Assembly (NCBI GenBank): GCA_963725795.1
Contig: CAVRZR010000003.1
Coordinates: forward strand, 112,362 to 176,361
Origin: an uncultured Actinomycetes bacterium
Lineage (GTDB): Bacteria > Actinomycetota > Coriobacteriia > Anaerosomatales > CAVRZR01
Reading direction: 5' to 3'
Length of the DNA stretch: 64,000 nt
Shown here: in pieces, positions 1-64,000 of the stretch
How positions within the stretch are numbered: position 1 is the stretch's first letter
How the letters are laid out: the number at the start of each line of letters is the position of its first letter
Notes under the pieces: model-generated
Databases searched by the model: none
What the model was told of the DNA's origin: nothing
The model's input: the letters and a program-made list of their open reading frames with translations, nothing else
Position numbers and translations under genes: made by a program

Positions 1-24
1 ACTGTAGCAGGCGGGTGGGGCCCA

Positions 25-1788
25 TCAGGTCGCTCTCGGGAATTCGAGCTCGAACGTGCTCCCCCCGCCCTCTACCGAACTCACGGTCACCTTGCCTCCC
101 GAGCGCTCGACAGCGTGCCGCACGAGAGCCAGACCGAGGCCGGTGCCGCCAGTGCCGCGGGAACGGGCTCGGTCGATGCGGTAGAAGCGCTCGAAGATCC
201 GATCGACTTCGGCCTCGGGTATGCCGCAGCCGGTATCGATGACCTCGATCCTGACAGCTTGCGCGTCGGCACGAAGCCGGACCGTGACACCACCCGCATC
301 GGTGTACGCAAGCGCGTTGTCCAACAGGTTGTCCAGCGCGACGGCGAGGTCAGTAGGATCGGCGGCGGCGAACACGTCCTCACCAGCGAGCGCCGTTTCC
401 TCGAACGTGAGTGCGAGTCCACGCCGGACGGCGACCGGGTTGTGCGCCACCACGGCATTGGCGATGGCGGCGCGGACATCTGTCAGTGAGTCAGGCGCCG
501 GAGACGTCTCAAGTCGGGACAGTTCGAGCAGATCCACCACAAGCCGCTGCAGTCGCTGTGCCTCCTGCTCGATCTGTCGTGCGAACTCGAGCGCCTGGGC
601 ATCGTCTCCGTCCTCGGCTGCGTGCGCGGCTGACATGGCGAGCAATTGGATGCCCGCCACCGGAGTCTTGAGCTCGTGACTAGCGTTGGCCACGAAGTCC
701 CGCCGCACCTGATCGACCCGAGTTCGTTCGGTGACATCCGACACTGCGATCAGAGTGCGCCTGACGCCCTCGATATCCCCGAGTGGCACCGCCGAGATCC
801 GCAAGCTGCGCCCCGTGGGATCGGGGCCGATCTCCTCGGTCTGCGGCGCGGCCGCGGCCGTCATGTCGAACATGCGGGTCGAAAGCGACGCCGGAAGACC
901 AGACGCAAGGACGGGCTGGTTCGCCCACCCGCTCGCTGGAGACCCGAACAGGCGCGAGGCGGCCTCATTCGCGAACCTGACCGTGTGGTCGTCCAGAAGG
1001 AAGACCGCATCCTGCAACCCATCGAGCGCCGACCGCAGGCTCCGTTCTTCGGTCTGCAGCTCGTCGATACGGCGCCGGATCTGGGTCCTGAGTTCTGTCA
1101 GGCTCTGAGCGAGGACCCCCAGTTCACCGGACGGCTGTGGAATGTCCACGCCGAGGTCGCCTCCGGCCATTCGGCGAGCTGCATCAGAGAGACGTTCAAC
1201 AGGATCGGCGAGGCTCCGGCTGACAACCGCGGCTATAGCTGCGGCGGCAACCAGCGCAAATACGAGCAGTGCGAGGCCCAAGCGGCGCGCTCCGGCGACG
1301 ACGGCCTCGATGTCCGCGAGCTTCTCGGAGGCGCGAACGGCCAGCCGTCGACCTTGGGCCGTGCTGGGCACCGCGATGTAGAGCTGTTCCGACCCCTCGG
1401 TCGCCGACACTCGCCTGGCCTCGCCCGTGCGACTTGCGAGCGCTGAGACAATCTCGGGACGGTCGGCGTGATTGGCCATCGACGCCACGACCTCGTTAGA
1501 GTCGGCCAGGACGGTTCCGTCCGATGCCACAATCGTGAGGCGAACGCCGGTCTGCGAACCCAGTGTGGCCGCGACTTCCACTGGCCCCATGTCGGAGGAC
1601 TGCAACAACGTGCTCGCCGACCAGGCGACAGCGAGCAACGAGCGCTTCTGCTGCTCGACGAGGGCGTTCGTCAGTGGGCCGAAGAGACTCCATGTCCATG
1701 CGATGGACACGACGGCCATGACGAGCGCATAGCCGAGAACGAGACGCGCGCGGTACGAACCGGCAAGACGCAAGCTCCGTGTCCTCAC
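25..1788 (-). CDS. phoR: Sensor histidine kinase, PhoR-like (2 TM, HAMP, PAS, HisKA, HATPase_c)
   Basis: ORF 25..1962(-). H-box SHELKTP and G-box GTGGTGLGLALV. Two hydrophobic segments flank an extracytoplasmic loop. Start trimmed to GTG 1786-1788, which overlaps the TGA of the upstream regulator (GTGA). The pair is divergent to pstSCAB. Confidence 0.85.
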   Translation of the reverse strand: MRTRSLRLAGSYRARLVLGYALVMAVVSIAWTWSLFGPLTNALVEQQKRSLLAVAWSASTLLQSSDMGPVEVAATLGSQTGVRLTIVASDGTVLADSNEVVASMANHADRPEIVSALASRTGEARRVSATEGSEQLYIAVPSTAQGRRLAVRASEKLADIEAVVAGARRLGLALLVFALVAAAAIAAVVSRSLADPVERLSDAARRMAGGDLGVDIPQPSGELGVLAQSLTELRTQIRRRIDELQTEERSLRSALDGLQDAVFLLDDHTVRFANEAASRLFGSPASGWANQPVLASGLPASLSTRMFDMTAAAAPQTEEIGPDPTGRSLRISAVPLGDIEGVRRTLIAVSDVTERTRVDQVRRDFVANASHELKTPVAGIQLLAMSAAHAAEDGDDAQALEFARQIEQEAQRLQRLVVDLLELSRLETSPAPDSLTDVRAAIANAVVAHNPVAVRRGLALTFEETALAGEDVFAAADPTDLAVALDNLLDNALAYTDAGGVTVRLRADAQAVRIEVIDTGCGIPEAEVDRIFERFYRIDRARSRGTGGTGLGLALVRHAVERSGGKVTVSSVEGGGSTFELEFPRAT

Positions 1789-2510
1789 GCGCTCGTGTCC
1801 TTCTGTGCATCCGACTCGCCCTTGATCAGAGGTTCGAACCGATAGCCCATTCCGTGCACCGTATGCACGTAGAGATAGTCCGAAGGGTCTTCGATCGCTT
1901 GCCTCAGTCGTCGAATATGGACGTCGATCGTCCGAGAAGAGGGGAGGAATTCGTAGCCCCATACCTCATCGGCCAACCGCTGCCGCGTGCACAGAGCGCC
2001 GGGTCTCGAGGCGAGCGCTACGAGCAGCTGAAACTCCTTGAGCCTGAGTGATGCCGGTTTGCCCTTGACGAACGCACGCAGGCTCTGTGGCTCGATCCTC
2101 AGGTCTCCGCTCTCGATCACTTCCGCCTTCGAGAGGACATCCTGTTTCCGCGCGCGCCTAAGGTTCGCCCGAACGCGCGCGAGCAGCTCCTCTATCGAGA
2201 ACGGCTTGGTGATGTAGTCATCGGCGCCGGCGTCAAGACCCCGGATCTTGTCTCGCTCTTGATCGAGGGCCGTCACCATGATGATGGGGACCTCGCTACC
2301 CGTGCGCCTGATCTCCTCGGCGACCTGGTAGCCATCGAGTCCAGGCAGCATCAGGTCCAGCAACACGAGGTCGGGGTTGAGCGTCTTCGCCAACCGTAGC
2401 GCCTCCTCGCCGTCAGCCGAGCCGTGAGCTTCGAAGCCGGCGCGACGAAGAGCGTATTCCACCGTAGTCCGGATGACCGGGTCATCTTCAACGACAAGGA
2501 TTGCAGCCAC
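1785..2510 (-). CDS. phoP: OmpR/PhoB-family response regulator (receiver + winged helix)
   Basis: ORF 1785..2624(-). Receiver motifs ILVVEDDP, DLVLLDLMLPGLDG and KPF; C-terminal trans_reg_C region (TIDVHIRRLR, VHTVHGMGYRF). Start trimmed to GTG 2508-2510, because the upstream 38 codons run into the AT-rich promoter region. Confidence 0.85.
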   Translation of the reverse strand: MAAILVVEDDPVIRTTVEYALRRAGFEAHGSADGEEALRLAKTLNPDLVLLDLMLPGLDGYQVAEEIRRTGSEVPIIMVTALDQERDKIRGLDAGADDYITKPFSIEELLARVRANLRRARKQDVLSKAEVIESGDLRIEPQSLRAFVKGKPASLRLKEFQLLVALASRPGALCTRQRLADEVWGYEFLPSSRTIDVHIRRLRQAIEDPSDYLYVHTVHGMGYRFEPLIKGESDAQKDTSA

Positions 2511-2581
2511 GCGTGTTCCGTTCCGCGAGGGGATTGTCCGAGGGTGAATGATGGCACGCCCCACGGCGGTCGGCGAGGCAT

Positions 2582-2630
2582 TTAACAAAAGTTTCACATC
2601 TGCCGGTCCATAAGTAACATCCATGCAACC
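2582..2630. promoter_or_regulatory. Candidate Pho boxes in the phoP / pstS divergent intergenic region
   Basis: Hexamers TTAACA (2582), TTCACA (2593), GTAACA (2614) and GCAACC (2625), forming two pairs with 11-bp phasing. They resemble the TT(A/T/C)ACA direct repeats bound by Gram-positive PhoP. This is the least GC-rich stretch of the intergenic region. Confidence 0.45.
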
Positions 2631-2714
2631 ACCCGAGGCGCACTCATCCCTAGCATGTGCGGCGGAACGGTATCCATCCGTTCGAGAAACCGTCCGCTCA
2701 TAAAGGGAGTGAAC

Positions 2715-3587
2715 GTGAAGCGCACTTGGCTCATCGCAGTACTTACGCTCGTCCTTGCTCTTGGTGCCTTCGGTCTTGCCGGATGTGGAGGCGGTTCGGC
2801 CGCGGGTTCGTCGACCTCAGCGGACTCTGGGCTCGCTGGCTCGTTGAACGTCGAGGGATCGGACACGATGGTGAATCTCGCCAACGTGTGGGCAGAGCAG
2901 TTCATGACGGAGAACCCGAACGTGAACATCGCGGTCAAGGGCGGCGGTTCGGGCAACGGAATCGCTGCTCTCATCAACGGCACGGCCGACCTTGCCAACG
3001 CGTCTCGCGAGATGAAAGACGAAGAGATCGCGCAGGCGAAGACAAACGGCGTGAACCCCGTCGAGACGGCCGTCGCGCGCGACGGAATCGCTGTCGTCGT
3101 GAACCCGGCGAACGTCGCGAGCGCGCTGACAATGGACCAGCTCGGCAAGATCTACCGTGGCGAGGTCACCAACTGGAAGGACGTCGGTGGCGCCGACGAG
3201 GAGATCGTCCTACTGTCCCGTGACTCCTCATCAGGCACGTACGAGTACTTCAAGGAAGCCGTAGTCGGCAAGGACAAGAACTACGCGAAGTCCGCGAAGC
3301 TGCTCCCGTCCACGCAGGCCATCGTCGACGAGACCAAGGCGAACAAGGCGGCGATCGGCTACATCGGCGTCGGCTACGAGACCCCCGATGTGTCGGTCCT
3401 CAAGGTCGACGGCGTGGCTGCGTCGGTCGATACGGTTCTCGATGGCAGCTACGTGCTCAGCCGCAAGCTCTATATGTACAGCAACGGCGAGCCGGCAGGC
3501 GCGGCGAAGTCCTTCGTCGACTGGGTCCTCGGTCCCGAGGGTCAGAAGGTCGTCGAAGACGAGGGCTTCGTCCCGCTCGGAGAGTAG
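2715..3587 (+). CDS. pstS: Phosphate ABC transporter substrate-binding lipoprotein PstS
   Basis: ORF 2655..3587. Lipobox LAGC after a signal peptide, and typical PstS core (GSDTM, GGGSGNGI, SRDSSSGT). RBS AAGGGAG at 2702-2708. The start is GTG 2715 or GTG 2709. Confidence 0.9.
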   Translation: MKRTWLIAVLTLVLALGAFGLAGCGGGSAAGSSTSADSGLAGSLNVEGSDTMVNLANVWAEQFMTENPNVNIAVKGGGSGNGIAALINGTADLANASREMKDEEIAQAKTNGVNPVETAVARDGIAVVVNPANVASALTMDQLGKIYRGEVTNWKDVGGADEEIVLLSRDSSSGTYEYFKEAVVGKDKNYAKSAKLLPSTQAIVDETKANKAAIGYIGVGYETPDVSVLKVDGVAASVDTVLDGSYVLSRKLYMYSNGEPAGAAKSFVDWVLGPEGQKVVEDEGFVPLGE

Positions 3588-4556
3588 ATGGCTGAGACAC
3601 CCGCGTCAGCGGCGGCGAAGCAGCCCGCTCCTCCACGGCGCTCAGTAGCATCGAGCCACATCATCGGCCGCCGGGCGTACGCCCCGGTGGCCGAGACCGT
3701 ACTCCGCTGGCTTATCTACGCTTCAGGCTGGATGGCTATCATCATCCTCGGCGCGATCATGCTGTTCCTGGCGATCAACGCCGTCCAAGCCCTTGAGGTG
3801 AATGGGCTGTGGGCCATGCTCAAAGGAGACGCGTGGTTCCCGACGGGCACCCCAGCTTCGTTCGGTTTCCTGCCGTCCATCGTCGGCTCCCTCTGGATCA
3901 CCTTGGTCGCGGTCGGCGCCGCCGTGCCTGCCGGGCTTGCATCTGCTGTCTTCATCTCGGAGTTCGCCGGGAGTCGCGTCAAGGAGACGACCAAGTCGAT
4001 CATCGAGTTCATGGCCGCGATCCCGTCGGTGGTGCTCGGCATGATAGGCATCTTCATCGGCGTTCCGTTCGTGAAGGAGACGCTCGGGCTTAGCACAGGT
4101 CTGACGGCACTCACAGCCGGACTCTTCGTTGGATTCATGGCGCTACCCACCATCGTCTCCATCTCCGAAGACGCCTTGCACGCCGTTCCGGACTCCCTGC
4201 GGTTCGGCTCTCTGGCGCTTGGCAACAACCGCTGGCAAACGACCTACAAGGTCGTCATTCCCGCAGCCTCGTCGGGCATCTTCGCGGCCGTGATGCTGGG
4301 AGTGGGACGCGCCATCGGCGAAACGATGGTCGTCCTCATGCTCGCGGGCAACTCGGGCCTCGTCACCAAGACGCCCTTGGAGTCGGTAAGGAGCCTACCC
4401 GGCACTATCGCCAACGAAATGGGCGAGGTAGTCCAAGGCGGGCTGCACTACTCGACGCTGTTCGCGATGGGGCTCTCGTTGTTCGTGATCACGTTCTTGA
4501 TCAATTTGGCCGCCGATGCCGTCCTGCAGAGGCAACGGGCACGGTGGCGCAGATGA
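3588..4556 (+). CDS. pstC: Phosphate ABC transporter permease PstC
   Basis: ORF 3588..4556. Multi-TM protein with the EAA-type loop (ALPTIVSISEDALHAVP). Position is between pstS and pstA. Confidence 0.9.
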   Translation: MAETPASAAAKQPAPPRRSVASSHIIGRRAYAPVAETVLRWLIYASGWMAIIILGAIMLFLAINAVQALEVNGLWAMLKGDAWFPTGTPASFGFLPSIVGSLWITLVAVGAAVPAGLASAVFISEFAGSRVKETTKSIIEFMAAIPSVVLGMIGIFIGVPFVKETLGLSTGLTALTAGLFVGFMALPTIVSISEDALHAVPDSLRFGSLALGNNRWQTTYKVVIPAASSGIFAAVMLGVGRAIGETMVVLMLAGNSGLVTKTPLESVRSLPGTIANEMGEVVQGGLHYSTLFAMGLSLFVITFLINLAADAVLQRQRARWRR

Positions 4557-5413
4557 CGACACGTGCGCAACGCGCCCGGATGCTGCAATGGTGTGCGATG
4601 TCCATCACTGGTCTGGCCACGTTGTTCGTGGTGGGGATCGCGGTCTTGTTCCTGGGACTGATCTTCGTCAGAGGAATCGGCGCCATCTCATGGGACTTCC
4701 TCACCATGCCGCCGCGGATGGGGATGCGCGAGGGCGGCATCTACCCGGTGATCATCGGCACGTTGCTCCTGACGGTGGGCACCGCGTTCTTCATGCTGCC
4801 GATCGGGATCGGCGCGGGCATCTACCTCTCGGAGTTCGCGCCCAAGGGCAGGTCGACCCGGCTCATCCGGCTCGCAATCGCGAACATGGCCGGCGTGCCC
4901 TCTATCGTCTACGGCCTCTTCGGCCTCGCGGTCTTCGTCATGACCGGAGGCATGGGGGCATCGATCGTCGCAGGCTCGCTCACGCTGGCTTGTCTTAGTC
5001 TGCCCGTCGTCATCACGGCTACCGAGGAGGCGCTACAGCAGGTACCGACCGATCTTCGGCACGCCTCCTTGGCCGTGGGTGCGAGTCGCCTGCGGACGAT
5101 CGGGAAGGTGATCCTGCCTGCAGCTGCGCCCGGGATCGTCACGGGTTCCATCCTTGCCCTGTCGCGAGCAGCCGGCGAGACGGCACCGATCATCTTCACT
5201 GCGGCCGCGTTCTCTCTCCCGCAGCTCCCGGATTCGCCGCTTTCGAAGGTGATGGCGCTCCCGTATCACATCTACGTGCTGGCGACGCAGATCCCGCGTC
5301 GTCCCGACGACATCATCTGGGGCACGGCATTCGTGCTCGTTTTCGGCATCGGCATCGTCAACATGAGCGCCGCGTTGTGGCGTTCGGCTCGGAGAAAGAA
5401 GGTTCGATGGTGA
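4544..5413 (+). CDS. pstA: Phosphate ABC transporter permease PstA
   Basis: ORF 4544..5413. Multi-TM protein with loop [16 protein letters not shown]. Overlaps pstC and pstB, as in coupled operons. Confidence 0.9.
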
Positions 5414-6348
5414 ACGGCAACTCCGTGGCGCTTGAGTCAATGACACGATCGCGTTCCGCACCTGAGAGCACCGACGCTCAGGTCCGGCTGCTTCATGGGC
5501 TGCCGACCGTAGCGGATGAGACTCCGTCAATCGATCTGAGCACTGAATCCGAGTTGGCGGTTGTCTCCTGTGCCGGCCCGGGGAGTTTCGCTCTACGCGA
5601 TGTCTCCGTGGCGTACGGGAGGGAGCTGGCCATCGCCGGCGTGAAGATGCAGATTCCCTCGCGCAGCGTCACGGCGTTGATCGGACCATCAGGCTGCGGC
5701 AAGTCCACGCTACTGCGCTGTCTTAACCGAATGAACGACGAACTTGGCAACGTTCGCATCGGCGGCACCGTGATGCTCGACGGCATCGATATCTACGACC
5801 GCTCGGTGGATCCCGCCGACCTCAGGCGCCGCGTCGGCCAAGTGTTCCAGAAGCCGAACCCGTTTCCGATGTCCATCTATGACAACGTCGCGTACGGGCC
5901 GCGCACCCACGGCATGAAGAGGCGCTCCGAGCTCGACGCGCTCGTGAAGGAGTCCCTGGAGCGTGCCGCGCTCTGGAACGAGGTGAAGAACTCACTCAAG
6001 AAACACGCTTTCGAACTCTCCGGAGGCCAGCAGCAGCGCCTCTGCATCGCTCGCGCTCTCGCAACCAAGCCCGAAGTGCTGCTCATGGACGAGCCCGCCT
6101 CGGCGCTCGATCCCATATCGACTCAGCAAGTAGAGGACACCATCGCCGAGTTGAAGGCCACCGTCACCGTCGTTATCGTCACCCACAACATGCAGCAAGC
6201 ATCGCGCATATCCGACCGTACCGCCTTCATGCTTCGTGAGAGCACCGACGAGCCTGCCGGCCTGATCGAATTCGGCGACACCAAGACGATCTTCACGAGC
6301 CCGAGAGACAGCCGCACGGAGTCATACATCACAGGGCGTTTCGGGTAG
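5407..6348 (+). CDS. pstB: Phosphate ABC transporter ATP-binding protein PstB (about 60-aa N-terminal extension)
   Basis: ORF 5377..6348. Walker [10 protein letters not shown], signature LSGGQQQRL, Walker [12 protein letters not shown] and the PstB C-terminal YITGRFG. ATG 5407 overlaps the pstA stop. Confidence 0.9.
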
Positions 6349-6422
6349 ACGCACCGGATCGTCGTGCGCGCCGCGACGCGGAGAACGCGAACCAGGTCTT
6401 GTCGGCCCCTCTGAAAGCCCTA

Positions 6423-6971
6423 CTACTTTCCGCTGGATACGATGACCGCGACCTGCGTGCCGACGGACACTTCTCGGCCGCCCGCCGGCGTCTGGTAGAC
6501 GACTTCCTGAACCGGCTTGCCGCTGCCATCCATCTCGAACGACGCTGCCTGCAGATTCACGTCCGCAAGGGCGGCGGTCGCAGCGTCACGCGACTTGCCG
6601 ACGACGCTCGGCACCTTCGCCGTCGCGGTTCCTTGGGGTGCGGGCCCGAGTGAGACCAGGATCGCGACGTCCGTGCCCTTGGGCACGGACGTGCCCGCAG
6701 GTGGAACCTGACTCAGCACCTGGTCGACCGCGGCAACGTCGTTGTACACGTCGATCCGCTGCGGCACGAGGCCCAGATCTTCGAGCCGCTGAGTGGCGAC
6801 GTCGACGGTCTCGTTGGCGACCTCCAGGACAGTGACTTGCCCAGCTGTCTGCTCAGCCGTCTGCTCCGGCGAGTTGCCGTCGTCGCCCGACGACCCCCCT
6901 GTGCAGCCGACAAGCGCGAATAGCGATGTGACCACCAGTAGGGCAAGGACGTGCCGCGTGCACTTCTTCAA
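6423..6971 (-). CDS. Lipoprotein made only of two PASTA domains
   Basis: ORF 6423..6971(-). Signal peptide plus lipobox LVGC. Two PASTA-like units (VLEVANETVDVATQRLEDLGL..., VPSVVGKSRDAATAALADVNL...). Confidence 0.7.
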   Translation of the reverse strand: MKKCTRHVLALLVVTSLFALVGCTGGSSGDDGNSPEQTAEQTAGQVTVLEVANETVDVATQRLEDLGLVPQRIDVYNDVAAVDQVLSQVPPAGTSVPKGTDVAILVSLGPAPQGTATAKVPSVVGKSRDAATAALADVNLQAASFEMDGSGKPVQEVVYQTPAGGREVSVGTQVAVIVSSGK

Positions 6972-7258
6972 CGGTTGCCGCCTCTCGATCGTGTTTCTGC
7001 TCCGTCAAGAGTACGACACGCGCGTGACGAAGCGAATCTCTCATGCCGTTCGAACTCCTCTTCGGACGAGGCAAAAGCCTCGCAGATGCTCGTCTCGACC
7101 TCGAGGGCTGCGACGATGGAACGATACTTGCCATTTCATCCGCCTCGGGCGACAGCCGGTTCTAAGTGCTGCCGGCACCGGCCGAGGACCCCGCTATCAG
7201 CCAGACCGCGCCGGTTCGAACCAAGTCGGCGCGGCAGGCTCAGACGGTAGGAGAACGC

Positions 7259-8002
7259 GTGCGCATCTTCGTCTGTTTCGACGACACCGATACGCTCGAC
7301 TGCGGCCGAGGGACGGGCAAGCTCGTGCGCTGGTTCGGCGACGCGTTGCCGAGCGGCTGTTCGCTCCGGGGAGTGGTGCGGCAACAGCTGTTGATAGATC
7401 CCGCGATCCCGTACACGTCTCACAACAGCTCCGCGTGCGCCATCATCGATGCGCCGGATGACAACGTGGTGCCGGAGCTGATCGAGCGGGCGAGCGCTCA
7501 CATCGCGCGGCACTTCGTCGAGGGCAGTGACCCCGGGCTCTGCGTTGTTTCCGACGACGATCCGGCCATGGACAGCCTACAGGCGTTCGGCCATCGGGCG
7601 GCCGTCGAGGTCGTCACGCAAGCGGATGCGGTTGCCGCAGCTGCGGGAGCGCATCTCTCGGGGCACGGGGGAACGAACGATGGCATCATCGGAGCCGCTG
7701 CAGGCGCGGGACTCACCTCGTGGGGATGGTCCGGTCGGTTCGTGGAGTACTCACCGAAGCTGCGTGGCTTCGGCGAAGAGGTGACCGTAGCCGACCTGAC
7801 GGATGCCGGCATGCTCGTGTTGCCGGTCGATCGCAACGTCGTAGCACCCAAGCGAGCCGACGTGGTGGAGACTCGGGGCTGGCTGCGGCCCCAGTTGTGG
7901 GGCGGCGTCGCCGCGGTGCCCGTCACGTGCGTTGGGCCGGGACGGTGGCTGGCGTTTGGCAGGCGACGCTTCGTCGAAGTGTCGTCAGACGCTGCCGAGT
8001 AG
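7259..8002 (+). CDS. Hypothetical protein with a TiaS-like N-terminal DDTD motif
   Basis: ORF 7166..8002. GTG 7259 is preceded by GGTAGGAG. The N-terminus RIFVCFDDTDTLDCGRGTGKL resembles the IGIDDTDS...CTT start of archaeal tRNA(Ile2) agmatidine synthetase. This is a motif-level match only. Confidence 0.4.
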   Translation: MRIFVCFDDTDTLDCGRGTGKLVRWFGDALPSGCSLRGVVRQQLLIDPAIPYTSHNSSACAIIDAPDDNVVPELIERASAHIARHFVEGSDPGLCVVSDDDPAMDSLQAFGHRAAVEVVTQADAVAAAAGAHLSGHGGTNDGIIGAAAGAGLTSWGWSGRFVEYSPKLRGFGEEVTVADLTDAGMLVLPVDRNVVAPKRADVVETRGWLRPQLWGGVAAVPVTCVGPGRWLAFGRRRFVEVSSDAAE

Positions 8003-8066
8003 ACGAACCCGCGCAGCTGCGACTGGCGGTGGGTCGACTGGCCGCCGGCGCCTCACGGGGCTGTGA

Positions 8067-8738
8067 TCACTCGCTTTCGCCCACGGCGGACACGAACCAC
8101 GAACCGCCGACATCGAGAACGACGAACGAGACCCCCGCCAACAGGACGATCGCCAGGAGCACCAGGCCGACTGCAAGGGCCAGGCTCCGCATCCGGGAGG
8201 GTCCGGAAGCGCTCGAGCCATCCACGGTCACGACCCTCCAGGCGCTCGTCGTGCGGACGATGCCGATGCCGGTAATGATCATGCCGGGGCTTCTCGATCC
8301 GCCCCGTCTCCAGGGGCGCCACACGTAGAACGGCCAGGCCAAGGCGACCGCCCCGAGGGCGAGAGCCAGGACCACGCTGGGGATTCGAGGGTGCCCTGCC
8401 ACCGCGAGCACGTAGAGCGGGATCGCGGCAGCGATCGGCAGGGAGATGCCGACGAGGATGTCGATGGGCGCGGCGATCCCAAGGCGCCACCACACGCCCG
8501 ACGACATCTCCGTGCCCCCTCGGCCACGTTCGACAAGGAGGGTCTGCGCGAGTTCGGCCGGATCGCCGAGTTGCTCGATCTCCTGCTGCGCCCGCTGAGG
8601 CCCCACCGTGGCGGCGTCCACCAGGAGCGAGCGGATCTCGCTCACGACTTCGTCGGCGTCATCCGCGCCGCCCGCGATCAGCCCGCCACGCAATTCGGCC
8701 AGATAGTCGTCGATGATCTCCGACGCCGGACGCGTCAT
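8067..8738 (-). CDS. Membrane protein with DUF1700/HAAS-type N-terminal helical domain (PadR partner)
   Basis: ORF 8067..8786(-). N-terminus MTRPASEIIDDYLAELRGGL...VSEIRSLL is typical of PadR-associated sensors and is followed by about 4 TM segments. ATG 8736-8738 overlaps the PadR stop (ATGA). Confidence 0.6.
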   Translation of the reverse strand: MTRPASEIIDDYLAELRGGLIAGGADDADEVVSEIRSLLVDAATVGPQRAQQEIEQLGDPAELAQTLLVERGRGGTEMSSGVWWRLGIAAPIDILVGISLPIAAAIPLYVLAVAGHPRIPSVVLALALGAVALAWPFYVWRPWRRGGSRSPGMIITGIGIVRTTSAWRVVTVDGSSASGPSRMRSLALAVGLVLLAIVLLAGVSFVVLDVGGSWFVSAVGESE

Positions 8739-9076
8739 TTGTCTTCCCCCTTGAGAGTCCGCATGGCTTCGCCGATTCGCTGCCACTCAACCTGGGCCCG
8801 CGCGAGGAACTCGGTACCTTCGGCAGTCAGTTCGTAGTACTTGCGAGGGTTCCCCTGCGTCTCGGTATCCCACGACGCGGCAACAAGGCCGTCGGCCTCG
8901 AGCCGTTTCAGAACCGGATAGACGGTGCTCAAACCGGCGACGATATTGCCCAGGTCCTCGAGCGCCTGCAAGATCCCATATCCGTGCATGCGGCCGCGAC
9001 TGCTGAGGAGCTGGAGCACGAACAGCTCGACGATGCCCTTGCGCGTCTGGGCGAGCCACGCCACCAACAGATCCAC
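8735..9076 (-). CDS. PadR-family transcriptional regulator
   Basis: ORF 8735..9127(-). Motifs IVELFVLQLLSSRGRMHGYGILQALE, VYPVLKRLEADGLV and RKYYELTAEG. GTG 9074-9076 is preceded by AGGAGGAGG. Confidence 0.85.
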   Translation of the reverse strand: MDLLVAWLAQTRKGIVELFVLQLLSSRGRMHGYGILQALEDLGNIVAGLSTVYPVLKRLEADGLVAASWDTETQGNPRKYYELTAEGTEFLARAQVEWQRIGEAMRTLKGEDK

Positions 9077-9210
9077 GTGCCTCCTCCTGGGGCCGATTCG
9101 TCCTGCCTCTTCCGGGAAATAATACACCTTGCAATCTATTACGCATTGTATAGTATTACGTTAGACGTACCTGAGAACGGACGGTCCCGCTCCTGGAGGA
9201 GGAATGCCCA

Positions 9211-9555
9211 ATGGCCGACTTCGACCCCATGAAGTTCTTCGCTCTGTGGATGTTCACGCACGACCAGGCCGACGACCTCATGGTCCAGTCGGTCGAGCGG
9301 GGCAGGACCGCGACCGCCGAAGGCATGTCGGGCGGGCCGGACGCGTTCACGGACGGGTTCATGGCCATGGTCGCCGAGGAGAAGGCGCGTCTCAAAGAAC
9401 AGATCGCGTCCGGCGGAACCGATGTGCAAGCTGGTCCGATGGACGAGCGTCTCGACGAGATCCGATTCGAGGTGGCGGAGGTCCGGGGCCGACTGGACCA
9501 GATGCAGGCGGTGCTCGATGCCGTGGCGGCGCATCTCGCGGTCCAGGCAGGCTAG
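9211..9555 (+). CDS. Hypothetical small helical/coiled-coil protein
   Basis: ORF 9211..9555. Acidic composition that looks like real coding sequence, and it ends 5 nt before the UbiB-like start. No family recognised. Confidence 0.45.
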   Translation: MADFDPMKFFALWMFTHDQADDLMVQSVERGRTATAEGMSGGPDAFTDGFMAMVAEEKARLKEQIASGGTDVQAGPMDERLDEIRFEVAEVRGRLDQMQAVLDAVAAHLAVQAG

Positions 9556-9560
9556 TCGCG

Positions 9561-10916
9561 ATGTCGGCGCGCTCAATGAAGATCACCCGTACGATGCTCG
9601 CAGCTCTGGGCAGGGGCGCGTGGCACTCGAGGTTCGGAATGTGCTCGTCGGCGCGACGCCGCGCAGCCTTCGCGCACGAGTGGACGGAGGCCTTTCAGCA
9701 CCTCGGCGGCGCGTTCATCAAGCTCGGTCAGATGATTTCCGTGCGGCCGGACGAGTTCGGAGACGAGTTGGCGGGAGCGATGGAGTGCCTGCGGGATCGC
9801 GTACCGCCACTACCGTTTCAACGGATCCTGCCGGTGATAGAAGAGAGTCTGGGCCGCACGGTCGACTCGCTCTTCGCGTCCATCGACGAGATCCCGCTCG
9901 CGTCCGCCTCGGTCGCACAGGTCCACGCCGCCGTACTTGGGCGCGGATACGTGCCGGTGTGGGGAGAGGCGCTGGCCGCGAACGCTGAGGTTGTCGTCAA
10001 GGTGATCAGGCCTGGTGCGGCCGAGGCGCTCCGGGAGGATCTCGCCGAGGCCCGGCGGCTCTCGAGGCGTCGCCTCGTTCGCTGGCTGCTCAAGGGCGTG
10101 GACCTGAACGCGCTTCTCGACGAGTTCGTTGCCTCGGTGGAGCGCGAGCTGGACCTGCGCAACGAAGGGCGTGTGGCGGACCGCTTCGCGTTCGACTTTC
10201 GGCAGGACCCGAAGATCGCAGTCCCGAGAGTCGTCTGGCCACTGTCGTCCGCACGTGTGCTGACTATGGAACGGATGTACGGCTGGCGGCTTTCGGAGCT
10301 GACCGAAGCCGAGATCGCGGGCGTCGACGCGCACGGGCTCGCGGCGCACGGCGCCGTCGCCTTCATGCGCCAGGTGATGCTGTACGGGCGCTATCACGCC
10401 GATCTCCACCCGTCGAATCTCTTCGTCACACCCGACAATCGGATCGCTTACCTGGACTTCGGTATCGTCGGCCAACTCACGGCTGCCGAGCGCGGCCATA
10501 TCGCGCAGGTCCTTGCCGGCTTCGTCTATCGCGACGCCGACCGCGCACTGCGCTACTCGGCGTGCCTGGGTGTGACCGTCCCGCCTGCCAAGGTGTCGAA
10601 GGTGCGCCGCGAACTTGGCGAGCTCCTGGACGCGACGATGGCTGGGGGAGCAAGCGACTTCCGGCACTTCGGCTTCGGCTTCCTCGCCTTGCTGCGGCGA
10701 AACGGGATCGGTATCCCGCCAGGCTACGGGCTGCTCGTGAAGTCGCTCGCTACGGTCGAGGGGGTGGCCAGAAGACTCTATCCAGACATCGACATCATGG
10801 AAGTCGCCCGACCGTTCGTGACACGGATGATCGGAGAGAGCGTCGGCCGTCCCGAGTTGCTGCAAGAACGGCTTCCAAAGGTATGGCGAGCTGCCATGAG
10901 GGAGCTGCTGGCTTAG
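9561..10916 (+). CDS. ABC1/UbiB (AarF) family atypical kinase
   Basis: In-frame ATG 9561 inside ORF 9204..10916. Motifs GAFIKLGQMISVRPDEF, ASASVAQVH, VVVKVIRPG and HADLHPSNLFV. Confidence 0.8.
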   Translation: MSARSMKITRTMLAALGRGAWHSRFGMCSSARRRAAFAHEWTEAFQHLGGAFIKLGQMISVRPDEFGDELAGAMECLRDRVPPLPFQRILPVIEESLGRTVDSLFASIDEIPLASASVAQVHAAVLGRGYVPVWGEALAANAEVVVKVIRPGAAEALREDLAEARRLSRRRLVRWLLKGVDLNALLDEFVASVERELDLRNEGRVADRFAFDFRQDPKIAVPRVVWPLSSARVLTMERMYGWRLSELTEAEIAGVDAHGLAAHGAVAFMRQVMLYGRYHADLHPSNLFVTPDNRIAYLDFGIVGQLTAAERGHIAQVLAGFVYRDADRALRYSACLGVTVPPAKVSKVRRELGELLDATMAGGASDFRHFGFGFLALLRRNGIGIPPGYGLLVKSLATVEGVARRLYPDIDIMEVARPFVTRMIGESVGRPELLQERLPKVWRAAMRELLA

Positions 10917-10966
10917 GGGAGTCGGGTTTGCCGAGTACGGTCCATGAGGCAGAGGAGGCGAGTGCG

Positions 10967-11401
10967 ATGCGGAAGGATGGCGTTTCAGGGTACGTCGAGA
11001 GGCTCTTCGGCATGCTACTTGGCGGTTTGATCGCGTCGTTCGTAGCAGCCGTCGTGCTCACGTTGTTCGCGGGCGATGTCGCCGGTTTCGACCCGGCCGA
11101 GAACAGTCTTCCCGCGATCGTCGGTGTCGCCTGCGTGACGGTCTTCATGGTCCTCGGACTCATGCTCGACCGCGTAACGTGGGCAGCCTACGCGCTGCTG
11201 TTCGCCAGCGGCTTCACCGGACTGTGGACCGCCGGTGTGTCGTTCATCGTCCAGTCGAGACTGCTCGTGCTCGCGGCATGGCTGATCGCGATCTTCGTTG
11301 GCGCAGCGGTGGCTTGGTTCAGGTTCGAGCGCGCGCCGCAACACGCACGCTCGGCCCATCGCGACGTCTCGTCCGACTCGGCCACCACATCGGCGGCCTG
11401 A
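10967..11401 (+). CDS. Small integral membrane protein (4 TM)
   Basis: ATG 10967 within ORF 10562..11401, preceded by AGAGGAGG. Four hydrophobic helices. Confidence 0.55.
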   Translation: MRKDGVSGYVERLFGMLLGGLIASFVAAVVLTLFAGDVAGFDPAENSLPAIVGVACVTVFMVLGLMLDRVTWAAYALLFASGFTGLWTAGVSFIVQSRLLVLAAWLIAIFVGAAVAWFRFERAPQHARSAHRDVSSDSATTSAA

Positions 11402-11613
11402 ACCGATACGGGCCAGCCTCCGCTGTCTGCCATACTCCCCGCCGCGATCGAGACGGTCAGGCGCTATCGCGCGGCGTAGGTCGTGGGACCCCGAGAGGGT
11501 ACAAGCACAACATGTGATTCGTGCAGGCTGACCGGCTTGTACGGTCCGGCAGCCCGACATCTCGGGAGTCCCTGACCCGGCCAGGCCTGTTCATCGCAAG
11601 GAAGCGAGGAGGA

Positions 11614-12399
11614 GTGGTGGTCCTCGGTAGCAGCAGGATGCCCGCGCTGTTCCTCGGACACGGAAACCCGATGAACGCGCTTGCCGACAACGATTTCACT
11701 CGCGCTTTGGGCCGACTCGCCGATGACCTGCCCCGGCCCGATGCGATCCTCGTTGTCTCGGCCCACTGGCTCACGCGTGGCACGCGCGTTCTCTCCTCAG
11801 CGCGGCCCCGTACCATCCATGACTTCGGCGGGTTCGCTCCAGAGCTCTACGAGGTCCTGTATCCGGCGCCCGGGTCCCCTCGACACGCCGAGGACGTGCT
11901 CGCGCTCGCGCCAGACGTCGTCGCAGACGATTCGTGGGGGCTGGATCACGCGTCGTGGACGGTCCTTCGGCACATGTGGCCGGCGGCCGACGTCCCGGTT
12001 CTGGAGCTTTCGGTCGACTTGTCCTTGCCCGCGCGAGCGCACTGGGAGATAGGACGTCGCCTCGGCCCGTTGCGCGATGAGGGCGTGCTGGTCGTCGGTA
12101 GCGGCAACATCGTCCACAGCTTCGCGGGCATCAGTTGGGAGCCGGGCGCGAAGCCACATGCCTGGGCCGAGGAGTTCGATTCCTGGGTGGAGGACGCGAT
12201 CGTTCGTGGCGATCTTGACGCGCTCGTCGAGTACGAGGCCGCCGGGACTGCCGCCGACCTGTCGGTGCCGACGGCCGATCACTACCTCCCATTGCTGTAC
12301 GCGGCAGCCATGGCGACCGACGACGATCGCGTCTCGTTTCCATACACGGGAATCGAGATGGCCTCCATGTCGATGCGCTGCGTGCGCTTCGGCGACTGA
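11614..12399 (+). CDS. Class III extradiol dioxygenase, 4,5-DOPA dioxygenase (LigB/YgiD) family
   Basis: ORF 11521..12399. Motifs MPALFLGHGNPMNA, VVSAHW, HDFGGF and LPLLY. The start is GTG 11614 (after GAGGAGG) or ATG 11638. Confidence 0.8.
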   Translation: MVVLGSSRMPALFLGHGNPMNALADNDFTRALGRLADDLPRPDAILVVSAHWLTRGTRVLSSARPRTIHDFGGFAPELYEVLYPAPGSPRHAEDVLALAPDVVADDSWGLDHASWTVLRHMWPAADVPVLELSVDLSLPARAHWEIGRRLGPLRDEGVLVVGSGNIVHSFAGISWEPGAKPHAWAEEFDSWVEDAIVRGDLDALVEYEAAGTAADLSVPTADHYLPLLYAAAMATDDDRVSFPYTGIEMASMSMRCVRFGD

Positions 12400-12418
12400 G
12401 ATCGAGAGAGGGATCGCA

Positions 12419-13291
12419 ATGAGCGTCCGAGGAGTCCGGCTCATACGGCGTAGCAGGCCCACCATAGAGGGCGCCGGCGTACACCTGCGTCGCGCGTTCG
12501 GCTTCGGCGACGAGAGCCTGTTCGATCCGTTCCTCATGCTCGATGACTTTCGCGGGACGAGCCCCTCGCAATACGAAGCGGGGTTCCCTTGGCATCCCCA
12601 CCGCGGGATCGAGACCATCACGTACGTCCTGGAGGGAGAGGTCGATCACGGAGATTCTCTCGGCAACGAAGGGACGATCGGCGTCGGCGACGTGCAGTGG
12701 ATGACCGCCGGCAGCGGCATCATCCATCAGGAGATGCCGCACGGCGATGAGCGGGGTCACATGGGGGGATTCCAGCTGTGGGCGAACTTGCCGGCGAGCC
12801 AGAAGATGATAGAGCCGCGCTACTGCGGGATAGAGTCCGCCGAGATTCCGGTCGAGGCGACATCCGAAGCTCGGATCCGCGTCATCTGCGGGACGGTCGG
12901 GGATTCCACAGGACCCGCGAAGGATATCGTCATCGAACCCGCGTACCTGGACGTCGAACTCGGGCCGAAGGCGACATGGGTGCACCCGACCCGGCCTGGA
13001 GACACGGTGTTCGCGTACCTGTTCGAAGGTGGCGCTGTGTTCGGCGAGACAGGCGATCTCGTCGAGGCCGAAACAGGAACGGTGGTCCTCTTCGGCGAGG
13101 GCGATGAGGTCTCGGTCAAGGCGGGCGCGGCCGGAGCACGCTTACTCCTGATGAGCGGCAGGCCCCTGGGCGAGCCGGTCGCGTGGCGGGGGCCGATCGT
13201 CATGAATACGCGCGAGGAACTCCAACAGGCGTGGCGCGAACTCGATGAGGGCACGTTCGTGAAGAACCGGCCCGAATCGACCAGACGCTAG
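12419..13291 (+). CDS. Pirin family protein
   Basis: ATG 12419 in ORF 12077..13291. Motifs GFPWHPHRGIETITYVLEG, GDVQWMTAGSGIIHQEMP, FQLWANLP and GPIVMNT. Confidence 0.85.
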   Translation: MSVRGVRLIRRSRPTIEGAGVHLRRAFGFGDESLFDPFLMLDDFRGTSPSQYEAGFPWHPHRGIETITYVLEGEVDHGDSLGNEGTIGVGDVQWMTAGSGIIHQEMPHGDERGHMGGFQLWANLPASQKMIEPRYCGIESAEIPVEATSEARIRVICGTVGDSTGPAKDIVIEPAYLDVELGPKATWVHPTRPGDTVFAYLFEGGAVFGETGDLVEAETGTVVLFGEGDEVSVKAGAAGARLLLMSGRPLGEPVAWRGPIVMNTREELQQAWRELDEGTFVKNRPESTRR

Positions 13292-13453
13292 TCCGCGCAC
13301 GGGTGCCGGGTGCACCGGACGCCACCGCTGGCGGCACTTCTGGTGCCGGTGGCGACTCCGTGGCCACCGCTGGCGAGCTGACCCCGCGCGGTGGGTAACC
13401 GTCTGGTACGTTTGCCCGACGCCGGCGTCGAGTTGAGGAAGCGGGTATTCGAC

Positions 13454-13750
13454 ATGGGAATCTTCGGACCATCGCTCGCCGAGAAGATACGTCGCAGCGC
13501 GACTGCGACGCTGCCGCAAGCGACGTGGAAGGTCGAGATCGACTGGAGCACGGGACAGAAGCTGCATCGGCTACAAGGCTCGATGAGCGAGCAGCATACT
13601 GACGCGGACACGATGCAGTACGCGCGGAACGTCTGGAGTGCCGTCGTCAAGGATTTCCGCCTGGCCCCCGATGACGCTCGCGACGGTCTGCTCGACGTCT
13701 CGCTCAGCTCGGCCGGCGGAGCGGCGCAGTGTAGCGGAGTCGCAGGCTAG
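13454..13750 (+). CDS. Hypothetical protein (weak call)
   Basis: ORF 13391..13750. ATG 13454 follows GAGGAAG. No family recognised and coding potential is uncertain. Confidence 0.3.
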   Translation: MGIFGPSLAEKIRRSATATLPQATWKVEIDWSTGQKLHRLQGSMSEQHTDADTMQYARNVWSAVVKDFRLAPDDARDGLLDVSLSSAGGAAQCSGVAG

Positions 13751-13770
13751 CACCGAGCCTCCGAAGGCGT

Positions 13771-14652
13771 TCAGCGGAGCGCTGCGAGCAACCCGTTTCG
13801 GACGGAGTCGGTCATTCGACGACTGGCCAGTTCCCACGTGACGATCGGAATGCCGAACCGTTCCGGGACGTAGTGTCCCATCGACCCCGGGTATCGGCTG
13901 GGCGCACCGATATGTGCGAGCCGCATGTGGGAGGCGTTGGCTACGCGAGCGGCGATGGTACGTCCGCCCGGTCCTGCGTAGTCGACGATGCCGCCGGAGG
14001 AATGAAGGCTGATCACGCGCACGTACTTGCCTGCCGACAACACCCGGGATAGGGCTTTCGTCTCCGGCTCCGAGCCGGCATAGCGCCCTGAGGTCCGGCC
14101 TGGTGTCCCGATCTTCCGCCAGGTCCGCGATGGGAAGTTGCGGTTCAAGTCGACGCCACGGGCATTGCTGCGCGTGCCCATCGCAACGCCATCGGGATTC
14201 GCGCGCGCCAAGATATCAACCTGCAGGCCCTTGGGCACGGCGCTCCGATGGGCTTTCAAGTACGCGGCGAAGGCCTCGGCGACGGGGGCGCCGGCCTCGT
14301 CACCGTGAATCCCTCCCACGATCAGAATCCGGCGCGACGACTTCCCGAAACGAAGCAGCGTCATCCTGCGTCCCTGCACCGTCTTTCCCACGGCCTGTGT
14401 CGCAGGCCACGTGGCCTCCACGGACGGCGTCGCCGCCGAGGCGGCCAGACGCACGCCGTCTGCCTGCGGCGTCGGGATGAAGGATGCGGTCGCCGGTTGA
14501 TCGCTGCCGGGCCCGTAGCGGAATCCGCCGTCGGGAGCGGCGGCGATGCACAACGGAGCCGCGACCGCGGCGACCAACGCGAGCGCGAACACGGCGGCCT
14601 CGAGGCAGACGGCGGCGCGTGTTCGTCGGCTATGGAGAGCGCAGGTATTCAC
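13771..14652 (-). CDS. Secreted M14-family zinc carboxypeptidase (MpaA / gamma-D-Glu-mDAP peptidase-like)
   Basis: ORF 13771..14652(-). Signal peptide, Zn ligands in IVGGIHGDE, then VDLNRNFP and a downstream LHSSGG. Confidence 0.7.
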   Translation of the reverse strand: MNTCALHSRRTRAAVCLEAAVFALALVAAVAAPLCIAAAPDGGFRYGPGSDQPATASFIPTPQADGVRLAASAATPSVEATWPATQAVGKTVQGRRMTLLRFGKSSRRILIVGGIHGDEAGAPVAEAFAAYLKAHRSAVPKGLQVDILARANPDGVAMGTRSNARGVDLNRNFPSRTWRKIGTPGRTSGRYAGSEPETKALSRVLSAGKYVRVISLHSSGGIVDYAGPGGRTIAARVANASHMRLAHIGAPSRYPGSMGHYVPERFGIPIVTWELASRRMTDSVRNGLLAALR

Positions 14653-14738
14653 GTCCGAATCGTACTTGATGGCGTGCCACCGAGCGCCGCAACGCTGGAA
14701 TCCCTGCAGCGGATCGGCGCACGGCAGCCTCGTCGCGA

Positions 14739-15251
14739 ATGAGTATGAGAATCAATCGGACGGTCCCTGCCGCGCCCTATATGGCTCTGCAGATTGATTT
14801 ATTTAAGTATGGACTTGATTTTCTTCATCACACGGTCTACGATGCCCTCATGAACGGCGGCGCGGGAGATGGTGATATGAGAAACGAGTGGCACGTCCTT
14901 ACCGACTTGATCGGTGAGCGACCCTTCGTCGTCACCAGCGTGAGGATCGAGAAGACCGGAGTGGACGTCTCGGGTCAGTTCGAGCTCCCGCCGCTCGCGC
15001 AGCTTCGCTATGAAGACCAGGTGTTCGTCAGCGAGTTCGTGCGGAGCCATGGCTCGATCAAAGAGATGGAGAAGGCCTTCGGCATCAGCTATCCGACAGT
15101 GAAGAACAGACTCAACCGGATCGCCTCCCAATTGCAGTTCGTTGAAGTGGCCGTCGAGTCTCCGATGCCGGATTCCGTCCGCGACGTGCTTGACTCGCTC
15201 GAGCGCGGGGAGATAACAGCCGACGAGGCTGCCGAGAGGATGCGGGGCTGA
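14739..15251 (+). CDS. DUF2089-family protein (HTH) with SHOCT-like tail
   Basis: ORF 14739..15251. Motif IKEMEKAFGISYPTVKNRLNRI and C-terminal LERGEITADEAAERM. The true start may be an internal ATG. Confidence 0.65.
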   Translation: MSMRINRTVPAAPYMALQIDLFKYGLDFLHHTVYDALMNGGAGDGDMRNEWHVLTDLIGERPFVVTSVRIEKTGVDVSGQFELPPLAQLRYEDQVFVSEFVRSHGSIKEMEKAFGISYPTVKNRLNRIASQLQFVEVAVESPMPDSVRDVLDSLERGEITADEAAERMRG

Positions 15252-15532
15252 TGCTACCTCCGTGGTCGATGTGGGTACACGTGGCTTCACCGGACCGGCG
15301 CGACTTCCGCATGTGGCTCCCGCTGTTCCTGGTGTGGTTGATCCTCCTGCCGATCGTGCTCCTCGCGTTTGTGATCAGCGTCGTCGTTGACGTGGCCCTG
15401 TTCGTGACCGGCCATTCGTATCACCACTACACGCTGCTACTGCTTCGCTGCCTCGGCCTCATCGCCGACACGCGTGGAATGGCGATACGGGTGCACGGCG
15501 ATCGTTCAATCGTTGACGTGACCGTCCAGTAA
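15251..15532 (+). CDS. Small membrane protein coupled to the DUF2089 gene
   Basis: ORF 15251..15532. Its start overlaps the upstream stop. One long hydrophobic hairpin. Confidence 0.5.
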   Translation: MLPPWSMWVHVASPDRRDFRMWLPLFLVWLILLPIVLLAFVISVVVDVALFVTGHSYHHYTLLLLRCLGLIADTRGMAIRVHGDRSIVDVTVQ

Positions 15533-15549
15533 GAGAAGGGTGATCGACC

Positions 15550-15987
15550 ATGAGTGAAGATCGCGCGCGTATCCTGAACATGCTTGCCGCCGGTAAGATA
15601 TCCGCCGAGGAGGCCGAACGCCTGCTTGATTCCCTCGACACACGAGTCGAAGGCGCGCCGGTTGCGGACATCCCCATCAAGGGGGATCCAACGCCCCTGC
15701 TGAACGCGCTCCCCAAGTACCTCTACGTCAAGGTGGACAGTGTCGATGGTGACAAGGTGGACGTGAAAGTCCCCCTGGCCCTGGTGCGTTCGGGACTCAA
15801 GCTCACCTCGCTCATTCCGCCGCAGGCTATGGACCAGATCAATGAACAGATGACCGATAAGGGCATCTCGATCGACTTCTCCAACCTCAAGCCCGAGGAC
15901 ATCGACGAACTGATCCACGCACTGCGTGAGATGGAAGTGAACGTCGACGCGAAGAACGGCGACAGGGTCCGCGTCTACTGTGAGTGA
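15550..15987 (+). CDS. SHOCT-like domain protein
   Basis: ORF 15550..15987. N-terminal ILNMLAAGKISAEEAERLLDSL. Third gene of the same-strand module. Confidence 0.55.
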   Translation: MSEDRARILNMLAAGKISAEEAERLLDSLDTRVEGAPVADIPIKGDPTPLLNALPKYLYVKVDSVDGDKVDVKVPLALVRSGLKLTSLIPPQAMDQINEQMTDKGISIDFSNLKPEDIDELIHALREMEVNVDAKNGDRVRVYCE

Positions 15988-16028
15988 TCTCCTCCAGGTG
16001 AGGCGACAGTCCCTGCGGGTCGAGCCGA

Positions 16029-16274
16029 CTACTCGATCTCCACGTGCGCACCCGAGCAGTAGGGCGGGTTGGATGTGAGTCCGCAGTTGCAGACAGCCTG
16101 AGTGATCGGTTCCTCGATCTCGAAGGCAAGGGGGGTGACGCCGCTGCCAGCATGGGATCCGTCACAGTACGGGACCGTCTTGGTCCTGCCGCAGCGACAC
16201 CAGTAGTAGGTTCCTGCGCCGAGCTCGGTCACCAGTGGGTGGCTGCTGGCGTCATCGTTTTCGAATCGGGTCAT
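16029..16274 (-). CDS. CDGSH-type iron-sulfur domain protein (two CDGSH motifs)
   Basis: ORF 16029..16289(-). Motifs CRCGRTKTVPYCDGSHAG and CNCGLTSNPPYCSGAH. The second ATG (16274) has the better RBS (GAAGGA). Confidence 0.85.
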   Translation of the reverse strand: MTRFENDDASSHPLVTELGAGTYYWCRCGRTKTVPYCDGSHAGSGVTPLAFEIEEPITQAVCNCGLTSNPPYCSGAHVEIE

Positions 16275-16462
16275 CTTCGGTCCTTCCATCGGAGATTGAC
16301 GCAGACCGTTTCTCTATTCCCCTGCGCGGCGTTTCGCCGACTCTCGCGTACGATACGCTCGCGGACGCACCGAGACGCCCCGGTAAGGACGTCTCGGGCA
16401 GAACTGGTGTCCTCTTCGCAGGAAGGAAGCCGTCTCTCGCGAGGAGGGAACCACCGCTTGTC

Positions 16463-16642
16463 TTACGGCTTGGGGTTGACCACCTCTTTGACCTTGTCTG
16501 CGGCGTGATCGATGGTGCGCTTTGCCGCCGCGCTGCCTTCGTCGACCTTGCCTTCGCGCTGCAGACCCTCATCACCAGTAAGATCGCCGACGGCTTCCTT
16601 GACGCGGCCTTTGAACTCCTCGCCCTTGTGTTCGTCTGCCAT
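16463..16642 (-). CDS. CsbD-family general stress protein
   Basis: ORF 16463..16651(-). Sequence KGRVKEAVGDLTGDEGLQREGKVDE...DKVKE. Confidence 0.8.
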   Translation of the reverse strand: MADEHKGEEFKGRVKEAVGDLTGDEGLQREGKVDEGSAAAKRTIDHAADKVKEVVNPKP

Positions 16643-17360
16643 CTCAGTCAACCCTTTCGAAATCGGCTTCCGACGCGGGGCACAGCCACGCCGTCGGATC
16701 GTCTACACCATTTCGTTCCCGGCCCAGCCCACACATCTCGATGTGTCATCCGAAGTTGCTGGCGAGTTCACAAGGGTCGGATGGCAGGTCCTCACGTGTG
16801 TCGACGAGTAAGAAGGTGTGCGCGGGAAGGAGAAAGAGCGCGAATCCATCGGCGCGTGGAAGCCTGCGGCGCGAACCCTCGGCTCAGGTCACTCGCAGTG
16901 CAGCGACGAGCAGCGCCAGAGCTGCGAGCAGCAACAGGACCATGCTGACTTTGAAGGCCGGCGTGCTAGCGCGAAATCCCAGCCAGCGCCACTTCCAGAG
17001 GGCCTCCTGCTGTGAGGTGGTGAGTTGTCGCTTCGGCATGGACAAGGGTCGCTTCCGGTCGGCGCGTCTGCATGACAGTTCATCTATCGGTAACGTCCTC
17101 AGCGCTCGTTAACGCGGAGCGTCGCCCGTAAGCGTCAGGGGCGCGCGTCATCGGCGGCGAGATGCTCGACCCAGTCCATCGTACGCCGGCGGGTAAAGAC
17201 TTAGTTGGGAGCGCTCATCAGAAGCCACACCGTACGAGCCGCCGGGGGAGCGGATGCGCTCGAGGGAGGATACGGCCGTGAGACTCATGGTCGTGACGTT
17301 GGCGGGACGGAGTTGCGGAGGAAGCGCGTTCGAGCGCTTCTGGACGCGCGGAGAGGCGCA

Positions 17361-18050
17361 GTGATCGTGAAGCCGTTCGCCCTCTTCACCCTCGTTCTCG
17401 TGGTGGCCGGTTTCCCGGTGTACGTGCTACTGAACCGGGTGGACCCCGCCTCGCTGTCGAATGCCCAGTACCACGAGATGGCGACTCGGTCGTCAAGCGG
17501 ATGGTCGTTCCACGAGATACCCCGTGTGAAACGCATCTCCATCGAGCCGCCTCGAACCGATGTCTTGCGCACCATCGGCGACTACCTTCAGCGCGCGTCC
17601 CGGAGCGAGGGCGCGACAGAGGCATACTACGATCCCGACGCCAATACGATCTTCATCGTCGGAGAGCAGGCATGTCTGGAAGCTACGATGCCAAGATGGT
17701 TGAGGCCGACGTTCCTGCACACCCTGCGTCACGAGTACGGTCACGCCATGCTTGCCGACTGGTTGAACGCTCATGAGACGCCGGGCGATCCGTCGGGCAC
17801 TCTTCTGGCGGCGGTACAGGTCCGGCGGCCGCGGGCGGCGTCCCTTCCGGCGAGACTTCGACCGGTGTTGACCGAGTACCTTCGCGGCCCGGGCGAGACG
17901 TACGACGAGTTCTACATGACATCCTTCGACCAGTACATGGCCGAGAGCTACGCAGGGTTTCTCGACGGGCAATACGTACCCCCGCGCACCGCCCGGTTCC
18001 TGCGGGAGGTCGCCGCACGCGGTGCGGCAACACCGACTCGCGCCGACTGA
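17361..18050 (+). CDS. Membrane-anchored hypothetical protein with HExxH motif
   Basis: ORF 17205..18050. GTG 17361 follows GGAGAGG. One N-terminal TM helix, and LRHEYGHAML is a zinc-protease-type HExxH. Confidence 0.5.
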   Translation: MIVKPFALFTLVLVVAGFPVYVLLNRVDPASLSNAQYHEMATRSSSGWSFHEIPRVKRISIEPPRTDVLRTIGDYLQRASRSEGATEAYYDPDANTIFIVGEQACLEATMPRWLRPTFLHTLRHEYGHAMLADWLNAHETPGDPSGTLLAAVQVRRPRAASLPARLRPVLTEYLRGPGETYDEFYMTSFDQYMAESYAGFLDGQYVPPRTARFLREVAARGAATPTRAD

Positions 18051-18100
18051 GCCGATGTCCCTCTGGCTTTCGGGCGGACGGCGGGCGCATGTCGTGCGGT

Positions 18101-18526
18101 CTAGCTGGCGTGGCGGTCCGACGATCGCGCATCCGGACGCGAGTGGCCCCGAAGTGCCTGGTTCGCCTGGTGGGCGGAGTAGCTTCCCAGACCGAGGACC
18201 GCGAGACCGACGAGGATGCTGTTGACTGTCGGCTGGGCGGCCGTCGAGTAGCTGAGTACGAACGGCGAACCGACAAGCCAAAGACCAAGGAAAGCGATCA
18301 TCCAACTGACGCTCTCGAGGTCTCGAGAGTGCGACACGCGAGCGCCGGCGAGAATGAGAATGGCGGCGCCGACGAGTGCTTGGTTCCAGCGTGCGACGCC
18401 CACGCCTTCGAAGTCGAGGGCAACAGCCGCGAACAGGAGCCACGCTCCAGCGATGAGACTGCCTCGGTTCGCCGCACGCGCCCTGCGAAGTCCGCGAAGG
18501 CGATGCAGGTAGATCACCTGGCCCAT
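18101..18526 (-). CDS. Small 4-TM membrane protein (SPW-repeat-like)
   Basis: ORF 18101..18568(-), starting at MGQVIY. GLWLVGSPFVLSY resembles the SPW motif. Confidence 0.45.
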   Translation of the reverse strand: MGQVIYLHRLRGLRRARAANRGSLIAGAWLLFAAVALDFEGVGVARWNQALVGAAILILAGARVSHSRDLESVSWMIAFLGLWLVGSPFVLSYSTAAQPTVNSILVGLAVLGLGSYSAHQANQALRGHSRPDARSSDRHAS

Positions 18527-18834
18527 GTCCGCTGCCTCTCGCCATGCGGGTCGAAATCGGAATCGCATGTGTATGTATCTCCAGTCGGGGGCTCAGTGAG
18601 GCGGAACAGCACATGAAATCCGCCGAGCGACGCAATGGCCCGCCGCGGCGGGGTCGGCGGGCGGGCTGTTGCTGCGGCGCCTCCGGCGTCAGGACGCCAC
18701 CTCGTTATCTGTGCTATAGTGCTCCGCGGTGGGTCGTAGGGACCCATAAGTTTGCGACGTGACACCGCGCATACTTGCGGAAATGTCACGTCGTTTTGTT
18801 TTGCTCCGAAGAGGAGCGAAAGGATGTGTTTTGC

Positions 18835-19038
18835 ATGGCAGAAGGAAAAGTGAAGTGGTTCAACCCGGACAAGGGCTTCGGCTTCATCGAGCGCGAAGAT
18901 GGCGACGACTTGTTCGTCCACTTCTCTGAGATCCAGGTCGATGGGTTCAAGACCCTCGACGAGGGTCAGGCCGTCAGCTTCACCGAGGCGACCGGCAACA
19001 ACGGCAAGAAGCAGGCCACGCAGGTGCGCCCGCTCTAA
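18835..19038 (+). CDS. cspA: Cold-shock protein (CSD)
   Basis: ATG 18835 in ORF 18775..19038. RNP motifs KGFGFI and DLFVHF. Length is 67 aa. Confidence 0.95.
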
Positions 19039-19061
19039 GCTCAGCCAAATCGAACGAACGA

Positions 19062-19096
19062 GAGCCGGGTCCCCTCCGTGGGGCCCGGCTCTTTCC
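19062..19096. terminator. Intrinsic terminator between convergent cspA and the nitroreductase gene
   Basis: GAGCCGGGTCCCC-TCCG-TGGGGCCCGGCTC forms a stem of about 12 bp with one bulge. It is followed by TTTCC. Confidence 0.7.
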
Positions 19097-19122
19097 TATC
19101 CCCGGGGAGAAGGCCGCGTTTC

Positions 19123-19897
19123 TCAACGCCGGTGCGTTTCCGCCGTTGCGCCCTGCCAGCGCTCCAACCACCACGTGACGGAGCGGTTCATCTCCCGCAT
19201 GTATTCCGAATCGTACTTGCGCCGACGCACTACCTCGGCGTACGTGCCGGCGTCATTGGGTAGACCGTGCGGCGCGTGCATCCGCCCGAGCTCGGCGTCC
19301 GTCTGTCGCAAGTCATCATCTGACAGACGACGATAGCGATCTGTGTGAACGACGTCGCGCGTGTATCGCGGCGTCGGCGCGCGCGTTGCGGCGGCGCGGC
19401 CAAGGCACAGCATGGCGATCGGCAGTGCGCCCGGGGGTAGTCCGAGCAGGTCGGCGTGTTCCTCCCCGTTCTCGAGTATGTCGCCGATGTAGCACGACCC
19501 TATGCCCAACGATTCCGCCGCGATGACGGCGTTTTGCGCTGCGATGATGGCGTCAGAGCAGGCAAGCAACAGGTCTCCGGGACCCAGCGGCCGTCGGCTC
19601 GTCGAGTCAGCCGGTGGATGCCCAGTCGAAGAGGTCGGTCCACTTCTGATAGTCGGCGACAAAGACGAGGACCCAGGGTGCCTTGGCGATGAAGGGTTGG
19701 TCATCGCATGTGATGGCAAGCCTGTCTTTGAGCGCTTGATCTGCGACATCGACGATCGAGTAGAGCATCAGGTTGCCAGCGGTCGGCGCACGAAACGCTG
19801 CCGTCAGGATCGCCTCCTTCTCGGCGTTTGTGATCGGTTCAGGTGAGTACGTCCGCGTCGACGTGCGACTGGCAATCAGATCGAGTGTGGGGTTCAT
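19123..19897 (-). pseudogene. Nitroreductase-family gene with one frame disruption
   Basis: The N-terminal part lies in ORF 19607..19996(-), starting at MNPTLDLIASRTSTRTYS (ATG 19895-19897 after GGGAGAG). The C-terminal part lies in ORF 19123..19749(-) (GDLLLACSDAIIAAQNAVIAAESLGIGSCYIG). The frames meet near 19590-19625. Confidence 0.75.
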
Positions 19898-20057
19898 ACG
19901 GCTCTCCCGTTGGAAGGCGGTCATCACCGCTGCTGAGTTTAGCGTCAAAGGGGCCTCCTCGCGGGGTGCCGTGCCCCGCTCCGTGATTGCCCGCACCCTG
20001 TCGCCTCGCTATACTTCGGGGCTGCCGCTCACTCGTCACGCCGAGGAGCGCCACCGC

Positions 20058-20150
20058 GGAGAGGTGGCAGAGTGGTTGAATGCGGCGGTCTCGAAAACCG
20101 TTTAGCGGGTATCCCCCGTTACGAGGGTTCGAATCCCTCCCTCTCCGCCA
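20058..20150 (+). tRNA. tRNA-Ser (anticodon CGA), class II with long variable arm, CCA encoded
   Basis: Acceptor GGAGAGG/CCTCTCC. Anticodon stem GCGGT/ACCGT with loop CTCGAAA. Variable arm GCGGGTATCCCCCGT, T-arm GAGGGTTCGAATCCCTC, and 3' GCCA. Confidence 0.9.
20090..20150 (+). repeat. 61-bp direct repeat copy 1 (3' part of tRNA-Ser, attL-like)
   Basis: By my base-by-base reading it is identical to 23252..23312. Confidence 0.85.
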
Positions 20151-20478
20151 GATAGCTGGGAAGACGTGGCCCCGACACCCGACATGGGAGGCGGGATATG
20201 CGCAGGGGTGGCACCGGACCTCAGATTGGTCCTGAGCGGTCACACTGGACACCGTCGGTCGCCGAGGGATGTCAGGCTCGCGCGCGGGCCTTGAACTCCC
20301 GGGCAGTCCCAGCTAGCCAGGGTTGGGTCCGAACCCGAGCTTCCGGCGCCCAGCTTGCGTGTTCGGAGATGCGGGGACATACACCTCGAGGCGGATGCAG
20401 CCCCGTTGTCCCAAGCGGCTGCGTGCCACGGTCGTGGCTACCGTCCGATCCTGTCGCCGCAGGGAGGGGATGCTGGCG

Positions 20479-21405
20479 ATGCCTGAGGACGCAGTCCCGA
20501 AGGCAGGCGCCCACGATCGCGAGGCGATCGTCTGCTCGGGCCTCACGAAGGACTACGGGCAGGGGCGCGGGCTGTTCGATCTCGATCTGGAGATCCACGC
20601 CGGCGAGGTCTTCGGGTTCATCGGCCCGAACGGTGCCGGCAAGACGACGACCATCCGGCTCCTGATGGACCTTATCCGGCCCGACCGGGGCACGGCGCGA
20701 CTGCTCGGCCTGGACGCACGGCGGGATAGCATCGCTATCAAGCGCCGCGTGGGGTACCTGCCGGGGGAGTTGCCGCAGTTCCCCCACGTCCGCGCCAGTC
20801 ACGTCATCACGCTGATGGCCGGGCTGCGGGGCGGAGTCGATCCCGATCACATCGAGTCGCTCGGCGGGCGCCTCGACATCGACCTCGGCCAGAAGTACGA
20901 GGACCTGTCGCACGGCAACAAGCAGAAGGTCGGGCTCATCCAGGCATTCATGCATCGGCCCGACCTCATCATCCTGGACGAGCCGACGCTCGGGCTCGAT
21001 CCGCTCATGCAGCGGGAGTTCTGGCGGCTCGTGCAGGAGGCGTCCGCGGCGGGCACCACGGTGTTGCTCTCCTCCCACGTCCTTGCCGAAGTGGAACTCG
21101 GTTGCCATCGGATGGGACTGATCCGCAACGGCCGCCTGCTTCGAGTCGGCACGCTCGAGGAGCTTCGAACCACACGCGTTCACCGCATCGACGCGATCGT
21201 GCGCGACCATCCGGATGTGGCCGCGCTCAACGAGATCGAGGGTGTGTCCGAAGCGACCGTGCAGGGCGATCATGTCAGCTGCTCGGTGCATGGATCGATC
21301 CGCCCGCTGCTCGCGTGGCTGTCCGCGCGGGAGGTGGTCGAACTCGACAGCAGTGAACTCTCGCTCGAGGAGGTGTTCTTCTCTGAGTTCGAAGATGCGA
21401 GCTAA
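20479..21405 (+). CDS. ABC transporter ATP-binding protein (ABC-2 / DrrA-like exporter)
   Basis: ORF 20323..21405. Walker A GPNGAGKTTT, signature LSHGNKQKV, Walker B LIILDEPTLGLDP. ATG 20479 lies 9 nt after GGGAGGGG. Confidence 0.85.
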   Translation: MPEDAVPKAGAHDREAIVCSGLTKDYGQGRGLFDLDLEIHAGEVFGFIGPNGAGKTTTIRLLMDLIRPDRGTARLLGLDARRDSIAIKRRVGYLPGELPQFPHVRASHVITLMAGLRGGVDPDHIESLGGRLDIDLGQKYEDLSHGNKQKVGLIQAFMHRPDLIILDEPTLGLDPLMQREFWRLVQEASAAGTTVLLSSHVLAEVELGCHRMGLIRNGRLLRVGTLEELRTTRVHRIDAIVRDHPDVAALNEIEGVSEATVQGDHVSCSVHGSIRPLLAWLSAREVVELDSSELSLEEVFFSEFEDAS

Positions 21406-21441
21406 GGCGCCGGTCATCGCTTCGCGCTCGTCATCGACACC

Positions 21442-23051
21442 GTGGTCTCCCGCTGGGTCACCATCTTGGTGTGGGCTCTTGGCGGCGCGGCGGTCATGTA
21501 CGCAATGGGCGCGGCGATCAGCCAGGAGTTCGCCGACTTCCCGGGCGGACCCGCGGCTCTCGGGGCGAGCGTCACGCGCGCCGCCGAGGGACTGCGGATC
21601 ATGCGCTGGCCTGCCGAGCGGCTGGACACGCTGGGGGGCTACCTGACGTACCACAACGTCACGCTGCTGATGCTCGGCCTCGCCATCTATGGAGCCGTGC
21701 AGGGAGCTCGCGTCGTGCGCGGCGGAGAGGACCGTCACTCGCTCGAGGAGATCCTCGCAACCGGATGGACCCGGTGGGCCGTCATCCGCGATCGGACGGC
21801 GGGATTCCTCATCATCGTGGTGGTGATCTCGCTCGCGCTCGGGCTCGGTACGACGGCGGCCATGGCGTGCGGGCGGAGAACCGGATCTTGGTGGGTCGCT
21901 CATCACGATGGTCGCCGTGGGACTGTGCGCGATGGTCGGCTACTCGCTCGGCCTGCTCGTGTCGCAGCTCACACCGACCTCCCGCGCGGCCGCGGGCGTG
22001 AGCTCGATCGTCCTGACCGCGCTGTACGTGCTCAACAACGTGTGGGAGGAACTGGGCTGGTTCGGCGCGGTGCGGTTCGTCTCGCCCTTCTACTACGCGA
22101 ACTTCTCGCGGGCGCTCGTCCCGGGCTACGGTCTGGACGTGCCGGCGACCGTCGCGCTGTCGTGATGAGCGCTCGTGCTCGTCGGTCTGGCCGCGTGGGC
22201 ATTCGAGCGACGGGACTACGGCGCCGCGCTCTGGGAGCGCCGGCGGGCGCGCGACGGGGCGTCGCGCTGCCGAGCCTACGTAGCCAGCACGTGTTCGGCT
22301 CGGCTGGACGGCGATGCTGTTCCGCAGCAGGTTCGGCCTGATCGCGTGGGCGTGCGGCGCGGGCACCTTCTCGCTCTTGATGATGGCGCTCGAGCCGAGC
22401 CGTGATCGACATGTGGTCGATATTCGGCAAGTACATGCCCGGCACCGGCGGCGGGACAGGCATCCCCATCGAGACCGTGTACGTAGGCTTCTCGGCCGAA
22501 GTCGTTGCGCTGGTGATCGTGGCCTACGTGATCGTGCAAGCGGCGGGCTGGTCGAGCGATCTTGCCGAAGGCAGGGTCGAGAGCCGTTCTCGCGACGCCC
22601 GTTTCCTGGTCGAGACTGGTGTGGGAGCGGCTCCTCGCGCTGCTCGTCGGTGTCGGGTGTGTGGCAGTAGGGTCGATCGCAGGTCTCGCCGCTGGGCGCG
22701 GCCGCCGTCGAGCTCGATCTGGACTGGAGCGGTATCGCACGGCTGGCGGCGGACTGCGTCTTGTTGGGGGCGGCGCTGGGAGGATTGGCAGCAGTCGTGG
22801 TCGCCGTGTTCCGCCGCGGAGCCGGAGTGACCGTCCTCGCCGTGTTGATGACCGTCTCCTACCTGCAGGGCTACCTCGCGAAGATGTTCGACTGGCCCAC
22901 GTGGGTGGAGCGGTACTCGCTCTTCAGCGCCTTCGGCAATCCGTACGTGGAGTGGGCGGGGTTGGGTGAGACGATCCTGCTGCTGGCGCTGGCCGTAGGA
23001 GGCGCGGTTCTGGCGGCGGCGATCGCCGAGCGAACACCCAAGGTGGCGTAG
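21442..23051 (+). pseudogene. 12-TM ABC-2 exporter permease (COG3559-like), five frame shifts plus an in-frame TGATGA
   Basis: The protein can be followed through ORF pieces 21442.., 21908..22165, 22175.., 22314.., 22402.., 22562.. and 22761..23051. Junctions lie near 21868, 22163-22168 (TGA TGA in frame), 22240-22290, 22400, 22580 and 22697. Confidence 0.7.
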
Positions 23052-23251
23052 CAAACAGGCGGGGCTGACGCGTCATGCGTGATCCGGCATCAGGTGGGTC
23101 GTCGCGCGCCAGCTGCAAACCGTTCTGCAAACGAACTAGACACAACCAGAAGTGACCACACAGCGCCAGACGGGATGAAGCTCGCCCAAACGCCGAGTTA
23201 GACGAAGCAGAACGACACTCAACGACACTAGACGTGACGCCCGGCTTCAAA

Positions 23252-23312
23252 CTCGAAAACCGTTTAGCGGGTATCCCCCGTTACGAGGGTTCGAATCCCT
23301 CCCTCTCCGCCA
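23252..23312 (+). repeat. 61-bp direct repeat copy 2 (orphan 3' half of tRNA-Ser, attR-like)
   Basis: CTCGAAAACCGTTTAGCGGGTATCCCCCGTTACGAGGGTTCGAATCCCTCCCTCTCCGCCA. There is no 5' half of the tRNA upstream of it. Confidence 0.85.
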
Positions 23313-23531
23313 CAAGCACTACGCGGGTCGGCGACGCTCCGACCCTCCGTCGGCCTCATGGTTGAAAGGCCGGAACCGTCGTCGCTGGTAGGCGACTTGG
23401 GCCAGAATCGACGTCCCGACGGCGTTGGGCAGTATCGTGTTGGGGATTGCGCTGTCTCCGTAGCGTGCGATTCTGGACCCAACCGCACTCGGTGCGGCGC
23501 TCAGTCATGTTGAAGCTCGAAGACTGCCCAG

Positions 23532-24462
23532 GTGTACAACTTGCCCAGTGACGACACTCATCAGGATTCGCTCTTCATCGACCTGCACCAGGACATGCTG
23601 TTCGGTGTGGCACAGCTGAGGAAGGGCCTGCGGGCCTACCGATCGAACTACCTGACCGGCTCGCGCCATGCCGCGGCGGTTTGGTCGTCCGTGTGGCCGA
23701 CACTTCCGGAGAGCTCCCTTCTTCGCGAACTCGAGGCCCACGAAGAGCTGCTCAGGTCCCACAGCTCCGCCCTGCGTCTCATAACTACCGTTGAGGACTT
23801 GGACACGGAGGATCGGCGGACGGGGGTACTGCCTCACTCGGAAGGCTTCCACCTCCCCTCTGTCGGGTCCGACACGCTCGAGTGGCTCTGGACCGCGCAC
23901 TCTTCGCAGCTTGTCTCTCACCTGGAACTACGAGACCGCCTACGGGTCCAGCTGCTATGGCGACGGTGCAGCTCCTCTCAAGCAGGAGGGCAGGCGACTG
24001 CTCCGCGCACTCCAACGCAGCCCGCTCTTCCTGGACTTGTCCCACCTGAACGTGGCCGGGTTCTACGAGGCGCTCGACCTGTACGCTCCCTCGGTGCTCG
24101 TCACGCACACATCCTGCCGGACGATAGTGGACCATCCGAGGGGACTGACCGACGATCAGCTGCGAGCACTGGGCGAGCACGGCGGACTCGTCGGGCTGGC
24201 GTTCTTCCCCGATTTCCTGGGCAAGAGAGGATCCGTTGACGAGGCTCTGCGTCACGTAGAGAAGATCGCCTCGCTGGCGGGTGAGGACGCCGTGGCCATT
24301 GGCAGTGACTGGGGCTCGGCTGGGATGGGCGAGCTCCGAGGCACCGCATCCCTTGGCGGGTTGGTGAGTGCCGTCGCCAGCAGCTACGGTCCAGAACTCG
24401 CCGAGAAATTCGCGTTCGCCAACGCCCGCGCGTTCCTGCGCGGTCACCTGCCTCCGCGGTAG
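23532..24462 (+). CDS. Membrane dipeptidase family (M19) protein, one frame disruption
   Basis: The N-terminal part is in ORF 23532..24239 (IDLHQDML). The rest is in ORF 23791..24462 (LSLTWNYETAYG, VTHTSCR, GLTDDQLRAL, IGSDW). The junction is near 23885-23905. Confidence 0.7.
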
Positions 24463-24570
24463 CGGCCCGCGGAGTCACACCAGCGTCTGTCACGCGCACA
24501 AGCGCGGTCTGTTCGCGCTCCTGGGGAAGAATCATCAGCACAGCCAGTCGTGGTCCTCCTGGAGAACGAC

Positions 24571-25799
24571 ATGCCCCCAGCCCCACTCACACCGCCAGGT
24601 ACTCGCGGCCCCGAACCCGGGCGCACTCCTGCGCAGAGCGCGCCGCGGTCGCATCCAAACGATCCACTCCGTAGCTCCCCGCGGGCCGGCAATTCAGCGG
24701 TCGTCTACTGCGAAGCGAACTTCGGCTCGATCGACGGCAAGACCGCCAACGGTCTCGTGCGTTACTCCGAGAAGTACGAGATCCTCTCGGTGATCGACAG
24801 TGAGAAGTCGGGTCTGGATGCTGGTGAAGTGCTCGGCGACGACCCGAGCGGGATCCCAATCTGTGCGAGTCTGGCAGACGCGATTGCACTGGTAGGGCGT
24901 GTTCCCGACTTCTTCATCTTCGGCATCGCCCCGGCCAGCGGCATGTTCTCGCCCTCCGAGCGTCGGGTGATGCTCGACGCCATTGGACTCGGGATGAGCA
25001 TCGTCAACGGTCTTCACGAGTTCTTGAACGACGACCCGCAGTTCTCAGCGGCAGCCGAGGCCCATAACGTGACGATCCTCGACATCCGTCGCCCGCGCGA
25101 CAAGAAAACCTCCGGATGTTCAGCGGCCGCATCGCTCAGGTCACATGTTCGCGCATCGCGGTGCTGGGCACCGACAGTGCGATTGGCAAGCGGACGACCG
25201 CGACGATCTTGACGCGGTCGCTCAACGAACGCGGAATCAAGGCGGTCCTGGTCGGCACCGGTCAAACTGCCCTTATCCAGGGCGCTCGTTACGGCGTTGC
25301 GCTCGACGCCATTCCGTGCCAGTTCGGCTCGGGCGAGATCGAAGCCACTGTGGTTGAGGCCTTCCAAGGCGAGCATCCTGATGTGATCATCATCGAAGGG
25401 CAGGGCGCTTTGAGTCATCCAGCCTATCTGTCATCGAGCCTCATCCTGCGAGGTAGCCAGCCCGACGCGGTCATCTTGCAGCACGCGCCGGCGCGCCAGT
25501 GTCTGAGCGACTTCCCCGACCTGCCGATGCCGACTCCCGCGAGTGAGATCAACCTCATCCAGACCTTCGCCGACACGAAGGTGATCGGCGTTGCCATCAA
25601 TCACGAGCACATGACCGAGGTCGAGGTGACAGCGGCTATCACGCTCTACGAGTCGGAGTTCGGCATCCCTGCCACGGACGCCCTCACGAGGTCGCCGGAT
25701 CGGTTGGTCGACATGGTGGTGCGCGCGTTCCCCGAGCTCGCGCGAGAGCGGGTCACGGGCGCTCGAGTACCCCGAGGACAAACCCCGACCACTCCGTGA
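24571..25799 (+). CDS. DUF1611 (DgcN-like N-acetyltransferase) family protein, copy 1, one frame disruption
   Basis: ORFs 24550..25212 plus 25116..25799. Motifs VVYCEANFGSIDGKTANGLVRYSEKYEI and VLGTDSAIGKRTT. Comparison with the paralog at 36394..38514 places a 1-nt loss in the A-run 25105-25108. The N-terminal 45 aa or so are Pro-rich. Confidence 0.75.
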
Positions 25800-25967
25800 G
25801 GGCGGTCGGGACTGCGTGCTTCTGGGAAGTGACCACGAGAACCGCGAGCGGGGAAACCGCCGCTCCGTCTCACAAGGCTGGGGGCGTAGCCTACTTGATG
25901 AATCCAGCGTCCGCGACCAACTGCTTACCGGTGGCGTAGGAACGGGAGTACATGTCATGGTGCGACT

Positions 25968-28236
25968 GTGCAGGGGAGAACGAACGCGTGCGCGGGTGAA
26001 TGCGGCGTGCTGACACAATCATCGGAGGCTCACCGCGCGGCAGCCGAGGTCGTGGCAGCGGCTGTAGCGCAAGGGCTCGGCGCGCTGGACGAGTGGCAGG
26101 CGAAGGCGTTGCTCGCCGGCTACGGGATCGCCGTCCCCGAGGGAGGCGTCGCGCGCGGCGAGGACGAGGCCGCAGCCATCGCCCGGAGGCTCGATGGTCC
26201 GGTTGTCGTCAAGGCTCTCGGGTTAAGCATCAGCCACAAGACAGAGCATGGAATGGTCGCTCTGGACCTCCGCGGGGACGAGGCCGTCCGTTCGGCTGCT
26301 CGCTCGCTTCTGGCGCTAGCCGAAGGTCAGGATCGCCCTGCTCCTCGTCGAGCGTATGGTTCGGGGTTCCCGCGAGTTCATGATCGGGATGAAGCGCGAT
26401 CCCCTCTTCGGCCCCGTCATCCTCTTCGGCGTCGGAGGGGTCTTCGCCGAAGCACACCACGACATCGCGCTCGGCGTGACGCCCTTGGAGGACCGGGACA
26501 TCGAGGGCATGCTCACCGGGATCAGGGCGAGCGCGCTGCTCGACGCCTTCCGCGGCCTGCCGCCAGTGGATCGCGCAGTGCTGGCCGATGCCATCCGGGC
26601 GCTCGCGCGCATCGCCGCCGACCATCCGTCCGTGACCGAGATCGACGTGAACCCGCTCATCGTGGAAGGCGCGACGCCGGTGGCGGCGGACGCACTCGTG
26701 ATCCTCGATCCCACAGCGGAGCGAGGCGCGCCCGCCACCGCCCATCAGGTCACCTCGTCTCCCAATCTGACCCCGCTCTTCGCGCCTCATTCCGTCACAG
26801 TCGTCGGCGCCTCGAGCGATCCATCCAAGTGGGGCGGATCGCTCCTCCGCAACCTCATCGACGGCGACTTCGGCGGCCCGATCTACCCGGTGAACGGTCG
26901 TGGCGGCATCGTGCAGGGCCTGCCCGCCTTCGCCAGCATCGCGGATCTGCCGGAGGCGCCGGACTTGGCGCTGGTGGCGCTGGGGGCCGCCCACGTGAAG
27001 GCCGTCATCGAGCAGTGCGGCGAGCGCGGGATTCCGGTTGCCCTGGTTGTGGCCGCGGGCTTCGCGGAGGCGGGCGAGGCGGGGGCCGCCGCGGAGGCGG
27101 AGCTGGTCGAGACCGCCCGGGCAGCGGGTGTCACGCTCATCGGTCCAAACTGCATGGGTTTGCTCGCGACGCACAGCCAGCTCCATGCCGTCGGCTTCCT
27201 GGAGTTGCGGCCGCAAGCAGGCGGCCTGAGCATCGTCTCCCAGTCGGGCAACATCGGCGTGCAGCTCGTCACCAGGGCCGAAAGGCGCGGCGTCGGCATC
27301 GACAAGTACGTGTCGGTCGGCAACCAGGCGAGCACGAGTGCGCTCGACGTGCTCGACGCGCTGGGGGACGACGCGCAGACCGCCGCCGCCCTCGTCTATC
27401 TCGAAGGCACCGGCGACGGTCGCCGCTTCATCGATGTCATGCGGCGCACAACGCGAAAGAAGCCGGTGGTGGTGCTGCGCGGTGGACTGACCGAGTACGG
27501 CCGCCGCGCCGCCGCATCACACACCGGCGCGATGGCAGGCTCAGCCGACGTCTTCCTGGCCGCGGCCCGCCAGACCGGTTGTCTCGTTCGCACCGGCCCG
27601 GACGAGAGTCTCGACCTGGCGCTGTGTCTGAGCGCACTTCCGTTGCCGGCGGGCCGCCGAGTGGCGGTCATGACGCTCGGCGGAGGCTGGGGCGTGTTGG
27701 CGGCGGACGAGCTGGCCCGCAACGACCTCATGTTGGCTACTCTGGAGCCTGGCGTGCTCGCAGCGCTGGACGAACTCCTGCCCGGCTACTGGTGCCGCAG
27801 CAACCCCGTCGACCTCGTGGCGGCGATAGGCCCGGACCTCGCGAGCAGTGCCCTGACCGCGCTCGCCGAGAGCGACGAGGTGGACGCCGTCGTCGTGCTG
27901 GGCATCCTTCGCAGCCCGTCGACCGGCTGGACGTCAGATGACGCGGCGTCCGCGGGCGTACCGGGAGGACCGGGCCGGGGAAGTTTCAACCCTGCCGAGA
28001 TCGCCTTCCTAGAGCGCGTGACCGAGCTCATGGCGAGCACGGGCAAGCCGATCATCAGCGTTCCGCTGCGCCCGCTCGAGGCCGCAACCTTCCCGGGTGG
28101 CGGACAATACGATCCGGTCATCCTCTACTCGCCGGTCGCCGCTGTGCGCGCCCTCGCCGCGATGGCCTGGTACGGGGAGTACGTCGCCGCCCATGCGGAC
28201 CCTCCGCCTCGCCGGCGCGCGAAGGCGAAGACGTAG
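25968..28236 (+). CDS. ADP-forming acetyl-CoA synthetase / acetate-CoA ligase family (ATP-grasp, then CoA-binding and ligase-CoA domains), one frame disruption
   Basis: The ATP-grasp start is in ORF 25968.. (EWQAKALLAGYGIAVPEG). The remainder is in ORF 26356..28236 (SVTVVGASSDPSKWGG, LIGPNCMGL, SQSGNIG, AASHTGAMAGS). The junction is near 26319-26323. Confidence 0.8.
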
Positions 28237-28446
28237 TCGTAGCCACACGGATCTGCAAAACCATCCTTCGGGCCTCCTGAATCATGCTTTCCCGCGGCGA
28301 ATACCGTCCATCGCGCAGGCGTGCAGCGGGACCTACCTTTCGAGGGCCGATGCTAACAACCAGATCGGACCGCGCGTACGCTCGAGCGGCTACGTTCCCC
28401 TTCTGCTACCTTCGGTAGCGAGGGTTTATTCAGTGACGACTGAGGG

Positions 28447-29217
28447 GTGGCGGCTGTGGCCGACAGCGACGCGAGGTTCGTGCGCATCAGGCTCTACAAC
28501 GTCGTGATGGGGCTGTTCCACGCGGCGCAGGGTGTGATCGTTCTGGTGCTGGCGAACAGCTTCTCGCTGCCCGTCACCGCGTCATTCATGACCGGTCCCC
28601 CGGGCACTCCCCCGGCGACACCGACCACGCTCTTCGATGTTCGCGTGGCGTGGGCGGTCGCTGCGTTCCTGTTCATGTCGGCGCTGGCACACTTCACGGT
28701 GTCATCGCCCGGCATCTTCCCGTGGTATGTGCAGAACTTGAAGCTCAATCGGAACTACGCCCGCTGGATCGAGTACTCCTTCAGCTCGTCGTTGATGGTG
28801 ATCCTCATCGCCATGCTTACGGGGCTTTCAGATGTCGCAGCCCTGATCGCGATCTTCGGCGCGAACGCGGCGATGATCCTCTTCGGCCTGCTAATGGAGA
28901 AGTACGAGGAGCCGGGCAATCCCAACTGGCTCTCGTTCGGGTTCGGCTGCATCGTCGGGCTGGCGCCGTGGGTCGGCATCGGCATCTACATCTGGAGTCC
29001 GGGCAGCGCCGCCAACCCGCCCGCGTTCGTGTACTGGATCTTCGTGCTGCTGTTCATCCTGTTCAACAGCTTCGCCATCAACATGGTGCTGCAGTACAAG
29101 AAGGTCGGACCGTGGCGCAACTACCTCTTCGGCGAGTCAAGCTACATCCTGCTCAGCCTGACCGCGAAGTCGTTGCTCGCGTGGATGATCTTCGCGAACA
29201 CGCTCGTGCTGAACTAG
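28447..29217 (+). CDS. Heliorhodopsin
   Basis: ORF 28447..29217 with 7 TM. It aligns along its whole length with the prototype heliorhodopsin 48C12 as I recall it. Shared motifs are GLFHAAQ, LAHFTVSS, RWIEYSFSSS (counterion Glu), FGANAAMILFG, FGCIVGLAPW, FNSFA and the Schiff-base Lys in SLTAKSLLAW. Confidence 0.9.
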   Translation: MAAVADSDARFVRIRLYNVVMGLFHAAQGVIVLVLANSFSLPVTASFMTGPPGTPPATPTTLFDVRVAWAVAAFLFMSALAHFTVSSPGIFPWYVQNLKLNRNYARWIEYSFSSSLMVILIAMLTGLSDVAALIAIFGANAAMILFGLLMEKYEEPGNPNWLSFGFGCIVGLAPWVGIGIYIWSPGSAANPPAFVYWIFVLLFILFNSFAINMVLQYKKVGPWRNYLFGESSYILLSLTAKSLLAWMIFANTLVLN

Positions 29218-29326
29218 CTGCGTCGACAGCCAGCCACGTCCGACCGATCTCAACGCGCTCCCTTCGGTGCCGGTCCTCGCGCGGCGGGTATATAGCCGGC
29301 ATCAATGCCGGACTAGGGAGGCCCCC

Positions 29327-30169
29327 GTGGCTGTCTCCTCTGAGGTCGTCACCTCGCTCAAAGCCGATCTGGCCCTCGAGCACGCGGCGATCGTGCAATA
29401 CGTCATTCACGGCGCGCAGCTGAGGGACGTCGGCATCACCGACCCGGTCCGCAAGACGGCGCGTGAAGAGATGTGGCACTTCGAGTGGCTCAGCGAGGCG
29501 ATCCGCGATCGGGGCGGCGAGCCGGCTCTCGACCGCGCCGGCGTCTTCCTCCCCACGTCTATGGCCGATGCCATGCGCGAGGACGTCGCCGCCGAAGACC
29601 GTGCGCTGGCGCACTACGCGCAGACGCTTGCGCTCATCGGCGACTCCGACCCCGAGCTCACCACGCTCATCGAGCGGATCGTCGCCGACGAGCGCTATCA
29701 CCGAGCCAGATTCGGGCAGCTGGCTGCCGAGGTAAGCGCAGGTGGGGAGGAAGCGTACGCCGCGCATCCGATCATGGGTCCCGAGGACCTCGCCGTAGCG
29801 GGTCCGACTATAGCGGTCGAGTACGAGGGGCTGCTGCAGTACCTCTGGAACAAGTATGGATGCGGTGATTGCGATCAGGGCGAAGGCTATTTCGAGCTCG
29901 CGGTCGACGACATGCGCCATCTGACCTGGGTTGCAGCCTACCTGCCCGGCGTGGCAGATCCTGTTCCCCCAGATGTCCCGTCAGACACCGTCCGCTACGT
30001 TCGCTCGACGTCTGAGGCGCGCGAGGCTGCAGACCGACTCGAGGGACAGGCGGCGGAGTTCTACTCGGCGAAGATCGGTGAGGCCAAGAGCGAGGCACTC
30101 AGAGACGACCTCATGCGTGCCCTCGGCCACCATGAGTACCACCGGCACGCGCTGGAGCAGATGGACTAA
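29327..30169 (+). CDS. Tandem ferritin-like (bacterioferritin/rubrerythrin-fold) domain protein
   Basis: ORF 29267..30169. GTG 29327 follows GGGAGG. There are two four-helix-bundle halves with E...ExxH-type motifs (LEHAAIVQY, EEMWHFEWL, ADERYH; then DDMRHLTW, HHEYHRH). Confidence 0.6.
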   Translation: MAVSSEVVTSLKADLALEHAAIVQYVIHGAQLRDVGITDPVRKTAREEMWHFEWLSEAIRDRGGEPALDRAGVFLPTSMADAMREDVAAEDRALAHYAQTLALIGDSDPELTTLIERIVADERYHRARFGQLAAEVSAGGEEAYAAHPIMGPEDLAVAGPTIAVEYEGLLQYLWNKYGCGDCDQGEGYFELAVDDMRHLTWVAAYLPGVADPVPPDVPSDTVRYVRSTSEAREAADRLEGQAAEFYSAKIGEAKSEALRDDLMRALGHHEYHRHALEQMD

Positions 30170-30260
30170 CGGCCGAAGCCGCAGCGGCGCGCGGTGTCTC
30201 TCCGCGCCGCCACGGCCAGGCGAGCTGGGTGGACGTCTTCCGGCCTGAGGGCGAGGTGGC

Positions 30261-31694
30261 GTGCAAGAGGGGCGTTTCGATCTGGTGGTGCTCGGCTCCG
30301 GCTCGGCTGGTCTGACCGCAGCGCTCGTGGCCCGCGGTCTGGGCGCCAGCGTCGCAATCGTGGAGCGCGGACGGCTGGGTGGCGAATGCACGTGGCGCGG
30401 CTGCGTGCCGAGCAAGACGCTGCTCGCTGCGGCGCGCGCCGCTTCGACTGCGGGGCGGCTCGGCCGGTTCGGCCTCGCGTTCGAGTCGACGGGGGAGATG
30501 GACACCACTGGAGTGATGGCCCACGTGCGTTCTGTGAGCGCGAAGGTCGGCGAGCACGAATCCGCCGAGGTCCTCTCCGGCTACGGCATCGAAGTCTTCA
30601 CAGGCGACGCTCGCCTTGCGGGACCAGGTGAGGTCGAGGTGGGCGACCAGCGACTGACCGCCCGTCGCATCGTTATCGCCACCGGTTCCCGGTCGTTCCT
30701 GCCTTCAGTGCCGGGGCTCGACGATTCGACGGCGCTCACGTCTGACACGTTGTGGGACATCGACGCGCTGCCGCGCAGTCTCGCGATCGTGGGCGGAGGA
30801 CCGGTGGCCGTCGAGATGGCCTCCGCGTTCACGCGCCTGGGAACTCGCGTGACGTTGCTCGTAAGGTCCCAGCTGCTGCGAGCCGAGGAGCCAGAGATGG
30901 TGGAGCGGCTCCGGGCGGTGCTGGAGTCGCAGGGCGTGCAGATCGAGACGGGCATATCGCTCGAGCGCGTCGAACGCCGCGGCGAGGGGGTCGTCCTCAG
31001 CGGAGGCGGCAAGACATTCGAGGTCGAGCGACTCCTCGTCGCCGCCGGACGCGTCCCGGTCATGCCCGACGGACTAGACGTCGCTGGGGTCGAGTTCGAC
31101 GAGCACGGCATCACTACCGACAACCACATGCGGACCACGGCTCGCCACATCTACGCCGCCGGAGACGTCACGGGTCCCTATCGTTTCACGCACGCCGCCG
31201 AGCGCGAGGGGATCGCGGCGGCCACGAACGCGCTCTTGCCCGTCGGACGCACGGTCGAGTGGGACGACATTCTCTGGGTCCTGTTCGCCGAGCCCGAGCT
31301 GGCGCATCTCGGCATGACCGAGGATCAGGCAAGAGCCGTCCACGGGGACGACATCGAAGTGCGCCGCTACGAGTTCTCGAAACAAGACCGCGCTCGAGCC
31401 GAGGCCGTGACGGACGGCTTGGCCAAGTACGTGCTCGATCGCCGTGGGCGTATCCTCGGCGCGCACATTCTCGGCGAGCGAGCGGGCGAGCTCATCCACG
31501 AGGCCGCGATCCTGCTCCACAACGACCTGCCCCTGTCCTCGCTGTCCTCGGTGCTCCATGCGTATCCGACCTTCGCCGACGCGGTGAAGCGGCCAGCCGA
31601 CGCGGAATACGCGCAACACCTCCGAGGCAACCCCGCGGTGCGAGGCGCGTTGCGAATCCTGGTGGGGCACAACGACTTCAGGGCCGAGCCGTGA
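30261..31694 (+). CDS. FAD-dependent pyridine nucleotide-disulfide oxidoreductase (dihydrolipoyl dehydrogenase / mercuric reductase class)
   Basis: ORF 30261..31694. Motifs DLVVLGSGSAG, redox-active GGECTWRGCVPSK, IVGGGPVAVE, AAGDV and the C-terminal interface motif HAYPTFAD. Confidence 0.85.
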   Translation: MQEGRFDLVVLGSGSAGLTAALVARGLGASVAIVERGRLGGECTWRGCVPSKTLLAAARAASTAGRLGRFGLAFESTGEMDTTGVMAHVRSVSAKVGEHESAEVLSGYGIEVFTGDARLAGPGEVEVGDQRLTARRIVIATGSRSFLPSVPGLDDSTALTSDTLWDIDALPRSLAIVGGGPVAVEMASAFTRLGTRVTLLVRSQLLRAEEPEMVERLRAVLESQGVQIETGISLERVERRGEGVVLSGGGKTFEVERLLVAAGRVPVMPDGLDVAGVEFDEHGITTDNHMRTTARHIYAAGDVTGPYRFTHAAEREGIAAATNALLPVGRTVEWDDILWVLFAEPELAHLGMTEDQARAVHGDDIEVRRYEFSKQDRARAEAVTDGLAKYVLDRRGRILGAHILGERAGELIHEAAILLHNDLPLSSLSSVLHAYPTFADAVKRPADAEYAQHLRGNPAVRGALRILVGHNDFRAEP

Positions 31695-32290
31695 CGCGCG
31701 CGCGCAGACAGCAGCCCGTCGTCGCCATCATGGCCCGGTTCCCCAGACCAGGCGAAGTGAAGACGCGACTGGTTCCCGTCTTGGGAGCGTGACGGCGCGG
31801 CGGCTCTGCACCGCGAGATGGCCGCCCATTGCGTCGCGCGAATGCGGCCCCTGCATGCAAGCGGGGACGCGCGCGTCGAAGTGCATGTGGAGGGTGGCTC
31901 GGCTCGCGCCGTACGCCGATGGCTCGGCGACTGGCCGCACTTCGTGTCGCAGACAGAGGGGGACCTCGGCGATCGGCTGCGAGCGGCGCTCGCCGCGGCC
32001 ATTGCTGCCGGCGCTCCTGCGGCAGTAGTCCTTGGCTCGGACTGTCCAGAGGCGCGCGCGACGCACGTGCGCGCCGCGCTGCGGCAACTCGCGACGCACG
32101 ACGTGGTGATCGGTCCCGCACACGACGGCGGCTACTGGCTCTTGGGGATCAGCGCCGAGGCTGCGCCGATGGCGCTGCCCGAGCTGTTCGAAGGGATCGT
32201 TTGGGGCGGAAGCGAGGTGTTCGGTGACACGATGCGCCGCGCCCGAGCTGCCTCTCTGAAGGTCGCGGTCGCGGATCGTCTCGCCGATGT
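31691..32290 (+). CDS. DUF2064 / TIGR04282-like glycosyltransferase-fold protein, frame disrupted, 3' end uncertain
   Basis: GTG 31691 overlaps the upstream TGA. AIMARFPRPGEVKTRLVPVLGA is in one frame, then GAAALHREMAAHCV...VLGSDCPE...GPAHDGGYWLLG in ORF 31818... The shift is at 31790. The reading frame has no stop before it overlaps the next gene, so the end is not defined. Confidence 0.6.
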
Positions 32291-33018
32291 GGATCGGCCA
32301 GACGACCTTCCGGTTTGGAGCGCCGAGCGCGAGCGGGAGCGCACGCCGCCCGACGTCGGTTTCGGTCGTCATACCCGCGCTCGACGAGGCCGGCGGCGTC
32401 GGCGCGGCGGTGAGCAGCGCTCTCGAGGGAGGCGCGTGCGAGGTGATCGTGGTCGACGGGGGCAGCACCGACCGCACGCGCGAGATAGCGGCGGCGGCCG
32501 GTGCGCGCGTGATCGAAGCGCCCCGCGGGCGGGCAGGCCAGATGAACGCTGGAGCCGCTGAGGCCAAAGGCGAGGCGTTGGTGTTCTTGCACGCCGACAC
32601 GAGATTGCCGGCCTCCTCGGCAGCTCTCGTACGCGACGCGCTCGGAGTCGAAGGGACGAGCGGCGGCGCCTTCCGATGGGGAACGGACGACACGCCTCTG
32701 GCGGCGCTCTTCAACTTCGCTGGTCTGACGCGCCTCGCTGTCTTCCGTGTGCCTTATGGCGACCAGGCGCTGTTCTGCGCACGAAGAACCTTCGAGGATC
32801 TGGGAGGGTACCCGTTGCAGCCCGTGATGGAGGACTGGGAGCTGGCCAGGAGCCTGTTGCGTCTGGGTTCAGTGCCCATCTTGCGTGAGTGTGTGCTCAC
32901 ATCCAGCCGCCGATGGAACCGGGCTGGTGTTGTCCGTGCGACGGCGACCTACCTGGCCATCATCGCGGGATATCGGCTGGGCGTCGATCCGGCGGTGCTC
33001 GACGGCTGGCGACCGTGA
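32287..33018 (+). CDS. GT2 glycosyltransferase, TIGR04283-like
   Basis: ORF 32287..33018. Motifs VVIPALDEAG, VIVVDGGSTDRT, RGRAGQMNAGA, FLHADTRLP and YGDQALF. Confidence 0.75.
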   Translation: MWIGQTTFRFGAPSASGSARRPTSVSVVIPALDEAGGVGAAVSSALEGGACEVIVVDGGSTDRTREIAAAAGARVIEAPRGRAGQMNAGAAEAKGEALVFLHADTRLPASSAALVRDALGVEGTSGGAFRWGTDDTPLAALFNFAGLTRLAVFRVPYGDQALFCARRTFEDLGGYPLQPVMEDWELARSLLRLGSVPILRECVLTSSRRWNRAGVVRATATYLAIIAGYRLGVDPAVLDGWRP

Positions 33019-33032
33019 CAAGGGAGCGACTC

Positions 33033-33761
33033 ATGCAAGCAGCGGAGATAACCCAGTCGGTCGTCGAGCGCTTTTCCCGTGTGGCACTCGGCATCGACGC
33101 CGGCTTCGGCGTCTGGACGGGGAACCGGTGCGCCGAGTATCTCGGCTACGGCGACGTGCTCGACGACATCCCGCTCGTCTCGCTCGAGTCGTTCGTTGGG
33201 GTCGGGAACCCGGCCTCGTTCGCAGGGCTGGTTCCGGGCGAGCGAGTACTCGATGTCGGCTGCGGCGGCGGCCTCGATGCTTTTGTAGCTGCCGCAGCGG
33301 TAGGACCCGAAGGCGAGGTCGTCGGTGTGGATATCACGCCGGAGATGATCGAGCGGGCGCAGGAGGGCGCCATGGCGCGCTCATCGTCGGTACGGTTCCT
33401 CCTTGCGGACGCCGCCGAACACTTGCCCTTCGAGGACGCGAGCTTCGATGTCGCTCAGTCGAACGGCTGCCTCAACCTGTCGCCTCACAAGCGTGAACTG
33501 CTCACCGAGGTCCATCGTGTGCTTCGTCCCGGCGGCCGTCTTGCGTTGTGCGATGCCGTCATGAAGCCGGAGAGGGCTGCCGAGGTATCCGCCGATCCCG
33601 ACAACTGGTCGCTTTGAATCTCAGGGGCTCTGCCGGCGGCAGAGTTGAAAGCGATGCTCGAGGCCGTCGGGTTCCTTGCCGAGCAGATCGACGAGCGGCG
33701 CAACCCGCGCAACGACTACACCAGGTGGGCGTCGTTCCTCGCGACGAAGCGCTGGGATTGA
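33033..33761 (+). CDS. ArsM/AS3MT-like SAM-dependent methyltransferase with in-frame TGA (candidate Sec) at 33615-33617
   Basis: ATG 33033 follows AAGGGAG. SAM motif VLDVGCGGGLD and SNGCLNLSP. The ORF track stops at TGA 33615-33617, but the same frame continues as ISGALPAAELKAMLEAVGF...KRWD to TGA 33759-33761. The context NWSL-TGA-ISGAL matches the LWGECLGGAL As-binding Cys region of AS3MT. Confidence 0.7.
33626..33646 (+). other. SECIS-like hairpin 8 nt downstream of the ArsM-like UGA
   Basis: GG-CTCTGCC-GGC-GGCAGAG-TT: a perfect 7-bp stem plus two G-U pairs and a G-rich apical loop. The loop begins 20 nt after the U of UGA. Confidence 0.5.
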
Positions 33762-33783
33762 GTCAGGCGGCGGACCGGACCGG

Positions 33784-34725
33784 TCACAGCAGCGCGCCGT
33801 TTCAACTCGAGCCTGCGCCGGCCGTGCAGCCGAAGCAGTGAGGTCCGTTGACTATCCTGCGCGTCGCGAGGCTCTCCGCGTCGAATTCCCACACGGTCTG
33901 AGCATCTCCCAAGACGGGTCTTCCCATGCCGAGGTTGAAGTCGCAGTCGTAGAGCCGCCCGTCCCAGCCGACCTCGACCTGGTGCCTGCACTGCAGCAAC
34001 GGGACTACATCCGGATTGAACGCTTCTTTCAAACCCCGCATGTAGCGGTCGTAGCCGCCCTCGGCGGCCAGACGGTCGCCGAACCGGCCGACCGGCATGT
34101 TCGTCATCGTGAGCAGATGCGTGAAGACGACACCGAACCGCTCCTCGAGTTCCTCGCGGAATAGCGCTTCCAGCGCCTCTTGAGGCTCGGGCAGCGTCGT
34201 TCCGACGGGATTGTAGATGAGGTCGAGCCGCAGTCCGCCTTCCGTGCCATAGCCGAGCTCGTTGAGAGTGAGCAGCGTTTGCACGCTCACATCGCGGACG
34301 CCCGGGCCCCTGATCGCACTGACGTTGCGTTCGGTGTAGCAGGGCATGGACGCCAACAGCTCGATCCCGGATGAGGCGTAGGCCTCGCCTAGGGCGGCGT
34401 ACCGGGGGTCTGCGAGCACCGTGAGGTTCGTGCGGAGTTGCACCCGGTGCCCGTCGGCCCGTAGCGCGCGAAGGAAGGGGAGAAGGTGTGGATTGAGTTC
34501 CGGGGCACCGCCGGTGATATCGACGACCGAGGGACGGATGTCCGAGGCCACTTCGGCCACTCGCCACATAGTCTCGAGGTCCATCATCTCCGTGCGCGAA
34601 GGCGAGCTGCTCACATGGCAGTGCGCGCAGGCCTGATTGCACTGGAGCGTGACGCTGACAACGAGGGCATGCAGGTCCATCCCCCGAAGCGCCCGCCCGT
34701 CCTCGAGAGAAGACCCGCGACTCAA
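33784..34725 (-). CDS. arsS: Arsenosugar-type radical SAM protein ArsS (TIGR04167-like), candidate Sec near the C-terminus
   Basis: ORF 33802..34725(-). Motifs CNQACAHCHV and the C-terminal Cys-rich domain ...GPHCFGCTAGAGSS. It then reads TGA (33802-33804) followed in frame by NGALL and a second TGA (33784-33786). This family is annotated as a radical SAM (seleno)protein. The start codon is uncertain (TTG 34725). Confidence 0.75.
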
Positions 34726-34814
34726 GGTCGTTCATCTGCGCCGCTATCCGGCCGGCGGCGTCTCGCGGCCGCGCCGGCTGTTGGGATTGGGGCAGGTTAC
34801 TCGAGCCGCAGTCC

Positions 34815-36155
34815 TCATGGAGCCATCGGAGGGTCTTGCCCGGGGACAGGCTGCTCCCCGGGAGGTGCAGGTGCCGGTGCCGGCATGGTCGGCGCGGGTG
34901 CCGAGTCCGTAGGCACGGGTGCTGCTCCCGGTGCAGTAGGCATTGGCGCCGGCGGCGCGTAGTACGGCTGAACAGGTTGCGGGACTGCGTAGACCTGCTC
35001 GGCGGGCGGCTGCGTTCGAGTAGTGCGGCCCCACAGCGCAAGGGCAGTCGCTCCTGTCCCGATCGTGACCGCTGCAAATCCGAGCAGCCAGCCGACGAAC
35101 GGCACCGCCCCAACGACCCAGATGACGATGATGCCAAGCCCCATCGCAAACACCGGGTGCCACTTCGCATGCATCCATCCCAGGACGGTCCTGCCGAGTG
35201 CGAGACCGCCCACGATCATCCCTACCAACGCGAGCAGCCAAACCGCCGCGAGCAAAACGAACGCGATCCACCACCCGCCGACCAAGAGGCCCAAGAAGAA
35301 GACGCTGGCTGCCACCGGCCACACGGCAAATAGCAGCGCGAAGCCGATTCCCAGACTCAGCCAAGGACGCGCCACGAGCACGTCGGACGCAATCACGGCG
35401 CCGCCCCGCCCGAGGAAGACAACGGCGATACCGAGGAGCAGCACGCCTATCAGGCCGCGGATCCATCCGAGCACGGCCAAGAAGGCACCGAGCGCCGGAC
35501 TCGGCGCGCGGCGCGTCGTGCGGATGATCGGCTCGTGGCGCGTTGTCTGTCCCGCCACCTGGCCCTGCACGTCAGCCTGCCGGCGGCTGGTGTAGTCCAG
35601 GTCCCCGTCGATGCTGCCGGAGGAGGTGACAGTGACCTTATCGACCTCGGCGGTCACGTCGCCTCCGACCGAGGATGCGATCGTAAGCGAGTTCGCTCCG
35701 GCGAGAACGTTGCGACCGACCGGTCCTTCCAGCGAGACAGTCTGACCTGCGACCAGCGCGTCTCGACCCACCGAGCCGTCCCCGGTCACTCTCACCGTCG
35801 CCCCAGCGAGCATCACGTCCTCGGCGACGCTGCCCCCGATCTCGACGTCTTGGCCCGCGGCCCGGACGGCGTCCGCAACCGAGCCGGTGATCTGCACGGT
35901 CTGTCCGGACGCGACGACCGTCCCGTTGACATCGCCGGAGATCGAGATGGTCTGGCCGAAGGCGAACACGTCGCCATCGACCGTCGCTGGTACGTCGATG
36001 CTGGTGCCGAAGAGGAACAGATCGTCGGAAACAGGGTCGGAAACGACGACGTTCGTGCCAGTCCGCTGTTCGAACGCGAGAGCTTGGCTTGGGGCGACCA
36101 GTGCGAGGAGCGCGATCGCCGCTACCCCTAGGGAGCAGAGTCGGAATCGTGTCAT
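34815..36155 (-). CDS. Exported bactofilin-like (polymer-forming beta-helix repeat) domain fused to a multi-TM region and a Pro-rich tail
   Basis: ORF 34815..36212(-). ATG 36153-36155 follows GGAGGTGG. Signal peptide, repeated G(D/S)V...G stretches, about 6 TM helices, and a C-terminal PAP-rich tail. Confidence 0.65.
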   Translation of the reverse strand: MTRFRLCSLGVAAIALLALVAPSQALAFEQRTGTNVVVSDPVSDDLFLFGTSIDVPATVDGDVFAFGQTISISGDVNGTVVASGQTVQITGSVADAVRAAGQDVEIGGSVAEDVMLAGATVRVTGDGSVGRDALVAGQTVSLEGPVGRNVLAGANSLTIASSVGGDVTAEVDKVTVTSSGSIDGDLDYTSRRQADVQGQVAGQTTRHEPIIRTTRRAPSPALGAFLAVLGWIRGLIGVLLLGIAVVFLGRGGAVIASDVLVARPWLSLGIGFALLFAVWPVAASVFFLGLLVGGWWIAFVLLAAVWLLALVGMIVGGLALGRTVLGWMHAKWHPVFAMGLGIIVIWVVGAVPFVGWLLGFAAVTIGTGATALALWGRTTRTQPPAEQVYAVPQPVQPYYAPPAPMPTAPGAAPVPTDSAPAPTMPAPAPAPPGEQPVPGQDPPMAP

Positions 36156-36393
36156 GGTGATCCACCTCCACGCGGGGCGGCTCAGCGACGGGCGCATCGT
36201 GCCTGAGCACAAGGCGCAACCGAACCGTCCCGATGCAAGCCGGACGAGCGGGTTGCGTACTGGAGATAGGTACCCTACTTGCGCCGGTAGGATTCGCCTC
36301 GGCAGCGGGACTCAGGATCGCGCCGCAGGTAAGGCGCCTTTCCTCGGCCCAGTGATCGCCCGACGGCGAACGCGGATCAGAACGCGGCGCCTC

Positions 36394-38514
36394 TTATCCC
36401 GCACGCCTCAACGTTGCTAGCGCGCGTAGCAGTGTGCGCGTTCCGGCACTGCCGAAGTCGATCGTAACGCTGTCTTCGCCGGAGGCGATCACGACGCCGG
36501 CGCCCCAGCTCGCGTGGAAGACGCGGTCGCCCACTCCGAGCAGGTCTGTCGTGCCGACTTCGGAGGTCTCCATGTGTTGAACGGAGCCCAGCTCCTCGAG
36601 GAACCGAGTCGCGACGGCCTTCTTCGGGCTTTCGAGCTCGTCGGCGAGCTTGGAGACGGAGCGCGCGAGGCTGGCTACGACGTTGTCGCCCAGTTCCAGC
36701 ACGTCAGCCGGGTTCAGGCGTCGGACGATGTAGAGCCGCAGGGCGCTTCGCACGGCATCGAAGGCCCGCGCGAGCACCAGCGCTCCGCCGGGGCCCGCCG
36801 CCGCAAGGCAGCAGATGGCCGCCTCCGTTTGGCTGGAGCGACGGTTCGCGGTAAGGATGACCACCGCCGAGCCCACCAGCGAGTCGTCCGAATCGCTGAT
36901 CGCATCCGATGCGTTCTTGCGGATGGACTCGGTGATTCGGTCGGTGATCGCGACCAGGCACGCATTCATGACCGTGACCGTGGTCTCCGCATCCGCAGGG
37001 GCCCGCCAGGTGAAGGCGTCGAGCACCGCACCGGCGGCTTCGGCCGACAGACTCGATCCTTCATGGATCGCCTGTGCGACGAGCGGGGCGAAGGTCTTCG
37101 CGTTGACCTTGAGCCACGTGGCGAGTCGGGCGACAGACTCTGCGTCTTCGGCCACCAGAAGGCGCAGTGCCACCGCGTCCTCGAGTCCGGCTGCCTCTGT
37201 GCTGCCGGCTAGAACAGCGCCTGAGCCGGCAGTAGCGAGATCCAGGTTGAGCATTGCGTTACCTCCTCGGTTGGCGGAGCGGCCCTTGGCCACCGCCTTG
37301 TCGAGACGAGTACCGTGCGGGCGCTCGGTTGACGGCGCCTTCACCAGCTGGGGAAATGCGGCCAGCACCATGTCGACGAGCTGGTCGACAGGGCGCGTGA
37401 GAGCGTCGGTGGCCGGGATGCCGAGTTCGAGCTCGTACAGCGCGATCGCCGCGCTGACCTCGGCGTCGGACATCTCTTCGTGATTGACAGTCAGGCCGAT
37501 GACCCGGGTGTCGGAGAAGGTCTCGATGAGACGGATCTCGCTGGCGGGGTCCGGCATCGGGGCGTCCGGGAAGTCGGCACGTGTGCGACGTGCGGGGGCA
37601 TGCTGCAGGATCACGCCCTGGGGCTGGCTGCCGCGCAATATGAAGCCCGACGTCAGGTAGGCCGGATGACTCAGCGCACCCTGGCCCTCGATGACGATCA
37701 CGTCCGGCTTCACCGCTTCGTAGGCCTCGACGACCGTGGCTTCCATCTCACCGGCGCAGAACTGAGATGGGACGGCGTCGAGCGCAACCGCGTGACGGGC
37801 GCCTTGGATGAGGCCGGTTTGTCCCGTCGCAACCAAGACGGTCTTGATGCCGCGCTCGTTGAGCGCTCGCGTGAGTATCGTCGCCGTGGTGCGCTTTCCG
37901 ATCGCGCAGTCCGTGCCCATGACCGCGATGCGGGGGCAAGCGACCGTCGCGATGCGGCCGCTGAACGTTCGCAGGTCCCTCTTGCCGCGCGGACGGCGCA
38001 CATCCAGGATCGTCACGTCGTGTTTGTCGCTTGCCGCCGAGAACTCCGGGTCGTCGCCGAGGAACTCGTGAAGGCCGCTCACGACGTGCATACCACGCGC
38101 CATAGCGTCGAGTATCACGCCACGCTCGGCTTTCGAGAGCATACCGCTGGCCGGCGCGATCCCGTAGATCAGATAGTCGGGGACGCACCCTGCCAGTGCG
38201 ATCGCGTGCTCGAGGTCGGTGCAGATCGGCACGCCTTCGGACTTGTGACCGAGCACCTCATGGGCGTCGAGGCCCGACTGTGAGCTGTCGATCACCGAGA
38301 GGATCTCGTATCTCTCGGAGTGGCGTACCAGGCCGTTGGCGGTCTTTCCGTCGACAGCACCGAAGTTAGCTTCGCAGTAGACGATTGCAGTGCTTCGCGC
38401 GGGCGCAGGGGCGGGGAGTGGGGCGCGCGGCGGCGACAGAACCGTGAGCGCAGGCGCCGCGGGAGTGGGCGCCGAATGGAACGATCTGGTAGAAGTGGAA
38501 TGGACTTGAGCCAC
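36394..38514 (-). CDS. DUF1611 (DgcN-like) family protein, copy 2, fused to a C-terminal extension of about 300 aa
   Basis: ORF 36394..38514(-), 706 aa, with GTG start after GAGGAG. Residues about 40-400 are colinear with copy 1 (IVYCEANFGAVDGKTANGLVRHSERYEI, VMGTDCAIGKRTT). The extension ends with GDRVFHASWGAGVVIASGEDSVTIDFGSAGTRTLL. Confidence 0.75.
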   Translation of the reverse strand: MAQVHSTSTRSFHSAPTPAAPALTVLSPPRAPLPAPAPARSTAIVYCEANFGAVDGKTANGLVRHSERYEILSVIDSSQSGLDAHEVLGHKSEGVPICTDLEHAIALAGCVPDYLIYGIAPASGMLSKAERGVILDAMARGMHVVSGLHEFLGDDPEFSAASDKHDVTILDVRRPRGKRDLRTFSGRIATVACPRIAVMGTDCAIGKRTTATILTRALNERGIKTVLVATGQTGLIQGARHAVALDAVPSQFCAGEMEATVVEAYEAVKPDVIVIEGQGALSHPAYLTSGFILRGSQPQGVILQHAPARRTRADFPDAPMPDPASEIRLIETFSDTRVIGLTVNHEEMSDAEVSAAIALYELELGIPATDALTRPVDQLVDMVLAAFPQLVKAPSTERPHGTRLDKAVAKGRSANRGGNAMLNLDLATAGSGAVLAGSTEAAGLEDAVALRLLVAEDAESVARLATWLKVNAKTFAPLVAQAIHEGSSLSAEAAGAVLDAFTWRAPADAETTVTVMNACLVAITDRITESIRKNASDAISDSDDSLVGSAVVILTANRRSSQTEAAICCLAAAGPGGALVLARAFDAVRSALRLYIVRRLNPADVLELGDNVVASLARSVSKLADELESPKKAVATRFLEELGSVQHMETSEVGTTDLLGVGDRVFHASWGAGVVIASGEDSVTIDFGSAGTRTLLRALATLRRAG

Positions 38515-38734
38515 AGAGCACTCCTCGAGTCAGGCTCAAAGGAGTGGGCCGATGAACCGCGGCCAAGTCCAAGGAACGATGAATAAAGCGTCGGTGCCGA
38601 CATCGGCAGCGGTCTCCAGTCTACCATGCCGGCCCAAGGAGCCCGTTCGTTACTCCTCAAGCCCGATGCCGGGGTGCGAGCCATCACGATGAGATGAACC
38701 CCGCGCGGAGCGGTGCTTGGCCCGAGAGGTCGAC

Positions 38735-38785
38735 ATACATAGAACAGTCATGTATAGTTCTGCTATGTATGGCGGCTCTATGTAT
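38735..38785. promoter_or_regulatory. Phased hexamer array upstream of the PadR gene (candidate operator)
   Basis: ATACAT (38735), ATGTAT (38750), ATGTAT (38765) and ATGTAT (38780) are spaced exactly 15 bp apart. The first hexamer is the inverted complement of the others. The array ends 18 nt before ATG 38804. Confidence 0.5.
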
Positions 38786-38803
38786 TCGCGAGTAGGTCAG
38801 TCC

Positions 38804-39190
38804 ATGGACATCAATAAGGATCTGATAGCTGCGTCCTCGACGCCGATCGTTCTTGCCATCCTGGCCGAGGCGGACAGCTATGGCTACGCCATCCTCCAGC
38901 GCGTCCGCGATCTTTCCGGAGGTCACCTCGAGTGGACCGACGGGATGCTCTATCCCGTCCTGCATCGGCTCGGTAGGCTCGGCTACGTGGAGGCGCGTTG
39001 GGAAGTCGCGGAGAGCGGTCGTCGCCGCAGGTACTACAGGATCACGACGCAGGGCCGAGCGCATCTGGCCGAACAGCAGCGGCAGTGGCAGGCCGTGGAC
39101 GACACGCTGCGGGGCATCTGGCACATGATGTCCCGCGCGGTCCCAACTCCGGACCCTGCGCCGATCGCCCTGAATCCACAAGGAGCGTGA
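38804..39190 (+). CDS. PadR-family transcriptional regulator
   Basis: In-frame ATG 38804 in ORF 38717..39190. Motifs IVLAILAEADSYGYAILQRV, LYPVLHRLGRLGYVE and RRYYRITTQG. Confidence 0.85.
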   Translation: MDINKDLIAASSTPIVLAILAEADSYGYAILQRVRDLSGGHLEWTDGMLYPVLHRLGRLGYVEARWEVAESGRRRRYYRITTQGRAHLAEQQRQWQAVDDTLRGIWHMMSRAVPTPDPAPIALNPQGA

Positions 39191-39193
39191 GCA

Positions 39194-40568
39194 ATGCCAA
39201 ACGCTGACCGAACCACCGCGCTCGAGGAGCAGATCGCCCAGTGGCGGAACTACCTGAGCCGCCGGCAGGCGATCCACCCGGTCGACGTCGCCGAGTTGGA
39301 AGACCACCTACGCGAGCAGGTTGCGGGTCTGATGGCCGCCGGACTGGATTCGGACGAGGCGTTCCTCGTCGCCGTCAAGCGAATGGGCGACTTGGATGAC
39401 CTGTCCCGTGAGTTCGCTCGCGAACACTCGGAGCGTCTCTGGAAGCAGCTCGTCGTGCTCCCCTCGGGTGCCGAGGAGCCGCCGGCGCGGCTGCGTGCGG
39501 AAGCTTTCGTCGCGTTCGGGCTCGCGATCGCCGCAGCAGCGCTCGTCAAACTCCCAGTCCTTTTCGGTCTCGATCTGGAGAATGACGGTGCCTTCTACGC
39601 GCTCAATCTCAGCTTCTTCGTACTGCCGCTGCTCACCGGCTACTTCGCGTGGAAGCGTGGGCTCGGAACAAGGATGATCGGTTGGCTGATCGCGGTATTT
39701 GTCGGCGCAGGCATCGTCGCGAACGCATATCCGTTCGTACCCGACGGCTACACCCTGACCCTCACCGCGATCCACCTGCCCATTGCTCTGTGGATCGCCG
39801 CGGTGGGCGTCGCGTACGCGGGGGGCCGCTGGAAGGAGCAGGGCGGTCGAATGGACTTCGTCCGCTTCTCGGGCGAACTACTCATCTACTACGCCCTGAT
39901 CGCCTTGGGCGGCGGTGTCTTGATGGCATTCACGGCAGCCATCTTCCAGGCCATCGGCATCGACATAGAGCCCATATTCGGGACGTGGATCGTTCCGTGC
40001 GGCGCGGCCGGGGCCGTATTGATCGGCTCCTGGCTCGTGGAATCCAAGCAGAGCGTGATCGAGAACATGGCGCCCGTGCTCACTCGACTATTCACGCCGC
40101 TCTTCGCAGCCGCACTGGTCATCTTCCTCGGGACCGTGCTGTGGACGGGGCGGGGAGTGAACATCGAACGGGAGGTCCTCATCGCGTTCGACCTGCTACT
40201 CGTGGTCGTCGTAGCGCTTGTGCTGTACTCAATCTCCGCACGCGATCAACTGGCGCCCCCCGGGCTTCTTCGACGTGCTGCAGGTCGTGCTGATAGTCAG
40301 CGCGCTCGCGGCCGATTTGATGGCCCTGTGGGCTATCGGTGGCCGGATCACGGAGTTCGGCTTCACACCCAACAGGGTGGCTGCGTTGGGCGAGAACGTG
40401 ATCCTTCTCGTCAACCTGTCGTGGTCCGCCGTTCTCTACATCCGCTTCTTGAGCAGGCGCGGCTCGTTTGGCGCCATCGAACGCTGGCAGACGAACTACG
40501 TGCCGGTCTACGCCGCATGGGCGGCATTCGTGGTGATCGCCTTCCCGCCGCTGTTCGGCTACATCTAG
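39194..40568 (+). CDS. PadR-associated membrane protein (N-terminal helical sensor-type domain plus DUF4153-like multi-TM), one frame disruption
   Basis: ORF 39194..40690 reads correctly to about aa 350, then continues in ORF 40218..40568 (FFDVLQVVLIVSALAADL...PPLFGYI). The junction is at 40230-40265, which contains a C6 run (40256-40261). Confidence 0.65.
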
Positions 40569-40690
40569 GCTCAGCCGATCGTACGGCGCCTCGCGGCGTC
40601 CCCCAGCGACTGATTCGGTCTCCCTCCGTCCGGGGAATCGACCATGTTGAGAGACACGCCGACGCAGTTGGAGGGAGTCGCCGAACATGA

Positions 40691-41206
40691 ATGACGACGC
40701 AGAGGATCGTGCCTTCGCTGTGGTACGACGAGAACTGCGAGGAGGCGATCGACTTCTACATAGCCCTCTTCAACGGGTCGCCGCACAAGCGTCACGATTC
40801 TCGGATGATCAGCATGAATCGCTACGAGAAGGGCATGGAGGTGCCGGGAGCCGAGCACATGGAAGGCAAGGTGCTCACCGCCATCTTCGAACTGGACGGC
40901 CAGAGGTTCATGGCCCTCGACGGCGGCCCCGTCTTCCGGTTCAACGAAGCCGTGTCCTTCTACGTGGAGTGCGAGGACCAGACCGAGGTGGACTACTTCT
41001 GGGAGCGGCTCTCCGCCGTACCCGAGGCTGAGCAGTGCGGCTGGCTCAAAGACAAGTTCGGCCTTTCCTGGCAGATAGTCCCGCGGCGGCTGGGGGAGCT
41101 GCTTGGGAGTACCGATCGCAGGAGGGCGCTGGCCGCCACCAACGCCATGCTGAAGATGAAGAAGCTCGTGATAGCCGACCTCGAGAAGGCGTTCGACGAA
41201 GCGTGA
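40691..41206 (+). CDS. VOC-superfamily protein (PhnB / 3-demethylubiquinone-9 3-methyltransferase-domain type)
   Basis: ORF 40691..41206. Motifs IVPSLWYD, FELDGQRFMALDGGP, CGWLKDKFGLSWQIVP. Confidence 0.75.
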   Translation: MTTQRIVPSLWYDENCEEAIDFYIALFNGSPHKRHDSRMISMNRYEKGMEVPGAEHMEGKVLTAIFELDGQRFMALDGGPVFRFNEAVSFYVECEDQTEVDYFWERLSAVPEAEQCGWLKDKFGLSWQIVPRRLGELLGSTDRRRALAATNAMLKMKKLVIADLEKAFDEA

Positions 41207-41260
41207 GTTCCGGTGCGGCGTTTGCTCGAATCCGAGCGTCCGCCGCGAAAGGAATGACGC

Positions 41261-41941
41261 ATGTCCCGTCCGAGCCGCTTGTACGTGCGCGTGCTGGTCC
41301 CACGAGTTGGACTCGCCCTGTCGATCGTGCTCGCGCTGACGCTGGTCGGCTGCGCTTCGAGGGCGGCAACCGGCTCGTCCGGTCCGAATTCGACTGGGGC
41401 GATCACCGCCCAGAGCACGTTGGGAGGCAAGGACATGAAGACGATCTACGTCGCCGGCGGTTGCTTCTGGGGTGTCGAGAAGTACATCGCGGCCGTCCAC
41501 GGCGTCGTCGGCACCGAGGTCGGCTACGCCAACGGCACGACCAAGTCGCCGACGTACGAAGACGTGTGTACGGATCAGACTGGATACGCCGAGGCGGTGA
41601 AAGTCGACTACGACCCAACCGTGGCTCCGCTGCCGTTCCTGCTCGACCTGTTCTATGACGCGGTGGATCCGACGTCGGTCAACAGGCAGGGCAACGACGT
41701 GGGCAGGCAGTATCGAACCGGGATCTACTACACCGATCCAGCGGATCAGGCTGTCGTGGAGCGGTCCCTCGAGTTGCTCCAGAAGAAGTTCGCCGAGCCG
41801 ATAGCGATCGAGAGTGGGCCGCTCACGAGCTACACACGTGCCGAGGACTACCACCAGGACTACCTGGTGAAGCATCCTGACGGCTACTGCCACATTCCCC
41901 GGCGCCTGTTCGAGGAGGCCGCAGCCGCGCGACCGAAGTAG
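41261..41941 (+). CDS. msrA: Peptide-methionine (S)-S-oxide reductase MsrA, lipoprotein form
   Basis: ORF 41261..41941. Lipobox LVGC, catalytic GGCFWGVEKY, GYANG, DPTSVNRQGNDVGRQYRTGIYY. Confidence 0.9.
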   Translation: MSRPSRLYVRVLVPRVGLALSIVLALTLVGCASRAATGSSGPNSTGAITAQSTLGGKDMKTIYVAGGCFWGVEKYIAAVHGVVGTEVGYANGTTKSPTYEDVCTDQTGYAEAVKVDYDPTVAPLPFLLDLFYDAVDPTSVNRQGNDVGRQYRTGIYYTDPADQAVVERSLELLQKKFAEPIAIESGPLTSYTRAEDYHQDYLVKHPDGYCHIPRRLFEEAAAARPK

Positions 41942-41944
41942 GTC

Positions 41945-42628
41945 TCAGCGGGACGCGTGCGCGGGGCTCCAGATGCGGACCGAGCCGTCGGCCTCGCCGA
42001 CGATCACGACGTCAGCCAAGCGACGCGCGAAGATGCCGCATTCGATCACGCCGGGGATAGCGTCGAGCTCGAGTTCGAGCTGCTCGGGCCTCGAGAGGTC
42101 TAACCCCGTCACGTCGGCGAGCAGGTTGCCCGCCTCGGATGCAGCCATCCTGACAGTCATCTTCCCGCCCAGGGTGCCGATCGCGTCACGCACAAGCGAC
42201 CTCGCCTCGGGCAGGATTTCAAGCGGTATGGGTACGGTTTCGCCCAGCCGAGCCACCACCTTGGAAGCGTCGACGATGCAGACGAAGACACGCGATGCAC
42301 TCGCCACGATCTTCTCCATGGCGTGCGCGCCGCCGCCGCCCTTGATAGTTCGGCCAAGCGGATCGATCTCGTCGGCGCCGTCCACGTAGACCGGCGGGCG
42401 GCCGACGTCGTTCAGCGAGACGACCTGCACGCCGGCCCGTGTCAGTCGCTGTCTGGTGTCGGCCGACGTGGCGACAGCCGCCTGGGGCGGGTGTCCGCTC
42501 GAGCCGAGCAGTTCGATGAAATGAGCAACCGTGCTGCCGGTTCCCACCCCTATGAGCGAAAGCGAGTCGACGTAGGGCAATGCTGCGCGGGCTGCCGCTT
42601 CCTTCATGTGCTCGGTATCCATGGCCAT
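41945..42628 (-). CDS. rpiA: Ribose-5-phosphate isomerase A
   Basis: ORF 41945..42691(-). Motifs IGVGTGSTV, DGADEID, IKGGGGAHAMEK, CIVDASK. The start is one of three close ATGs (42628, 42622 or 42607). Confidence 0.85.
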   Translation of the reverse strand: MAMDTEHMKEAAARAALPYVDSLSLIGVGTGSTVAHFIELLGSSGHPPQAAVATSADTRQRLTRAGVQVVSLNDVGRPPVYVDGADEIDPLGRTIKGGGGAHAMEKIVASASRVFVCIVDASKVVARLGETVPIPLEILPEARSLVRDAIGTLGGKMTVRMAASEAGNLLADVTGLDLSRPEQLELELDAIPGVIECGIFARRLADVVIVGEADGSVRIWSPAHASR

Positions 42629-42886
42629 GGTCGTTCGTCCAGCTTCCGGACTAGTCCGTTCCTCGTCCGCGCCACCTATGTATGTGTCCAACGCCCCCCG
42701 GGTGGAGACGGTGACCGCCCGGACTTCGAACGAGGACTACTCGCGTTCCTCCTGCCGAGGGACTCCTTCTCGGCGCGTCCCTGGAGACGTTGGGTACCAA
42801 CAACGAGTAGCCCGTCACTACTCCGCGCCCCGGGACGGGGCCGCGATCTCGGGAAGCCCCATTCTTGAAGAAAGGCGCACCCCCTA

Positions 42887-44162
42887 GTGCAAGTCTTGGT
42901 CATCAACTCGGGCTCGAGCTCGGTGAAGTTCGAGGTGTTCGCGATGGAACCGGAGCGCTGCCTCATTCGCGGAGAGGTCGAGGGCATCGGGGGCCAGGAC
43001 TCGGCCGTGTGGATCGAGCAGGCAGCCGACCCCGCGGCTCTCTGTGATTCCGAGGGCGCCGTGCGACAGGGAGCGGCCCGTGCCGGTTCGCGACCACACG
43101 GCGGCGTTCGAGGTGATACTCGATGTCCTTCAGACAGCCGAGGCGCCCGTCAACGTCGACGAGATCGGCGTCATCGGACACCGCGTCGTCCACGGAGGCG
43201 ACACCTTCTCTGGGCCCGTGCTCGTGGACGACGCGGCGCTCGACGGCATACGCGCGCTCGCCCTTCTCGCTCCTCTGCACGCCAACGCCAACGTAGCGGG
43301 GATCGAGGCCGCCCGGATGAGACTTCCGGGCGTTCCTCACGTCGCCGTCTTCGACAGCACGTTTCACCGCACGATGCCCGCGTACGTACGCGAATACGCG
43401 CTGCCCCGTGCGCTCGCGCGCGAACACGGCATACGCCGCTACGGCTTCCACGGGACGTCGCATGCCTACGTTGCCGTGCGGGCGGCGGCCATTCTCGGCC
43501 GGCCCCTGGAGCAGCTGCGGCTCGTCACACTCCACCTCGGGAATGGAGCGAGCGTGACCGCCATCCGCCACGGCGAGAGCGTTGACACGTCCATGGGTAT
43601 GACCCCGCTCGAGGGTCTCGTCATGGGGACTCGGTGCGGCGATGTCGACCCGGCCATCCCGATGCTTCTCGGTGAGATAACCGGTCGCTCGCGCGAGGAC
43701 GTGCATCGGCTCATGAACTTCGAGAGCGGACTCAAGGGCCTGTGCGGCGAGAGTGACATGCGCGGCGTGCACCGACTCGCCGAAAGCGGCCAGCAGGACG
43801 CCCTGCTCGCTCTCGAGATGTTCTGCTATCGAGCCAAGAAGTACATCGGCGCGTATTACGCCGCGCTCGGAGGGGTCGATGCCGTCGTCTTCACCGGCGG
43901 CATCGGCGAGAACGACGCCGACGTGCGTGGACGCATCTGCTCGGGGCTCGAGCGACTGGGCATCGAGATCGATGAGGCGGCGAATGCCGAGGCAAGCGGG
44001 GAATGCCTCATCAGCGGCCCGGATGGCGAGGTCGCCGTACTCGTCGTCCCCACCGACGAAGAGCTCGAGATCGCACGTGCGGCCTATGCGTGTGCCCGGG
44101 GTGGCGAGCAGTGCTCGACGCCGGAAACGAGAGGTGATCCACGTGACGCGCAACGAGACTGA
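42887..44162 (+). CDS. ackA: Acetate kinase, one frame disruption
   Basis: GTG 42887 gives [18 protein letters not shown]. The rest is in ORF 43044..44162 ([53 protein letters not shown]). The junction is near 43045-43090. Confidence 0.85.
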
Positions 44163-46528
44163 AGCGGACCGTCCGCTCTCTTCACGCGAATTGGCGGGCA
44201 TCGATGCGTATTGGCGTGCCGCCAACTACCTTTCGGTGGGCCAGATCTACCTGCTCGACAATCCGCTGCTCACTCGTCCGCTTGTGGCCGAAGACGTCAA
44301 GCCGAGGCTCCTTGGCCACTGGGGAACCACTCCGGGGCTGAACTTCATCTACGTGCACCTCAACAGGATCATCAACGCCTTCGATCTCGACATGATGCTC
44401 GTGACCGGGCCGGGGCACGGTGGTCCGGCGATCGTGGCGAACACCTGGCTCGAAGGGACCTACACGGAGCGTTACCCGGAGGTCTCGCGGGACGCGGACG
44501 GCATGCGTCGCCTCTTCAAGCAGTTCTCCTTTCCCGGAGGCATCCCGAGCCACGTTGCCGCCCAGATCCCCGGGTCCATCCACGAGGGCGGCGAGCTGGG
44601 CTACTCGCTCTCGCATGCGTTCGGAGCGGCCTTCGACAACCCCGACCTGATCGTCGCCTGCGTTGTCGGCGACGGCGAAGCGGAGACAGGGCCGCTGGCC
44701 ACGTCGTGGCATTCCAATAAGTTCCTGAACCCGCAGACGGACGGCGCCGTCCTGCCGATACTGCATCTCAACGGCTACAAGATCGCGAACCCGACCGTGC
44801 TCGCGCGCATACCCAAAGAGGATCTCGAGGCACTACTGATCGGCTACGGCTGGAGCCCCCGCTTCGTCGAGGGCGACGATCCGGAGCCGACTCACCAGGC
44901 AATGGCCGCAATCCTCGACGAGGTGGTTGGCGACATCCAGGATATCCAGCGTGAATGTCGCAGCGACAACGCTTGTGTCGCCCGTCGCTGGCCGATGATC
45001 GTGCTCAGGACGCCCAAAGGGTGGACCGGTCCCGACCGTGTCGACGGCCATCAGGTCGAAGGAACGTGGCGCTCCCATCAGGTGCCGGTCGACAAGGCGC
45101 GACAGAACCCGGCTCACCTTCGCGTCGTCGAGGAATGGATGCGTAGCTACCGCGCCGAGGAGCTCTTCGACGAATCCGGCGCACCCAGACCCGAGATCGC
45201 CGCGCTCGCGCCCCGCGGTACGCGCCGCCTGGGCGACAACCCTCATGCGAACGGCGGCATCGCTTCGTCGCGAGCTCAAGATGCCGGACTTCACCGACTA
45301 CGCCGTCGCCGTCCCCGAGCCCGGCCGGTCGACCGGTGAGGCCACGCGCGTGCTTGGGACGTTCCTTCGGGACATCATGGCCGCGAATATGGACCGCTTC
45401 AGGATATTCGGCCCGGACGAGACCGCGTCCAACCGTCTTGATGCGGTGTACGAGGTCAGCAAGAAGACGTGGCTTGCCGAGTACCTGCCCACCGACGCCG
45501 ACGGCGGGGAGTTGTCACCTGACGGTCGTGTGATGGAGCTCCTCTCGGAGACCACCTGTCTCGGCTGGATGGAGGGCTACCTGCTCAGTGGCCGACACGG
45601 ACTGTTCGGAACGTACGAGGCCTTCGTCCACATCATCGATTCGATGTTCGCCCAGCATGCGAAATGGCTGGACGTGAGCAAGAACGACGTGCCGTGGCGC
45701 GCCCCCGTCTCTTCGGCGAATTACCTGCTCTCCTCGCATGTATGGAGGCAGGACCACAACGGCTTCTCCCACCAGGACCCCGGCTTCATCGACATGGTGG
45801 TGAACAAGCGCGGCGATGTCGTCCGCGTGTACCTGCCGCCGGACGCGAACACGCTGCTTTCAGTTGCCGACCACTGCCTGCGCAGCACCGACTACGTGAA
45901 CGTGATCGTCGCGGGCAAGCAGCCCGCGCTTCAGTTTCTCGACATGGACGCCGCAGTGAAGCATTGCACGGCCGGCCTCGGCATCTGGGAGTGGGCGAGC
46001 AATGATCGGGGAGCGGAGCCGGACGTCGTGATGGCGTGCGCGGGCGACGTGCCGACGCTCGAGACGCTCGCCGCCGTCAGTCTCCTTCGGCAGGAGGCGC
46101 CCGACCTGAAGGTTCGGGTCGTGAACGTCGTCGACCTCATGACGCTTCAGCCCGCCGAGGAGCATCCGCACGGTCTGCCGGACAAGGAGTTCGACGAGAT
46201 CTTCACCACCGACAAGCCCATCATCTTCGCGTATCACGGCTATCCGTGGTTGATCCATCGGCTCACCTACAGGAGAAACAACCACGACAACCTTCACGTG
46301 CGCGGCTACAAGGAAGAAGGCACGACCACCACGCCCTTCGACATGGTCGTGCGCAACGATCTCGACCGATTCCACCTCTTCGCCGACGCCGTCGAGCGTG
46401 TGCCCTCGCTCGCGCCCAGGCGCGCCTATGTGAAGCAGTTCGTCCGCGATAAACTCATCGATCATCGCGAGTACATCGAGGAGTTCGGTGAGGATATGCC
46501 CGAGATCCGTGAATGGACGTGGGAGTGA
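44134..46528 (+). CDS. xfp: Xylulose-5-P / fructose-6-P phosphoketolase, one frame disruption
   Basis: ORF 43753..45339 from GTG 44134 or 44143 ([55 protein letters not shown]), then ORF 45038..46528. The junction is near 45262-45270 (NPHANGG / [10 protein letters not shown]). Confidence 0.9.
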
Positions 46529-47439
46529 TGCAGGCGCCGGCAGTCGCGACCTCTTCGAGGTTCGCCGAGGCGATCTTCGACCTCTCGCGTGGCCGACAAG
46601 CCCTCCTCTCGGTCGCGCAACCAGCCATCGGCGCGCTCCTGGCTCTGGGCCGAATCCCCTCGGCGCACACCGTGGTCCTGGGGCTGATCGCGGCCTCGAC
46701 GGGTTACCTTGCCGTCTTCTCGCTGAACGACGTGCTCGACAGGCGCGTCGACGAGCGAGCATTGCGTGAAGGGAAGGCCGAGTTCGAAGGGTATGACATC
46801 GATACGGCATTCGAACGCCATCCCCTCGCTCGTGGCGACCTTTCCTTCGCCACGTCTGTCGCCTGGGTGGGTTCGCTAGGCGTCGTGAGCGCCGTCTGCG
46901 CGTTCGTACTCGCCCCAGCATGTCTGGCGCTGTTCGGACTGGCGGTCGCTCTCGAGGCGTTCTATTGCAGTCTGCGGTCGGTGACATGGACGAAGACGAT
47001 CATCTCGGGCCTCATGGTCGGCGTCGGAGGACTCGCGGGATGGGTCGCGGTGGCGCCGCTGTCAGCGCGCGCGGTGCCGTTCTTCGCGTTTCTGGGGCTG
47101 TGGGAGATAGGCGGTCGCAATCTGCCGAACGATCTCTCGGATCTCGCAGCGGACTCGCGGGTGGGCATCCGAACCGTCGCAACGGTGTTCGGGCCTGTGG
47201 CATCCGCGCGCGCCACCGCAGTGGTGGCGTGGGCGACGCTCGTGCCGCTCGCGTTCATGACTGACTCGTATGCCGTGGCTCTAGCCTCCATCGTCCTGGG
47301 CATATGGGCTCTCGCGCTGCCCTCACTCGCGCTCGTACGCTCCCCCGAGAGCTCGCAGGCCGGAGCGTTCTTCAATCGCGCGAGCCTGCTTCCCGCACTC
47401 GTGTTCGTCCCAGTGCTTCTGTGGGCGATCGCGGCATAG
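46513..47439 (+). CDS. UbiA-family aromatic prenyltransferase
   Basis: ORF 46513..47439. Multi-TM, Asp-rich motif [11 protein letters not shown] and a second DLSDLAAD. Its start (ATG 46513 or 46528) overlaps the xfp stop. Confidence 0.75.
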
Positions 47440-47440
47440 G

Positions 47441-48137
47441 ATGGACGCTGCCTCGGCACGCCGGCTGTTCGACGCGAACGCCGCTACGTACGATCGCATC
47501 AACACCGCCATCAGCTTTGGCCTCAGCTCACGTTGGTACGACTGGGCTGCCTCGGCGGCTCTCAAGTATCCGGGCGCTCGCGTGCTCGATGCCTTCTCAG
47601 GAACGGGGGCGGTGGGCATTCGCGTCGCCGAGAAAGGGGGCGACGTCACGCTGGCGGACGTGAGTCCCGAGATGCTCGACGTTGCCGCTGCCCGCGCACG
47701 AGAGGCCGGCGTGAGCGTTCGGGCGGTGCTGCAAGACCTGGCGGCCGACGACGTCCGGCCGGAGGGGGCGCTCTTCGATGCGGTAGTGGTCATGTGGGGT
47801 CTGCGCTACGTCGAGTATCCTGAATGCGTGATCGGCAACCTCGCACGTCTGCTAGCACCCGATGGCCACCTCGTGCTCGTCGAGTTCGTGGATCCGGACG
47901 AAGGAATCCTGTCGCGGCTTGCGGGGGTGTACTTCTTCCACGTTCTTCCTACGATCGCCCGCCTGCTGGGTGGGGACCGCAGGCTCTACAGCGAGCTTGT
48001 CCGGAGCACGAGACGCATGGGTCCTCCCGAGCGCCTGCTAGCCATGCGTCGAAAGGGCAGGATTGCAGAGCGTCGAGGTGCGACCGATGGGGTTCGGGCT
48101 CGTCCTTGGAGTGATCGCGCGCCGCGCGACGCCGTGA
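47441..48137 (+). CDS. UbiE/MenG-like class I SAM methyltransferase, one frame disruption
   Basis: ORF 47441..48355 (YDRINTAISFGLSSRWY, VLDAFSGTGAVG). The C-terminus AGLQSVEVRPMGFGLVLGVIARRATP is recovered in the next frame from about 48057 to TGA 48135-48137. Confidence 0.7.
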
Positions 48138-48173
48138 TCCGCGTCGGCACGCGCCTCGCTAGGCCCTGCGGGT

Positions 48174-48611
48174 ATGATGCTGCCTCGCACAGCCGGCTTC
48201 CTCGCACTCACCATGCTGGTGTTCCTCGGCCTGCAATCGCCAAGCGCCCTCGACTCCGTCTCGGCGGCGTCGAAGCCAGCTTCGGAGAAACGCGTCGTCT
48301 CGGCGTCTGCTCAGACGCCGAGCCTGGACGAGATCGATGTCCGCCTGGCGGGTGAGGCGCTCGCCGAGATGAAGGACACGTACGCCCATTTGGACGGCGT
48401 GACGGTGAGCGTAGGCGAGACTCCCCACGGCGAACAGGCCGTCGCCTACTACACGCAGGGCAGGATCTTGATAGACCGAGACCATACCGCGAGCATCCAG
48501 CGGATCCTCGCCCACGAGGTATGGCATGTCATCGATTGGCGTGTGAACGGGAAGATCGACTGGGGCGAGCAGCTGCCGCCAAGTAACGCAGACCTCTACG
48601 CCCTCGAGTAG
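48174..48611 (+). CDS. Small secreted protein with HExxH motif
   Basis: ORF 48174..48611. Signal peptide, and ILAHEVWHVIDW. Confidence 0.5.
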   Translation: MMLPRTAGFLALTMLVFLGLQSPSALDSVSAASKPASEKRVVSASAQTPSLDEIDVRLAGEALAEMKDTYAHLDGVTVSVGETPHGEQAVAYYTQGRILIDRDHTASIQRILAHEVWHVIDWRVNGKIDWGEQLPPSNADLYALE

Positions 48612-48658
48612 AAGGCGTAGAGGCCTCGAAGCAAACGCCCGCCAGGGCGCATGCTCAG

Positions 48659-49252
48659 TTACTTAGCAAGCCAGTCGCTATGGACGACGGGTCCATACTC
48701 GTATGGCTGGTTCAGCCAGGACTCAGTGTACGGAGCGTAGGGCGACAGCCAGTTGGTGTGGACCACCGGCCCGAACTCGTACGGCTGGTTCTCAGTAGTG
48801 AATGGCGCGGACGGGGCGAGCCAGTTGGTGTGAACCACCGGCCCGTACTCGTACGGCTGATTCACCGTGAACGGCGCGGTCGGGACGAGCCAGTCGGTGT
48901 GGACCACCGGGCCGAACTCGTACGGCTGGTTCTCAGTGAACGATGCGGATGGCGCTAGCCAGTTCGTGTGTACGACAGGTCCGAACTCGTACGGCTGATT
49001 CTCGGTGAACGGCGCGGCAGGCGCGAGCCAGTTGGTGTGTACCACCGGCCCGAACTCGTACGGCTGGTTCTCCGTGAACGGCGCGGACGGGGCGAGCCAG
49101 TCGGTGTGCACGACGGGCCCGGTCTCGTAGGGCTGGGATTCAGACGCTAAAGCGAAGGGTACGCTTCCCAGCATGAACATCGCGCCCAACACGAGCGCGA
49201 CACCGACCAGGGAAGCCCTCCGCAATGCCCTTACTCGGTATGCGGGTTTCAT
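48659..49252 (-). CDS. Secreted tandem-repeat protein, 7 x about 23 aa (consensus ENQPYEFGPVVHTNWLAPSAPFT)
   Basis: ORF 48659..49273(-). ATG 49250-49252 follows GGAGGTG. An N-terminal signal/anchor helix is followed only by repeats. No family recognised. Confidence 0.7.
   Translation of the reverse strand: MKPAYRVRALRRASLVGVALVLGAMFMLGSVPFALASESQPYETGPVVHTDWLAPSAPFTENQPYEFGPVVHTNWLAPAAPFTENQPYEFGPVVHTNWLAPSASFTENQPYEFGPVVHTDWLVPTAPFTVNQPYEYGPVVHTNWLAPSAPFTTENQPYEFGPVVHTNWLSPYAPYTESWLNQPYEYGPVVHSDWLAK
48662..49141 (-). repeat. 69-bp in-frame tandem repeat array (7 units)
   Basis: The DNA-level periodicity is visible directly (ccagttggtgtg.accaccggcccgaactcgtacggctggttctc recurring). All units are in one reading frame. 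Confidence 0.85.
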
Positions 49253-49393
49253 CGTAGACACCTCCAAACTCACTTGATTTCGTATGTAGTTTCCAACCAG
49301 TGCATTCCCTCGTATTCGAACCTAAGCGGAATGACGACCGAACACTCGGGTACAACATATCGACAGGCGATATCGCGAGCTGAGGACGTGCGG

Positions 49394-49900
49394 ATGATGC
49401 CTCCGACGGACATATTCGTTGGTGAACTCGAGGTTAGGACTCGGGAGCACAAGGTATATGTGCGCGGCGAGGAGATCCCGCTCTCTTCGCGCGAATTCGA
49501 GATCGCTGCGATGCTTGCCGAGCACCCTGGATGGGTTCTCTCGGCGGAACAGCTGGCCGGCGACGCCAAGACCGGCGAAGGCTACTCCCCCGAGTCGGTA
49601 AGCGTGTTGGTCTCGCGGATTCGGCACAAATTGGCTGCGGCAGGTGCGGATCACCTGGTCGAGACGGTGCGCGGGGTCGGATACAGGCTGCGGGCGGCCC
49701 GAGCCGCGGAACCCGAGGATGTCGGTGAGCTCGAGGATCCGGACGCAACTCAGGCAAACGCTCAGCTGAGAGACGCCTCGTGGCAGCTGCAGGAGAGCCT
49801 CATCGACGTCGAGCGAACGTGCAACCCCCTACAGCGGCGGGCGGTGGCCGACGTTCTTGACCGGACACGCCAGGCCATACGGGACATCCTCTCCGAGTAG
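49394..49900 (+). CDS. Winged-helix (OmpR/CadC-type trans_reg_C) DNA-binding protein without a receiver domain
   Basis: ORF 49274..49900. ATG 49394 follows GAGGA. Motifs LSSREFEIAAMLAEHPGWVLSAEQL, VSRIRHKL and VETVRGVGYRL. Divergent from the repeat-protein gene. Confidence 0.75.
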   Translation: MMPPTDIFVGELEVRTREHKVYVRGEEIPLSSREFEIAAMLAEHPGWVLSAEQLAGDAKTGEGYSPESVSVLVSRIRHKLAAAGADHLVETVRGVGYRLRAARAAEPEDVGELEDPDATQANAQLRDASWQLQESLIDVERTCNPLQRRAVADVLDRTRQAIRDILSE

Positions 49901-50072
49901 CCCGAGAATCCGCAGTTCAGCGCGCTGAACGAAGCCGACGGTTAACTGCGCGTGCGCCCGTTCGGCGGCTTCCACACGATTGCCATCGACTCGGCTTCAT
50001 GTTGGCTCAGGAATTGCGCTTCTGGCCTCGGATAACCATGCGCTCTCGCAAGTGATCGGAAGTGCGGCTCTA

Positions 50073-51731
50073 ATGCGTTTCGGGCGTTTCCATGGACCTG
50101 CTTCTCTAACCACGCTCGCGGCGATCGCGTTCGCGGCGTTCTGGCTGCTCACCGCCTCCCCAGCGCTGGCCCTCACGCCGCACGAGGCGCCTTCGGCTGA
50201 CACGTTCATATGCGCCGCCTGCCACTCATTGCACGCGGCCACGGACGCAGCACTACTTCGAGCGGCGGCCGGCCCCGACCGGATCACAGCGACGTGCGTG
50301 TCGTGTCATGCGGGCACAACGTCGGTGGCCAGCGATGTCTTCTCAGGTGAGCAGAACGCCTTCGGCCTGGGCAGCGGGCATTCGTTGGAGCCCACAGTCA
50401 CGGGGGGCGCGGAGATTCGGGGTTGCGGCACGTGCCACGATCCTCACGGGGCTAGCTCCGAGGTGCGCAACATACCGGCGAAGCGGATCAACGACGTTTC
50501 GGTGACCACGGCGGGCATCGAGCTCTGTGTAAGCTGCCATGACGCGCAGAACTCCTGGTACGGTGCCGACTACCCGTCGACGGCGCTGCCTGCTCGCGAC
50601 GCGACGGGCTATCCCACGACAGGCACGTGGCCGGGACCCGCGACCTACTCATCCGAGGCCAACCCTCACCGCCTCATCCCCGAATCCACTCAGACCGTTG
50701 GCGTGAGCGAGCCGGTTCGGCGTCAGCAGGGCGACTGTCTGTACTGCCATGCCTCGCACCGGGGACCGAATGCCTACGACGGTCTGGTCCAGTCATTCAC
50801 CGTTCCAACGACATCGACGTTGACCGCGGACCAGGCCGAGGGGTCGTACGCCGCTCTGTGCCTCAGCTGCCACGGGGAGGCCGGCGCCTCACTGCTGGGC
50901 ACGGCGGTCGCCAACATCGCGCAGTTCGCTACGGGGAGCGGAACGGCGGGACATCGGATTGAGACATCGGGTGGCCTGTTGCCTGTCGGAGCGCCGCTTC
51001 CGTGTTTCGAGTGTCACAACCCCCACGGCTCACAGCGAGGAAACGCGTCCCTGATATCGGACGAGCGGGGCGCTTCGCTTGCAACCACCGACGCCCCCAA
51101 GGTTCGCGCGTTCTGCTTCACATGCCACACGACAAGCGATTCCGGCGCTGGCTGGGACAGCGACGCGGCTACCTACACCGTGGTCGGTGACGAGCAGAAG
51201 GTCGTCGGCTTGTCTCGCACCGATGGACTCCTTCACCTGTCATCGGCCACCGGGCATGCGCAGTCCGATGCTGAGTCGTGCCACGAATGCCACGGCGACT
51301 CCTACGCGACGGGCGGAAGCAACGTCCACAACCCGGCGCCCGGCCCCGTGCTCCTGCTGACCCTGCCGGCCTCGCTCTCGAGCGAGCTGCCGACGGGCAG
51401 CGTGGATGCCACGAGCGGTCTCATAGTGGGTTCGATCGACGCGACCGCGTCTGCCGACTCTCTGGGAGCCACCGCTCCGGCACCTGCGATCGAGCCAACG
51501 GCATCGGCGTCGACTGACGCCAGTGCGACGCCCGAGTCTATCGTAGGCAGTCCGTCGGTGGATTCGACTGGTCCGCCACCCGACAATCCACTGCCGGTTG
51601 ACCCGACTGTGCCCTTGCAGCCGGACACCTCGTTTGCACTCACGGGGACCGTAGGCGCGCTTGCGCTCTCGCGGCCTCGGCGACGGTCTTCGCGCGACGA
51701 ACACGACGAGGCCGACCCTCCGGCACCCTAA
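50073..51731 (+). CDS. Secreted multiheme c-type cytochrome (9 CxxCH) with Ser/Thr/Pro-rich tail
   Basis: ORF 49980..51731. ATG 50073 gives a signal peptide (..ASPALALTP). Heme motifs are CAACH, CVSCH, CGTCH, CVSCH, CLYCH, CLSCH, CFECH, CFTCH and CHECH. The C-terminus reads FALTG, then a short hydrophobic stretch, then RPRRR. Confidence 0.8.
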   Translation: MRFGRFHGPASLTTLAAIAFAAFWLLTASPALALTPHEAPSADTFICAACHSLHAATDAALLRAAAGPDRITATCVSCHAGTTSVASDVFSGEQNAFGLGSGHSLEPTVTGGAEIRGCGTCHDPHGASSEVRNIPAKRINDVSVTTAGIELCVSCHDAQNSWYGADYPSTALPARDATGYPTTGTWPGPATYSSEANPHRLIPESTQTVGVSEPVRRQQGDCLYCHASHRGPNAYDGLVQSFTVPTTSTLTADQAEGSYAALCLSCHGEAGASLLGTAVANIAQFATGSGTAGHRIETSGGLLPVGAPLPCFECHNPHGSQRGNASLISDERGASLATTDAPKVRAFCFTCHTTSDSGAGWDSDAATYTVVGDEQKVVGLSRTDGLLHLSSATGHAQSDAESCHECHGDSYATGGSNVHNPAPGPVLLLTLPASLSSELPTGSVDATSGLIVGSIDATASADSLGATAPAPAIEPTASASTDASATPESIVGSPSVDSTGPPPDNPLPVDPTVPLQPDTSFALTGTVGALALSRPRRRSSRDEHDEADPPAP

Positions 51732-51935
51732 CGGAGGGCCCGCGTTGTCGCCGCCCGGGCGCTGCCCGAAGACGCGGTCAGTGGCGCGTCCGTGGACAGA
51801 GCCGAGCTTCTCTTCCAGCATTAGAGCGCGTAACGTCGCTGCTATGGCACGAGCCGACTTCATCCGGACCAATCGCGCGCCGAGGAACCTCGCCGCATCC
51901 GCGCGCGCCATCCGCTCGATTCCCCTGGCCGCTCG

Positions 51936-52475
51936 ATGACGTCAGGGACGCCGTCCGAGCCAACAGAGACGTTCGCCCGCGTCAGGGTCGACGACCTGAT
52001 GCAGCGTGGCTACGAATACGCACTCGTCGCGCCCGCTGGCCGCGATTTCGATCCCCGCTTCCAGCCGGAGCTCACGCCCTTGGAGATGCTGCGCCTCGGC
52101 GTCTTCGGCGGCAAGTACCTGACCGACTGCGCCGAGGAGTTCCCGGAAGAGTGGTTCGCTCAGGCGAGGCTCTGTCACGAGGAGCACGTGCCCGAACTGA
52201 ACTACTTTGGCGTGAACGCGAGTCTGCCACTGTCCGAATGGCGCCGTCGCGGCTGGATCCACCCGGACGATCCGCGCGGTTGGTTCCAGTGGTACTGCCG
52301 CTACTGGATGGGGCGGCGGTTGCCGGGGGAGGACGATCGCCAGATCGGCAGATGGCGGGCGTTCAGGCGCCACCTGGCCCAGCTTCAGCGAAACTGCCCG
52401 CCGATGGTCGAGGAGTGCCGGCCCAGGCAGCGCCAAGCGCTCCTGAACTGGGCCTACGACAGCCGGCGGATCTAA
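51936..52475 (+). CDS. Conserved-looking hypothetical protein
   Basis: ORF 51936..52475. Trp/Arg-rich globular composition (WFQWYCRYWMGRR). No family recognised. Confidence 0.45.
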   Translation: MTSGTPSEPTETFARVRVDDLMQRGYEYALVAPAGRDFDPRFQPELTPLEMLRLGVFGGKYLTDCAEEFPEEWFAQARLCHEEHVPELNYFGVNASLPLSEWRRRGWIHPDDPRGWFQWYCRYWMGRRLPGEDDRQIGRWRAFRRHLAQLQRNCPPMVEECRPRQRQALLNWAYDSRRI

Positions 52476-52531
52476 CCGCGCCGGCCGGTGCGAGAGTCTC
52501 TCGGGTTGCCGCCTTGCCCGGCATTCTCACG

Positions 52532-53516
52532 CTAGGACGCCGAGGAGTCTCCCGAGAGCTGCTCGTCGCGAGCTAGAACGCGTCTGCGGTCGCGAGCCAG
52601 GACCGGTGTCGTTGCGAAGAGCAGGTCGTTCTCGAAGCTGACGCGCTCCATGAGCGCAAGTTCGCGGGCTATCGTGGTCGAGTTCGCGATCACCTCGGGA
52701 CTCTCCACGTTCAGATCGTGCAGGTCCACCCCGTCGAGCTTGCCCTTCTTCTTGGCGTGCACGTACGTCTTCCACATCGCCTGCCGGATGCGTGGAAGCG
52801 TGCTCGGCCGCCGCAAGGCCTCCATGATATCGCGTCCGGATGACCTCCAGCTGCTCGACGTCCGGCCGCTTCGGCAGTCCCGCTAGCTCGCGGCCGATCC
52901 TATCTGCGAGGGGGCGATCGATCTCCTGAACGACGAATTTGAGCACGTGCCAGGCTTCATAGAGTCCCGCCGCCGAAGACACCGGGCGCGCCTTCAACCA
53001 CATCCATGCATGCATCCTCCGACGCCAATCCCACCACTTCACGGGACTCGCCAGGGCTTCGTCAGGGATGAGGAACCAGCCGCTGTCCAACAGCAGCGCG
53101 CCGAAGACACCCGCGCCGGACTCCGCTTGCCGACGACGACCTACCTGCGCTTTCGCCAGCCCGCACGAGGGGGACGACTCCTTCACTATCACGGCCTGCA
53201 CTCGTGCACGCACGAGCGCATCCATGGCCGCGTGTGCGCCGGCGACGAGCTGCTCGGAGACGTCTCGCCCGTGTCGATTTCGCACACCCGCCTCTCCTGC
53301 CAGCACGAGGTGTCCCGGTCCCGTCAGGTGAATCGGCTCTCTGGGCACGCCAAGACCGGCCAGGCATTCGGGGCAGACCGGCGTGAACACGTAGTCGGAG
53401 ACCTCGCGCCCGAGGGCCGAGACGGCGTCGAAAGCACGGCCGTTGTAGCGAACGGGGCATCGGTAGACGCACGCCGAGATGCCAAGCCGGATCTTGTCGG
53501 TGAGGATACCCGGCAT
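52532..53516 (-). CDS. DUF523 (TudS-like) plus DUF1722 fusion protein, one frame disruption
   Basis: The DUF523 part is in ORF 52527..53546(-) (LGISACV, VRYNG, PVCPECLAGLGVPREP, KESSPSCG). The DUF1722 tail is in ORF 52532..52825(-). The junction is near 52825-52835. Confidence 0.65.
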
Positions 53517-53530
53517 CGCTCCGATCCCCC

Positions 53531-54361
53531 TTAGGTTCCCATCCATCGGCGATGGAAGAACCGCATCATGAACTGCCCGCCGAAGACGCGTCGCGCACGC
53601 ACGATGGGACGAGCGTACGCGGCCACGGGGTAGCGCAGGCGGTCGCTCTCGTCGTCGATAGCGGATGCAACTTCGAGGGCCGAGGCCTCTGGCGTGGTGC
53701 GATCGGAGATCTTCGTCTCGAATGCCCGCATCGCGCGCAGGTACGGCCGATACGCGCCCGATCCACCCACGTCCGCGTCGTCCTCAGGGAGTGCCTTCGC
53801 CCAGATGTCGGTCTGCACGAAGCCCGGTTCGATCGCTTTGACGCGGATGCCGAAAGGCTTGAGCTCGTGCCAGAGGCCCTCCGATATGCCCTCGAACGCC
53901 CACTTCGTCGAGTTGTATACGGCGAAGAACGGGAAGGTCATCGTACCGCCGAGGGAGGTCACGTTCGCAAGCGTGCCACTGCCGCGCTCGCGCATGGCCG
54001 GAAGCAGGCCGCGGATGAGTTCGAGCTGGCCGAACAGATTGATCCGGTAGATGCGTTCTAACTCCTCGGCGGGCACGTCTTCGATGGCCCCGAACTGCAC
54101 GATCCCCGCGTTGCTGACGAGCACGTCGGGGCATCCACGCCCTGCGAGCACGCGCCCCGCGAGACTCGCGGCATCGCCGCGTACGGACAGGTCCATGTGC
54201 TCGAGTGCAACGCGACTGTCCAGCCCGTGCGGGCGCGACGAAACGTCGCGGACCGTGCCGATCACATCCCAGCCACGCTCTGCGTAGAGATTCGCGCAGG
54301 CCCGACCGATGCCGCTCGACACACCGGTGATGAGGATGCTCGGCACGCGTTCTCCTGACAT
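53531..54361 (-). CDS. Short-chain dehydrogenase/reductase (SDR)
   Basis: ORF 53531..54376(-). Motifs ITGVSSGIGRA, NAGI and YNSTKWAFEG. Confidence 0.85.
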   Translation of the reverse strand: MSGERVPSILITGVSSGIGRACANLYAERGWDVIGTVRDVSSRPHGLDSRVALEHMDLSVRGDAASLAGRVLAGRGCPDVLVSNAGIVQFGAIEDVPAEELERIYRINLFGQLELIRGLLPAMRERGSGTLANVTSLGGTMTFPFFAVYNSTKWAFEGISEGLWHELKPFGIRVKAIEPGFVQTDIWAKALPEDDADVGGSGAYRPYLRAMRAFETKISDRTTPEASALEVASAIDDESDRLRYPVAAYARPIVRARRVFGGQFMMRFFHRRWMGT

Positions 54362-54436
54362 CGGTGACGGGAACAATGATAGTGCTAGCTGGGCGGGGCT
54401 GGCTCTGCGTCGGCCGGGGGCGGCGGAAGGAGTGCT

Positions 54437-55864
54437 GTGAAGATCGCAGTCATCGGCGGCGGCATCGGCGGCATCGGCGCGGCGTGGCTGCTGTCGCCGT
54501 CACACGAGGTCGACGTGTACGAAGCCGAGGCGATGCTCGGTGGGCACACGCGCACGATCGACGTCGACTGCGGGGCCGGGCCGTTTCCGGTCGACACGGG
54601 CTTCCAGGTGTTCAACCGGCGAACATACCCGAACCTCACCCGCTTCTTCGAGCATCTGGGCATCGATGCTGCCGACGCCGACATGTCCTTCTCCGTTCAG
54701 GTCCGAGACGCCGGGATCGAGTGGAGTGGGACGAACCTGGACACGGTGTTCGCGCAGCGCAAGAACGTCGCGAACCCGAAGTTCCTACGCATGCTCAGCG
54801 ACGTGCTCCGACTGTCTCGCGATGCCGACCGACTTCTCGCTGACCCCACGGTCGCCGAACTCACGCTCGGCCAGCTCATGAAGCGCGAGGGGTACTCGGA
54901 CGCGTTCACTGACTGGTATCTCATCCCGATGGGCGACGCGATCTGGTCGACGCCACCGGGCGACATGCTCGACTACCCTGCGATCACCTTCCTGCGCTTC
55001 TGCGACAACCACGGCCTTCTCCACGTTCGCGGCAAACCGATGTGGCTGTCGGTTCGCGGCGGCGCGCGACGCTATGTGGAGGCGGCGGCCCGCTCTTTCT
55101 CCGGGGAGGTCTTCACGAACGAGGCCGTCGAGCGCGTGGAGCGAACAGCGACTGGCGTGCGCGTGGTCAGCCCCGCTCGCACGCACGACTACGATCTCGT
55201 CGTGCTCGCGACCCATCCGCCCGAGACGCGCGCGATCCTGGGCGAGGAGATGACTCCGAGCGAGCGCGCGATCCTCGGCGCATTCAACTACTGGCCCAAT
55301 GACGTCGTGATCCACACAGACGAGTCGTTCATGCCAAAGGCGCGGCGCGCGTGGGCGTCCTGGAACTGGTACTCGGAAACAAGCGATATGCAGAAGGCGA
55401 TGCTCATGCTCACGTACCGCTTCAACTCCTTGCAGGAGCTGCCCCCGGACGCACCAACCGTCCTGGAGACGCTGAATCGCGACCGGGACCCGGCAGAGGG
55501 CACGTTGCTCGCGGAACTCTCGTTCCAACACCCGATGTACTCGCGCGATGCGGTCGTCGCGCAGACGAGACTGCCGACGATCCAGGGCGCCGACCGCATC
55601 TTCTACGCGGGGGCGTGGACGCGCTACGGGTTTCACGAGGACGGGATGCTTTCCGGCGTGCGCGTGGCCGAGGCGCTCGGAGCGTCGATCCCGTGGGGCG
55701 AGGAACTGGACTCCACGCGGACGCGTCCCAAGCCGGGAGCGCCGGTGCCGATGCTCGGTCAGACACGGAAGCTACGCGACAGCGAGATGCTCCCGCCGGC
55801 CGAGGAAGAGCTGCCACGGGTCGCTGCGACCGCGCTCGAGCCCGGGATCGAGCCCCGTGGCTGA
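54437..55864 (+). CDS. NAD/FAD-binding amine-oxidase-like oxidoreductase (COG2907 type, cfa-cluster partner)
   Basis: ORF 54437..55864. Motifs KIAVIGGGIGGIGAAW and EAEAMLGGHT. GTG start after GGAAGGAG. Confidence 0.75.
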   Translation: MKIAVIGGGIGGIGAAWLLSPSHEVDVYEAEAMLGGHTRTIDVDCGAGPFPVDTGFQVFNRRTYPNLTRFFEHLGIDAADADMSFSVQVRDAGIEWSGTNLDTVFAQRKNVANPKFLRMLSDVLRLSRDADRLLADPTVAELTLGQLMKREGYSDAFTDWYLIPMGDAIWSTPPGDMLDYPAITFLRFCDNHGLLHVRGKPMWLSVRGGARRYVEAAARSFSGEVFTNEAVERVERTATGVRVVSPARTHDYDLVVLATHPPETRAILGEEMTPSERAILGAFNYWPNDVVIHTDESFMPKARRAWASWNWYSETSDMQKAMLMLTYRFNSLQELPPDAPTVLETLNRDRDPAEGTLLAELSFQHPMYSRDAVVAQTRLPTIQGADRIFYAGAWTRYGFHEDGMLSGVRVAEALGASIPWGEELDSTRTRPKPGAPVPMLGQTRKLRDSEMLPPAEEELPRVAATALEPGIEPRG

Positions 55865-56651
55865 CGCGCGAGCAGACGGCGCGGAGATGCGAAGCCGGCT
55901 CTACTCCGGGTGGCTCAGGCACGAACGGACGCGCCCGGCGCGCAACTCGTTCCGCTACGCGATCTACTACCTGTGGCTCGATCTCGACGAGCTCGAGGAC
56001 GTGGACGCCAGGCTGAGGTGGTTCTCCCACAACAGAGGCAACCTCCTATCCTTCTGGGATCGCGATCATGGCGCTCGCGACGGCTCCCCGCCGCGGCCGT
56101 GGATCGACGCCCTCGTCGCTCGGGCCGGTGTCGACCTCACCGACGGCCGCGTGATGCTGTTGACGTTCCCGCGCGTGCTCGGTGCCCGGTTCTACCCCGT
56201 CTCGTTCTGGTACTGCTTCGGCGCGGACGGAACACCGCTCGCAGTGCTCGCCGAAGTCCACAACACGCACCGCGACAGGCACAATTACCTGCTCCACAAC
56301 CACGGGCGGCCATTCGACTGGAACTCGCGGCCGACGGCGACGAAGGCGTTCTACGTGTCGCCATTCGTCCCTCGCGAGGACGTCGTGCACGAGTTCAGAC
56401 TGTCGGATCCTGGCGACGAGATCGCGATCACGATCCGCGACATCGTGTCGGGCTCGCCGATGCTCACGGCGGCACTGACGCTCGCGTCGGAGGAGCTCAC
56501 CGACGCGAACCTGCTGCGACAGGTGATTCGCCACGGGCCCATCAGCGTCGTCGGCCTCATCAGAATCCACTGGCAGGCGCTCCGACTCGCCGCCAAGCGG
56601 GTACCTTTCTTCTCACACACACCACCACCCGCCGAGGAAACCTCGTTGTGA
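55857..56651 (+). CDS. DUF1365 family protein
   Basis: In-frame GTG 55857 (or ATG 55887) in ORF 55548..56651. Motifs SRLYSGWLRHERTRPARNSFRY and YLWLDLDEL. Confidence 0.75.
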   Translation: MADARADGAEMRSRLYSGWLRHERTRPARNSFRYAIYYLWLDLDELEDVDARLRWFSHNRGNLLSFWDRDHGARDGSPPRPWIDALVARAGVDLTDGRVMLLTFPRVLGARFYPVSFWYCFGADGTPLAVLAEVHNTHRDRHNYLLHNHGRPFDWNSRPTATKAFYVSPFVPREDVVHEFRLSDPGDEIAITIRDIVSGSPMLTAALTLASEELTDANLLRQVIRHGPISVVGLIRIHWQALRLAAKRVPFFSHTPPPAEETSL

Positions 56652-57913
56652 CGGTCGACAGTCACACAAACGGCACGTCAGTGAATGCGGACGATACAGC
56701 CGCACCGCCGCGCCGACCGCAGCTCACCTGGCTCGTCGCGGAGGCCATCCTGCGGCGTGCCATACGCGCCGGCGAGCTTACTATCGCCACTCCCGATGGA
56801 CAGGAACGTGGGTTCCGCGGTCCCGAACCCGGGCCGGTCGCTCTCGTCGAGGTTCGCGATACCGCCTTCGCGAAGCGTCTCCTCGCCGGCGCAAGCATCG
56901 CGCTGGCCGAGGGCTATATGGCGGGCTCGTGGGACACGCCCGACCTCGATGCTGTGCTCGACCTGGGTCTAGAGAATATCTCCCGCGGCTCGCTCTCGCG
57001 TGCGCCGGTCGCGCTGCGCCCACTCCAACGACTCTGGCACCTCATGCGCGACAACAGCCCCCGGGGCGGGGCGAGGCGCAACATCGCCTACCACTACGAC
57101 CTCGGCAACGACTTCTACAGGCTCTGGCTCGACGATACGATGACCTACTCGTCGGCGTGTCTCGCTGAAACCGGCGACTCCCAGAGCACCTTGTCGGCCG
57201 AGGATCTCGCGTGCGCACAGCGCCGAAAATGGGACCGCGTTCTCGAGCTCATACAGCCCGATAGCGGCGATCACGTCCTCGAGATCGGCTGCGGCTGGGG
57301 CGGCTTCGCCATGCACGCGGCGCGAGAGGCGGGGTGCCGGGTGACCGGACTCACGCTGTCAGAGGAGCAGGCTGACTTCGCGCGGCGTCAGGTGCGGGAG
57401 CAGGGCCTCGATGGCCGGGTCGACATCCGCCTGCAGGACTATCGCGAGGTCGAGGGCGTCTACGACGCGATCGCTTCGATCGAGATGTTCGAGGCGGTGG
57501 GCGAGAAGTGGTGGCCGACCTTCTTCGGCCGCGTGAAGGAGTTGCTTGATCGCGGAGGCGCCGCGGGGCTGCAGACGATCACCATCGCCGAAGATCGGTT
57601 CGAGAGCTACAGACGTCGCGCCGACTTCATCCAGCGCTACATCTTCCCCGGAGGCATGCTCCCCAGTCCGGAGCGGTTTCGGGCGGCTGCGCAAGCGGCG
57701 GGGCTCGCCGTCGGCGACCCGCACTTCTTCGGCCGCGACTACGCTCGAACGCTACGGGCGTGGAGCGATGGCTTCGAGAGCGCGCTTCCTGACGTGAAGG
57801 CGCTCGGCTTCGACGAGCGGTTCATCCGTATGTGGCGCTACTACCTCGCGTACTGCCGCACCGGCTTCGAGCACGGAGCGATCGACGTCATGCAGGTCCG
57901 GATGGAGCCCTGA
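56648..57913 (+). CDS. cfa: Cyclopropane-fatty-acyl-phospholipid synthase family methyltransferase
   Basis: GTG 56648 overlaps the upstream TGA, inside ORF 55910..57913. Motifs NIAYHYDLGNDFYRLWLDDTMTYSSA, VLEIGCGWGGFA, SIEMFEAVG, FIQRYIFPGG. Confidence 0.85.
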   Translation: MTVDSHTNGTSVNADDTAAPPRRPQLTWLVAEAILRRAIRAGELTIATPDGQERGFRGPEPGPVALVEVRDTAFAKRLLAGASIALAEGYMAGSWDTPDLDAVLDLGLENISRGSLSRAPVALRPLQRLWHLMRDNSPRGGARRNIAYHYDLGNDFYRLWLDDTMTYSSACLAETGDSQSTLSAEDLACAQRRKWDRVLELIQPDSGDHVLEIGCGWGGFAMHAAREAGCRVTGLTLSEEQADFARRQVREQGLDGRVDIRLQDYREVEGVYDAIASIEMFEAVGEKWWPTFFGRVKELLDRGGAAGLQTITIAEDRFESYRRRADFIQRYIFPGGMLPSPERFRAAAQAAGLAVGDPHFFGRDYARTLRAWSDGFESALPDVKALGFDERFIRMWRYYLAYCRTGFEHGAIDVMQVRMEP

Positions 57914-57936
57914 GCCGTCCTACCCGCTCGCGTGCG

Positions 57937-59083
57937 TCATGGTGTCGTAGGAGCCGCGGCAACCGCAATGCCGACGACGCTTCCAGCAGGCGCGGCCGAT
58001 GTGGCGACCGGCAGCTGCGCGAAGACAGTCCCCGCGGGCGTCGAGCTGCTTTCCTGCGAGACGATCTGCACGGTGAATCCTGCTGTCTCGAGAGCTGCCG
58101 TTGCGTCCGTCTCGGTCTTGCCGACGACGTTCGGAACCGCGAACGTTCGCAGAGACCGGCTCCGCGGGTTCCTTGCCGAGCGAGACCGCGACCGCCACCG
58201 CTGAGCCCGCGGCTGCTGTGGAGCCGCCCGCCGGGAGTTGCTCGATCACGATTCCCTTCGAGACGGTGTCGCTGTACTGCCGGTACACCGTGGCCTTGAG
58301 CCCGGCTGAGCTCATCGCGGACACGGCGTCGGCTTCCTTCTTGCCGACCACCTTCGGCACGGTGACGGCGCCGGTGCCCTTGCCGAGGGACACTGCGATT
58401 GCCACCTCGGTGCCCAGCCCGACCTTCGACCCCTTCTTGGGAGTCTGAGCGATCACGACACCCTTGGCAGTCGTGTTCGAGTACACGCTGTACGCTTTGG
58501 CCTTGAGCCCGGCGGACTCGATCGCGTTCTCAGCATCGGCTTGCTTCTTGCCGGCGACGTCGGGGACGGCGACCTTCTCGGCGGCCTTGCCCTTCGAGAC
58601 CTGTATCAGTACTTGCGCGCCCGCGTTTAGCACCGCGCCGGACGCAGGCGATTGCGCCATGACCGAACCGGCGGCGACGGTCTCGCTGTTCGACTCTATG
58701 GCCACGGGCACCAGCGCGAGCGTTGTGAGGATGCTTTCGGCCTCGGCACTCGTCATGCCGCCGACGTCGGGCACGGTGATACTCGCCGCGATACCCATGT
58801 TCAGCGAGACGTTCACGAGAGAACCCTCGTCGGCCTCTGTCCCCGCAGGCGGGTTCGTTGAGACGACGTAGCCCCTGGGCACGGCGTTGGAGTAGACGAT
58901 GTTGATATCGCCAAGCAGGTAGCCCGCTTCCTGCAGCGCACGAACGGCCTCGGCTGGGGCCTTGCCCACGATGTCGGGAACCTGTGCCTTCGACCCGCAC
59001 CCCGCAAGGAACGCGGTGGCGAGAATCACGGCGATGAGCACGACCGCGCTGGCACTGCGGGAGATGCGGTGAGACGACATCAC
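57937..59083 (-). CDS. Lipoprotein made of five PASTA domains, one frame disruption before the last domain
   Basis: ORF 57920..59083(-). Lipobox LAGC and four PASTA units. A fifth unit (VPNVVGKTETDATAALETAGFTVQIVSQ...AAAPTTP) is recovered in the adjacent frame down to TGA 57937-57939. The junction is near 58135-58150. Confidence 0.7.
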
Positions 59084-59205
59084 GACCCCTCTCGTGGGCG
59101 GATCTAGCCCTTCGCCTCATCTTAGCCGTTCGGTCAGTTGTGACGCCATCGCCCACGGGCGGGGGAATGGCGGTTGAGCGGCCGCCGTCGTCCATTCCGG
59201 TGGCG

Positions 59206-60780
59206 CTACGTCTGGCGCCCGGCCCTGCGCCGAGCCACCGAGCGCTCGTGCTCTCCGGGCAGCGGGCACGTGTTCGGACCCTCAACGAGGGCTCTGCACC
59301 TCGTGTCGATCCCCTTCAGGATTCCGCCGAAGACGAAGTGGTGGAACGGCTTCACCGAATACCAGTACGCGCGCCCCAGCACGCCTTTCGCGTCGAACAG
59401 CGCCGTCTGGCGGACCAAGGTCCGATCGCCGCGGGTCGCGAGTTCGTACTGCAGCCACCCTCGGCCGGGCAACACCATCTCGGCTCGGAGTCGCAGCAGC
59501 CTGGGCGAATCGACACGCTCGACGACCCACCACTCGAGATGATCGCCCTCCACGAGCGCGTACGGATCGCGCCGACCGCGTCGCCTTCCCGGCCCGCCGA
59601 GAAGCAGATCGATGAAGCCTCGCAGATCCCACAGGGTGTCGTAGGCGTACCATCCGTTCTCGCCGCCGATGCACGCGACCGGATCGAATGCGGCTTCGGG
59701 AGGGCAGTCCACGAGCATGGCTCGCGAATCGACGTACCTCCCTTCGCGCACCGGGTGTTGAGGTGCGGCAGAGTCGCCGAGTTCGTCCACCCACATGATT
59801 CGATCGAACAGGGCGTCCTCGGCCTCGAACGCGCGGTGCATCGCCTCCTCGGCGCCGATAGGCTTCACCTGCGGGAAGTCACGCGAGGCTGAATCATCGG
59901 TCACAACCGTCGGGAATCTGAGCGACTCTGCGAGCTGCCGTCCCACTGTCGCTTGTTTGGGCGTGAAGAGGTAGAGCCACCAGCCGGAAAGCCCTGGAGA
60001 CAGGATCGGCACCGGGATGATGAGTCGCCTCAGTCCGCGCCGCGCCGCATAGAGAGCCAGCAGCCCCCCGTACGTGACTATGTCAACGCCGCCGATCTCG
60101 TAGATGCGGTGCGCCTCGTCGGGATCGAGTTCGAGGTCGATAGCCGCGAGCAGGTACGAGACGACGTCGGCGATCGCGATCGGCTGGGCAGGCATCCGCA
60201 CCCAGCGCGGAGTCGTCATGACGGGCAGCTTTTCAGTGAGATTCCGAATCATCTCGAACGACGTGGAGCCACTGCCGATCACGATGGACGCGCGGAACTC
60301 GACGACCGGCACGCCGGTCTCGGACAGGATCCGCCCCACTTCCTGACGGCTGGCCAGGTGCTCCGAGAGCACGTCTCGCTCTTGCCCGAGCCCGCCCAGG
60401 TATACGATGCGCCGCACGCCGGCGGCCGCCGCTTCCTCCGCGAAGATCCGTGCGGCCGTTCGGTCGCGGGCGGCATAGTCGGCGCCTGCACCGAGCGTGT
60501 GCACCAGGTAGAACGCCGTGTCGACGGTCTCGAGCGCCGAGCGCACGGCAGCTCGGTCCATGACGTCCACCGTGACGAGCTCGACTCCCGGCATCGCCGG
60601 TACCCGCGACGTGTGTCGCGCTGCCGCTCGAACGCGATAGCCGTCCGATGCGAGACGCGGCAGGACGTGCGAGCCGATGTAGCCCGACGCTCCCATGACG
60701 AGCACCACCGAACCGGCCCCGTCTACCAACACGATCCTCCCCGACCGCGAACGGGTTGCTTCATCACGCATTTCCGTCAA
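59206..60780 (-). CDS. NAD(P)-binding (NmrA/atypical SDR) domain fused to a DUF2867-like domain
   Basis: ORF 59206..60780(-). VLVMGASGYIGSHV Rossmann motif and a C-terminal half of about 200 aa typical of DUF2867 partners. Confidence 0.65.
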   Translation of the reverse strand: MTEMRDEATRSRSGRIVLVDGAGSVVLVMGASGYIGSHVLPRLASDGYRVRAAARHTSRVPAMPGVELVTVDVMDRAAVRSALETVDTAFYLVHTLGAGADYAARDRTAARIFAEEAAAAGVRRIVYLGGLGQERDVLSEHLASRQEVGRILSETGVPVVEFRASIVIGSGSTSFEMIRNLTEKLPVMTTPRWVRMPAQPIAIADVVSYLLAAIDLELDPDEAHRIYEIGGVDIVTYGGLLALYAARRGLRRLIIPVPILSPGLSGWWLYLFTPKQATVGRQLAESLRFPTVVTDDSASRDFPQVKPIGAEEAMHRAFEAEDALFDRIMWVDELGDSAAPQHPVREGRYVDSRAMLVDCPPEAAFDPVACIGGENGWYAYDTLWDLRGFIDLLLGGPGRRRGRRDPYALVEGDHLEWWVVERVDSPRLLRLRAEMVLPGRGWLQYELATRGDRTLVRQTALFDAKGVLGRAYWYSVKPFHHFVFGGILKGIDTRCRALVEGPNTCPLPGEHERSVARRRAGRQT

Positions 60781-63157
60781 GACCGTGCCCGCCGAACGCG
60801 TTGCGCAGCGCCGTCAGCACACGGCCGGTGTAGCTCGGCTTCTTGAAGCTGTCGATCCTGAACCGCAAGGCGGTCTCGATGCCGGGCACGGGCAGGCCCG
60901 CATCGCGCGCCGCGTCAACGGTCCACTCGCCCTCGCCCGTGTGGCGTACCGTGCCAGATACGGCCTCGAGATCGTCCCCCAGTGTCGCGTACGCGTCGCG
61001 GAGCCATCCCATCAGGCGCGACTGAACGACGCTGCCGTGCTGGTAGATGTCTGCGACTCGCCTAAGGTCGAGTTCGTACGGACCGTCGTGCATGAGCGCA
61101 AAGCCGTCGGCGACCGCCTGCATCATCCCGTACTCGATACCGTTGTGGACCATCTTCACGAAATGGCCTGCGCCGATGCCGGGGAAATGCGCGTAGCCGC
61201 CGGGGACCGACACGTCGGCGAGCATCGGCTCGAGCCGCTCGAAGTCCTCTCGGCTGCCGCCGAGCATGAGACACGCTCCGTGCCGTGCGCCGGCCGGGCC
61301 ACCGCTCGTGCCGCAATCAACGAAACGGATGCCTCGCTCTCCCAGTCGCGCGGCACGCTGCCCCGCACTGGAGAAGTGGCTGTTGCCACCGTCGACGATG
61401 GTGTCCCCAGGCTCCAACACGTCCGCGAGCCCAGGCACGTGCTCCCCGTCTTCACCTGCTTTGCCGAATAGCATGTCGTCCACCGCGGCACCGGCGGGCA
61501 CCATGACCCATACGATGCGTGGAGCGGGTAGCAGCGCCGCCACGTCGGCCATCGTGCGCGCAGCGATGATGCCCTCGGCCTCCATCGCCTCCGCACGCGA
61601 CGTCGTCCGATTGAAGGCGACGACACGCCAGCGGTGAGCGTGAAGATTGCGCGCCAGCCCTGCACCCATCTTGCCGAGGCCCACGATGCCGACCGAGCGC
61701 TGCGCTGTCGCCGATCGGCTCGAGATCGCCGCCGCGGCGCGATCGGCAATGTCCGGGCAACCGTGTTCGTACGTCTCGAGCGGCACGACTCCGTCACGCC
61801 AGGCCTCAACGATCGGGTCGACGAACCGCCAGCCAGCTTCAATCTCCGCCGAAGAGACGAAGAGCGTCTGATCTCCTCGGAAGGCGTCATACAGCAGCCG
61901 CGCGTATTCCTCGACGTATTGCGCCTTCTCGCCCTTCTCGTAGAGGAAGAACGAAAGCGTGTGCTCCTCGACCTCGGACGAGAAACCGGGCTTCTTGCTG
62001 TAGAAGACGATCTCGATCGATTCCGCCGGCTCCAGCGAGAACACGATCCTGTTTGGATACCGCTGCTCGGGCTCGCAGAGGCACAGCGGCGGCTGCCGGA
62101 ACCGCACAACGATCCGTTTGTCGGGAGTACCGACGGCCTTTCCCGACTCCATCATCACCGGCACGCCGGCCCAGCGCTCGCCGCGCAGCTCGGTCTCGAG
62201 GCGATAGTAGGTCTCGCTTTGCGAGTCCGGCGCGACCCCCTCGGCGGCCAGATAGCCCTCGTACTGAGCTCGGAAGGTGCAGCGAGCGACCTCACCCGGC
62301 GTCATCGGGCGGAGTAGAGTCTCCATCGCCGCCGCCCGCGCTGCACGGATGTCCAGCGCATGCTTCGAGGACGGTTGCTCCATGGTGACGAGCGCCAGCA
62401 TCTCCAGCAGGTGGTTCTGGCCGACATCGCGCAGCGCGCCCATCCGGTCGAAGGAGGGACCCCGGCTGCCGACGTCGACGCGCTCGAGCAGCGAGATGTC
62501 GATGCGCTCGATGGCCTGGCGGTTCCACTCGGCCTCGAACAGGTTGTTCGTGAACCGGAAGTCCATGATGCCCTGGAGCATCTCCTTGGCGAGGTAGTGG
62601 TCGATGAAGTACGTCTGTTCCTCACGGAGCAGTTCGTTGACCCGCGTGACGAGTTGCTTGCTCGAGTCCTCGTCGACGCCGAGCGGCTTCTCGATCAGGA
62701 CGCGGGTCCACCCCGTCAGGTCGCTGCATGGTGCCGAGAGGCCCTGGGCGGCGAAGCCTTCAAGGATGTCGAGGTAACTCGACGGCGGGACGGCGAGGTA
62801 GAAGAGCTTGTTCGTGCACAGCCCCCACTCCTCATCTATCGACTTCAGGTAGAGGGAGAGGCGGCCGTAGGAGTCGGGCTTCATCAGATCGCCGTCGAAG
62901 TAGCGGAAGAGGTCGAGGAACTTGCTGCTGGCCCCAGGAGTCTCTTCGGGGCTCTTCTCGGCGAGGAGTCCGCCGACGTATTCCCGCAAGCGTGCATCGT
63001 CCCAGCCGCGACGCCCGAAGCCGACGATACAGGTGCGGTCGGGCAGCAAGTCCCGCGAGAACAGGTGGTGGAGCGAGGGCACGATCTTTCGCCTCATCAG
63101 GTCTCCGGTCGCGCCGAAGACCACGAGGATGGTGGGGGACATCTCTTGGCCGGGCAT
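60764..63157 (-). CDS. zwf: Apparent fusion of glucose-6-phosphate dehydrogenase (Zwf) and short-form 6-phosphogluconate dehydrogenase (Gnd/YqeC-like)
   Basis: Single frame ORF 60764..63310(-). N-terminal half: VVFGATGDLMRRKI, EKPLG, IDHYLAKE. A linker of about 15 aa follows. C-terminal half: VGIVGLGKMGAGLARNL, VDGGNSHF, CGTSGGPAGARHGACLMLGG, GAGHFVKMVHNGIEYG. No stop or start codon lies between the halves. ATG 63155-63157 follows AGGAG. Confidence 0.75.
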   Translation of the reverse strand: MPGQEMSPTILVVFGATGDLMRRKIVPSLHHLFSRDLLPDRTCIVGFGRRGWDDARLREYVGGLLAEKSPEETPGASSKFLDLFRYFDGDLMKPDSYGRLSLYLKSIDEEWGLCTNKLFYLAVPPSSYLDILEGFAAQGLSAPCSDLTGWTRVLIEKPLGVDEDSSKQLVTRVNELLREEQTYFIDHYLAKEMLQGIMDFRFTNNLFEAEWNRQAIERIDISLLERVDVGSRGPSFDRMGALRDVGQNHLLEMLALVTMEQPSSKHALDIRAARAAAMETLLRPMTPGEVARCTFRAQYEGYLAAEGVAPDSQSETYYRLETELRGERWAGVPVMMESGKAVGTPDKRIVVRFRQPPLCLCEPEQRYPNRIVFSLEPAESIEIVFYSKKPGFSSEVEEHTLSFFLYEKGEKAQYVEEYARLLYDAFRGDQTLFVSSAEIEAGWRFVDPIVEAWRDGVVPLETYEHGCPDIADRAAAAISSRSATAQRSVGIVGLGKMGAGLARNLHAHRWRVVAFNRTTSRAEAMEAEGIIAARTMADVAALLPAPRIVWVMVPAGAAVDDMLFGKAGEDGEHVPGLADVLEPGDTIVDGGNSHFSSAGQRAARLGERGIRFVDCGTSGGPAGARHGACLMLGGSREDFERLEPMLADVSVPGGYAHFPGIGAGHFVKMVHNGIEYGMMQAVADGFALMHDGPYELDLRRVADIYQHGSVVQSRLMGWLRDAYATLGDDLEAVSGTVRHTGEGEWTVDAARDAGLPVPGIETALRFRIDSFKKPSYTGRVLTALRNAFGGHGLDGNA

Positions 63158-63383
63158 GGGGCTCCTGCTCGTCGAAGGGACGCGCGGGCGCGAGGGATCC
63201 CTGCTCGCGCGGAAACAGTCACTGCGGATTCTTCCCATTGTCCTTGTGCGACGTTGCCGACGAGTCCAGGGACCGCACCCAACGCCGACATCCAGCGCAG
63301 TGCGGGACAATCAGCGGATTGCGGGGACAATAACGGAAGCGCCCCGCGGGGCTGAGGATCAGGCGACGGATTCGGGGTGGACG

Positions 63384-63794
63384 ATGTCTCTCGGCAAGGC
63401 GGCAGGGCTATATGCGATCTGCGCAGTCGTGTTCTTCGCGCTCGACTTCGTGTGGCTCTCAGTCGCCACTTCACGCATCTATCGGCCGTACCTCGGGGAT
63501 CTGCTCGCTGACCAGCCGAAGCTCGCCGTGGCTGCGGCGTTCTACCTCGCGTACGTCGTTGGGGTGATCGCCCTCGCCGTCGTTCCCGGAGCACGGGAGG
63601 GAGCTGTCGTCGGCGCGCTGTGGCGCGGAGCGCTTCTCGGCTTCCTCGCGTACGCGACCTACGACCTGACCAACCTCTCGACCATTCGGGATTGGGCGTG
63701 GCAGGTCTCCGCCATCGATATGGTGTGGGGAACGGTACTCACGAGCGTGGTCTCGGTCGTCGGGTTCTACGCCTGGGGATGGCTCGACCTCTAG
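63384..63794 (+). CDS. DUF2177 family membrane protein
   Basis: ATG 63384 in ORF 62922..63794. Four TM, with FFALDFVWL and YATYDLTN. Confidence 0.7.
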   Translation: MSLGKAAGLYAICAVVFFALDFVWLSVATSRIYRPYLGDLLADQPKLAVAAAFYLAYVVGVIALAVVPGAREGAVVGALWRGALLGFLAYATYDLTNLSTIRDWAWQVSAIDMVWGTVLTSVVSVVGFYAWGWLDL

Positions 63795-63823
63795 CGTCTG
63801 CGCAGTGCTCGCTGCGGTAGACG
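63795..63823 (+). terminator. Hairpin immediately after the DUF2177 stop codon
   Basis: CGTCT-G-CGCAG tgctcg CTGCG-GT-AGACG: 10 bp in two blocks. There is no clear U-tract. Confidence 0.35.
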
Positions 63824-64000
63824 GGGGGTGAGTCGCGCCGCGCCGCCGGACTGCTATCAGACAGCCGCGTCGGCTCCTCTGCCGCGGGGCGACACCGAAC
63901 GGCCTTTCTTGGGTAGATGCAACGGTAAGAGAAAGGCCGTCCATGCTGGTTGCATGAACGGTGTCACCGAGGGTATACTTTCACCCTCTCGTTAGGGTCC

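Follow-up and report, generated by a model that had tools for sequence, protein, structure and literature searches.

Two convergent candidate selenoprotein genes, an ArsM-like methyltransferase and ArsS, in an arsenosugar-type cassette

Comparative analysis of a 64,000-nucleotide stretch of bacterial DNA (the window) leads us to conclude that the methyltransferase and the ArsS protein of one arsenosugar-type organoarsenical cassette very probably each have one UGA codon decoded as selenocysteine (Sec). The UGA is conserved in both genes, Cys and Sec pair at the same column among homologs, the frame is coding beyond the UGA, and both the downstream hairpins and the synteny of the cassette are conserved. 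Taken together, the conserved TGA, the Cys of the homologs, the coding extension and a hairpin at the distance of a SECIS element support the assignment of both genes by comparative criteria, and from these sequence comparisons we infer the actual insertion of Sec in the two proteins.

The cassette and its two in-frame UGA codons

The cassette consists of an FAD-dependent disulfide reductase, a TIGR04282 gene, a TIGR04283 gene and the methyltransferase, followed on the opposite strand by ArsS (Table 1); the last two genes are convergent and separated by a spacer of 22 nt. This synteny is preserved in relatives, the FAD oxidoreductase gene adjoining the cassette also in loci L088, L094, L095 and L096 and the TIGR04283 gene occupying the same position in orthologous loci. 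The TIGR04282 gene is broken by frameshifts in the window and occurs in relatives as a fusion with the gene that follows; when the fusion proteins of L096 and L088 were used as tblastn queries, the match in the window was divided among three frames.

Table 1. Features of the arsenosugar-type cassette, in window coordinates.
Feature	Position	Strand	Basis
FAD-dependent pyridine-nucleotide disulfide oxidoreductase (MerA/Lpd-like); opens the cassette	30261..31694	+	NF004991, 397 bits, under cut-off
TIGR04282-family (DUF2064) "arsenosugar biosynthesis glycosyltransferase"	31691..32561	+	135.5 bits vs cut-off 134
TIGR04283-family "arsenosugar biosynthesis glycosyltransferase" (GT2)	32287..33018	+	207.8 bits vs cut-off 182
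ArsM-like SAM-dependent methyltransferase, 242 aa including predicted Sec195	33033..33761	+	Translation, Pfam, extension kept in 17 orthologs
Methyltransferase in-frame UGA (predicted U195, motif U-I-S-G)	33615..33617	+	Ortholog TGA, homolog Cys, CmArsM Cys224
Methyltransferase SECIS-like hairpin, 8-bp stem, loop GGC	33627..33645	+	Pairing and covariation
ArsS, radical SAM (seleno)protein, 298 aa from ATG 34680 (313 aa from TTG 34725)	33784..34680	-	TIGR04167
ArsS in-frame UGA (predicted Sec, 293/308; motif G-S-S-U)	33802..33804	-	Ortholog TGA, homolog Cys
ArsS SECIS-like hairpin GACC-GGUCC-GGUC	33773..33785	-	13/14 orthologs, stem variants

The methyltransferase frame opens at ATG 33033, meets a TGA at 33615-33617 and stays open for 47 further codons up to the true stop, TGA 33759-33761, just as a first-pass annotation of this DNA had read it; the extension reads ISGALPAAELKAMLEAVGF...KRWD and the read-through product has 242 aa. 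TGA occupies this codon in each of the 17 distinct orthologous loci whose DNA was read, and the true terminators of these genes are mixed (8 TAG, 9 TGA). A metagenome scan yielded 7 loci. Beyond the TGA the 17 orthologs keep the frame ISGALPAA[EG]L..GF..NPRNDYTxWASF, the 47-codon extension having conserved motifs and variable third positions. Moreover, a separately assembled relative with 92% nucleotide identity to the window carries the TGA in both genes.

The first-pass annotation had proposed a search for homologs with Cys or UGA at the same position, and both were found: in addition to the orthologs, TGA is present at the U195 column in 12 of 14 distant relatives from other phyla, and Cys is invariant there in 34 full-length, more distant homologs (34/34). 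Relatives recovered by a scan of genome contigs, which was dominated by the generic SAM-motif pattern, reached at most 44% identity and were used as distant relatives. The closest database homologs (about 60, at 68-100% identity) all end at residue 194/195, and those below 50% identity are full length; none of the database homologs found above about 50% identity contains the Cys. An exact look-up of the methyltransferase sequence of the window returned no record.

ArsS ends, as first read, in ...CFGCTAGAGSS-TGA (33804-33802)-NGALL-TGA (33786-33784). The protein matches TIGR04167 at 354.2 bits (cut-off 300) over profile positions 5-303 of 303, has the CxxxCxxC motif CNQACAHC and contains the Pfam domains Radical_SAM (PF04055) and DUF3641 (PF12345, 158 bits). 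TIGR04167 is listed as a selenoprotein family with the motif GxxU (PMC13188914), in agreement with the earlier remark that ArsS proteins can have Sec in the C-terminal tail. The codon is TGA in 15/15 of the ortholog loci with a readable 3' end (of 17), the tail of which follows the pattern TGA-NG[AS]L[LSVT]-TGA, and 66 of the 120 best ArsS homologs go on as GSS-C-xGAL, with 51 stopping exactly at the Sec codon. With these counts (17/17 and 15/15), the Cys homologs, the conserved frames and the compensatory hairpins described below, the proposal of two candidate selenoproteins is well borne out.

Hairpins downstream of the UGA codons

Bacterial SECIS elements, by the criterion of bSECISearch, are stem-loops located about 16-37 nt from the UGA with a G in the apical loop. 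Both candidate elements agree with this distance, their loops being offset by 17 nt (methyltransferase) and 20-22 nt (ArsS).

The methyltransferase hairpin lies inside the coding sequence, at codons +4 to +10, and has a perfect 7-bp stem, CTCTGCC/GGCAGAG (33628-33634 / 33638-33644), with an extra G-U closing pair (33627/33645) and a GGC loop (33635-33637). The perfect stem had been noted in the first-pass annotation, which set its start 8 nt and its loop about 20 nt after the UGA; the stem in fact begins 9-10 nt and the loop 17 nt downstream. In 21 sequences 95.2% of the cells were paired and three pairs were changed on both sides, a covariation reached in 0/500 shuffles. Synonymous variation is suppressed at codon -1 and from +5 to +8: codon -1 is CTT in 16/16 sequences and the third positions of +5 to +8 are almost invariant, compared with an average third-position entropy of 1.25 bits at other invariant four-fold codons. 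Part of this conservation could be due to conservation of the ALPAAE peptide. The relatives from other phyla have hairpins of different sequence at the same offset.

In ArsS the loop begins 20-21 nt after the Sec UGA and, as only five residues would follow the Sec, the hairpin spans the true stop and the 22-nt 3' untranslated spacer. The element was found in 13/14 orthologs, past which the sequence diverges completely; its stem varies (GACCC/GGGUC, GAGCC/GGCUC, UGAGCC/GGCUCA) around a constant GGUC-type loop. These hairpins were scored one sequence at a time, because the MAFFT alignment is ungapped and leaves the stem variants out of register. The position given earlier for GACC-GGUCC-GGUC was right, but "weak" does not describe what is the better-conserved noncoding element, with compensatory variants.

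Single-sequence folding, which had been suggested as a check, was not significant for either downstream region, neither folding better than its shuffles (z = -0.5, -0.4); these scores are uninformative in DNA of 66% G+C, and the support for the hairpins comes from comparison between sequences and not from folding energy. No SECIS-type family of Rfam was matched at the gathering threshold or at a permissive E-value. Like the SECIS of E. coli fdhF, the loop of which is GGUC, both elements are hairpins just past the UGA with a G-rich loop (GGC, GGA, GGUC) at 17-22 nt, whereas they differ from the fdhF type in their short stems (4-9 bp), in that a bulged U is not evident and in the partly 3' untranslated location of the ArsS element.

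Other readings of the UGA codons

Both UGAs might be plain terminators, giving a 194-aa methyltransferase and an ArsS that ends in ...GSS, with the similarity downstream being incidental. This accords with every public methyltransferase gene call found, all of which end at 194/195, and with the 51 sequences among the 120 best ArsS matches that end just before the Sec codon; in the window both genes, in addition, truly terminate on UGA, and the Sec machinery was not seen. Neither the 64-kb window (on a contig of at least 593 kb) nor about 100 fetched loci contained selA, selB, selD or tRNA-Sec, and tblastn with E. coli SelA, SelB and SelD gave no match in the window or in any of the loci, which says little, since 64 kb of the contig were read; in relative L089, which has the same gene pair, a Sec-type peroxiredoxin (TPG-U-C) is encoded 9 kb away. 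However, the 47-codon extension keeps its frame among orthologs and is homologous both to the solved ArsM core and to the Cys homologs, the first stop is TGA in 17/17 loci when the second stops are mixed, and the hairpins show covariation. Moreover, a protein of 194 aa would fall 21 residues short of the end of the region aligned with solved ArsM structures and would presumably lack the last beta-strands of the class I methyltransferase fold. We therefore consider simple termination very unlikely, and under the Sec reading both proteins would be systematically mis-annotated, because gene calls end at the Sec codon.

It is also improbable, to a high degree, that translation passes the UGAs without selenium, by near-cognate Trp or Cys insertion or by insertion of Cys through the Sec machinery, which would yield full-length proteins that are not selenoproteins. 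The comparative data bear on translation past the UGA and not on the identity of the inserted residue, but the column is strictly Cys in the homologs that do not have TGA, a structured element is found at the distance used by SelB, and both families are established as Sec families (PMC13188914). Global reassignment of UGA was considered and excluded, since these very genes also use UGA as their stop codon.

Sequencing or assembly errors and gene decay can practically be dismissed: scattered gene-breaking 1-nt indels do occur in the window and in its close relative L106, but the TGAs are in-frame codons of the substitution type that recur unchanged in 17 independent assemblies and metagenomes and in other phyla, and, as the first-pass annotation had already distinguished them from the frameshifts of the window, they are common to the assemblies and the indels are not.

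Methyltransferase family, arsenic ligands and known systems

The methyltransferase has the Pfam domains Methyltransf_31/25/11 (PF13847, PF13649, PF08241) and a VLDVGCGGG motif. Among the best 25 of its 62 NCBIfam matches it falls under every cut-off (for example 176.2 vs 263 bits for PRK11873/NF008823), so that, within these 25, the clade escapes all curated models; the top matches are models of ArsM-domain selenoproteins. TIGR04290, to which an alignment had been suggested, is absent from the 25 best of the 62, which puts its E-value at worse than 1.7e-10 and its match far below any cut-off.

Residues 41-216 align with solved ArsM structures. The U195 column corresponds to Cys224 of CmArsM (4fr0), an arsenic ligand, and to the Cys of CrArsM GEC[LA]GGAL (GECLAGAL in 5evj), confirming the placement of U at an arsenic-ligand Cys column. 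At the Cys174 position the window has SNGCLNL in place of SNCVCNL, with Gly145 aligned and the clade-invariant Cys146 next to it, and an equivalent of Cys72 (GCG motif, first methylation) is missing, the segment being GVGNP with Val57 there. Two more Cys are clade-invariant, Cys173 and Cys33; the latter lies outside the PDB alignment and so is not matched to Cys44, which acts with Cys72 in the first methylation. Without Cys72, with Gly at the Cys174 position and with scores under the cut-offs, arsenite is not an established substrate of this methyltransferase, and that the clade acts on arsenic is our inference.

In the mechanism that we propose, a hairpin loop 17-22 nt past each UGA would recruit SelB with Sec-tRNA(Sec) and translation would continue. 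Sec195 would replace the arsenic-binding Cys (CmArsM Cys224, human AS3MT Cys206), the short ArsM-like methyltransferase would supply methylated trivalent arsenic, and ArsS would adenosylate dimethylarsenite to 5'-deoxy-5'-dimethylarsinoyl-adenosine, the second selenol sitting in its C-terminal CxxC...GSSU tail. The two transferase-like proteins and the disulfide reductase might work around the methylation and adenosylation steps. Adenosylation of DMAs(III) by ArsS has been reported (PMC13598754, PMC12159101) and is known for the cyanobacterial enzyme (PMC13598754).

A Sec form of ArsM had been thought a possible novelty, which was overstated: according to Table 1 of PMC13188914, a Sec arsenite methyltransferase with the motif UxxG dates back to Fomenko et al. 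2007 (cited therein), Sec-ArsM also appears in the GOS selenoproteome (PMC2398784), and NCBIfam has models for ArsM-domain fusion selenoproteins (NF041536, NF041537, NF047649). As kinds of selenoprotein the two are not new, Sec-ArsM and Sec-ArsS both being established families, and the known picture is unchanged. The window protein shares with Sec-ArsM (PRK11873/NF008823) the ArsM-type class I fold and the UxxG Sec at the arsenic-binding Cys column, but it has 242 aa, without the C-terminal domain or a fused AhpD, DUF2284 or UXPK domain, has Val for Cys72, SNGCLNL for SNC at Cys174 and the clade-invariant Cys33 and Cys173, and its clade always adjoins ArsS. ArsS itself appears to be an ordinary Sec-form member of TIGR04167 (formerly rSAM_SeCys), with nothing essential different, sharing the tail C-x-G-C-T-A-G-x-G-S-S-[U/C]-x-G-A-L and the neighbors TIGR04282 and TIGR04283.

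The pairing of methyltransferase and ArsS is common to the cassette and to cyanobacterial ArsM + ArsS (NF038099 AsSugarArsM; Synechocystis), and the cyanobacterial arsenosugar route, As(III) to DMAs(III) to DDMAA, would be expected here also. Unlike NF038099, for which it scores 72 bits against a cut-off of 400, the methyltransferase of the window would have Sec for Cys, and its host probably belongs to the uncultured Actinomycetota.

The modest novelty lies in a clade of short (242 aa) methyltransferases linked to ArsS, always with the candidate Sec and with an altered Cys set. We suggest, tentatively and at somewhat less than even chances, that it may be a distinct, obligately Sec-dependent subfamily partnering Sec-ArsS, with Cys33, Cys146, Cys173 and Sec195 as ligands and with the FAD reductase recycling Se-S or S-S bonds; if so, two successive selenoenzymes would make C-As bonds. 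Two adjacent selenoenzymes in one organoarsenical pathway would couple the supply of selenium to both the methylation and the adenosylation of arsenic, and an enzyme with few of the usual Cys, in which Sec naturally stands for the arsenic-binding one, could aid in dissecting the ArsM mechanism.

When the window was scanned for other in-frame TGAs flanked by coding-like segments, a single weak candidate emerged, at 39188.

The methyltransferase gene and its in-frame UGA

The reading of two convergent genes in the window, an ArsM-like methyltransferase and ArsS, as candidate selenoproteins was confirmed as an observation, and the comparative evidence supports its interpretation: both UGA-containing genes can be read as putative selenoprotein genes, their true stops being separated by 22 nt. 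The methyltransferase ATG is preceded by AAGGGAG, and translation of the window bore out the in-frame TGA and the extension of 47 open codons (ISGALPAAELKAMLEAVGFLAEQIDERRNPRNDYTRWASFLATKRWD) leading in one frame to a second TGA.

Coordinates of the features discussed (window positions unless another locus is named)
Feature	Position	Strand	Remark
Methyltransferase ORF	ATG 33033; first TGA 33615-33617; true stop TGA 33759-33761	+	translation
Methyltransferase hairpin CTCTGCC/GGCAGAG	33628-33634/33638-33644; G-U closing 33627/33645; loop GGC 33635-33637	+	
ArsS	proposed Sec TGA 33804-33802; true stop TGA 33786-33784	-	
ArsS hairpin GACC-GGUCC-GGUC	33785-33773	-	takes in GA of true stop codon
L089 peroxiredoxin	L089 19149-19619	+	
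DUF2064/GT2 region	31691-33018	+	
Membrane protein	34815-36212	-	465 aa
Heliorhodopsin	28444-29214	+	
tRNA-Ser(CGA)	20058-20150	+	
Phosphoketolase ORF	44999-46525	+	
Dehydrogenase frame	60767-63310	-	848 aa

The product is a class I SAM methyltransferase whose top NCBIfam matches are ArsM-type (NF041537, 202 bits; NF047649, 186 bits; PRK11873, 176 bits), every score lying below the cut-off of these models. In a comparison to solved structures, the ArsM enzymes of Cyanidioschyzon (CmArsM) and Chlamydomonas align with residues 41-216, and the Cys of their GEC[LA]GGAL segment falls on the proposed selenocysteine (Sec), U195; counting residues back along the printed alignment, U195 corresponds to Cys224 of CmArsM, the arsenic-binding Cys column. 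The Cys72 position holds Val (GVGNP) and the Cys174 position Gly, followed by a Cys (SNGCLNL vs SNCVCNL); with this altered Cys set, the choice of substrate would lie between As(III) and MAs(III).

The ~60 nearest homologs in a protein search (68-100% identity) are all 194-195 aa long and cover 80% of the query, full-length homologs starting only below 50% identity. Aligned, the latter read LW[AS]ACI[AG]GA, with a Cys in the U195 column that is invariant in 34 full-length homologs. At the DNA level we compared 16 distinct orthologs with the window (17 loci); all 16 carry TGA at the U195 codon with an open conserved frame behind it (ISG[AS]LPAA[EG]L...GF...NPRNDYTxWASF), the real terminators of the 17 loci being TAG in 8 and TGA in 9. 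L097, from a clade further away (49% identity), has QWSD-TGA-IAGAV. Other phyla, including Spirochaetaceae, Nitrospirota, Thermodesulfovibrionia, Acidobacteriota and Chloroflexota, supplied 14 relatives of 39-44% identity, in which the column is TGA in 12 and Cys in 2. The 12 with TGA, short ArsM-like methyltransferases of GTDB species representatives (L001-L013), have a hairpin at equal offset; no ArsS or GT gene lies within 10 kb of them.

In the window the hairpin loop starts 17 nt past the UGA. Pairing of the 8-bp helix is 93.8% over the 16 close orthologs, and one pair alternates between U-A (9 sequences) and C-G (5), a covariation that couples the wobble position of an Ala codon with the middle position of a Glu/Gly codon. 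With five distant relatives placed in register, pairing reaches 95.2% and three pairs are changed on both sides; none of 500 shuffles matched the observed covariation, and slid controls were all much lower. Synonymous sites are also frozen: all 16 sequences use CTT for Leu -1, and codons +5 to +8 hardly vary in their third positions, the mean third-position entropy of the gene's other invariant four-fold codons being 1.25 bits. Relatives with another peptide have different hairpins at equal offset, e.g. GGUCCCG-GUU-CGGGAUC, GAUCCCG-GUC-CGGGAUC and CGAGGAA-GGUC-UUCCUCG.

The C-terminal UGA of ArsS

Reading of the minus strand bore out the near-C-terminal in-frame UGA of ArsS, which ends ...HCFGCTAGAGSS-TGA-NGALL-TGA. 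With this tail the protein, composed of Radical_SAM and DUF3641 domains, scores 354 bits (cut-off 300) against TIGR04167, 'arsenosugar biosynthesis radical SAM (seleno)protein ArsS', the profile being reached to its last position. The pattern G[ST]S-TGA-NG[AS]L[LSVT]-TGA was present in all 15 loci with a readable ArsS 3' end; of the best 120 homologs, 51 stop right before the Sec codon and 66 read on as GSS-C-xGAL. Beyond the true stop, the hairpin is the only sequence conserved among orthologs. Its stem varies in a compensatory manner (GACC/GGUC, GUGACC/GGUCAC, GACCC/GGGUC, GAGCC/GGCUC, UGAGCC/GGCUCA), while a GGUC-type loop starting 20-22 nt past the Sec codon is retained in 13/14 sequences.

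Published reports credit ArsS with the adenosylation of DMAs(III) to DDMAA (PMC13598754; also Cheng et al. 2021, cited by PMC12159101), and the methyltransferase therefore likely supplies methylated As(III).

Known selenoprotein families and Sec machinery

The first-pass annotation had left room for the Sec methyltransferase to be undescribed, which is not so: a 2026 review (PMC13188914), citing Fomenko et al. 2007, counts 'Arsenite methyltransferase, NF008823, UxxG' as a selenoprotein with experimental verification. The review has entries, too, for three selenoproteins in which an ArsM domain is fused to others and the motif is UxxG, and Sec forms of PRK11873 were counted in the GOS study (PMC2398784). 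The window motifs U-I-S-G (methyltransferase) and G-S-S-U (ArsS) match known-family Sec motifs exactly, and both genes therefore belong to known selenoprotein families. The methyltransferase clade differs from known Sec-ArsM in several ways: it is 242 aa long without an extra domain, has a Cys pattern of its own, is strictly linked to ArsS and is apparently obligate in its Sec state; it also lies below every curated cut-off, and because of this all its public calls are truncated. The locus is a clean example that exposes a gap in annotation, with no new mechanism.

tRNA-Sec, SelA, SelB and SelD were not found within the 64-kb window or in the fetched loci, an absence that says nothing either way over so short a stretch; the only window tRNA is a tRNA-Ser(CGA). 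The relative L089, which has the same gene pair, lends indirect support: 9 kb away it encodes a Bcp-type peroxiredoxin whose peroxidatic Cys codon is replaced by an in-frame TGA (FFPRAGTPG-U-CHEA), the known TxxU Sec-peroxiredoxin motif. Public gene calls divide this peroxiredoxin into ORFs of 46 and 101 aa.

Gene neighbourhood and assembly quality

The genes upstream encode a MerA/Lpd-like FAD disulfide oxidoreductase and TIGR04282 and TIGR04283 proteins, the last two above cut-off and named 'arsenosugar biosynthesis glycosyltransferase' in NCBIfam; relatives keep this set beside the pair, at times rearranged and joined by a DedA/VTT gene. Adjoining ArsS is a predicted membrane protein (N-terminal half repeat-rich, C-terminus Pro/Ala-rich) that matched no NCBIfam family.

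L106, a separate assembly with 92% nucleotide identity to the window, contains both TGAs and both hairpins, an agreement that stands in as a proxy for read support. Between window 30233-37122 and L106 7467-14356 there are 8 isolated 1-nt indels in 6.9 kb, several of them where one assembly has a gene whole and the other split; the FAD oxidoreductase is whole in the window and split in L106. DUF2064 (TIGR04282) and GT2 (TIGR04283), a single fused gene of ~442 aa in L088 and L096, are divided among three reading frames in the window, where the shift near 31773-31790 is a 1-nt insertion relative to L106 and a second, near 32350, is common to both. The isolated indels that separate the two assemblies look more like errors of long-read assembly than like gene decay, and such error would account for the many frameshifts noted earlier. 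Two more features are probably frameshift or fusion artefacts as well: the phosphoketolase ORF, which is without its N-terminal XFP_N domain, and the single open frame in which a glucose-6-phosphate dehydrogenase domain is joined to one of 6-phosphogluconate dehydrogenase.

Elsewhere in the window, a heliorhodopsin gene scores 322 bits against NF038020 (cut-off 100). The host is probably an uncultured actinomycetotal bacterium (Actinomycetota), since its acetate kinase shows 72% identity to an Actinomycetota MAG and 65-66% to Coriobacteriia MAGs.

What the first reader, a model, noticed from the sequence alone, without database searches (positions are those of the whole stretch)
48659..49252. 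Secreted protein built from seven near-identical 23-aa repeats (ENQPYEFGPVVHTNWLAPSAPFT) with no family I recognise
After one signal/anchor helix the whole protein is seven tandem units, each with invariant QPYE-GPVVH--WL and one His, one Trp and one or two Tyr/Phe. The repeats are also near-identical at the DNA level (69-bp period). That implies recent expansion or homogenisation, and probably copy-number variation. The gene is divergently paired with a receiver-less winged-helix regulator. It is flanked by a small secreted HExxH protein on one side and a 9-heme cytochrome on the other. The conserved His and aromatic residues in every unit next to an extracellular multiheme cytochrome suggest a metal-, heme- or surface-binding scaffold. 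That is pure speculation.
Basis: partly seen in the sequence, partly recalled or inferred. Interest (0 to 1): 0.7.

Follow-up and report, generated by a model that had tools for sequence, protein, structure and literature searches.

The report
Orphan secreted repeat-protein gene cassette
This is a real gene for an exported protein made of seven 23-residue repeats, from an undescribed small-protein family that uncultured anaerobic actinobacteria nearly always encode beside a tiny exported zinc-protease-like protein and, in most loci, an orphan regulator, often next to multiheme cytochromes; its function is still unknown.

Summary
The gene is real. ORF 48659-49252(-) has a Shine-Dalgarno site and a Sec-type signal peptide. 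It carries seven units, QPYE[FYT]GPVVH[TS][DN]WL..AP[FY]T, six full and one truncated.

The units are not near-identical in DNA. They are 77-86% identical, with dS about 0.75, dN about 0.10, and a longest exact repeat of 32 bp. That indicates old copies under purifying selection, not recent expansion or an assembly artefact.

Nothing matches in Pfam, NCBIfam, PDB, PADLOC or the literature. Profile searches recover about 80 relatives of 66-137 aa, all unannotated, from metagenomes and from Coriobacteriia or 'Actinomycetes' MAGs. The window protein is the longest.

Comparative loci show a self-contained cassette:
- An exported minimal zincin-fold HExxH protein lies convergent to the repeat gene, in 12 of 14 loci.
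- A receiver-less OmpR-type regulator lies divergent to it, in 10 of 14 loci.
- The shared promoter region holds a rigidly spaced conserved DNA block.

Non-orthologous multiheme cytochrome genes lie within 2 kb in 5 of 10 lineages.

The repeat His is not conserved across the family (R, H, P, G, S, K and others), so the heme/metal-ligand idea gains no support.

My best reading is that the protein is an extracellular partner, probably the substrate, of the co-encoded protease, within a regulated envelope programme linked to cytochrome-based respiration. Confidence is moderate to low.

The parts
48659..49252 (-). CDS of the exported tandem-repeat protein (197 aa; stop at 48659-48661)
   Evidence: The ORF is intact, with an SD site GGAGGTG 8 nt before the ATG. 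Homologues have the same architecture.
49145..49252 (-). Sec-type signal peptide (residues 1-36; predicted cut after ...FALA)
   Evidence: Read from the sequence: a basic n-region (R6, R8, R11, R12), a hydrophobic core and AxA. All family members have an equivalent N-terminus. No predictor was run.
48662..49135 (-). Array of seven units. Unit boundaries: 49135-49067, 49066-48998, 48997-48929, 48928-48860, 48859-48788, 48787-48710, 48709-48662.
   Evidence: Units are 77-86% identical in nucleotides, with dN/dS about 0.14.
48174..48611 (+). Exported minimal zincin-fold HExxH protein (145 aa; HEVWH encoded at 48513-48527), convergent with the repeat gene
   Evidence: Present next to the repeat gene in 12 of 14 loci. 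H114, E115, H118, D121, D129 and E132 are invariant. The AF2 model has pLDDT above 90 over the domain. The top Foldseek hits are selecase, IrrE and abylysin, followed by MMPs and collagenases.
49394..49900 (+). Receiver-less OmpR/PhoB-type winged-helix regulator (about 168 aa; the mechanical ORF begins at TTG 49274), divergent from the repeat gene
   Evidence: Trans_reg_C scores E 4e-17 and there is no receiver domain. Orthologues at 50-57% identity sit in the same position in 10 of 14 loci. Homologues start at the MMPPTD position, and a stop codon lies upstream in L004.
49302..49356 (.). Conserved cis-element in the divergent promoter region: a dyad around TTCGAA, then GAAyAyTCGGGTAC exactly 30 bp from the dyad centre
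   Evidence: The nine-locus alignment shows invariant columns. The spacing is identical in 9 of 9 loci. The motif is unique in the window. There is no RNA-structure signal.
49980..51731 (+). Exported multiheme cytochrome c with nine CxxCH motifs. It is an associated neighbour, not a core cassette gene.
   Evidence: Matches Paired_CXXCH_1 and MtrC/MtrF domains II/IV. It is the only ORF with at least three CxxCH motifs in the 64 kb. Non-orthologous multiheme genes recur near the cassette elsewhere.

Best explanation
The ORF encodes a Sec-exported, acidic protein (pI about 4.4) that is rich in Pro and aromatic residues. It is the longest known member of an undescribed family of small exported repeat proteins found in uncultured anaerobic Actinomycetota, related to Coriobacteriia.

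It is the middle gene of a self-contained three-gene cassette. The divergently encoded orphan OmpR-type regulator probably binds the conserved dyad and GGGTAC block in the shared promoter region, and so controls the repeat gene and itself. The convergently encoded exported minimal zincin most likely acts on the repeat protein outside the cell, either processing it or removing it.

On this reading the repeat protein is an extracellular or cell-wall-surface component. Its level is set by regulated synthesis and by dedicated proteolysis. The cassette would be part of an envelope programme that often accompanies cytochrome-based extracellular respiration.

Shown here:
- the gene and its export signal;
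- selection on each unit;
- the family;
- conservation of the cassette;
- the zincin fold of the partner protein;
- the conserved cis-element;
- the recurrent cytochrome neighbourhood.

Inferred:
- that the protease's target is the repeat protein;
- that the regulator binds the block;
- the physiological role.
For: The gene is real and its units are constrained. It has an SD site, a signal peptide and an intact frame, and dN/dS between units is about 0.14.

The family is coherent. About 80 proteins share the architecture of a signal peptide followed by PY.xGPV[VI] repeats.

The cassette is conserved:
- An all-against-all comparison of flanks from 14 loci finds only three recurrent gene families: HExxH in 12 loci, repeat in 11 or more, regulator in 10. 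Gene order and orientation are the same throughout.
- Both partner proteins carry signal peptides, so they meet outside the cell.

The partner protein looks like a peptidase:
- HExxH and downstream acidic residues are invariant.
- The AF2 model is confident.
- Its structural neighbours are all zincin peptidases. Selecase is the top hit with probability 0.99 and rmsd 2.8 A over 76 columns.
- 11 of 23 members give subthreshold Pfam hits to the HExxH domain eCIS_core/DUF4157.

The regulator has a plausible binding site. A 55-bp conserved block with fixed 30-bp spacing lies between the divergent starts and occurs only there in the window.

Cytochrome link:
- A multiheme gene lies within 2 kb in 5 of 10 lineages, and the genes are mostly non-orthologous.
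- P is at most 0.03 even at one such gene per 30 kb. Cultivated Anaerosomatales carry 17-18 per genome of about 2 Mb (PMC9686372).
Against: - No experiment or co-fold links the protease to the repeat protein. Adjacency alone cannot separate substrate, inhibitor, chaperone or merely co-regulated neighbour.
- The repeat gene occurs without either partner within 10 kb in two MAG loci, L002 and L003. It occurs with the HExxH gene but without the regulator in L005 and L017.
- The Foldseek E-values for the zincin fold are 0.02 or weaker, and the third metal ligand is not identified.
- The regulator has no recognisable sensor domain, so the input signal is unknown.
- Half of the lineages show no cytochrome within the flanks available.
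Confidence: 0.45

Rival explanations
1. The protein is a self-assembling structural protein. Each 23-residue unit forms one coil of a beta-solenoid, with stacked Tyr/Phe/Trp/His and Asn/Gln ladders. The protein would form, or nucleate, a surface fibre, adhesin or matrix, as a curli-like functional amyloid in a Gram-positive. The protease would be only a maturation or dispersal factor, or unrelated.
For: - Single-sequence AF2 gives three short strands per unit (VVHT, FTE, YEF), with pLDDT 70-80 across units 1-5 and pTM 0.53.
- The weak Foldseek matches are mostly beta-solenoids: pentapeptide-repeat proteins, tailspikes and the CAP C-terminal domain.
- In-register invariant residues under purifying selection fit ladder packing.
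- Cultivated OPB41 Coriobacteriia make pili-like appendages, in one strain only when grown on ferrihydrite (PMC9686372). This is a lead only.
Against: - Only one of the five AF2 models reached mean pLDDT 65; the others were about 50. No Foldseek hit has E below 1.
- The mature protein is 16% Pro.
- Most family members have only 2-5 units of 14-16 residues (PYAPYTAGPVV plus an acidic spacer). That is too short and too Pro-rich for a monomeric solenoid.
- There is no Curlin_rpt or chaplin match.
Confidence: 0.2
2. The protein is a multi-copy precursor. After export, the mini-zincin cuts the array into identical 13-23-residue peptides that act as signals or bioactive peptides. This would resemble yeast alpha-factor or neuropeptide precursors. 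The rapid divergence of the peptide would give strain specificity.
For: - Across the family an invariant core alternates with variable, often charged spacers (REEFR, RSTE, ETR).
- Unit number varies from 2 to 7, while the units within one protein stay alike.
- A dedicated exported peptidase and a divergently transcribed, probably autoregulated, regulator are the usual ingredients of peptide-signalling cassettes.
- The repeat gene evolves much faster than its two partners.
Against: - The regulator is cytoplasmic, about 160 aa, with only a winged helix and a short helical tail. It has no TPR or other peptide-binding domain.
- The cassette contains no kinase and no permease.
- The window protein has no spacers or recognisable cleavage sites between units.
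- No modifying enzyme is conserved nearby.
Confidence: 0.15
3. The conserved His and aromatic residues of each unit bind heme, iron or another metal. The protein would then be a cofactor-binding or mineral-binding scaffold working with the neighbouring extracellular cytochrome.
For: - The mature protein is acidic, with 7 His, 11 Tyr, 8 Trp and 16 Asp/Glu.
- A 9-heme cytochrome is the next gene but one, and multiheme genes recur near the cassette in 5 of 10 lineages.
Against: - The His position is not conserved across the family: R in 82 units, H in 73, P in 38, G in 14, S in 13, K in 8. The closest homologue has Lys in every unit.
- There is no Cys and no CxxCH.
- There is no match to any metal-binding or heme-binding family.
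- Half of the lineages have no cytochrome nearby.
Confidence: 0.07
4. It is not a functional gene. It would be a chance ORF across a DNA tandem repeat, or an array whose copy number is an assembly artefact.
For: - The window contains frameshifted genes: the phosphoketolase is split over two frames. Indel errors or pseudogenes therefore exist here.
- The product is absent from the large protein collection although its neighbour is present.
- Two homologues, in L001 and L003, are disrupted.
Against: - The gene has an SD site, a signal peptide and an uninterrupted 594-nt frame.
- Synonymous changes far exceed non-synonymous ones between units.
- About 80 homologues share the architecture, in a conserved gene order.
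- The antisense frames are broken by stops.
- The longest exact repeat is 32 bp, so each unit can be placed uniquely.
Confidence: 0.02

Closest known systems
Curli subunit CsgA and other functional-amyloid repeat proteins (FapC, chaplins)
   Same: These are small exported proteins made of imperfect tandem repeats of about 20-23 residues, with Gln/Asn at the unit edges. The model predicts strand-turn-strand coils stacked into a beta-solenoid. The structural gene is divergently transcribed from a dedicated regulator.
   Different: - There is no sequence match to Curlin_rpt or chaplin domains.
- The protein is 16% Pro, and the model has three strands per coil rather than two.
- The host is probably a monoderm.
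- There are no CsgB/E/F/G-type partners; the partner here is an exported mini-zincin.
- The solenoid itself is only weakly predicted.
Multi-copy secreted peptide precursors (yeast alpha-factor, fungal Kex2-processed repeat precursors such as ustiloxin UstA, multi-repeat Phr propeptides of Bacillus). This comparison rests on my own knowledge.
   Same: The shared features are a signal peptide followed by tandem copies of one short peptide, a variable copy number, spacers in most family members, and a dedicated protease.
   Different: - There are no dibasic or otherwise recognisable cleavage sites.
- There is no modifying enzyme, and no receptor or permease.
- The regulator lacks a peptide-binding domain.
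- The window protein has no spacers.
Minigluzincins (selecase, proabylysin, projannalysin), compared with the HExxH partner protein
   Same: Both have a catalytic-domain-only zincin scaffold of about 95 residues: a helix, a three-stranded sheet and an HExxH helix. Selecase is the best Foldseek hit (4qhi; probability 0.99; rmsd 2.8 A over 76 columns) and abylysin (4jiu) is also listed.
   Different: - Sequence identity is 18-20% and the E-values are only 0.02-0.4.
- The protein here has a signal peptide and an Ala/Ser/Pro-rich linker.
- It has its own invariant tail, IDWRDNG..DW.E.LPP.N.
- The third metal ligand and the activity are unknown.
DUF4157 / eCIS_core 'PVC-metallopeptidase' domain
   Same: This is a short HExxH domain of unknown role that accompanies other proteins (PMC8213781). 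It is the most frequent Pfam hit of the partner family, in 11 of 23 members.
   Different: All hits fall below the gathering score (best E 0.007; the window protein scores 14.3 bits against a threshold of 22). No contractile-injection genes are present, and the protein here is Sec-exported.
Orphan OmpR/PhoB-type winged-helix regulators (SARP-like, ToxR/CadC-like), compared with the regulator
   Same: It has a Trans_reg_C DNA-binding domain without a receiver. It sits next to its probable target, with a conserved upstream element.
   Different: It has no BTAD/TPR domain as in SARPs, and no transmembrane segment or periplasmic sensor as in ToxR/CadC. It has only a conserved helical tail of about 55 residues.
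Erp (exported repetitive protein, PGLTS repeats) of mycobacteria. This comparison rests on my own knowledge.
   Same: It is an actinobacterial Sec-exported protein whose centre is a Pro-rich tandem repeat of unknown function.
   Different: The repeat motif is unrelated. Erp has a C-terminal hydrophobic domain and no protease/regulator cassette. No similarity was detected in any search.

Membership tests
Any described cell-wall-binding, S-layer or other repeat family (Pfam-A, NCBIfam) | A profile match at or above the curated threshold | tested here: not met
   The window protein has no family with E below 0.09. Ten family segments were scanned individually and gave only scattered chance hits. 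The PDB sequence search gave nothing with E below 0.3.
Curli / functional amyloid (CsgA-type) | Curlin repeat signature | tested here: not met
   There is no Curlin_rpt hit.
Curli / functional amyloid (CsgA-type) | CsgB/E/F/G-type accessory genes nearby | tested here: not met
   The only recurrent neighbours are the HExxH protein and the regulator.
Curli / functional amyloid (CsgA-type) | Beta-solenoid stacking of the repeats and fibre formation | tested here: inconclusive
   The single-sequence AF2 model shows three strands per unit, but mean pLDDT is 65 and the other four models are near 50. The Foldseek matches to solenoids have E above 1. Fibre formation cannot be tested here.
RiPP multi-core precursor | A leader peptide recognised by a co-encoded modifying enzyme (rSAM, P450, YcaO, MNIO and similar) that is conserved next to the precursor | tested here: not met
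   No enzyme family recurs in the flanks of the 14 loci. Radical SAM genes appear in only three loci, 1-4 kb away. The N-terminus is a Sec signal, not a leader.
RRNPP-type peptide signalling cassette | A regulator with a TPR peptide-binding domain | tested here: not met
   The regulator has only Trans_reg_C and a short tail.
RRNPP-type peptide signalling cassette | A small exported propeptide gene next to the regulator | tested here: met
   The adjacency of an exported small protein is present.
Zincin metallopeptidases (minigluzincin-like), for the partner protein | An invariant HExxH on a helix packed against a mixed sheet | tested here: met
   H114, E115 and H118 are invariant in 23 sequences. 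In the AF2 model (pLDDT above 90) HExxH lies on helix 108-125, after three strands. The structural neighbours are zincins.
Zincin metallopeptidases (minigluzincin-like), for the partner protein | An identified third zinc ligand | tested here: inconclusive
   D121, D129 and E132 are invariant candidates. None could be assigned.
Zincin metallopeptidases (minigluzincin-like), for the partner protein | Peptidase activity | not testable with these tools
   Testing this needs recombinant enzyme and substrate.
DUF4157 / eCIS_core | A Pfam gathering score and an eCIS locus context | tested here: not met
   The window protein scores 14.3 bits against a cut-off of 22. The best family member has E 0.007. 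There are no tail-like genes in the flanks.
OmpR/PhoB response regulators, for the regulator | C-terminal winged-helix (Trans_reg_C) | tested here: met
   Trans_reg_C scores 62 bits, above threshold.
OmpR/PhoB response regulators, for the regulator | N-terminal receiver domain | tested here: not met
   There is no Response_reg hit. NCBIfam two-component models align only over their C-terminal thirds, far below their cut-offs.
c-type heme or His-ligated cofactor-binding proteins | A CxxCH motif or a family-wide conserved ligand residue | tested here: not met
   The mature protein has no Cys. The His position varies across the family and is Lys in P0001.

The most novel reading that the evidence does not exclude
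The seven in-register units stack Tyr, Phe, Trp and His into continuous aromatic ladders on an exported beta-solenoid. This protein would be a cell-wall-spanning or extracellular partner of multiheme cytochromes in Gram-positive metal-respiring Actinomycetota. It could be a non-heme scaffold or an electron-hopping conduit, or the subunit of the ferrihydrite-induced appendages seen in cultivated relatives. A dedicated exported mini-zincin and an orphan regulator would switch it on and off.
Probability: 0.07. Interest if true: 0.9.

Novelty: categorically new. Interest (0 to 1): 0.62.

Why it matters
The repeat protein belongs to no described family. It has no solved or annotated relative among billions of sequences, and its motif returns no paper. 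Yet it is clearly under selection, and it sits in a conserved three-gene cassette that has not been described: an exported repeat protein, an exported minimal zincin and an orphan winged-helix regulator with a fixed cis-element.

The cassette is confined, as far as the data go, to uncultured anaerobic Actinomycetota. These organisms carry many multiheme cytochromes, and the cassette lies beside such genes far more often than chance allows.

How monoderm bacteria organise cytochromes and reach minerals across a thick wall is an open question. A small, easily expressed trio of genes gives a concrete handle on a possible envelope component of that process.

Even if the cytochrome link is only neighbourhood, two things remain useful:
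- the pair of repeat protein and 95-residue exported zincin is an attractive minimal protease-substrate system;
- both families are candidates for new database entries.

'Categorically new' here refers to the family and the cassette. Whether the function is new cannot yet be told.

Tried and rejected
- The sequence search of 5.8 billion proteins with the whole protein returned one hit only. The family appeared only after the exhaustive representative search and a profile of repeat segments. About two thirds of the hits were unrelated eukaryotic repeat proteins and were discarded by eye.
- The PDB sequence search and Foldseek with the repeat model gave nothing significant.
- No match was found in plasmids, viral contigs or PADLOC. 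The one PHROG hit (22 bits, no stretch passing on its own) was treated as chance. The cassette is therefore not evidently mobile, viral or defensive.
- tblastn with the window's cytochrome found no orthologue near other cassettes. I first read this as 'cytochrome not conserved'. That was revised after counting CxxCH-rich ORFs.
- The operator-like motif was sought elsewhere in the window, for example upstream of the cytochrome or the HExxH gene, and was not found.
- An RNA-structure reading of the conserved intergenic block was rejected. The consensus energy is -4.5 kcal/mol and the covariation term is +0.19. There is no Rfam hit in the region.
- An N-terminally longer regulator (TTG 49274) was rejected, because the upstream similarity is DNA conservation and L004 has a stop codon in that frame.
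- The consensus promoter and terminator scans found nothing.
- Taxonomy of the window could not be established. The exact-sequence lookup of the window's HExxH protein found no contig on record, and the cluster lookup gave no names. Only relatives are labelled, as 'uncultured Actinomycetes bacterium' and 'Coriobacteriia bacterium'.
- Literature searches for the motifs and for the cassette's ingredients found nothing relevant.
Full report
**1. The observation**

The minus-strand ORF 48659-49273 is intact. Its ATG at 49252 is preceded by GGAGGTG at a spacing of 8 nt. The 197-aa product starts with a basic stretch, a hydrophobic helix and ...FALA|SES. I read this as a Sec signal peptide from the sequence; no predictor was run.

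The rest of the protein is seven units beginning QPYE. Their periods are 23, 23, 23, 23, 24 and 26 aa, and the last unit is truncated to 16 aa. Q, P, Y, E, G, P, V, V, H, W and L are invariant in all seven. Tandem Repeats Finder reports the 69-bp period (6.0 copies, 81% matches) and a 207-bp super-period. The plus-strand frames across the array are broken by stops.

The mature protein is 161 aa with pI 4.4. It contains 25 Pro, 11 Tyr, 9 Phe, 8 Trp, 7 His, one Lys and no Cys.

**2. The repeats are old, not recent**

- The six full units are 77-91% identical in protein but only 77-86% identical in DNA.
- Most Pro, Gly, Val, Leu, Thr and Ala codons differ at the third position.
- There are 98 synonymous against 57 non-synonymous codon differences. 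Nei-Gojobori estimates average dS 0.75 and dN 0.10.
- The longest exact repeat in the array is 32 bp.

Each unit is therefore held by purifying selection, and the copies are not young. A collapsed or expanded assembly is unlikely.

One caveat applies. The window does contain frameshifted genes, for example the phosphoketolase split over two frames. Small indel errors cannot be excluded in general, although this ORF is uninterrupted.

**3. No known family, but a family exists**

Pfam, NCBIfam, PADLOC, PDB sequences and Foldseek gave nothing significant. Literal motif searches of about 8 million papers gave nothing.

A word-indexed search of 5.8 billion proteins returned one relative, P0001. In that protein every unit has Lys where the window protein has His. 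The exhaustive search of 1.84 billion representatives added a handful of true relatives among unrelated eukaryotic repeat proteins. A profile of repeat segments (A1) then recovered 77 proteins.

All of these proteins are 66-137 aa. All have an N-terminal signal peptide, none has a Pfam domain, and almost none has a name. Labelled sources are 'Coriobacteriia bacterium' and 'uncultured Actinomycetes bacterium' MAGs.

The common denominator is PY.xGPV[VI], usually as PYAPYTAGPVV followed by a short, variable, often acidic spacer.
- Many members also share D(Q/E)(F/Y)GG just after the signal peptide.
- Many end in an aromatic-x-x-R/K tail.
- Periods range from 13 to 27 residues, with a mode of 14-16.
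- Unit number ranges from 2 to 7. The window protein has the most units and is the longest.
- The residue after GPV[VI] is R in 82 units, H in 73, P in 38, G in 14, S in 13 and K in 8, with others rarer.

The window's own product is missing from the collection although its neighbour P0101 is there, from a 592,725-bp contig. The ORF is therefore probably not called in the public record.

**4. A conserved three-gene cassette**

I examined the surroundings of relatives in 18 loci. The arrangement seen in the window recurs: the HExxH gene convergent with the repeat gene, and the repeat gene divergent from a Trans_reg_C-only regulator. It is found in L004, L007, L008, L009, L010/L011, L012, L013, L014/L015, L016 and L018. 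It is also found, as far as the contig reaches, in L006.

An all-against-all comparison of every ORF within 7 kb in 14 loci found just three gene families shared by many loci: HExxH in 12, repeat in 11 or more, and regulator in 10. A few minor neighbours also recurred (RidA in 4 loci, polysaccharide deacetylase in 3).

The partners are well conserved. The HExxH proteins are 48-66% identical to the window's and the regulators are 50-57% identical. The repeat gene changes motif, period and copy number.

There are exceptions. L005 and L017 have the HExxH gene but no regulator. L002 and L003 have the repeat gene alone, and in L003 it is disrupted.

In four lineages the 3' ends of the HExxH and repeat genes overlap by 16-22 nt. 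In the window they are 47 bp apart.

**5. The HExxH partner**

Twenty-three homologues align with invariant T83, P84, Y93, H114, E115, W117, H118, D121, W122, G126, D129, W130, E132, P135 and P136. Each has a signal peptide and a low-complexity linker before a domain of about 95 residues.

AF2 with this alignment gives pLDDT above 90 over residues 50-125. The model has a helix, three strands and the HExxH helix.

The Foldseek neighbours in the PDB are selecase (probability 0.99, E 0.02, rmsd 2.8 A over 76 columns), IrrE/PprI and abylysin, followed by MMPs, collagenases, SprT/Spartan and deuterolysin. The list is dominated by zincin peptidases, although no E-value is below 0.001.

Pfam gives only subthreshold hits to HExxH domains: eCIS_core/DUF4157 in 11 of 23 members, plus SprT-like and DUF2268. 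DUF4157 is itself an HExxH domain of unknown role (PMC8213781).

I conclude that the partner is an exported minimal zincin-fold protein and very probably a metallopeptidase. Its third ligand and its activity are undetermined.

**6. The regulator and its probable site**

The regulator has an OmpR/PhoB winged helix (62 bits) and no receiver. Homologues of 153-179 aa begin at the position of MMPPTD (ATG 49394), which has GAGGA upstream. In L004 a stop codon lies in frame upstream. The longer TTG ORF is therefore not the protein.

Between the divergent starts, nine loci share a block with invariant columns. It consists of an imperfect dyad, GTTGCC-N6-TTC|GAA-N6-GGCAAC, matching at 7-15 of 16 positions. 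This is followed by yGAAyAyTCGGGTAC, and the GGGTAC lies exactly 30 bp from the dyad centre in all nine loci. In the window this block is 49302-49356.

The 14-nt core occurs nowhere else in the 64 kb. RNAalifold finds no structure or covariation, and Rfam finds nothing there. I therefore read the block as a protein-binding and promoter element. That the regulator binds it is an inference.

**7. The cytochrome neighbourhood**

The window contains a single ORF with at least three CxxCH motifs in 64 kb. It is the 9-heme protein that starts 80 bp after the regulator.

Elsewhere:
- A 4-heme C554-like gene follows the regulator in L014/L015.
- A 17-heme gene abuts the HExxH gene in L018.
- Three multiheme genes lie 1.7-4.3 kb away in L016.
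- An 8-heme NapC/NirT-type gene lies 1.7 kb away in L010/L011.
- One lies 9 kb away in L004.
- None is seen in the available flanks of L007, L009/L013, L012 or L005/L017.

Apart from one pair, these cytochromes are not orthologous. The adjacency is therefore not simply inherited synteny.

Five of ten lineages have one within 2 kb. The binomial probability of that is 1e-4 at one gene per 110 kb, which is the density in cultivated Anaerosomatales (17-18 genes in 1.8-2.1 Mb; PMC9686372). It is still 0.03 at one gene per 30 kb. This is a rough test that ignores phylogeny. It is suggestive, not conclusive.

**8. Structure of the repeat protein**

Single-sequence AF2 gave one model with mean pLDDT 65 (70-80 over units 1-5; pTM 0.53). 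It has three short strands per unit, a beta-solenoid-like stack. The other four models were near 50. The Foldseek matches were mostly solenoids but had E above 1.

The short, Pro-rich units of most relatives do not look like solenoid coils. I treat the solenoid as possible for this seven-unit member and unproven.

**9. What it most likely is**

The firmest statement is genetic. This is the variable middle gene of a self-contained cassette, and its two other products are an exported zincin-fold protein and a DNA-binding regulator.

Two exported proteins that are kept together across wide divergence, with one evolving fast and the other a protease-like enzyme, most simply form an enzyme-substrate or enzyme-ligand pair. 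The regulator and the fixed cis-element would provide control of synthesis. I therefore commit to the following, with confidence of about 0.45: the protein is an extracellular or wall-surface repeat protein that is processed or removed by its dedicated protease, and the cassette is part of an envelope programme often co-located with multiheme cytochromes.

The rivals are:
- a self-assembling solenoid or fibre subunit (0.2);
- a multi-copy peptide precursor (0.15);
- an artefact (0.02).

The first two rivals overlap with the main reading and could both be partly true.

One lead from my own knowledge was not tested. AP(Y/F)T in Pro/Ala-rich exported actinobacterial proteins resembles O-mannosylation sites.

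**10. Comparison with known systems and novelty**

In outline the protein works like a curli-type repeat subunit or an alpha-factor-type multi-copy precursor. The partner looks like a minigluzincin, and the regulator like an orphan OmpR-family protein. Every membership test for the repeat protein failed or was inconclusive (see the table). No paper, profile library or structure covers it. The cassette as a unit is undescribed, as far as these searches reach.

I rate the family and the cassette as categorically new. The function itself is unknown and could turn out to be a variant of a familiar theme.

**11. Limits**

- No taxonomic placement of the window was possible.
- The genome and metagenome scans used patterns biased to the His-containing subtype. 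The cassette's true distribution is therefore under-sampled.
- Many relatives sit on contigs of 1-3 kb.
- All functional statements beyond sequence, fold and gene order are inference.

Noticed in passing
window 43753-46528: The phosphoketolase is split over two overlapping reading frames. XFP_N lies in ORF 43753-45339; XFP and XFP_C lie in ORF 45038-46528. This implies a frameshift near 45.3 kb, either a pseudogene or an indel error. The adjacent acetate kinase ORF (43044-44162) lacks the first 52 or so profile positions.
   Followed up: partly
window 47441-48355: The UbiE-type methyltransferase ORF carries an Arg-rich, junk-like tail of about 90 aa. The tail overlaps the start of the HExxH gene (48174) by 182 nt. 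A frameshift or a lost stop is likely.
   Followed up: no
window 51600-51731 (C-terminus of the 9-heme cytochrome): After a long Pro/Ser/Thr-rich region the cytochrome ends ...SFALTGTVGALALSRPRRRSSR.... This resembles an LAxTG-type sortase sorting signal, although the hydrophobic stretch is only 8 residues. A sortase gene lies 4.5 kb from the cassette in L012. If real, the cytochrome would be anchored to the cell wall.
   Followed up: no
window 48659-49252: The window's own repeat protein is absent from the 5.8-billion-protein collection. Its neighbour P0101 (the HExxH protein) is present, from a 592,725-bp contig. The ORF seems not to have been called in the public record.
   Followed up: partly
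L010 6272-6290; L012 2816-2837; L014 5315-5336; L018 5279-5294: The convergent HExxH and repeat genes overlap at their 3' ends by 16-22 nt in four lineages. Elsewhere there are gaps of 10-64 nt. This may mean antisense or transcriptional coupling between the two genes.
   Followed up: no
L001 25-516; L003 9857-10200: The closest homologue's array (L001, a 516-bp contig at 4x coverage) is interrupted by frameshifts and then resumes, so it has at least five units. The stand-alone homologue in MAG locus L003 is broken by stop codons.
   Followed up: partly
L010 6272-6697: In one cassette the middle gene has drifted to a different repeat, KPFAPYTEKYAGTDNIAPHVPE. It keeps only APYT and the DxFGG-like start, while both partner genes stay conserved. 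This shows how fast the middle gene evolves.
   Followed up: partly
L005, L016, L017, L018 (flanks): A RidA-family gene (Ribonuc_L-PSP) recurs within a few kb of the cassette in four loci. DUF1611 lies next to the regulator in L018 and 12 kb away in the window (36394-38514).
   Followed up: no
window 60764-63310: A single 848-aa ORF carries both glucose-6-phosphate dehydrogenase and 6-phosphogluconate dehydrogenase domains. It is either a fusion or two genes merged by an error.
   Followed up: no
window 20058-20150: A tRNA-Ser (CGA) is the only RNA gene that Rfam and ARAGORN find in the window.
   Followed up: yes
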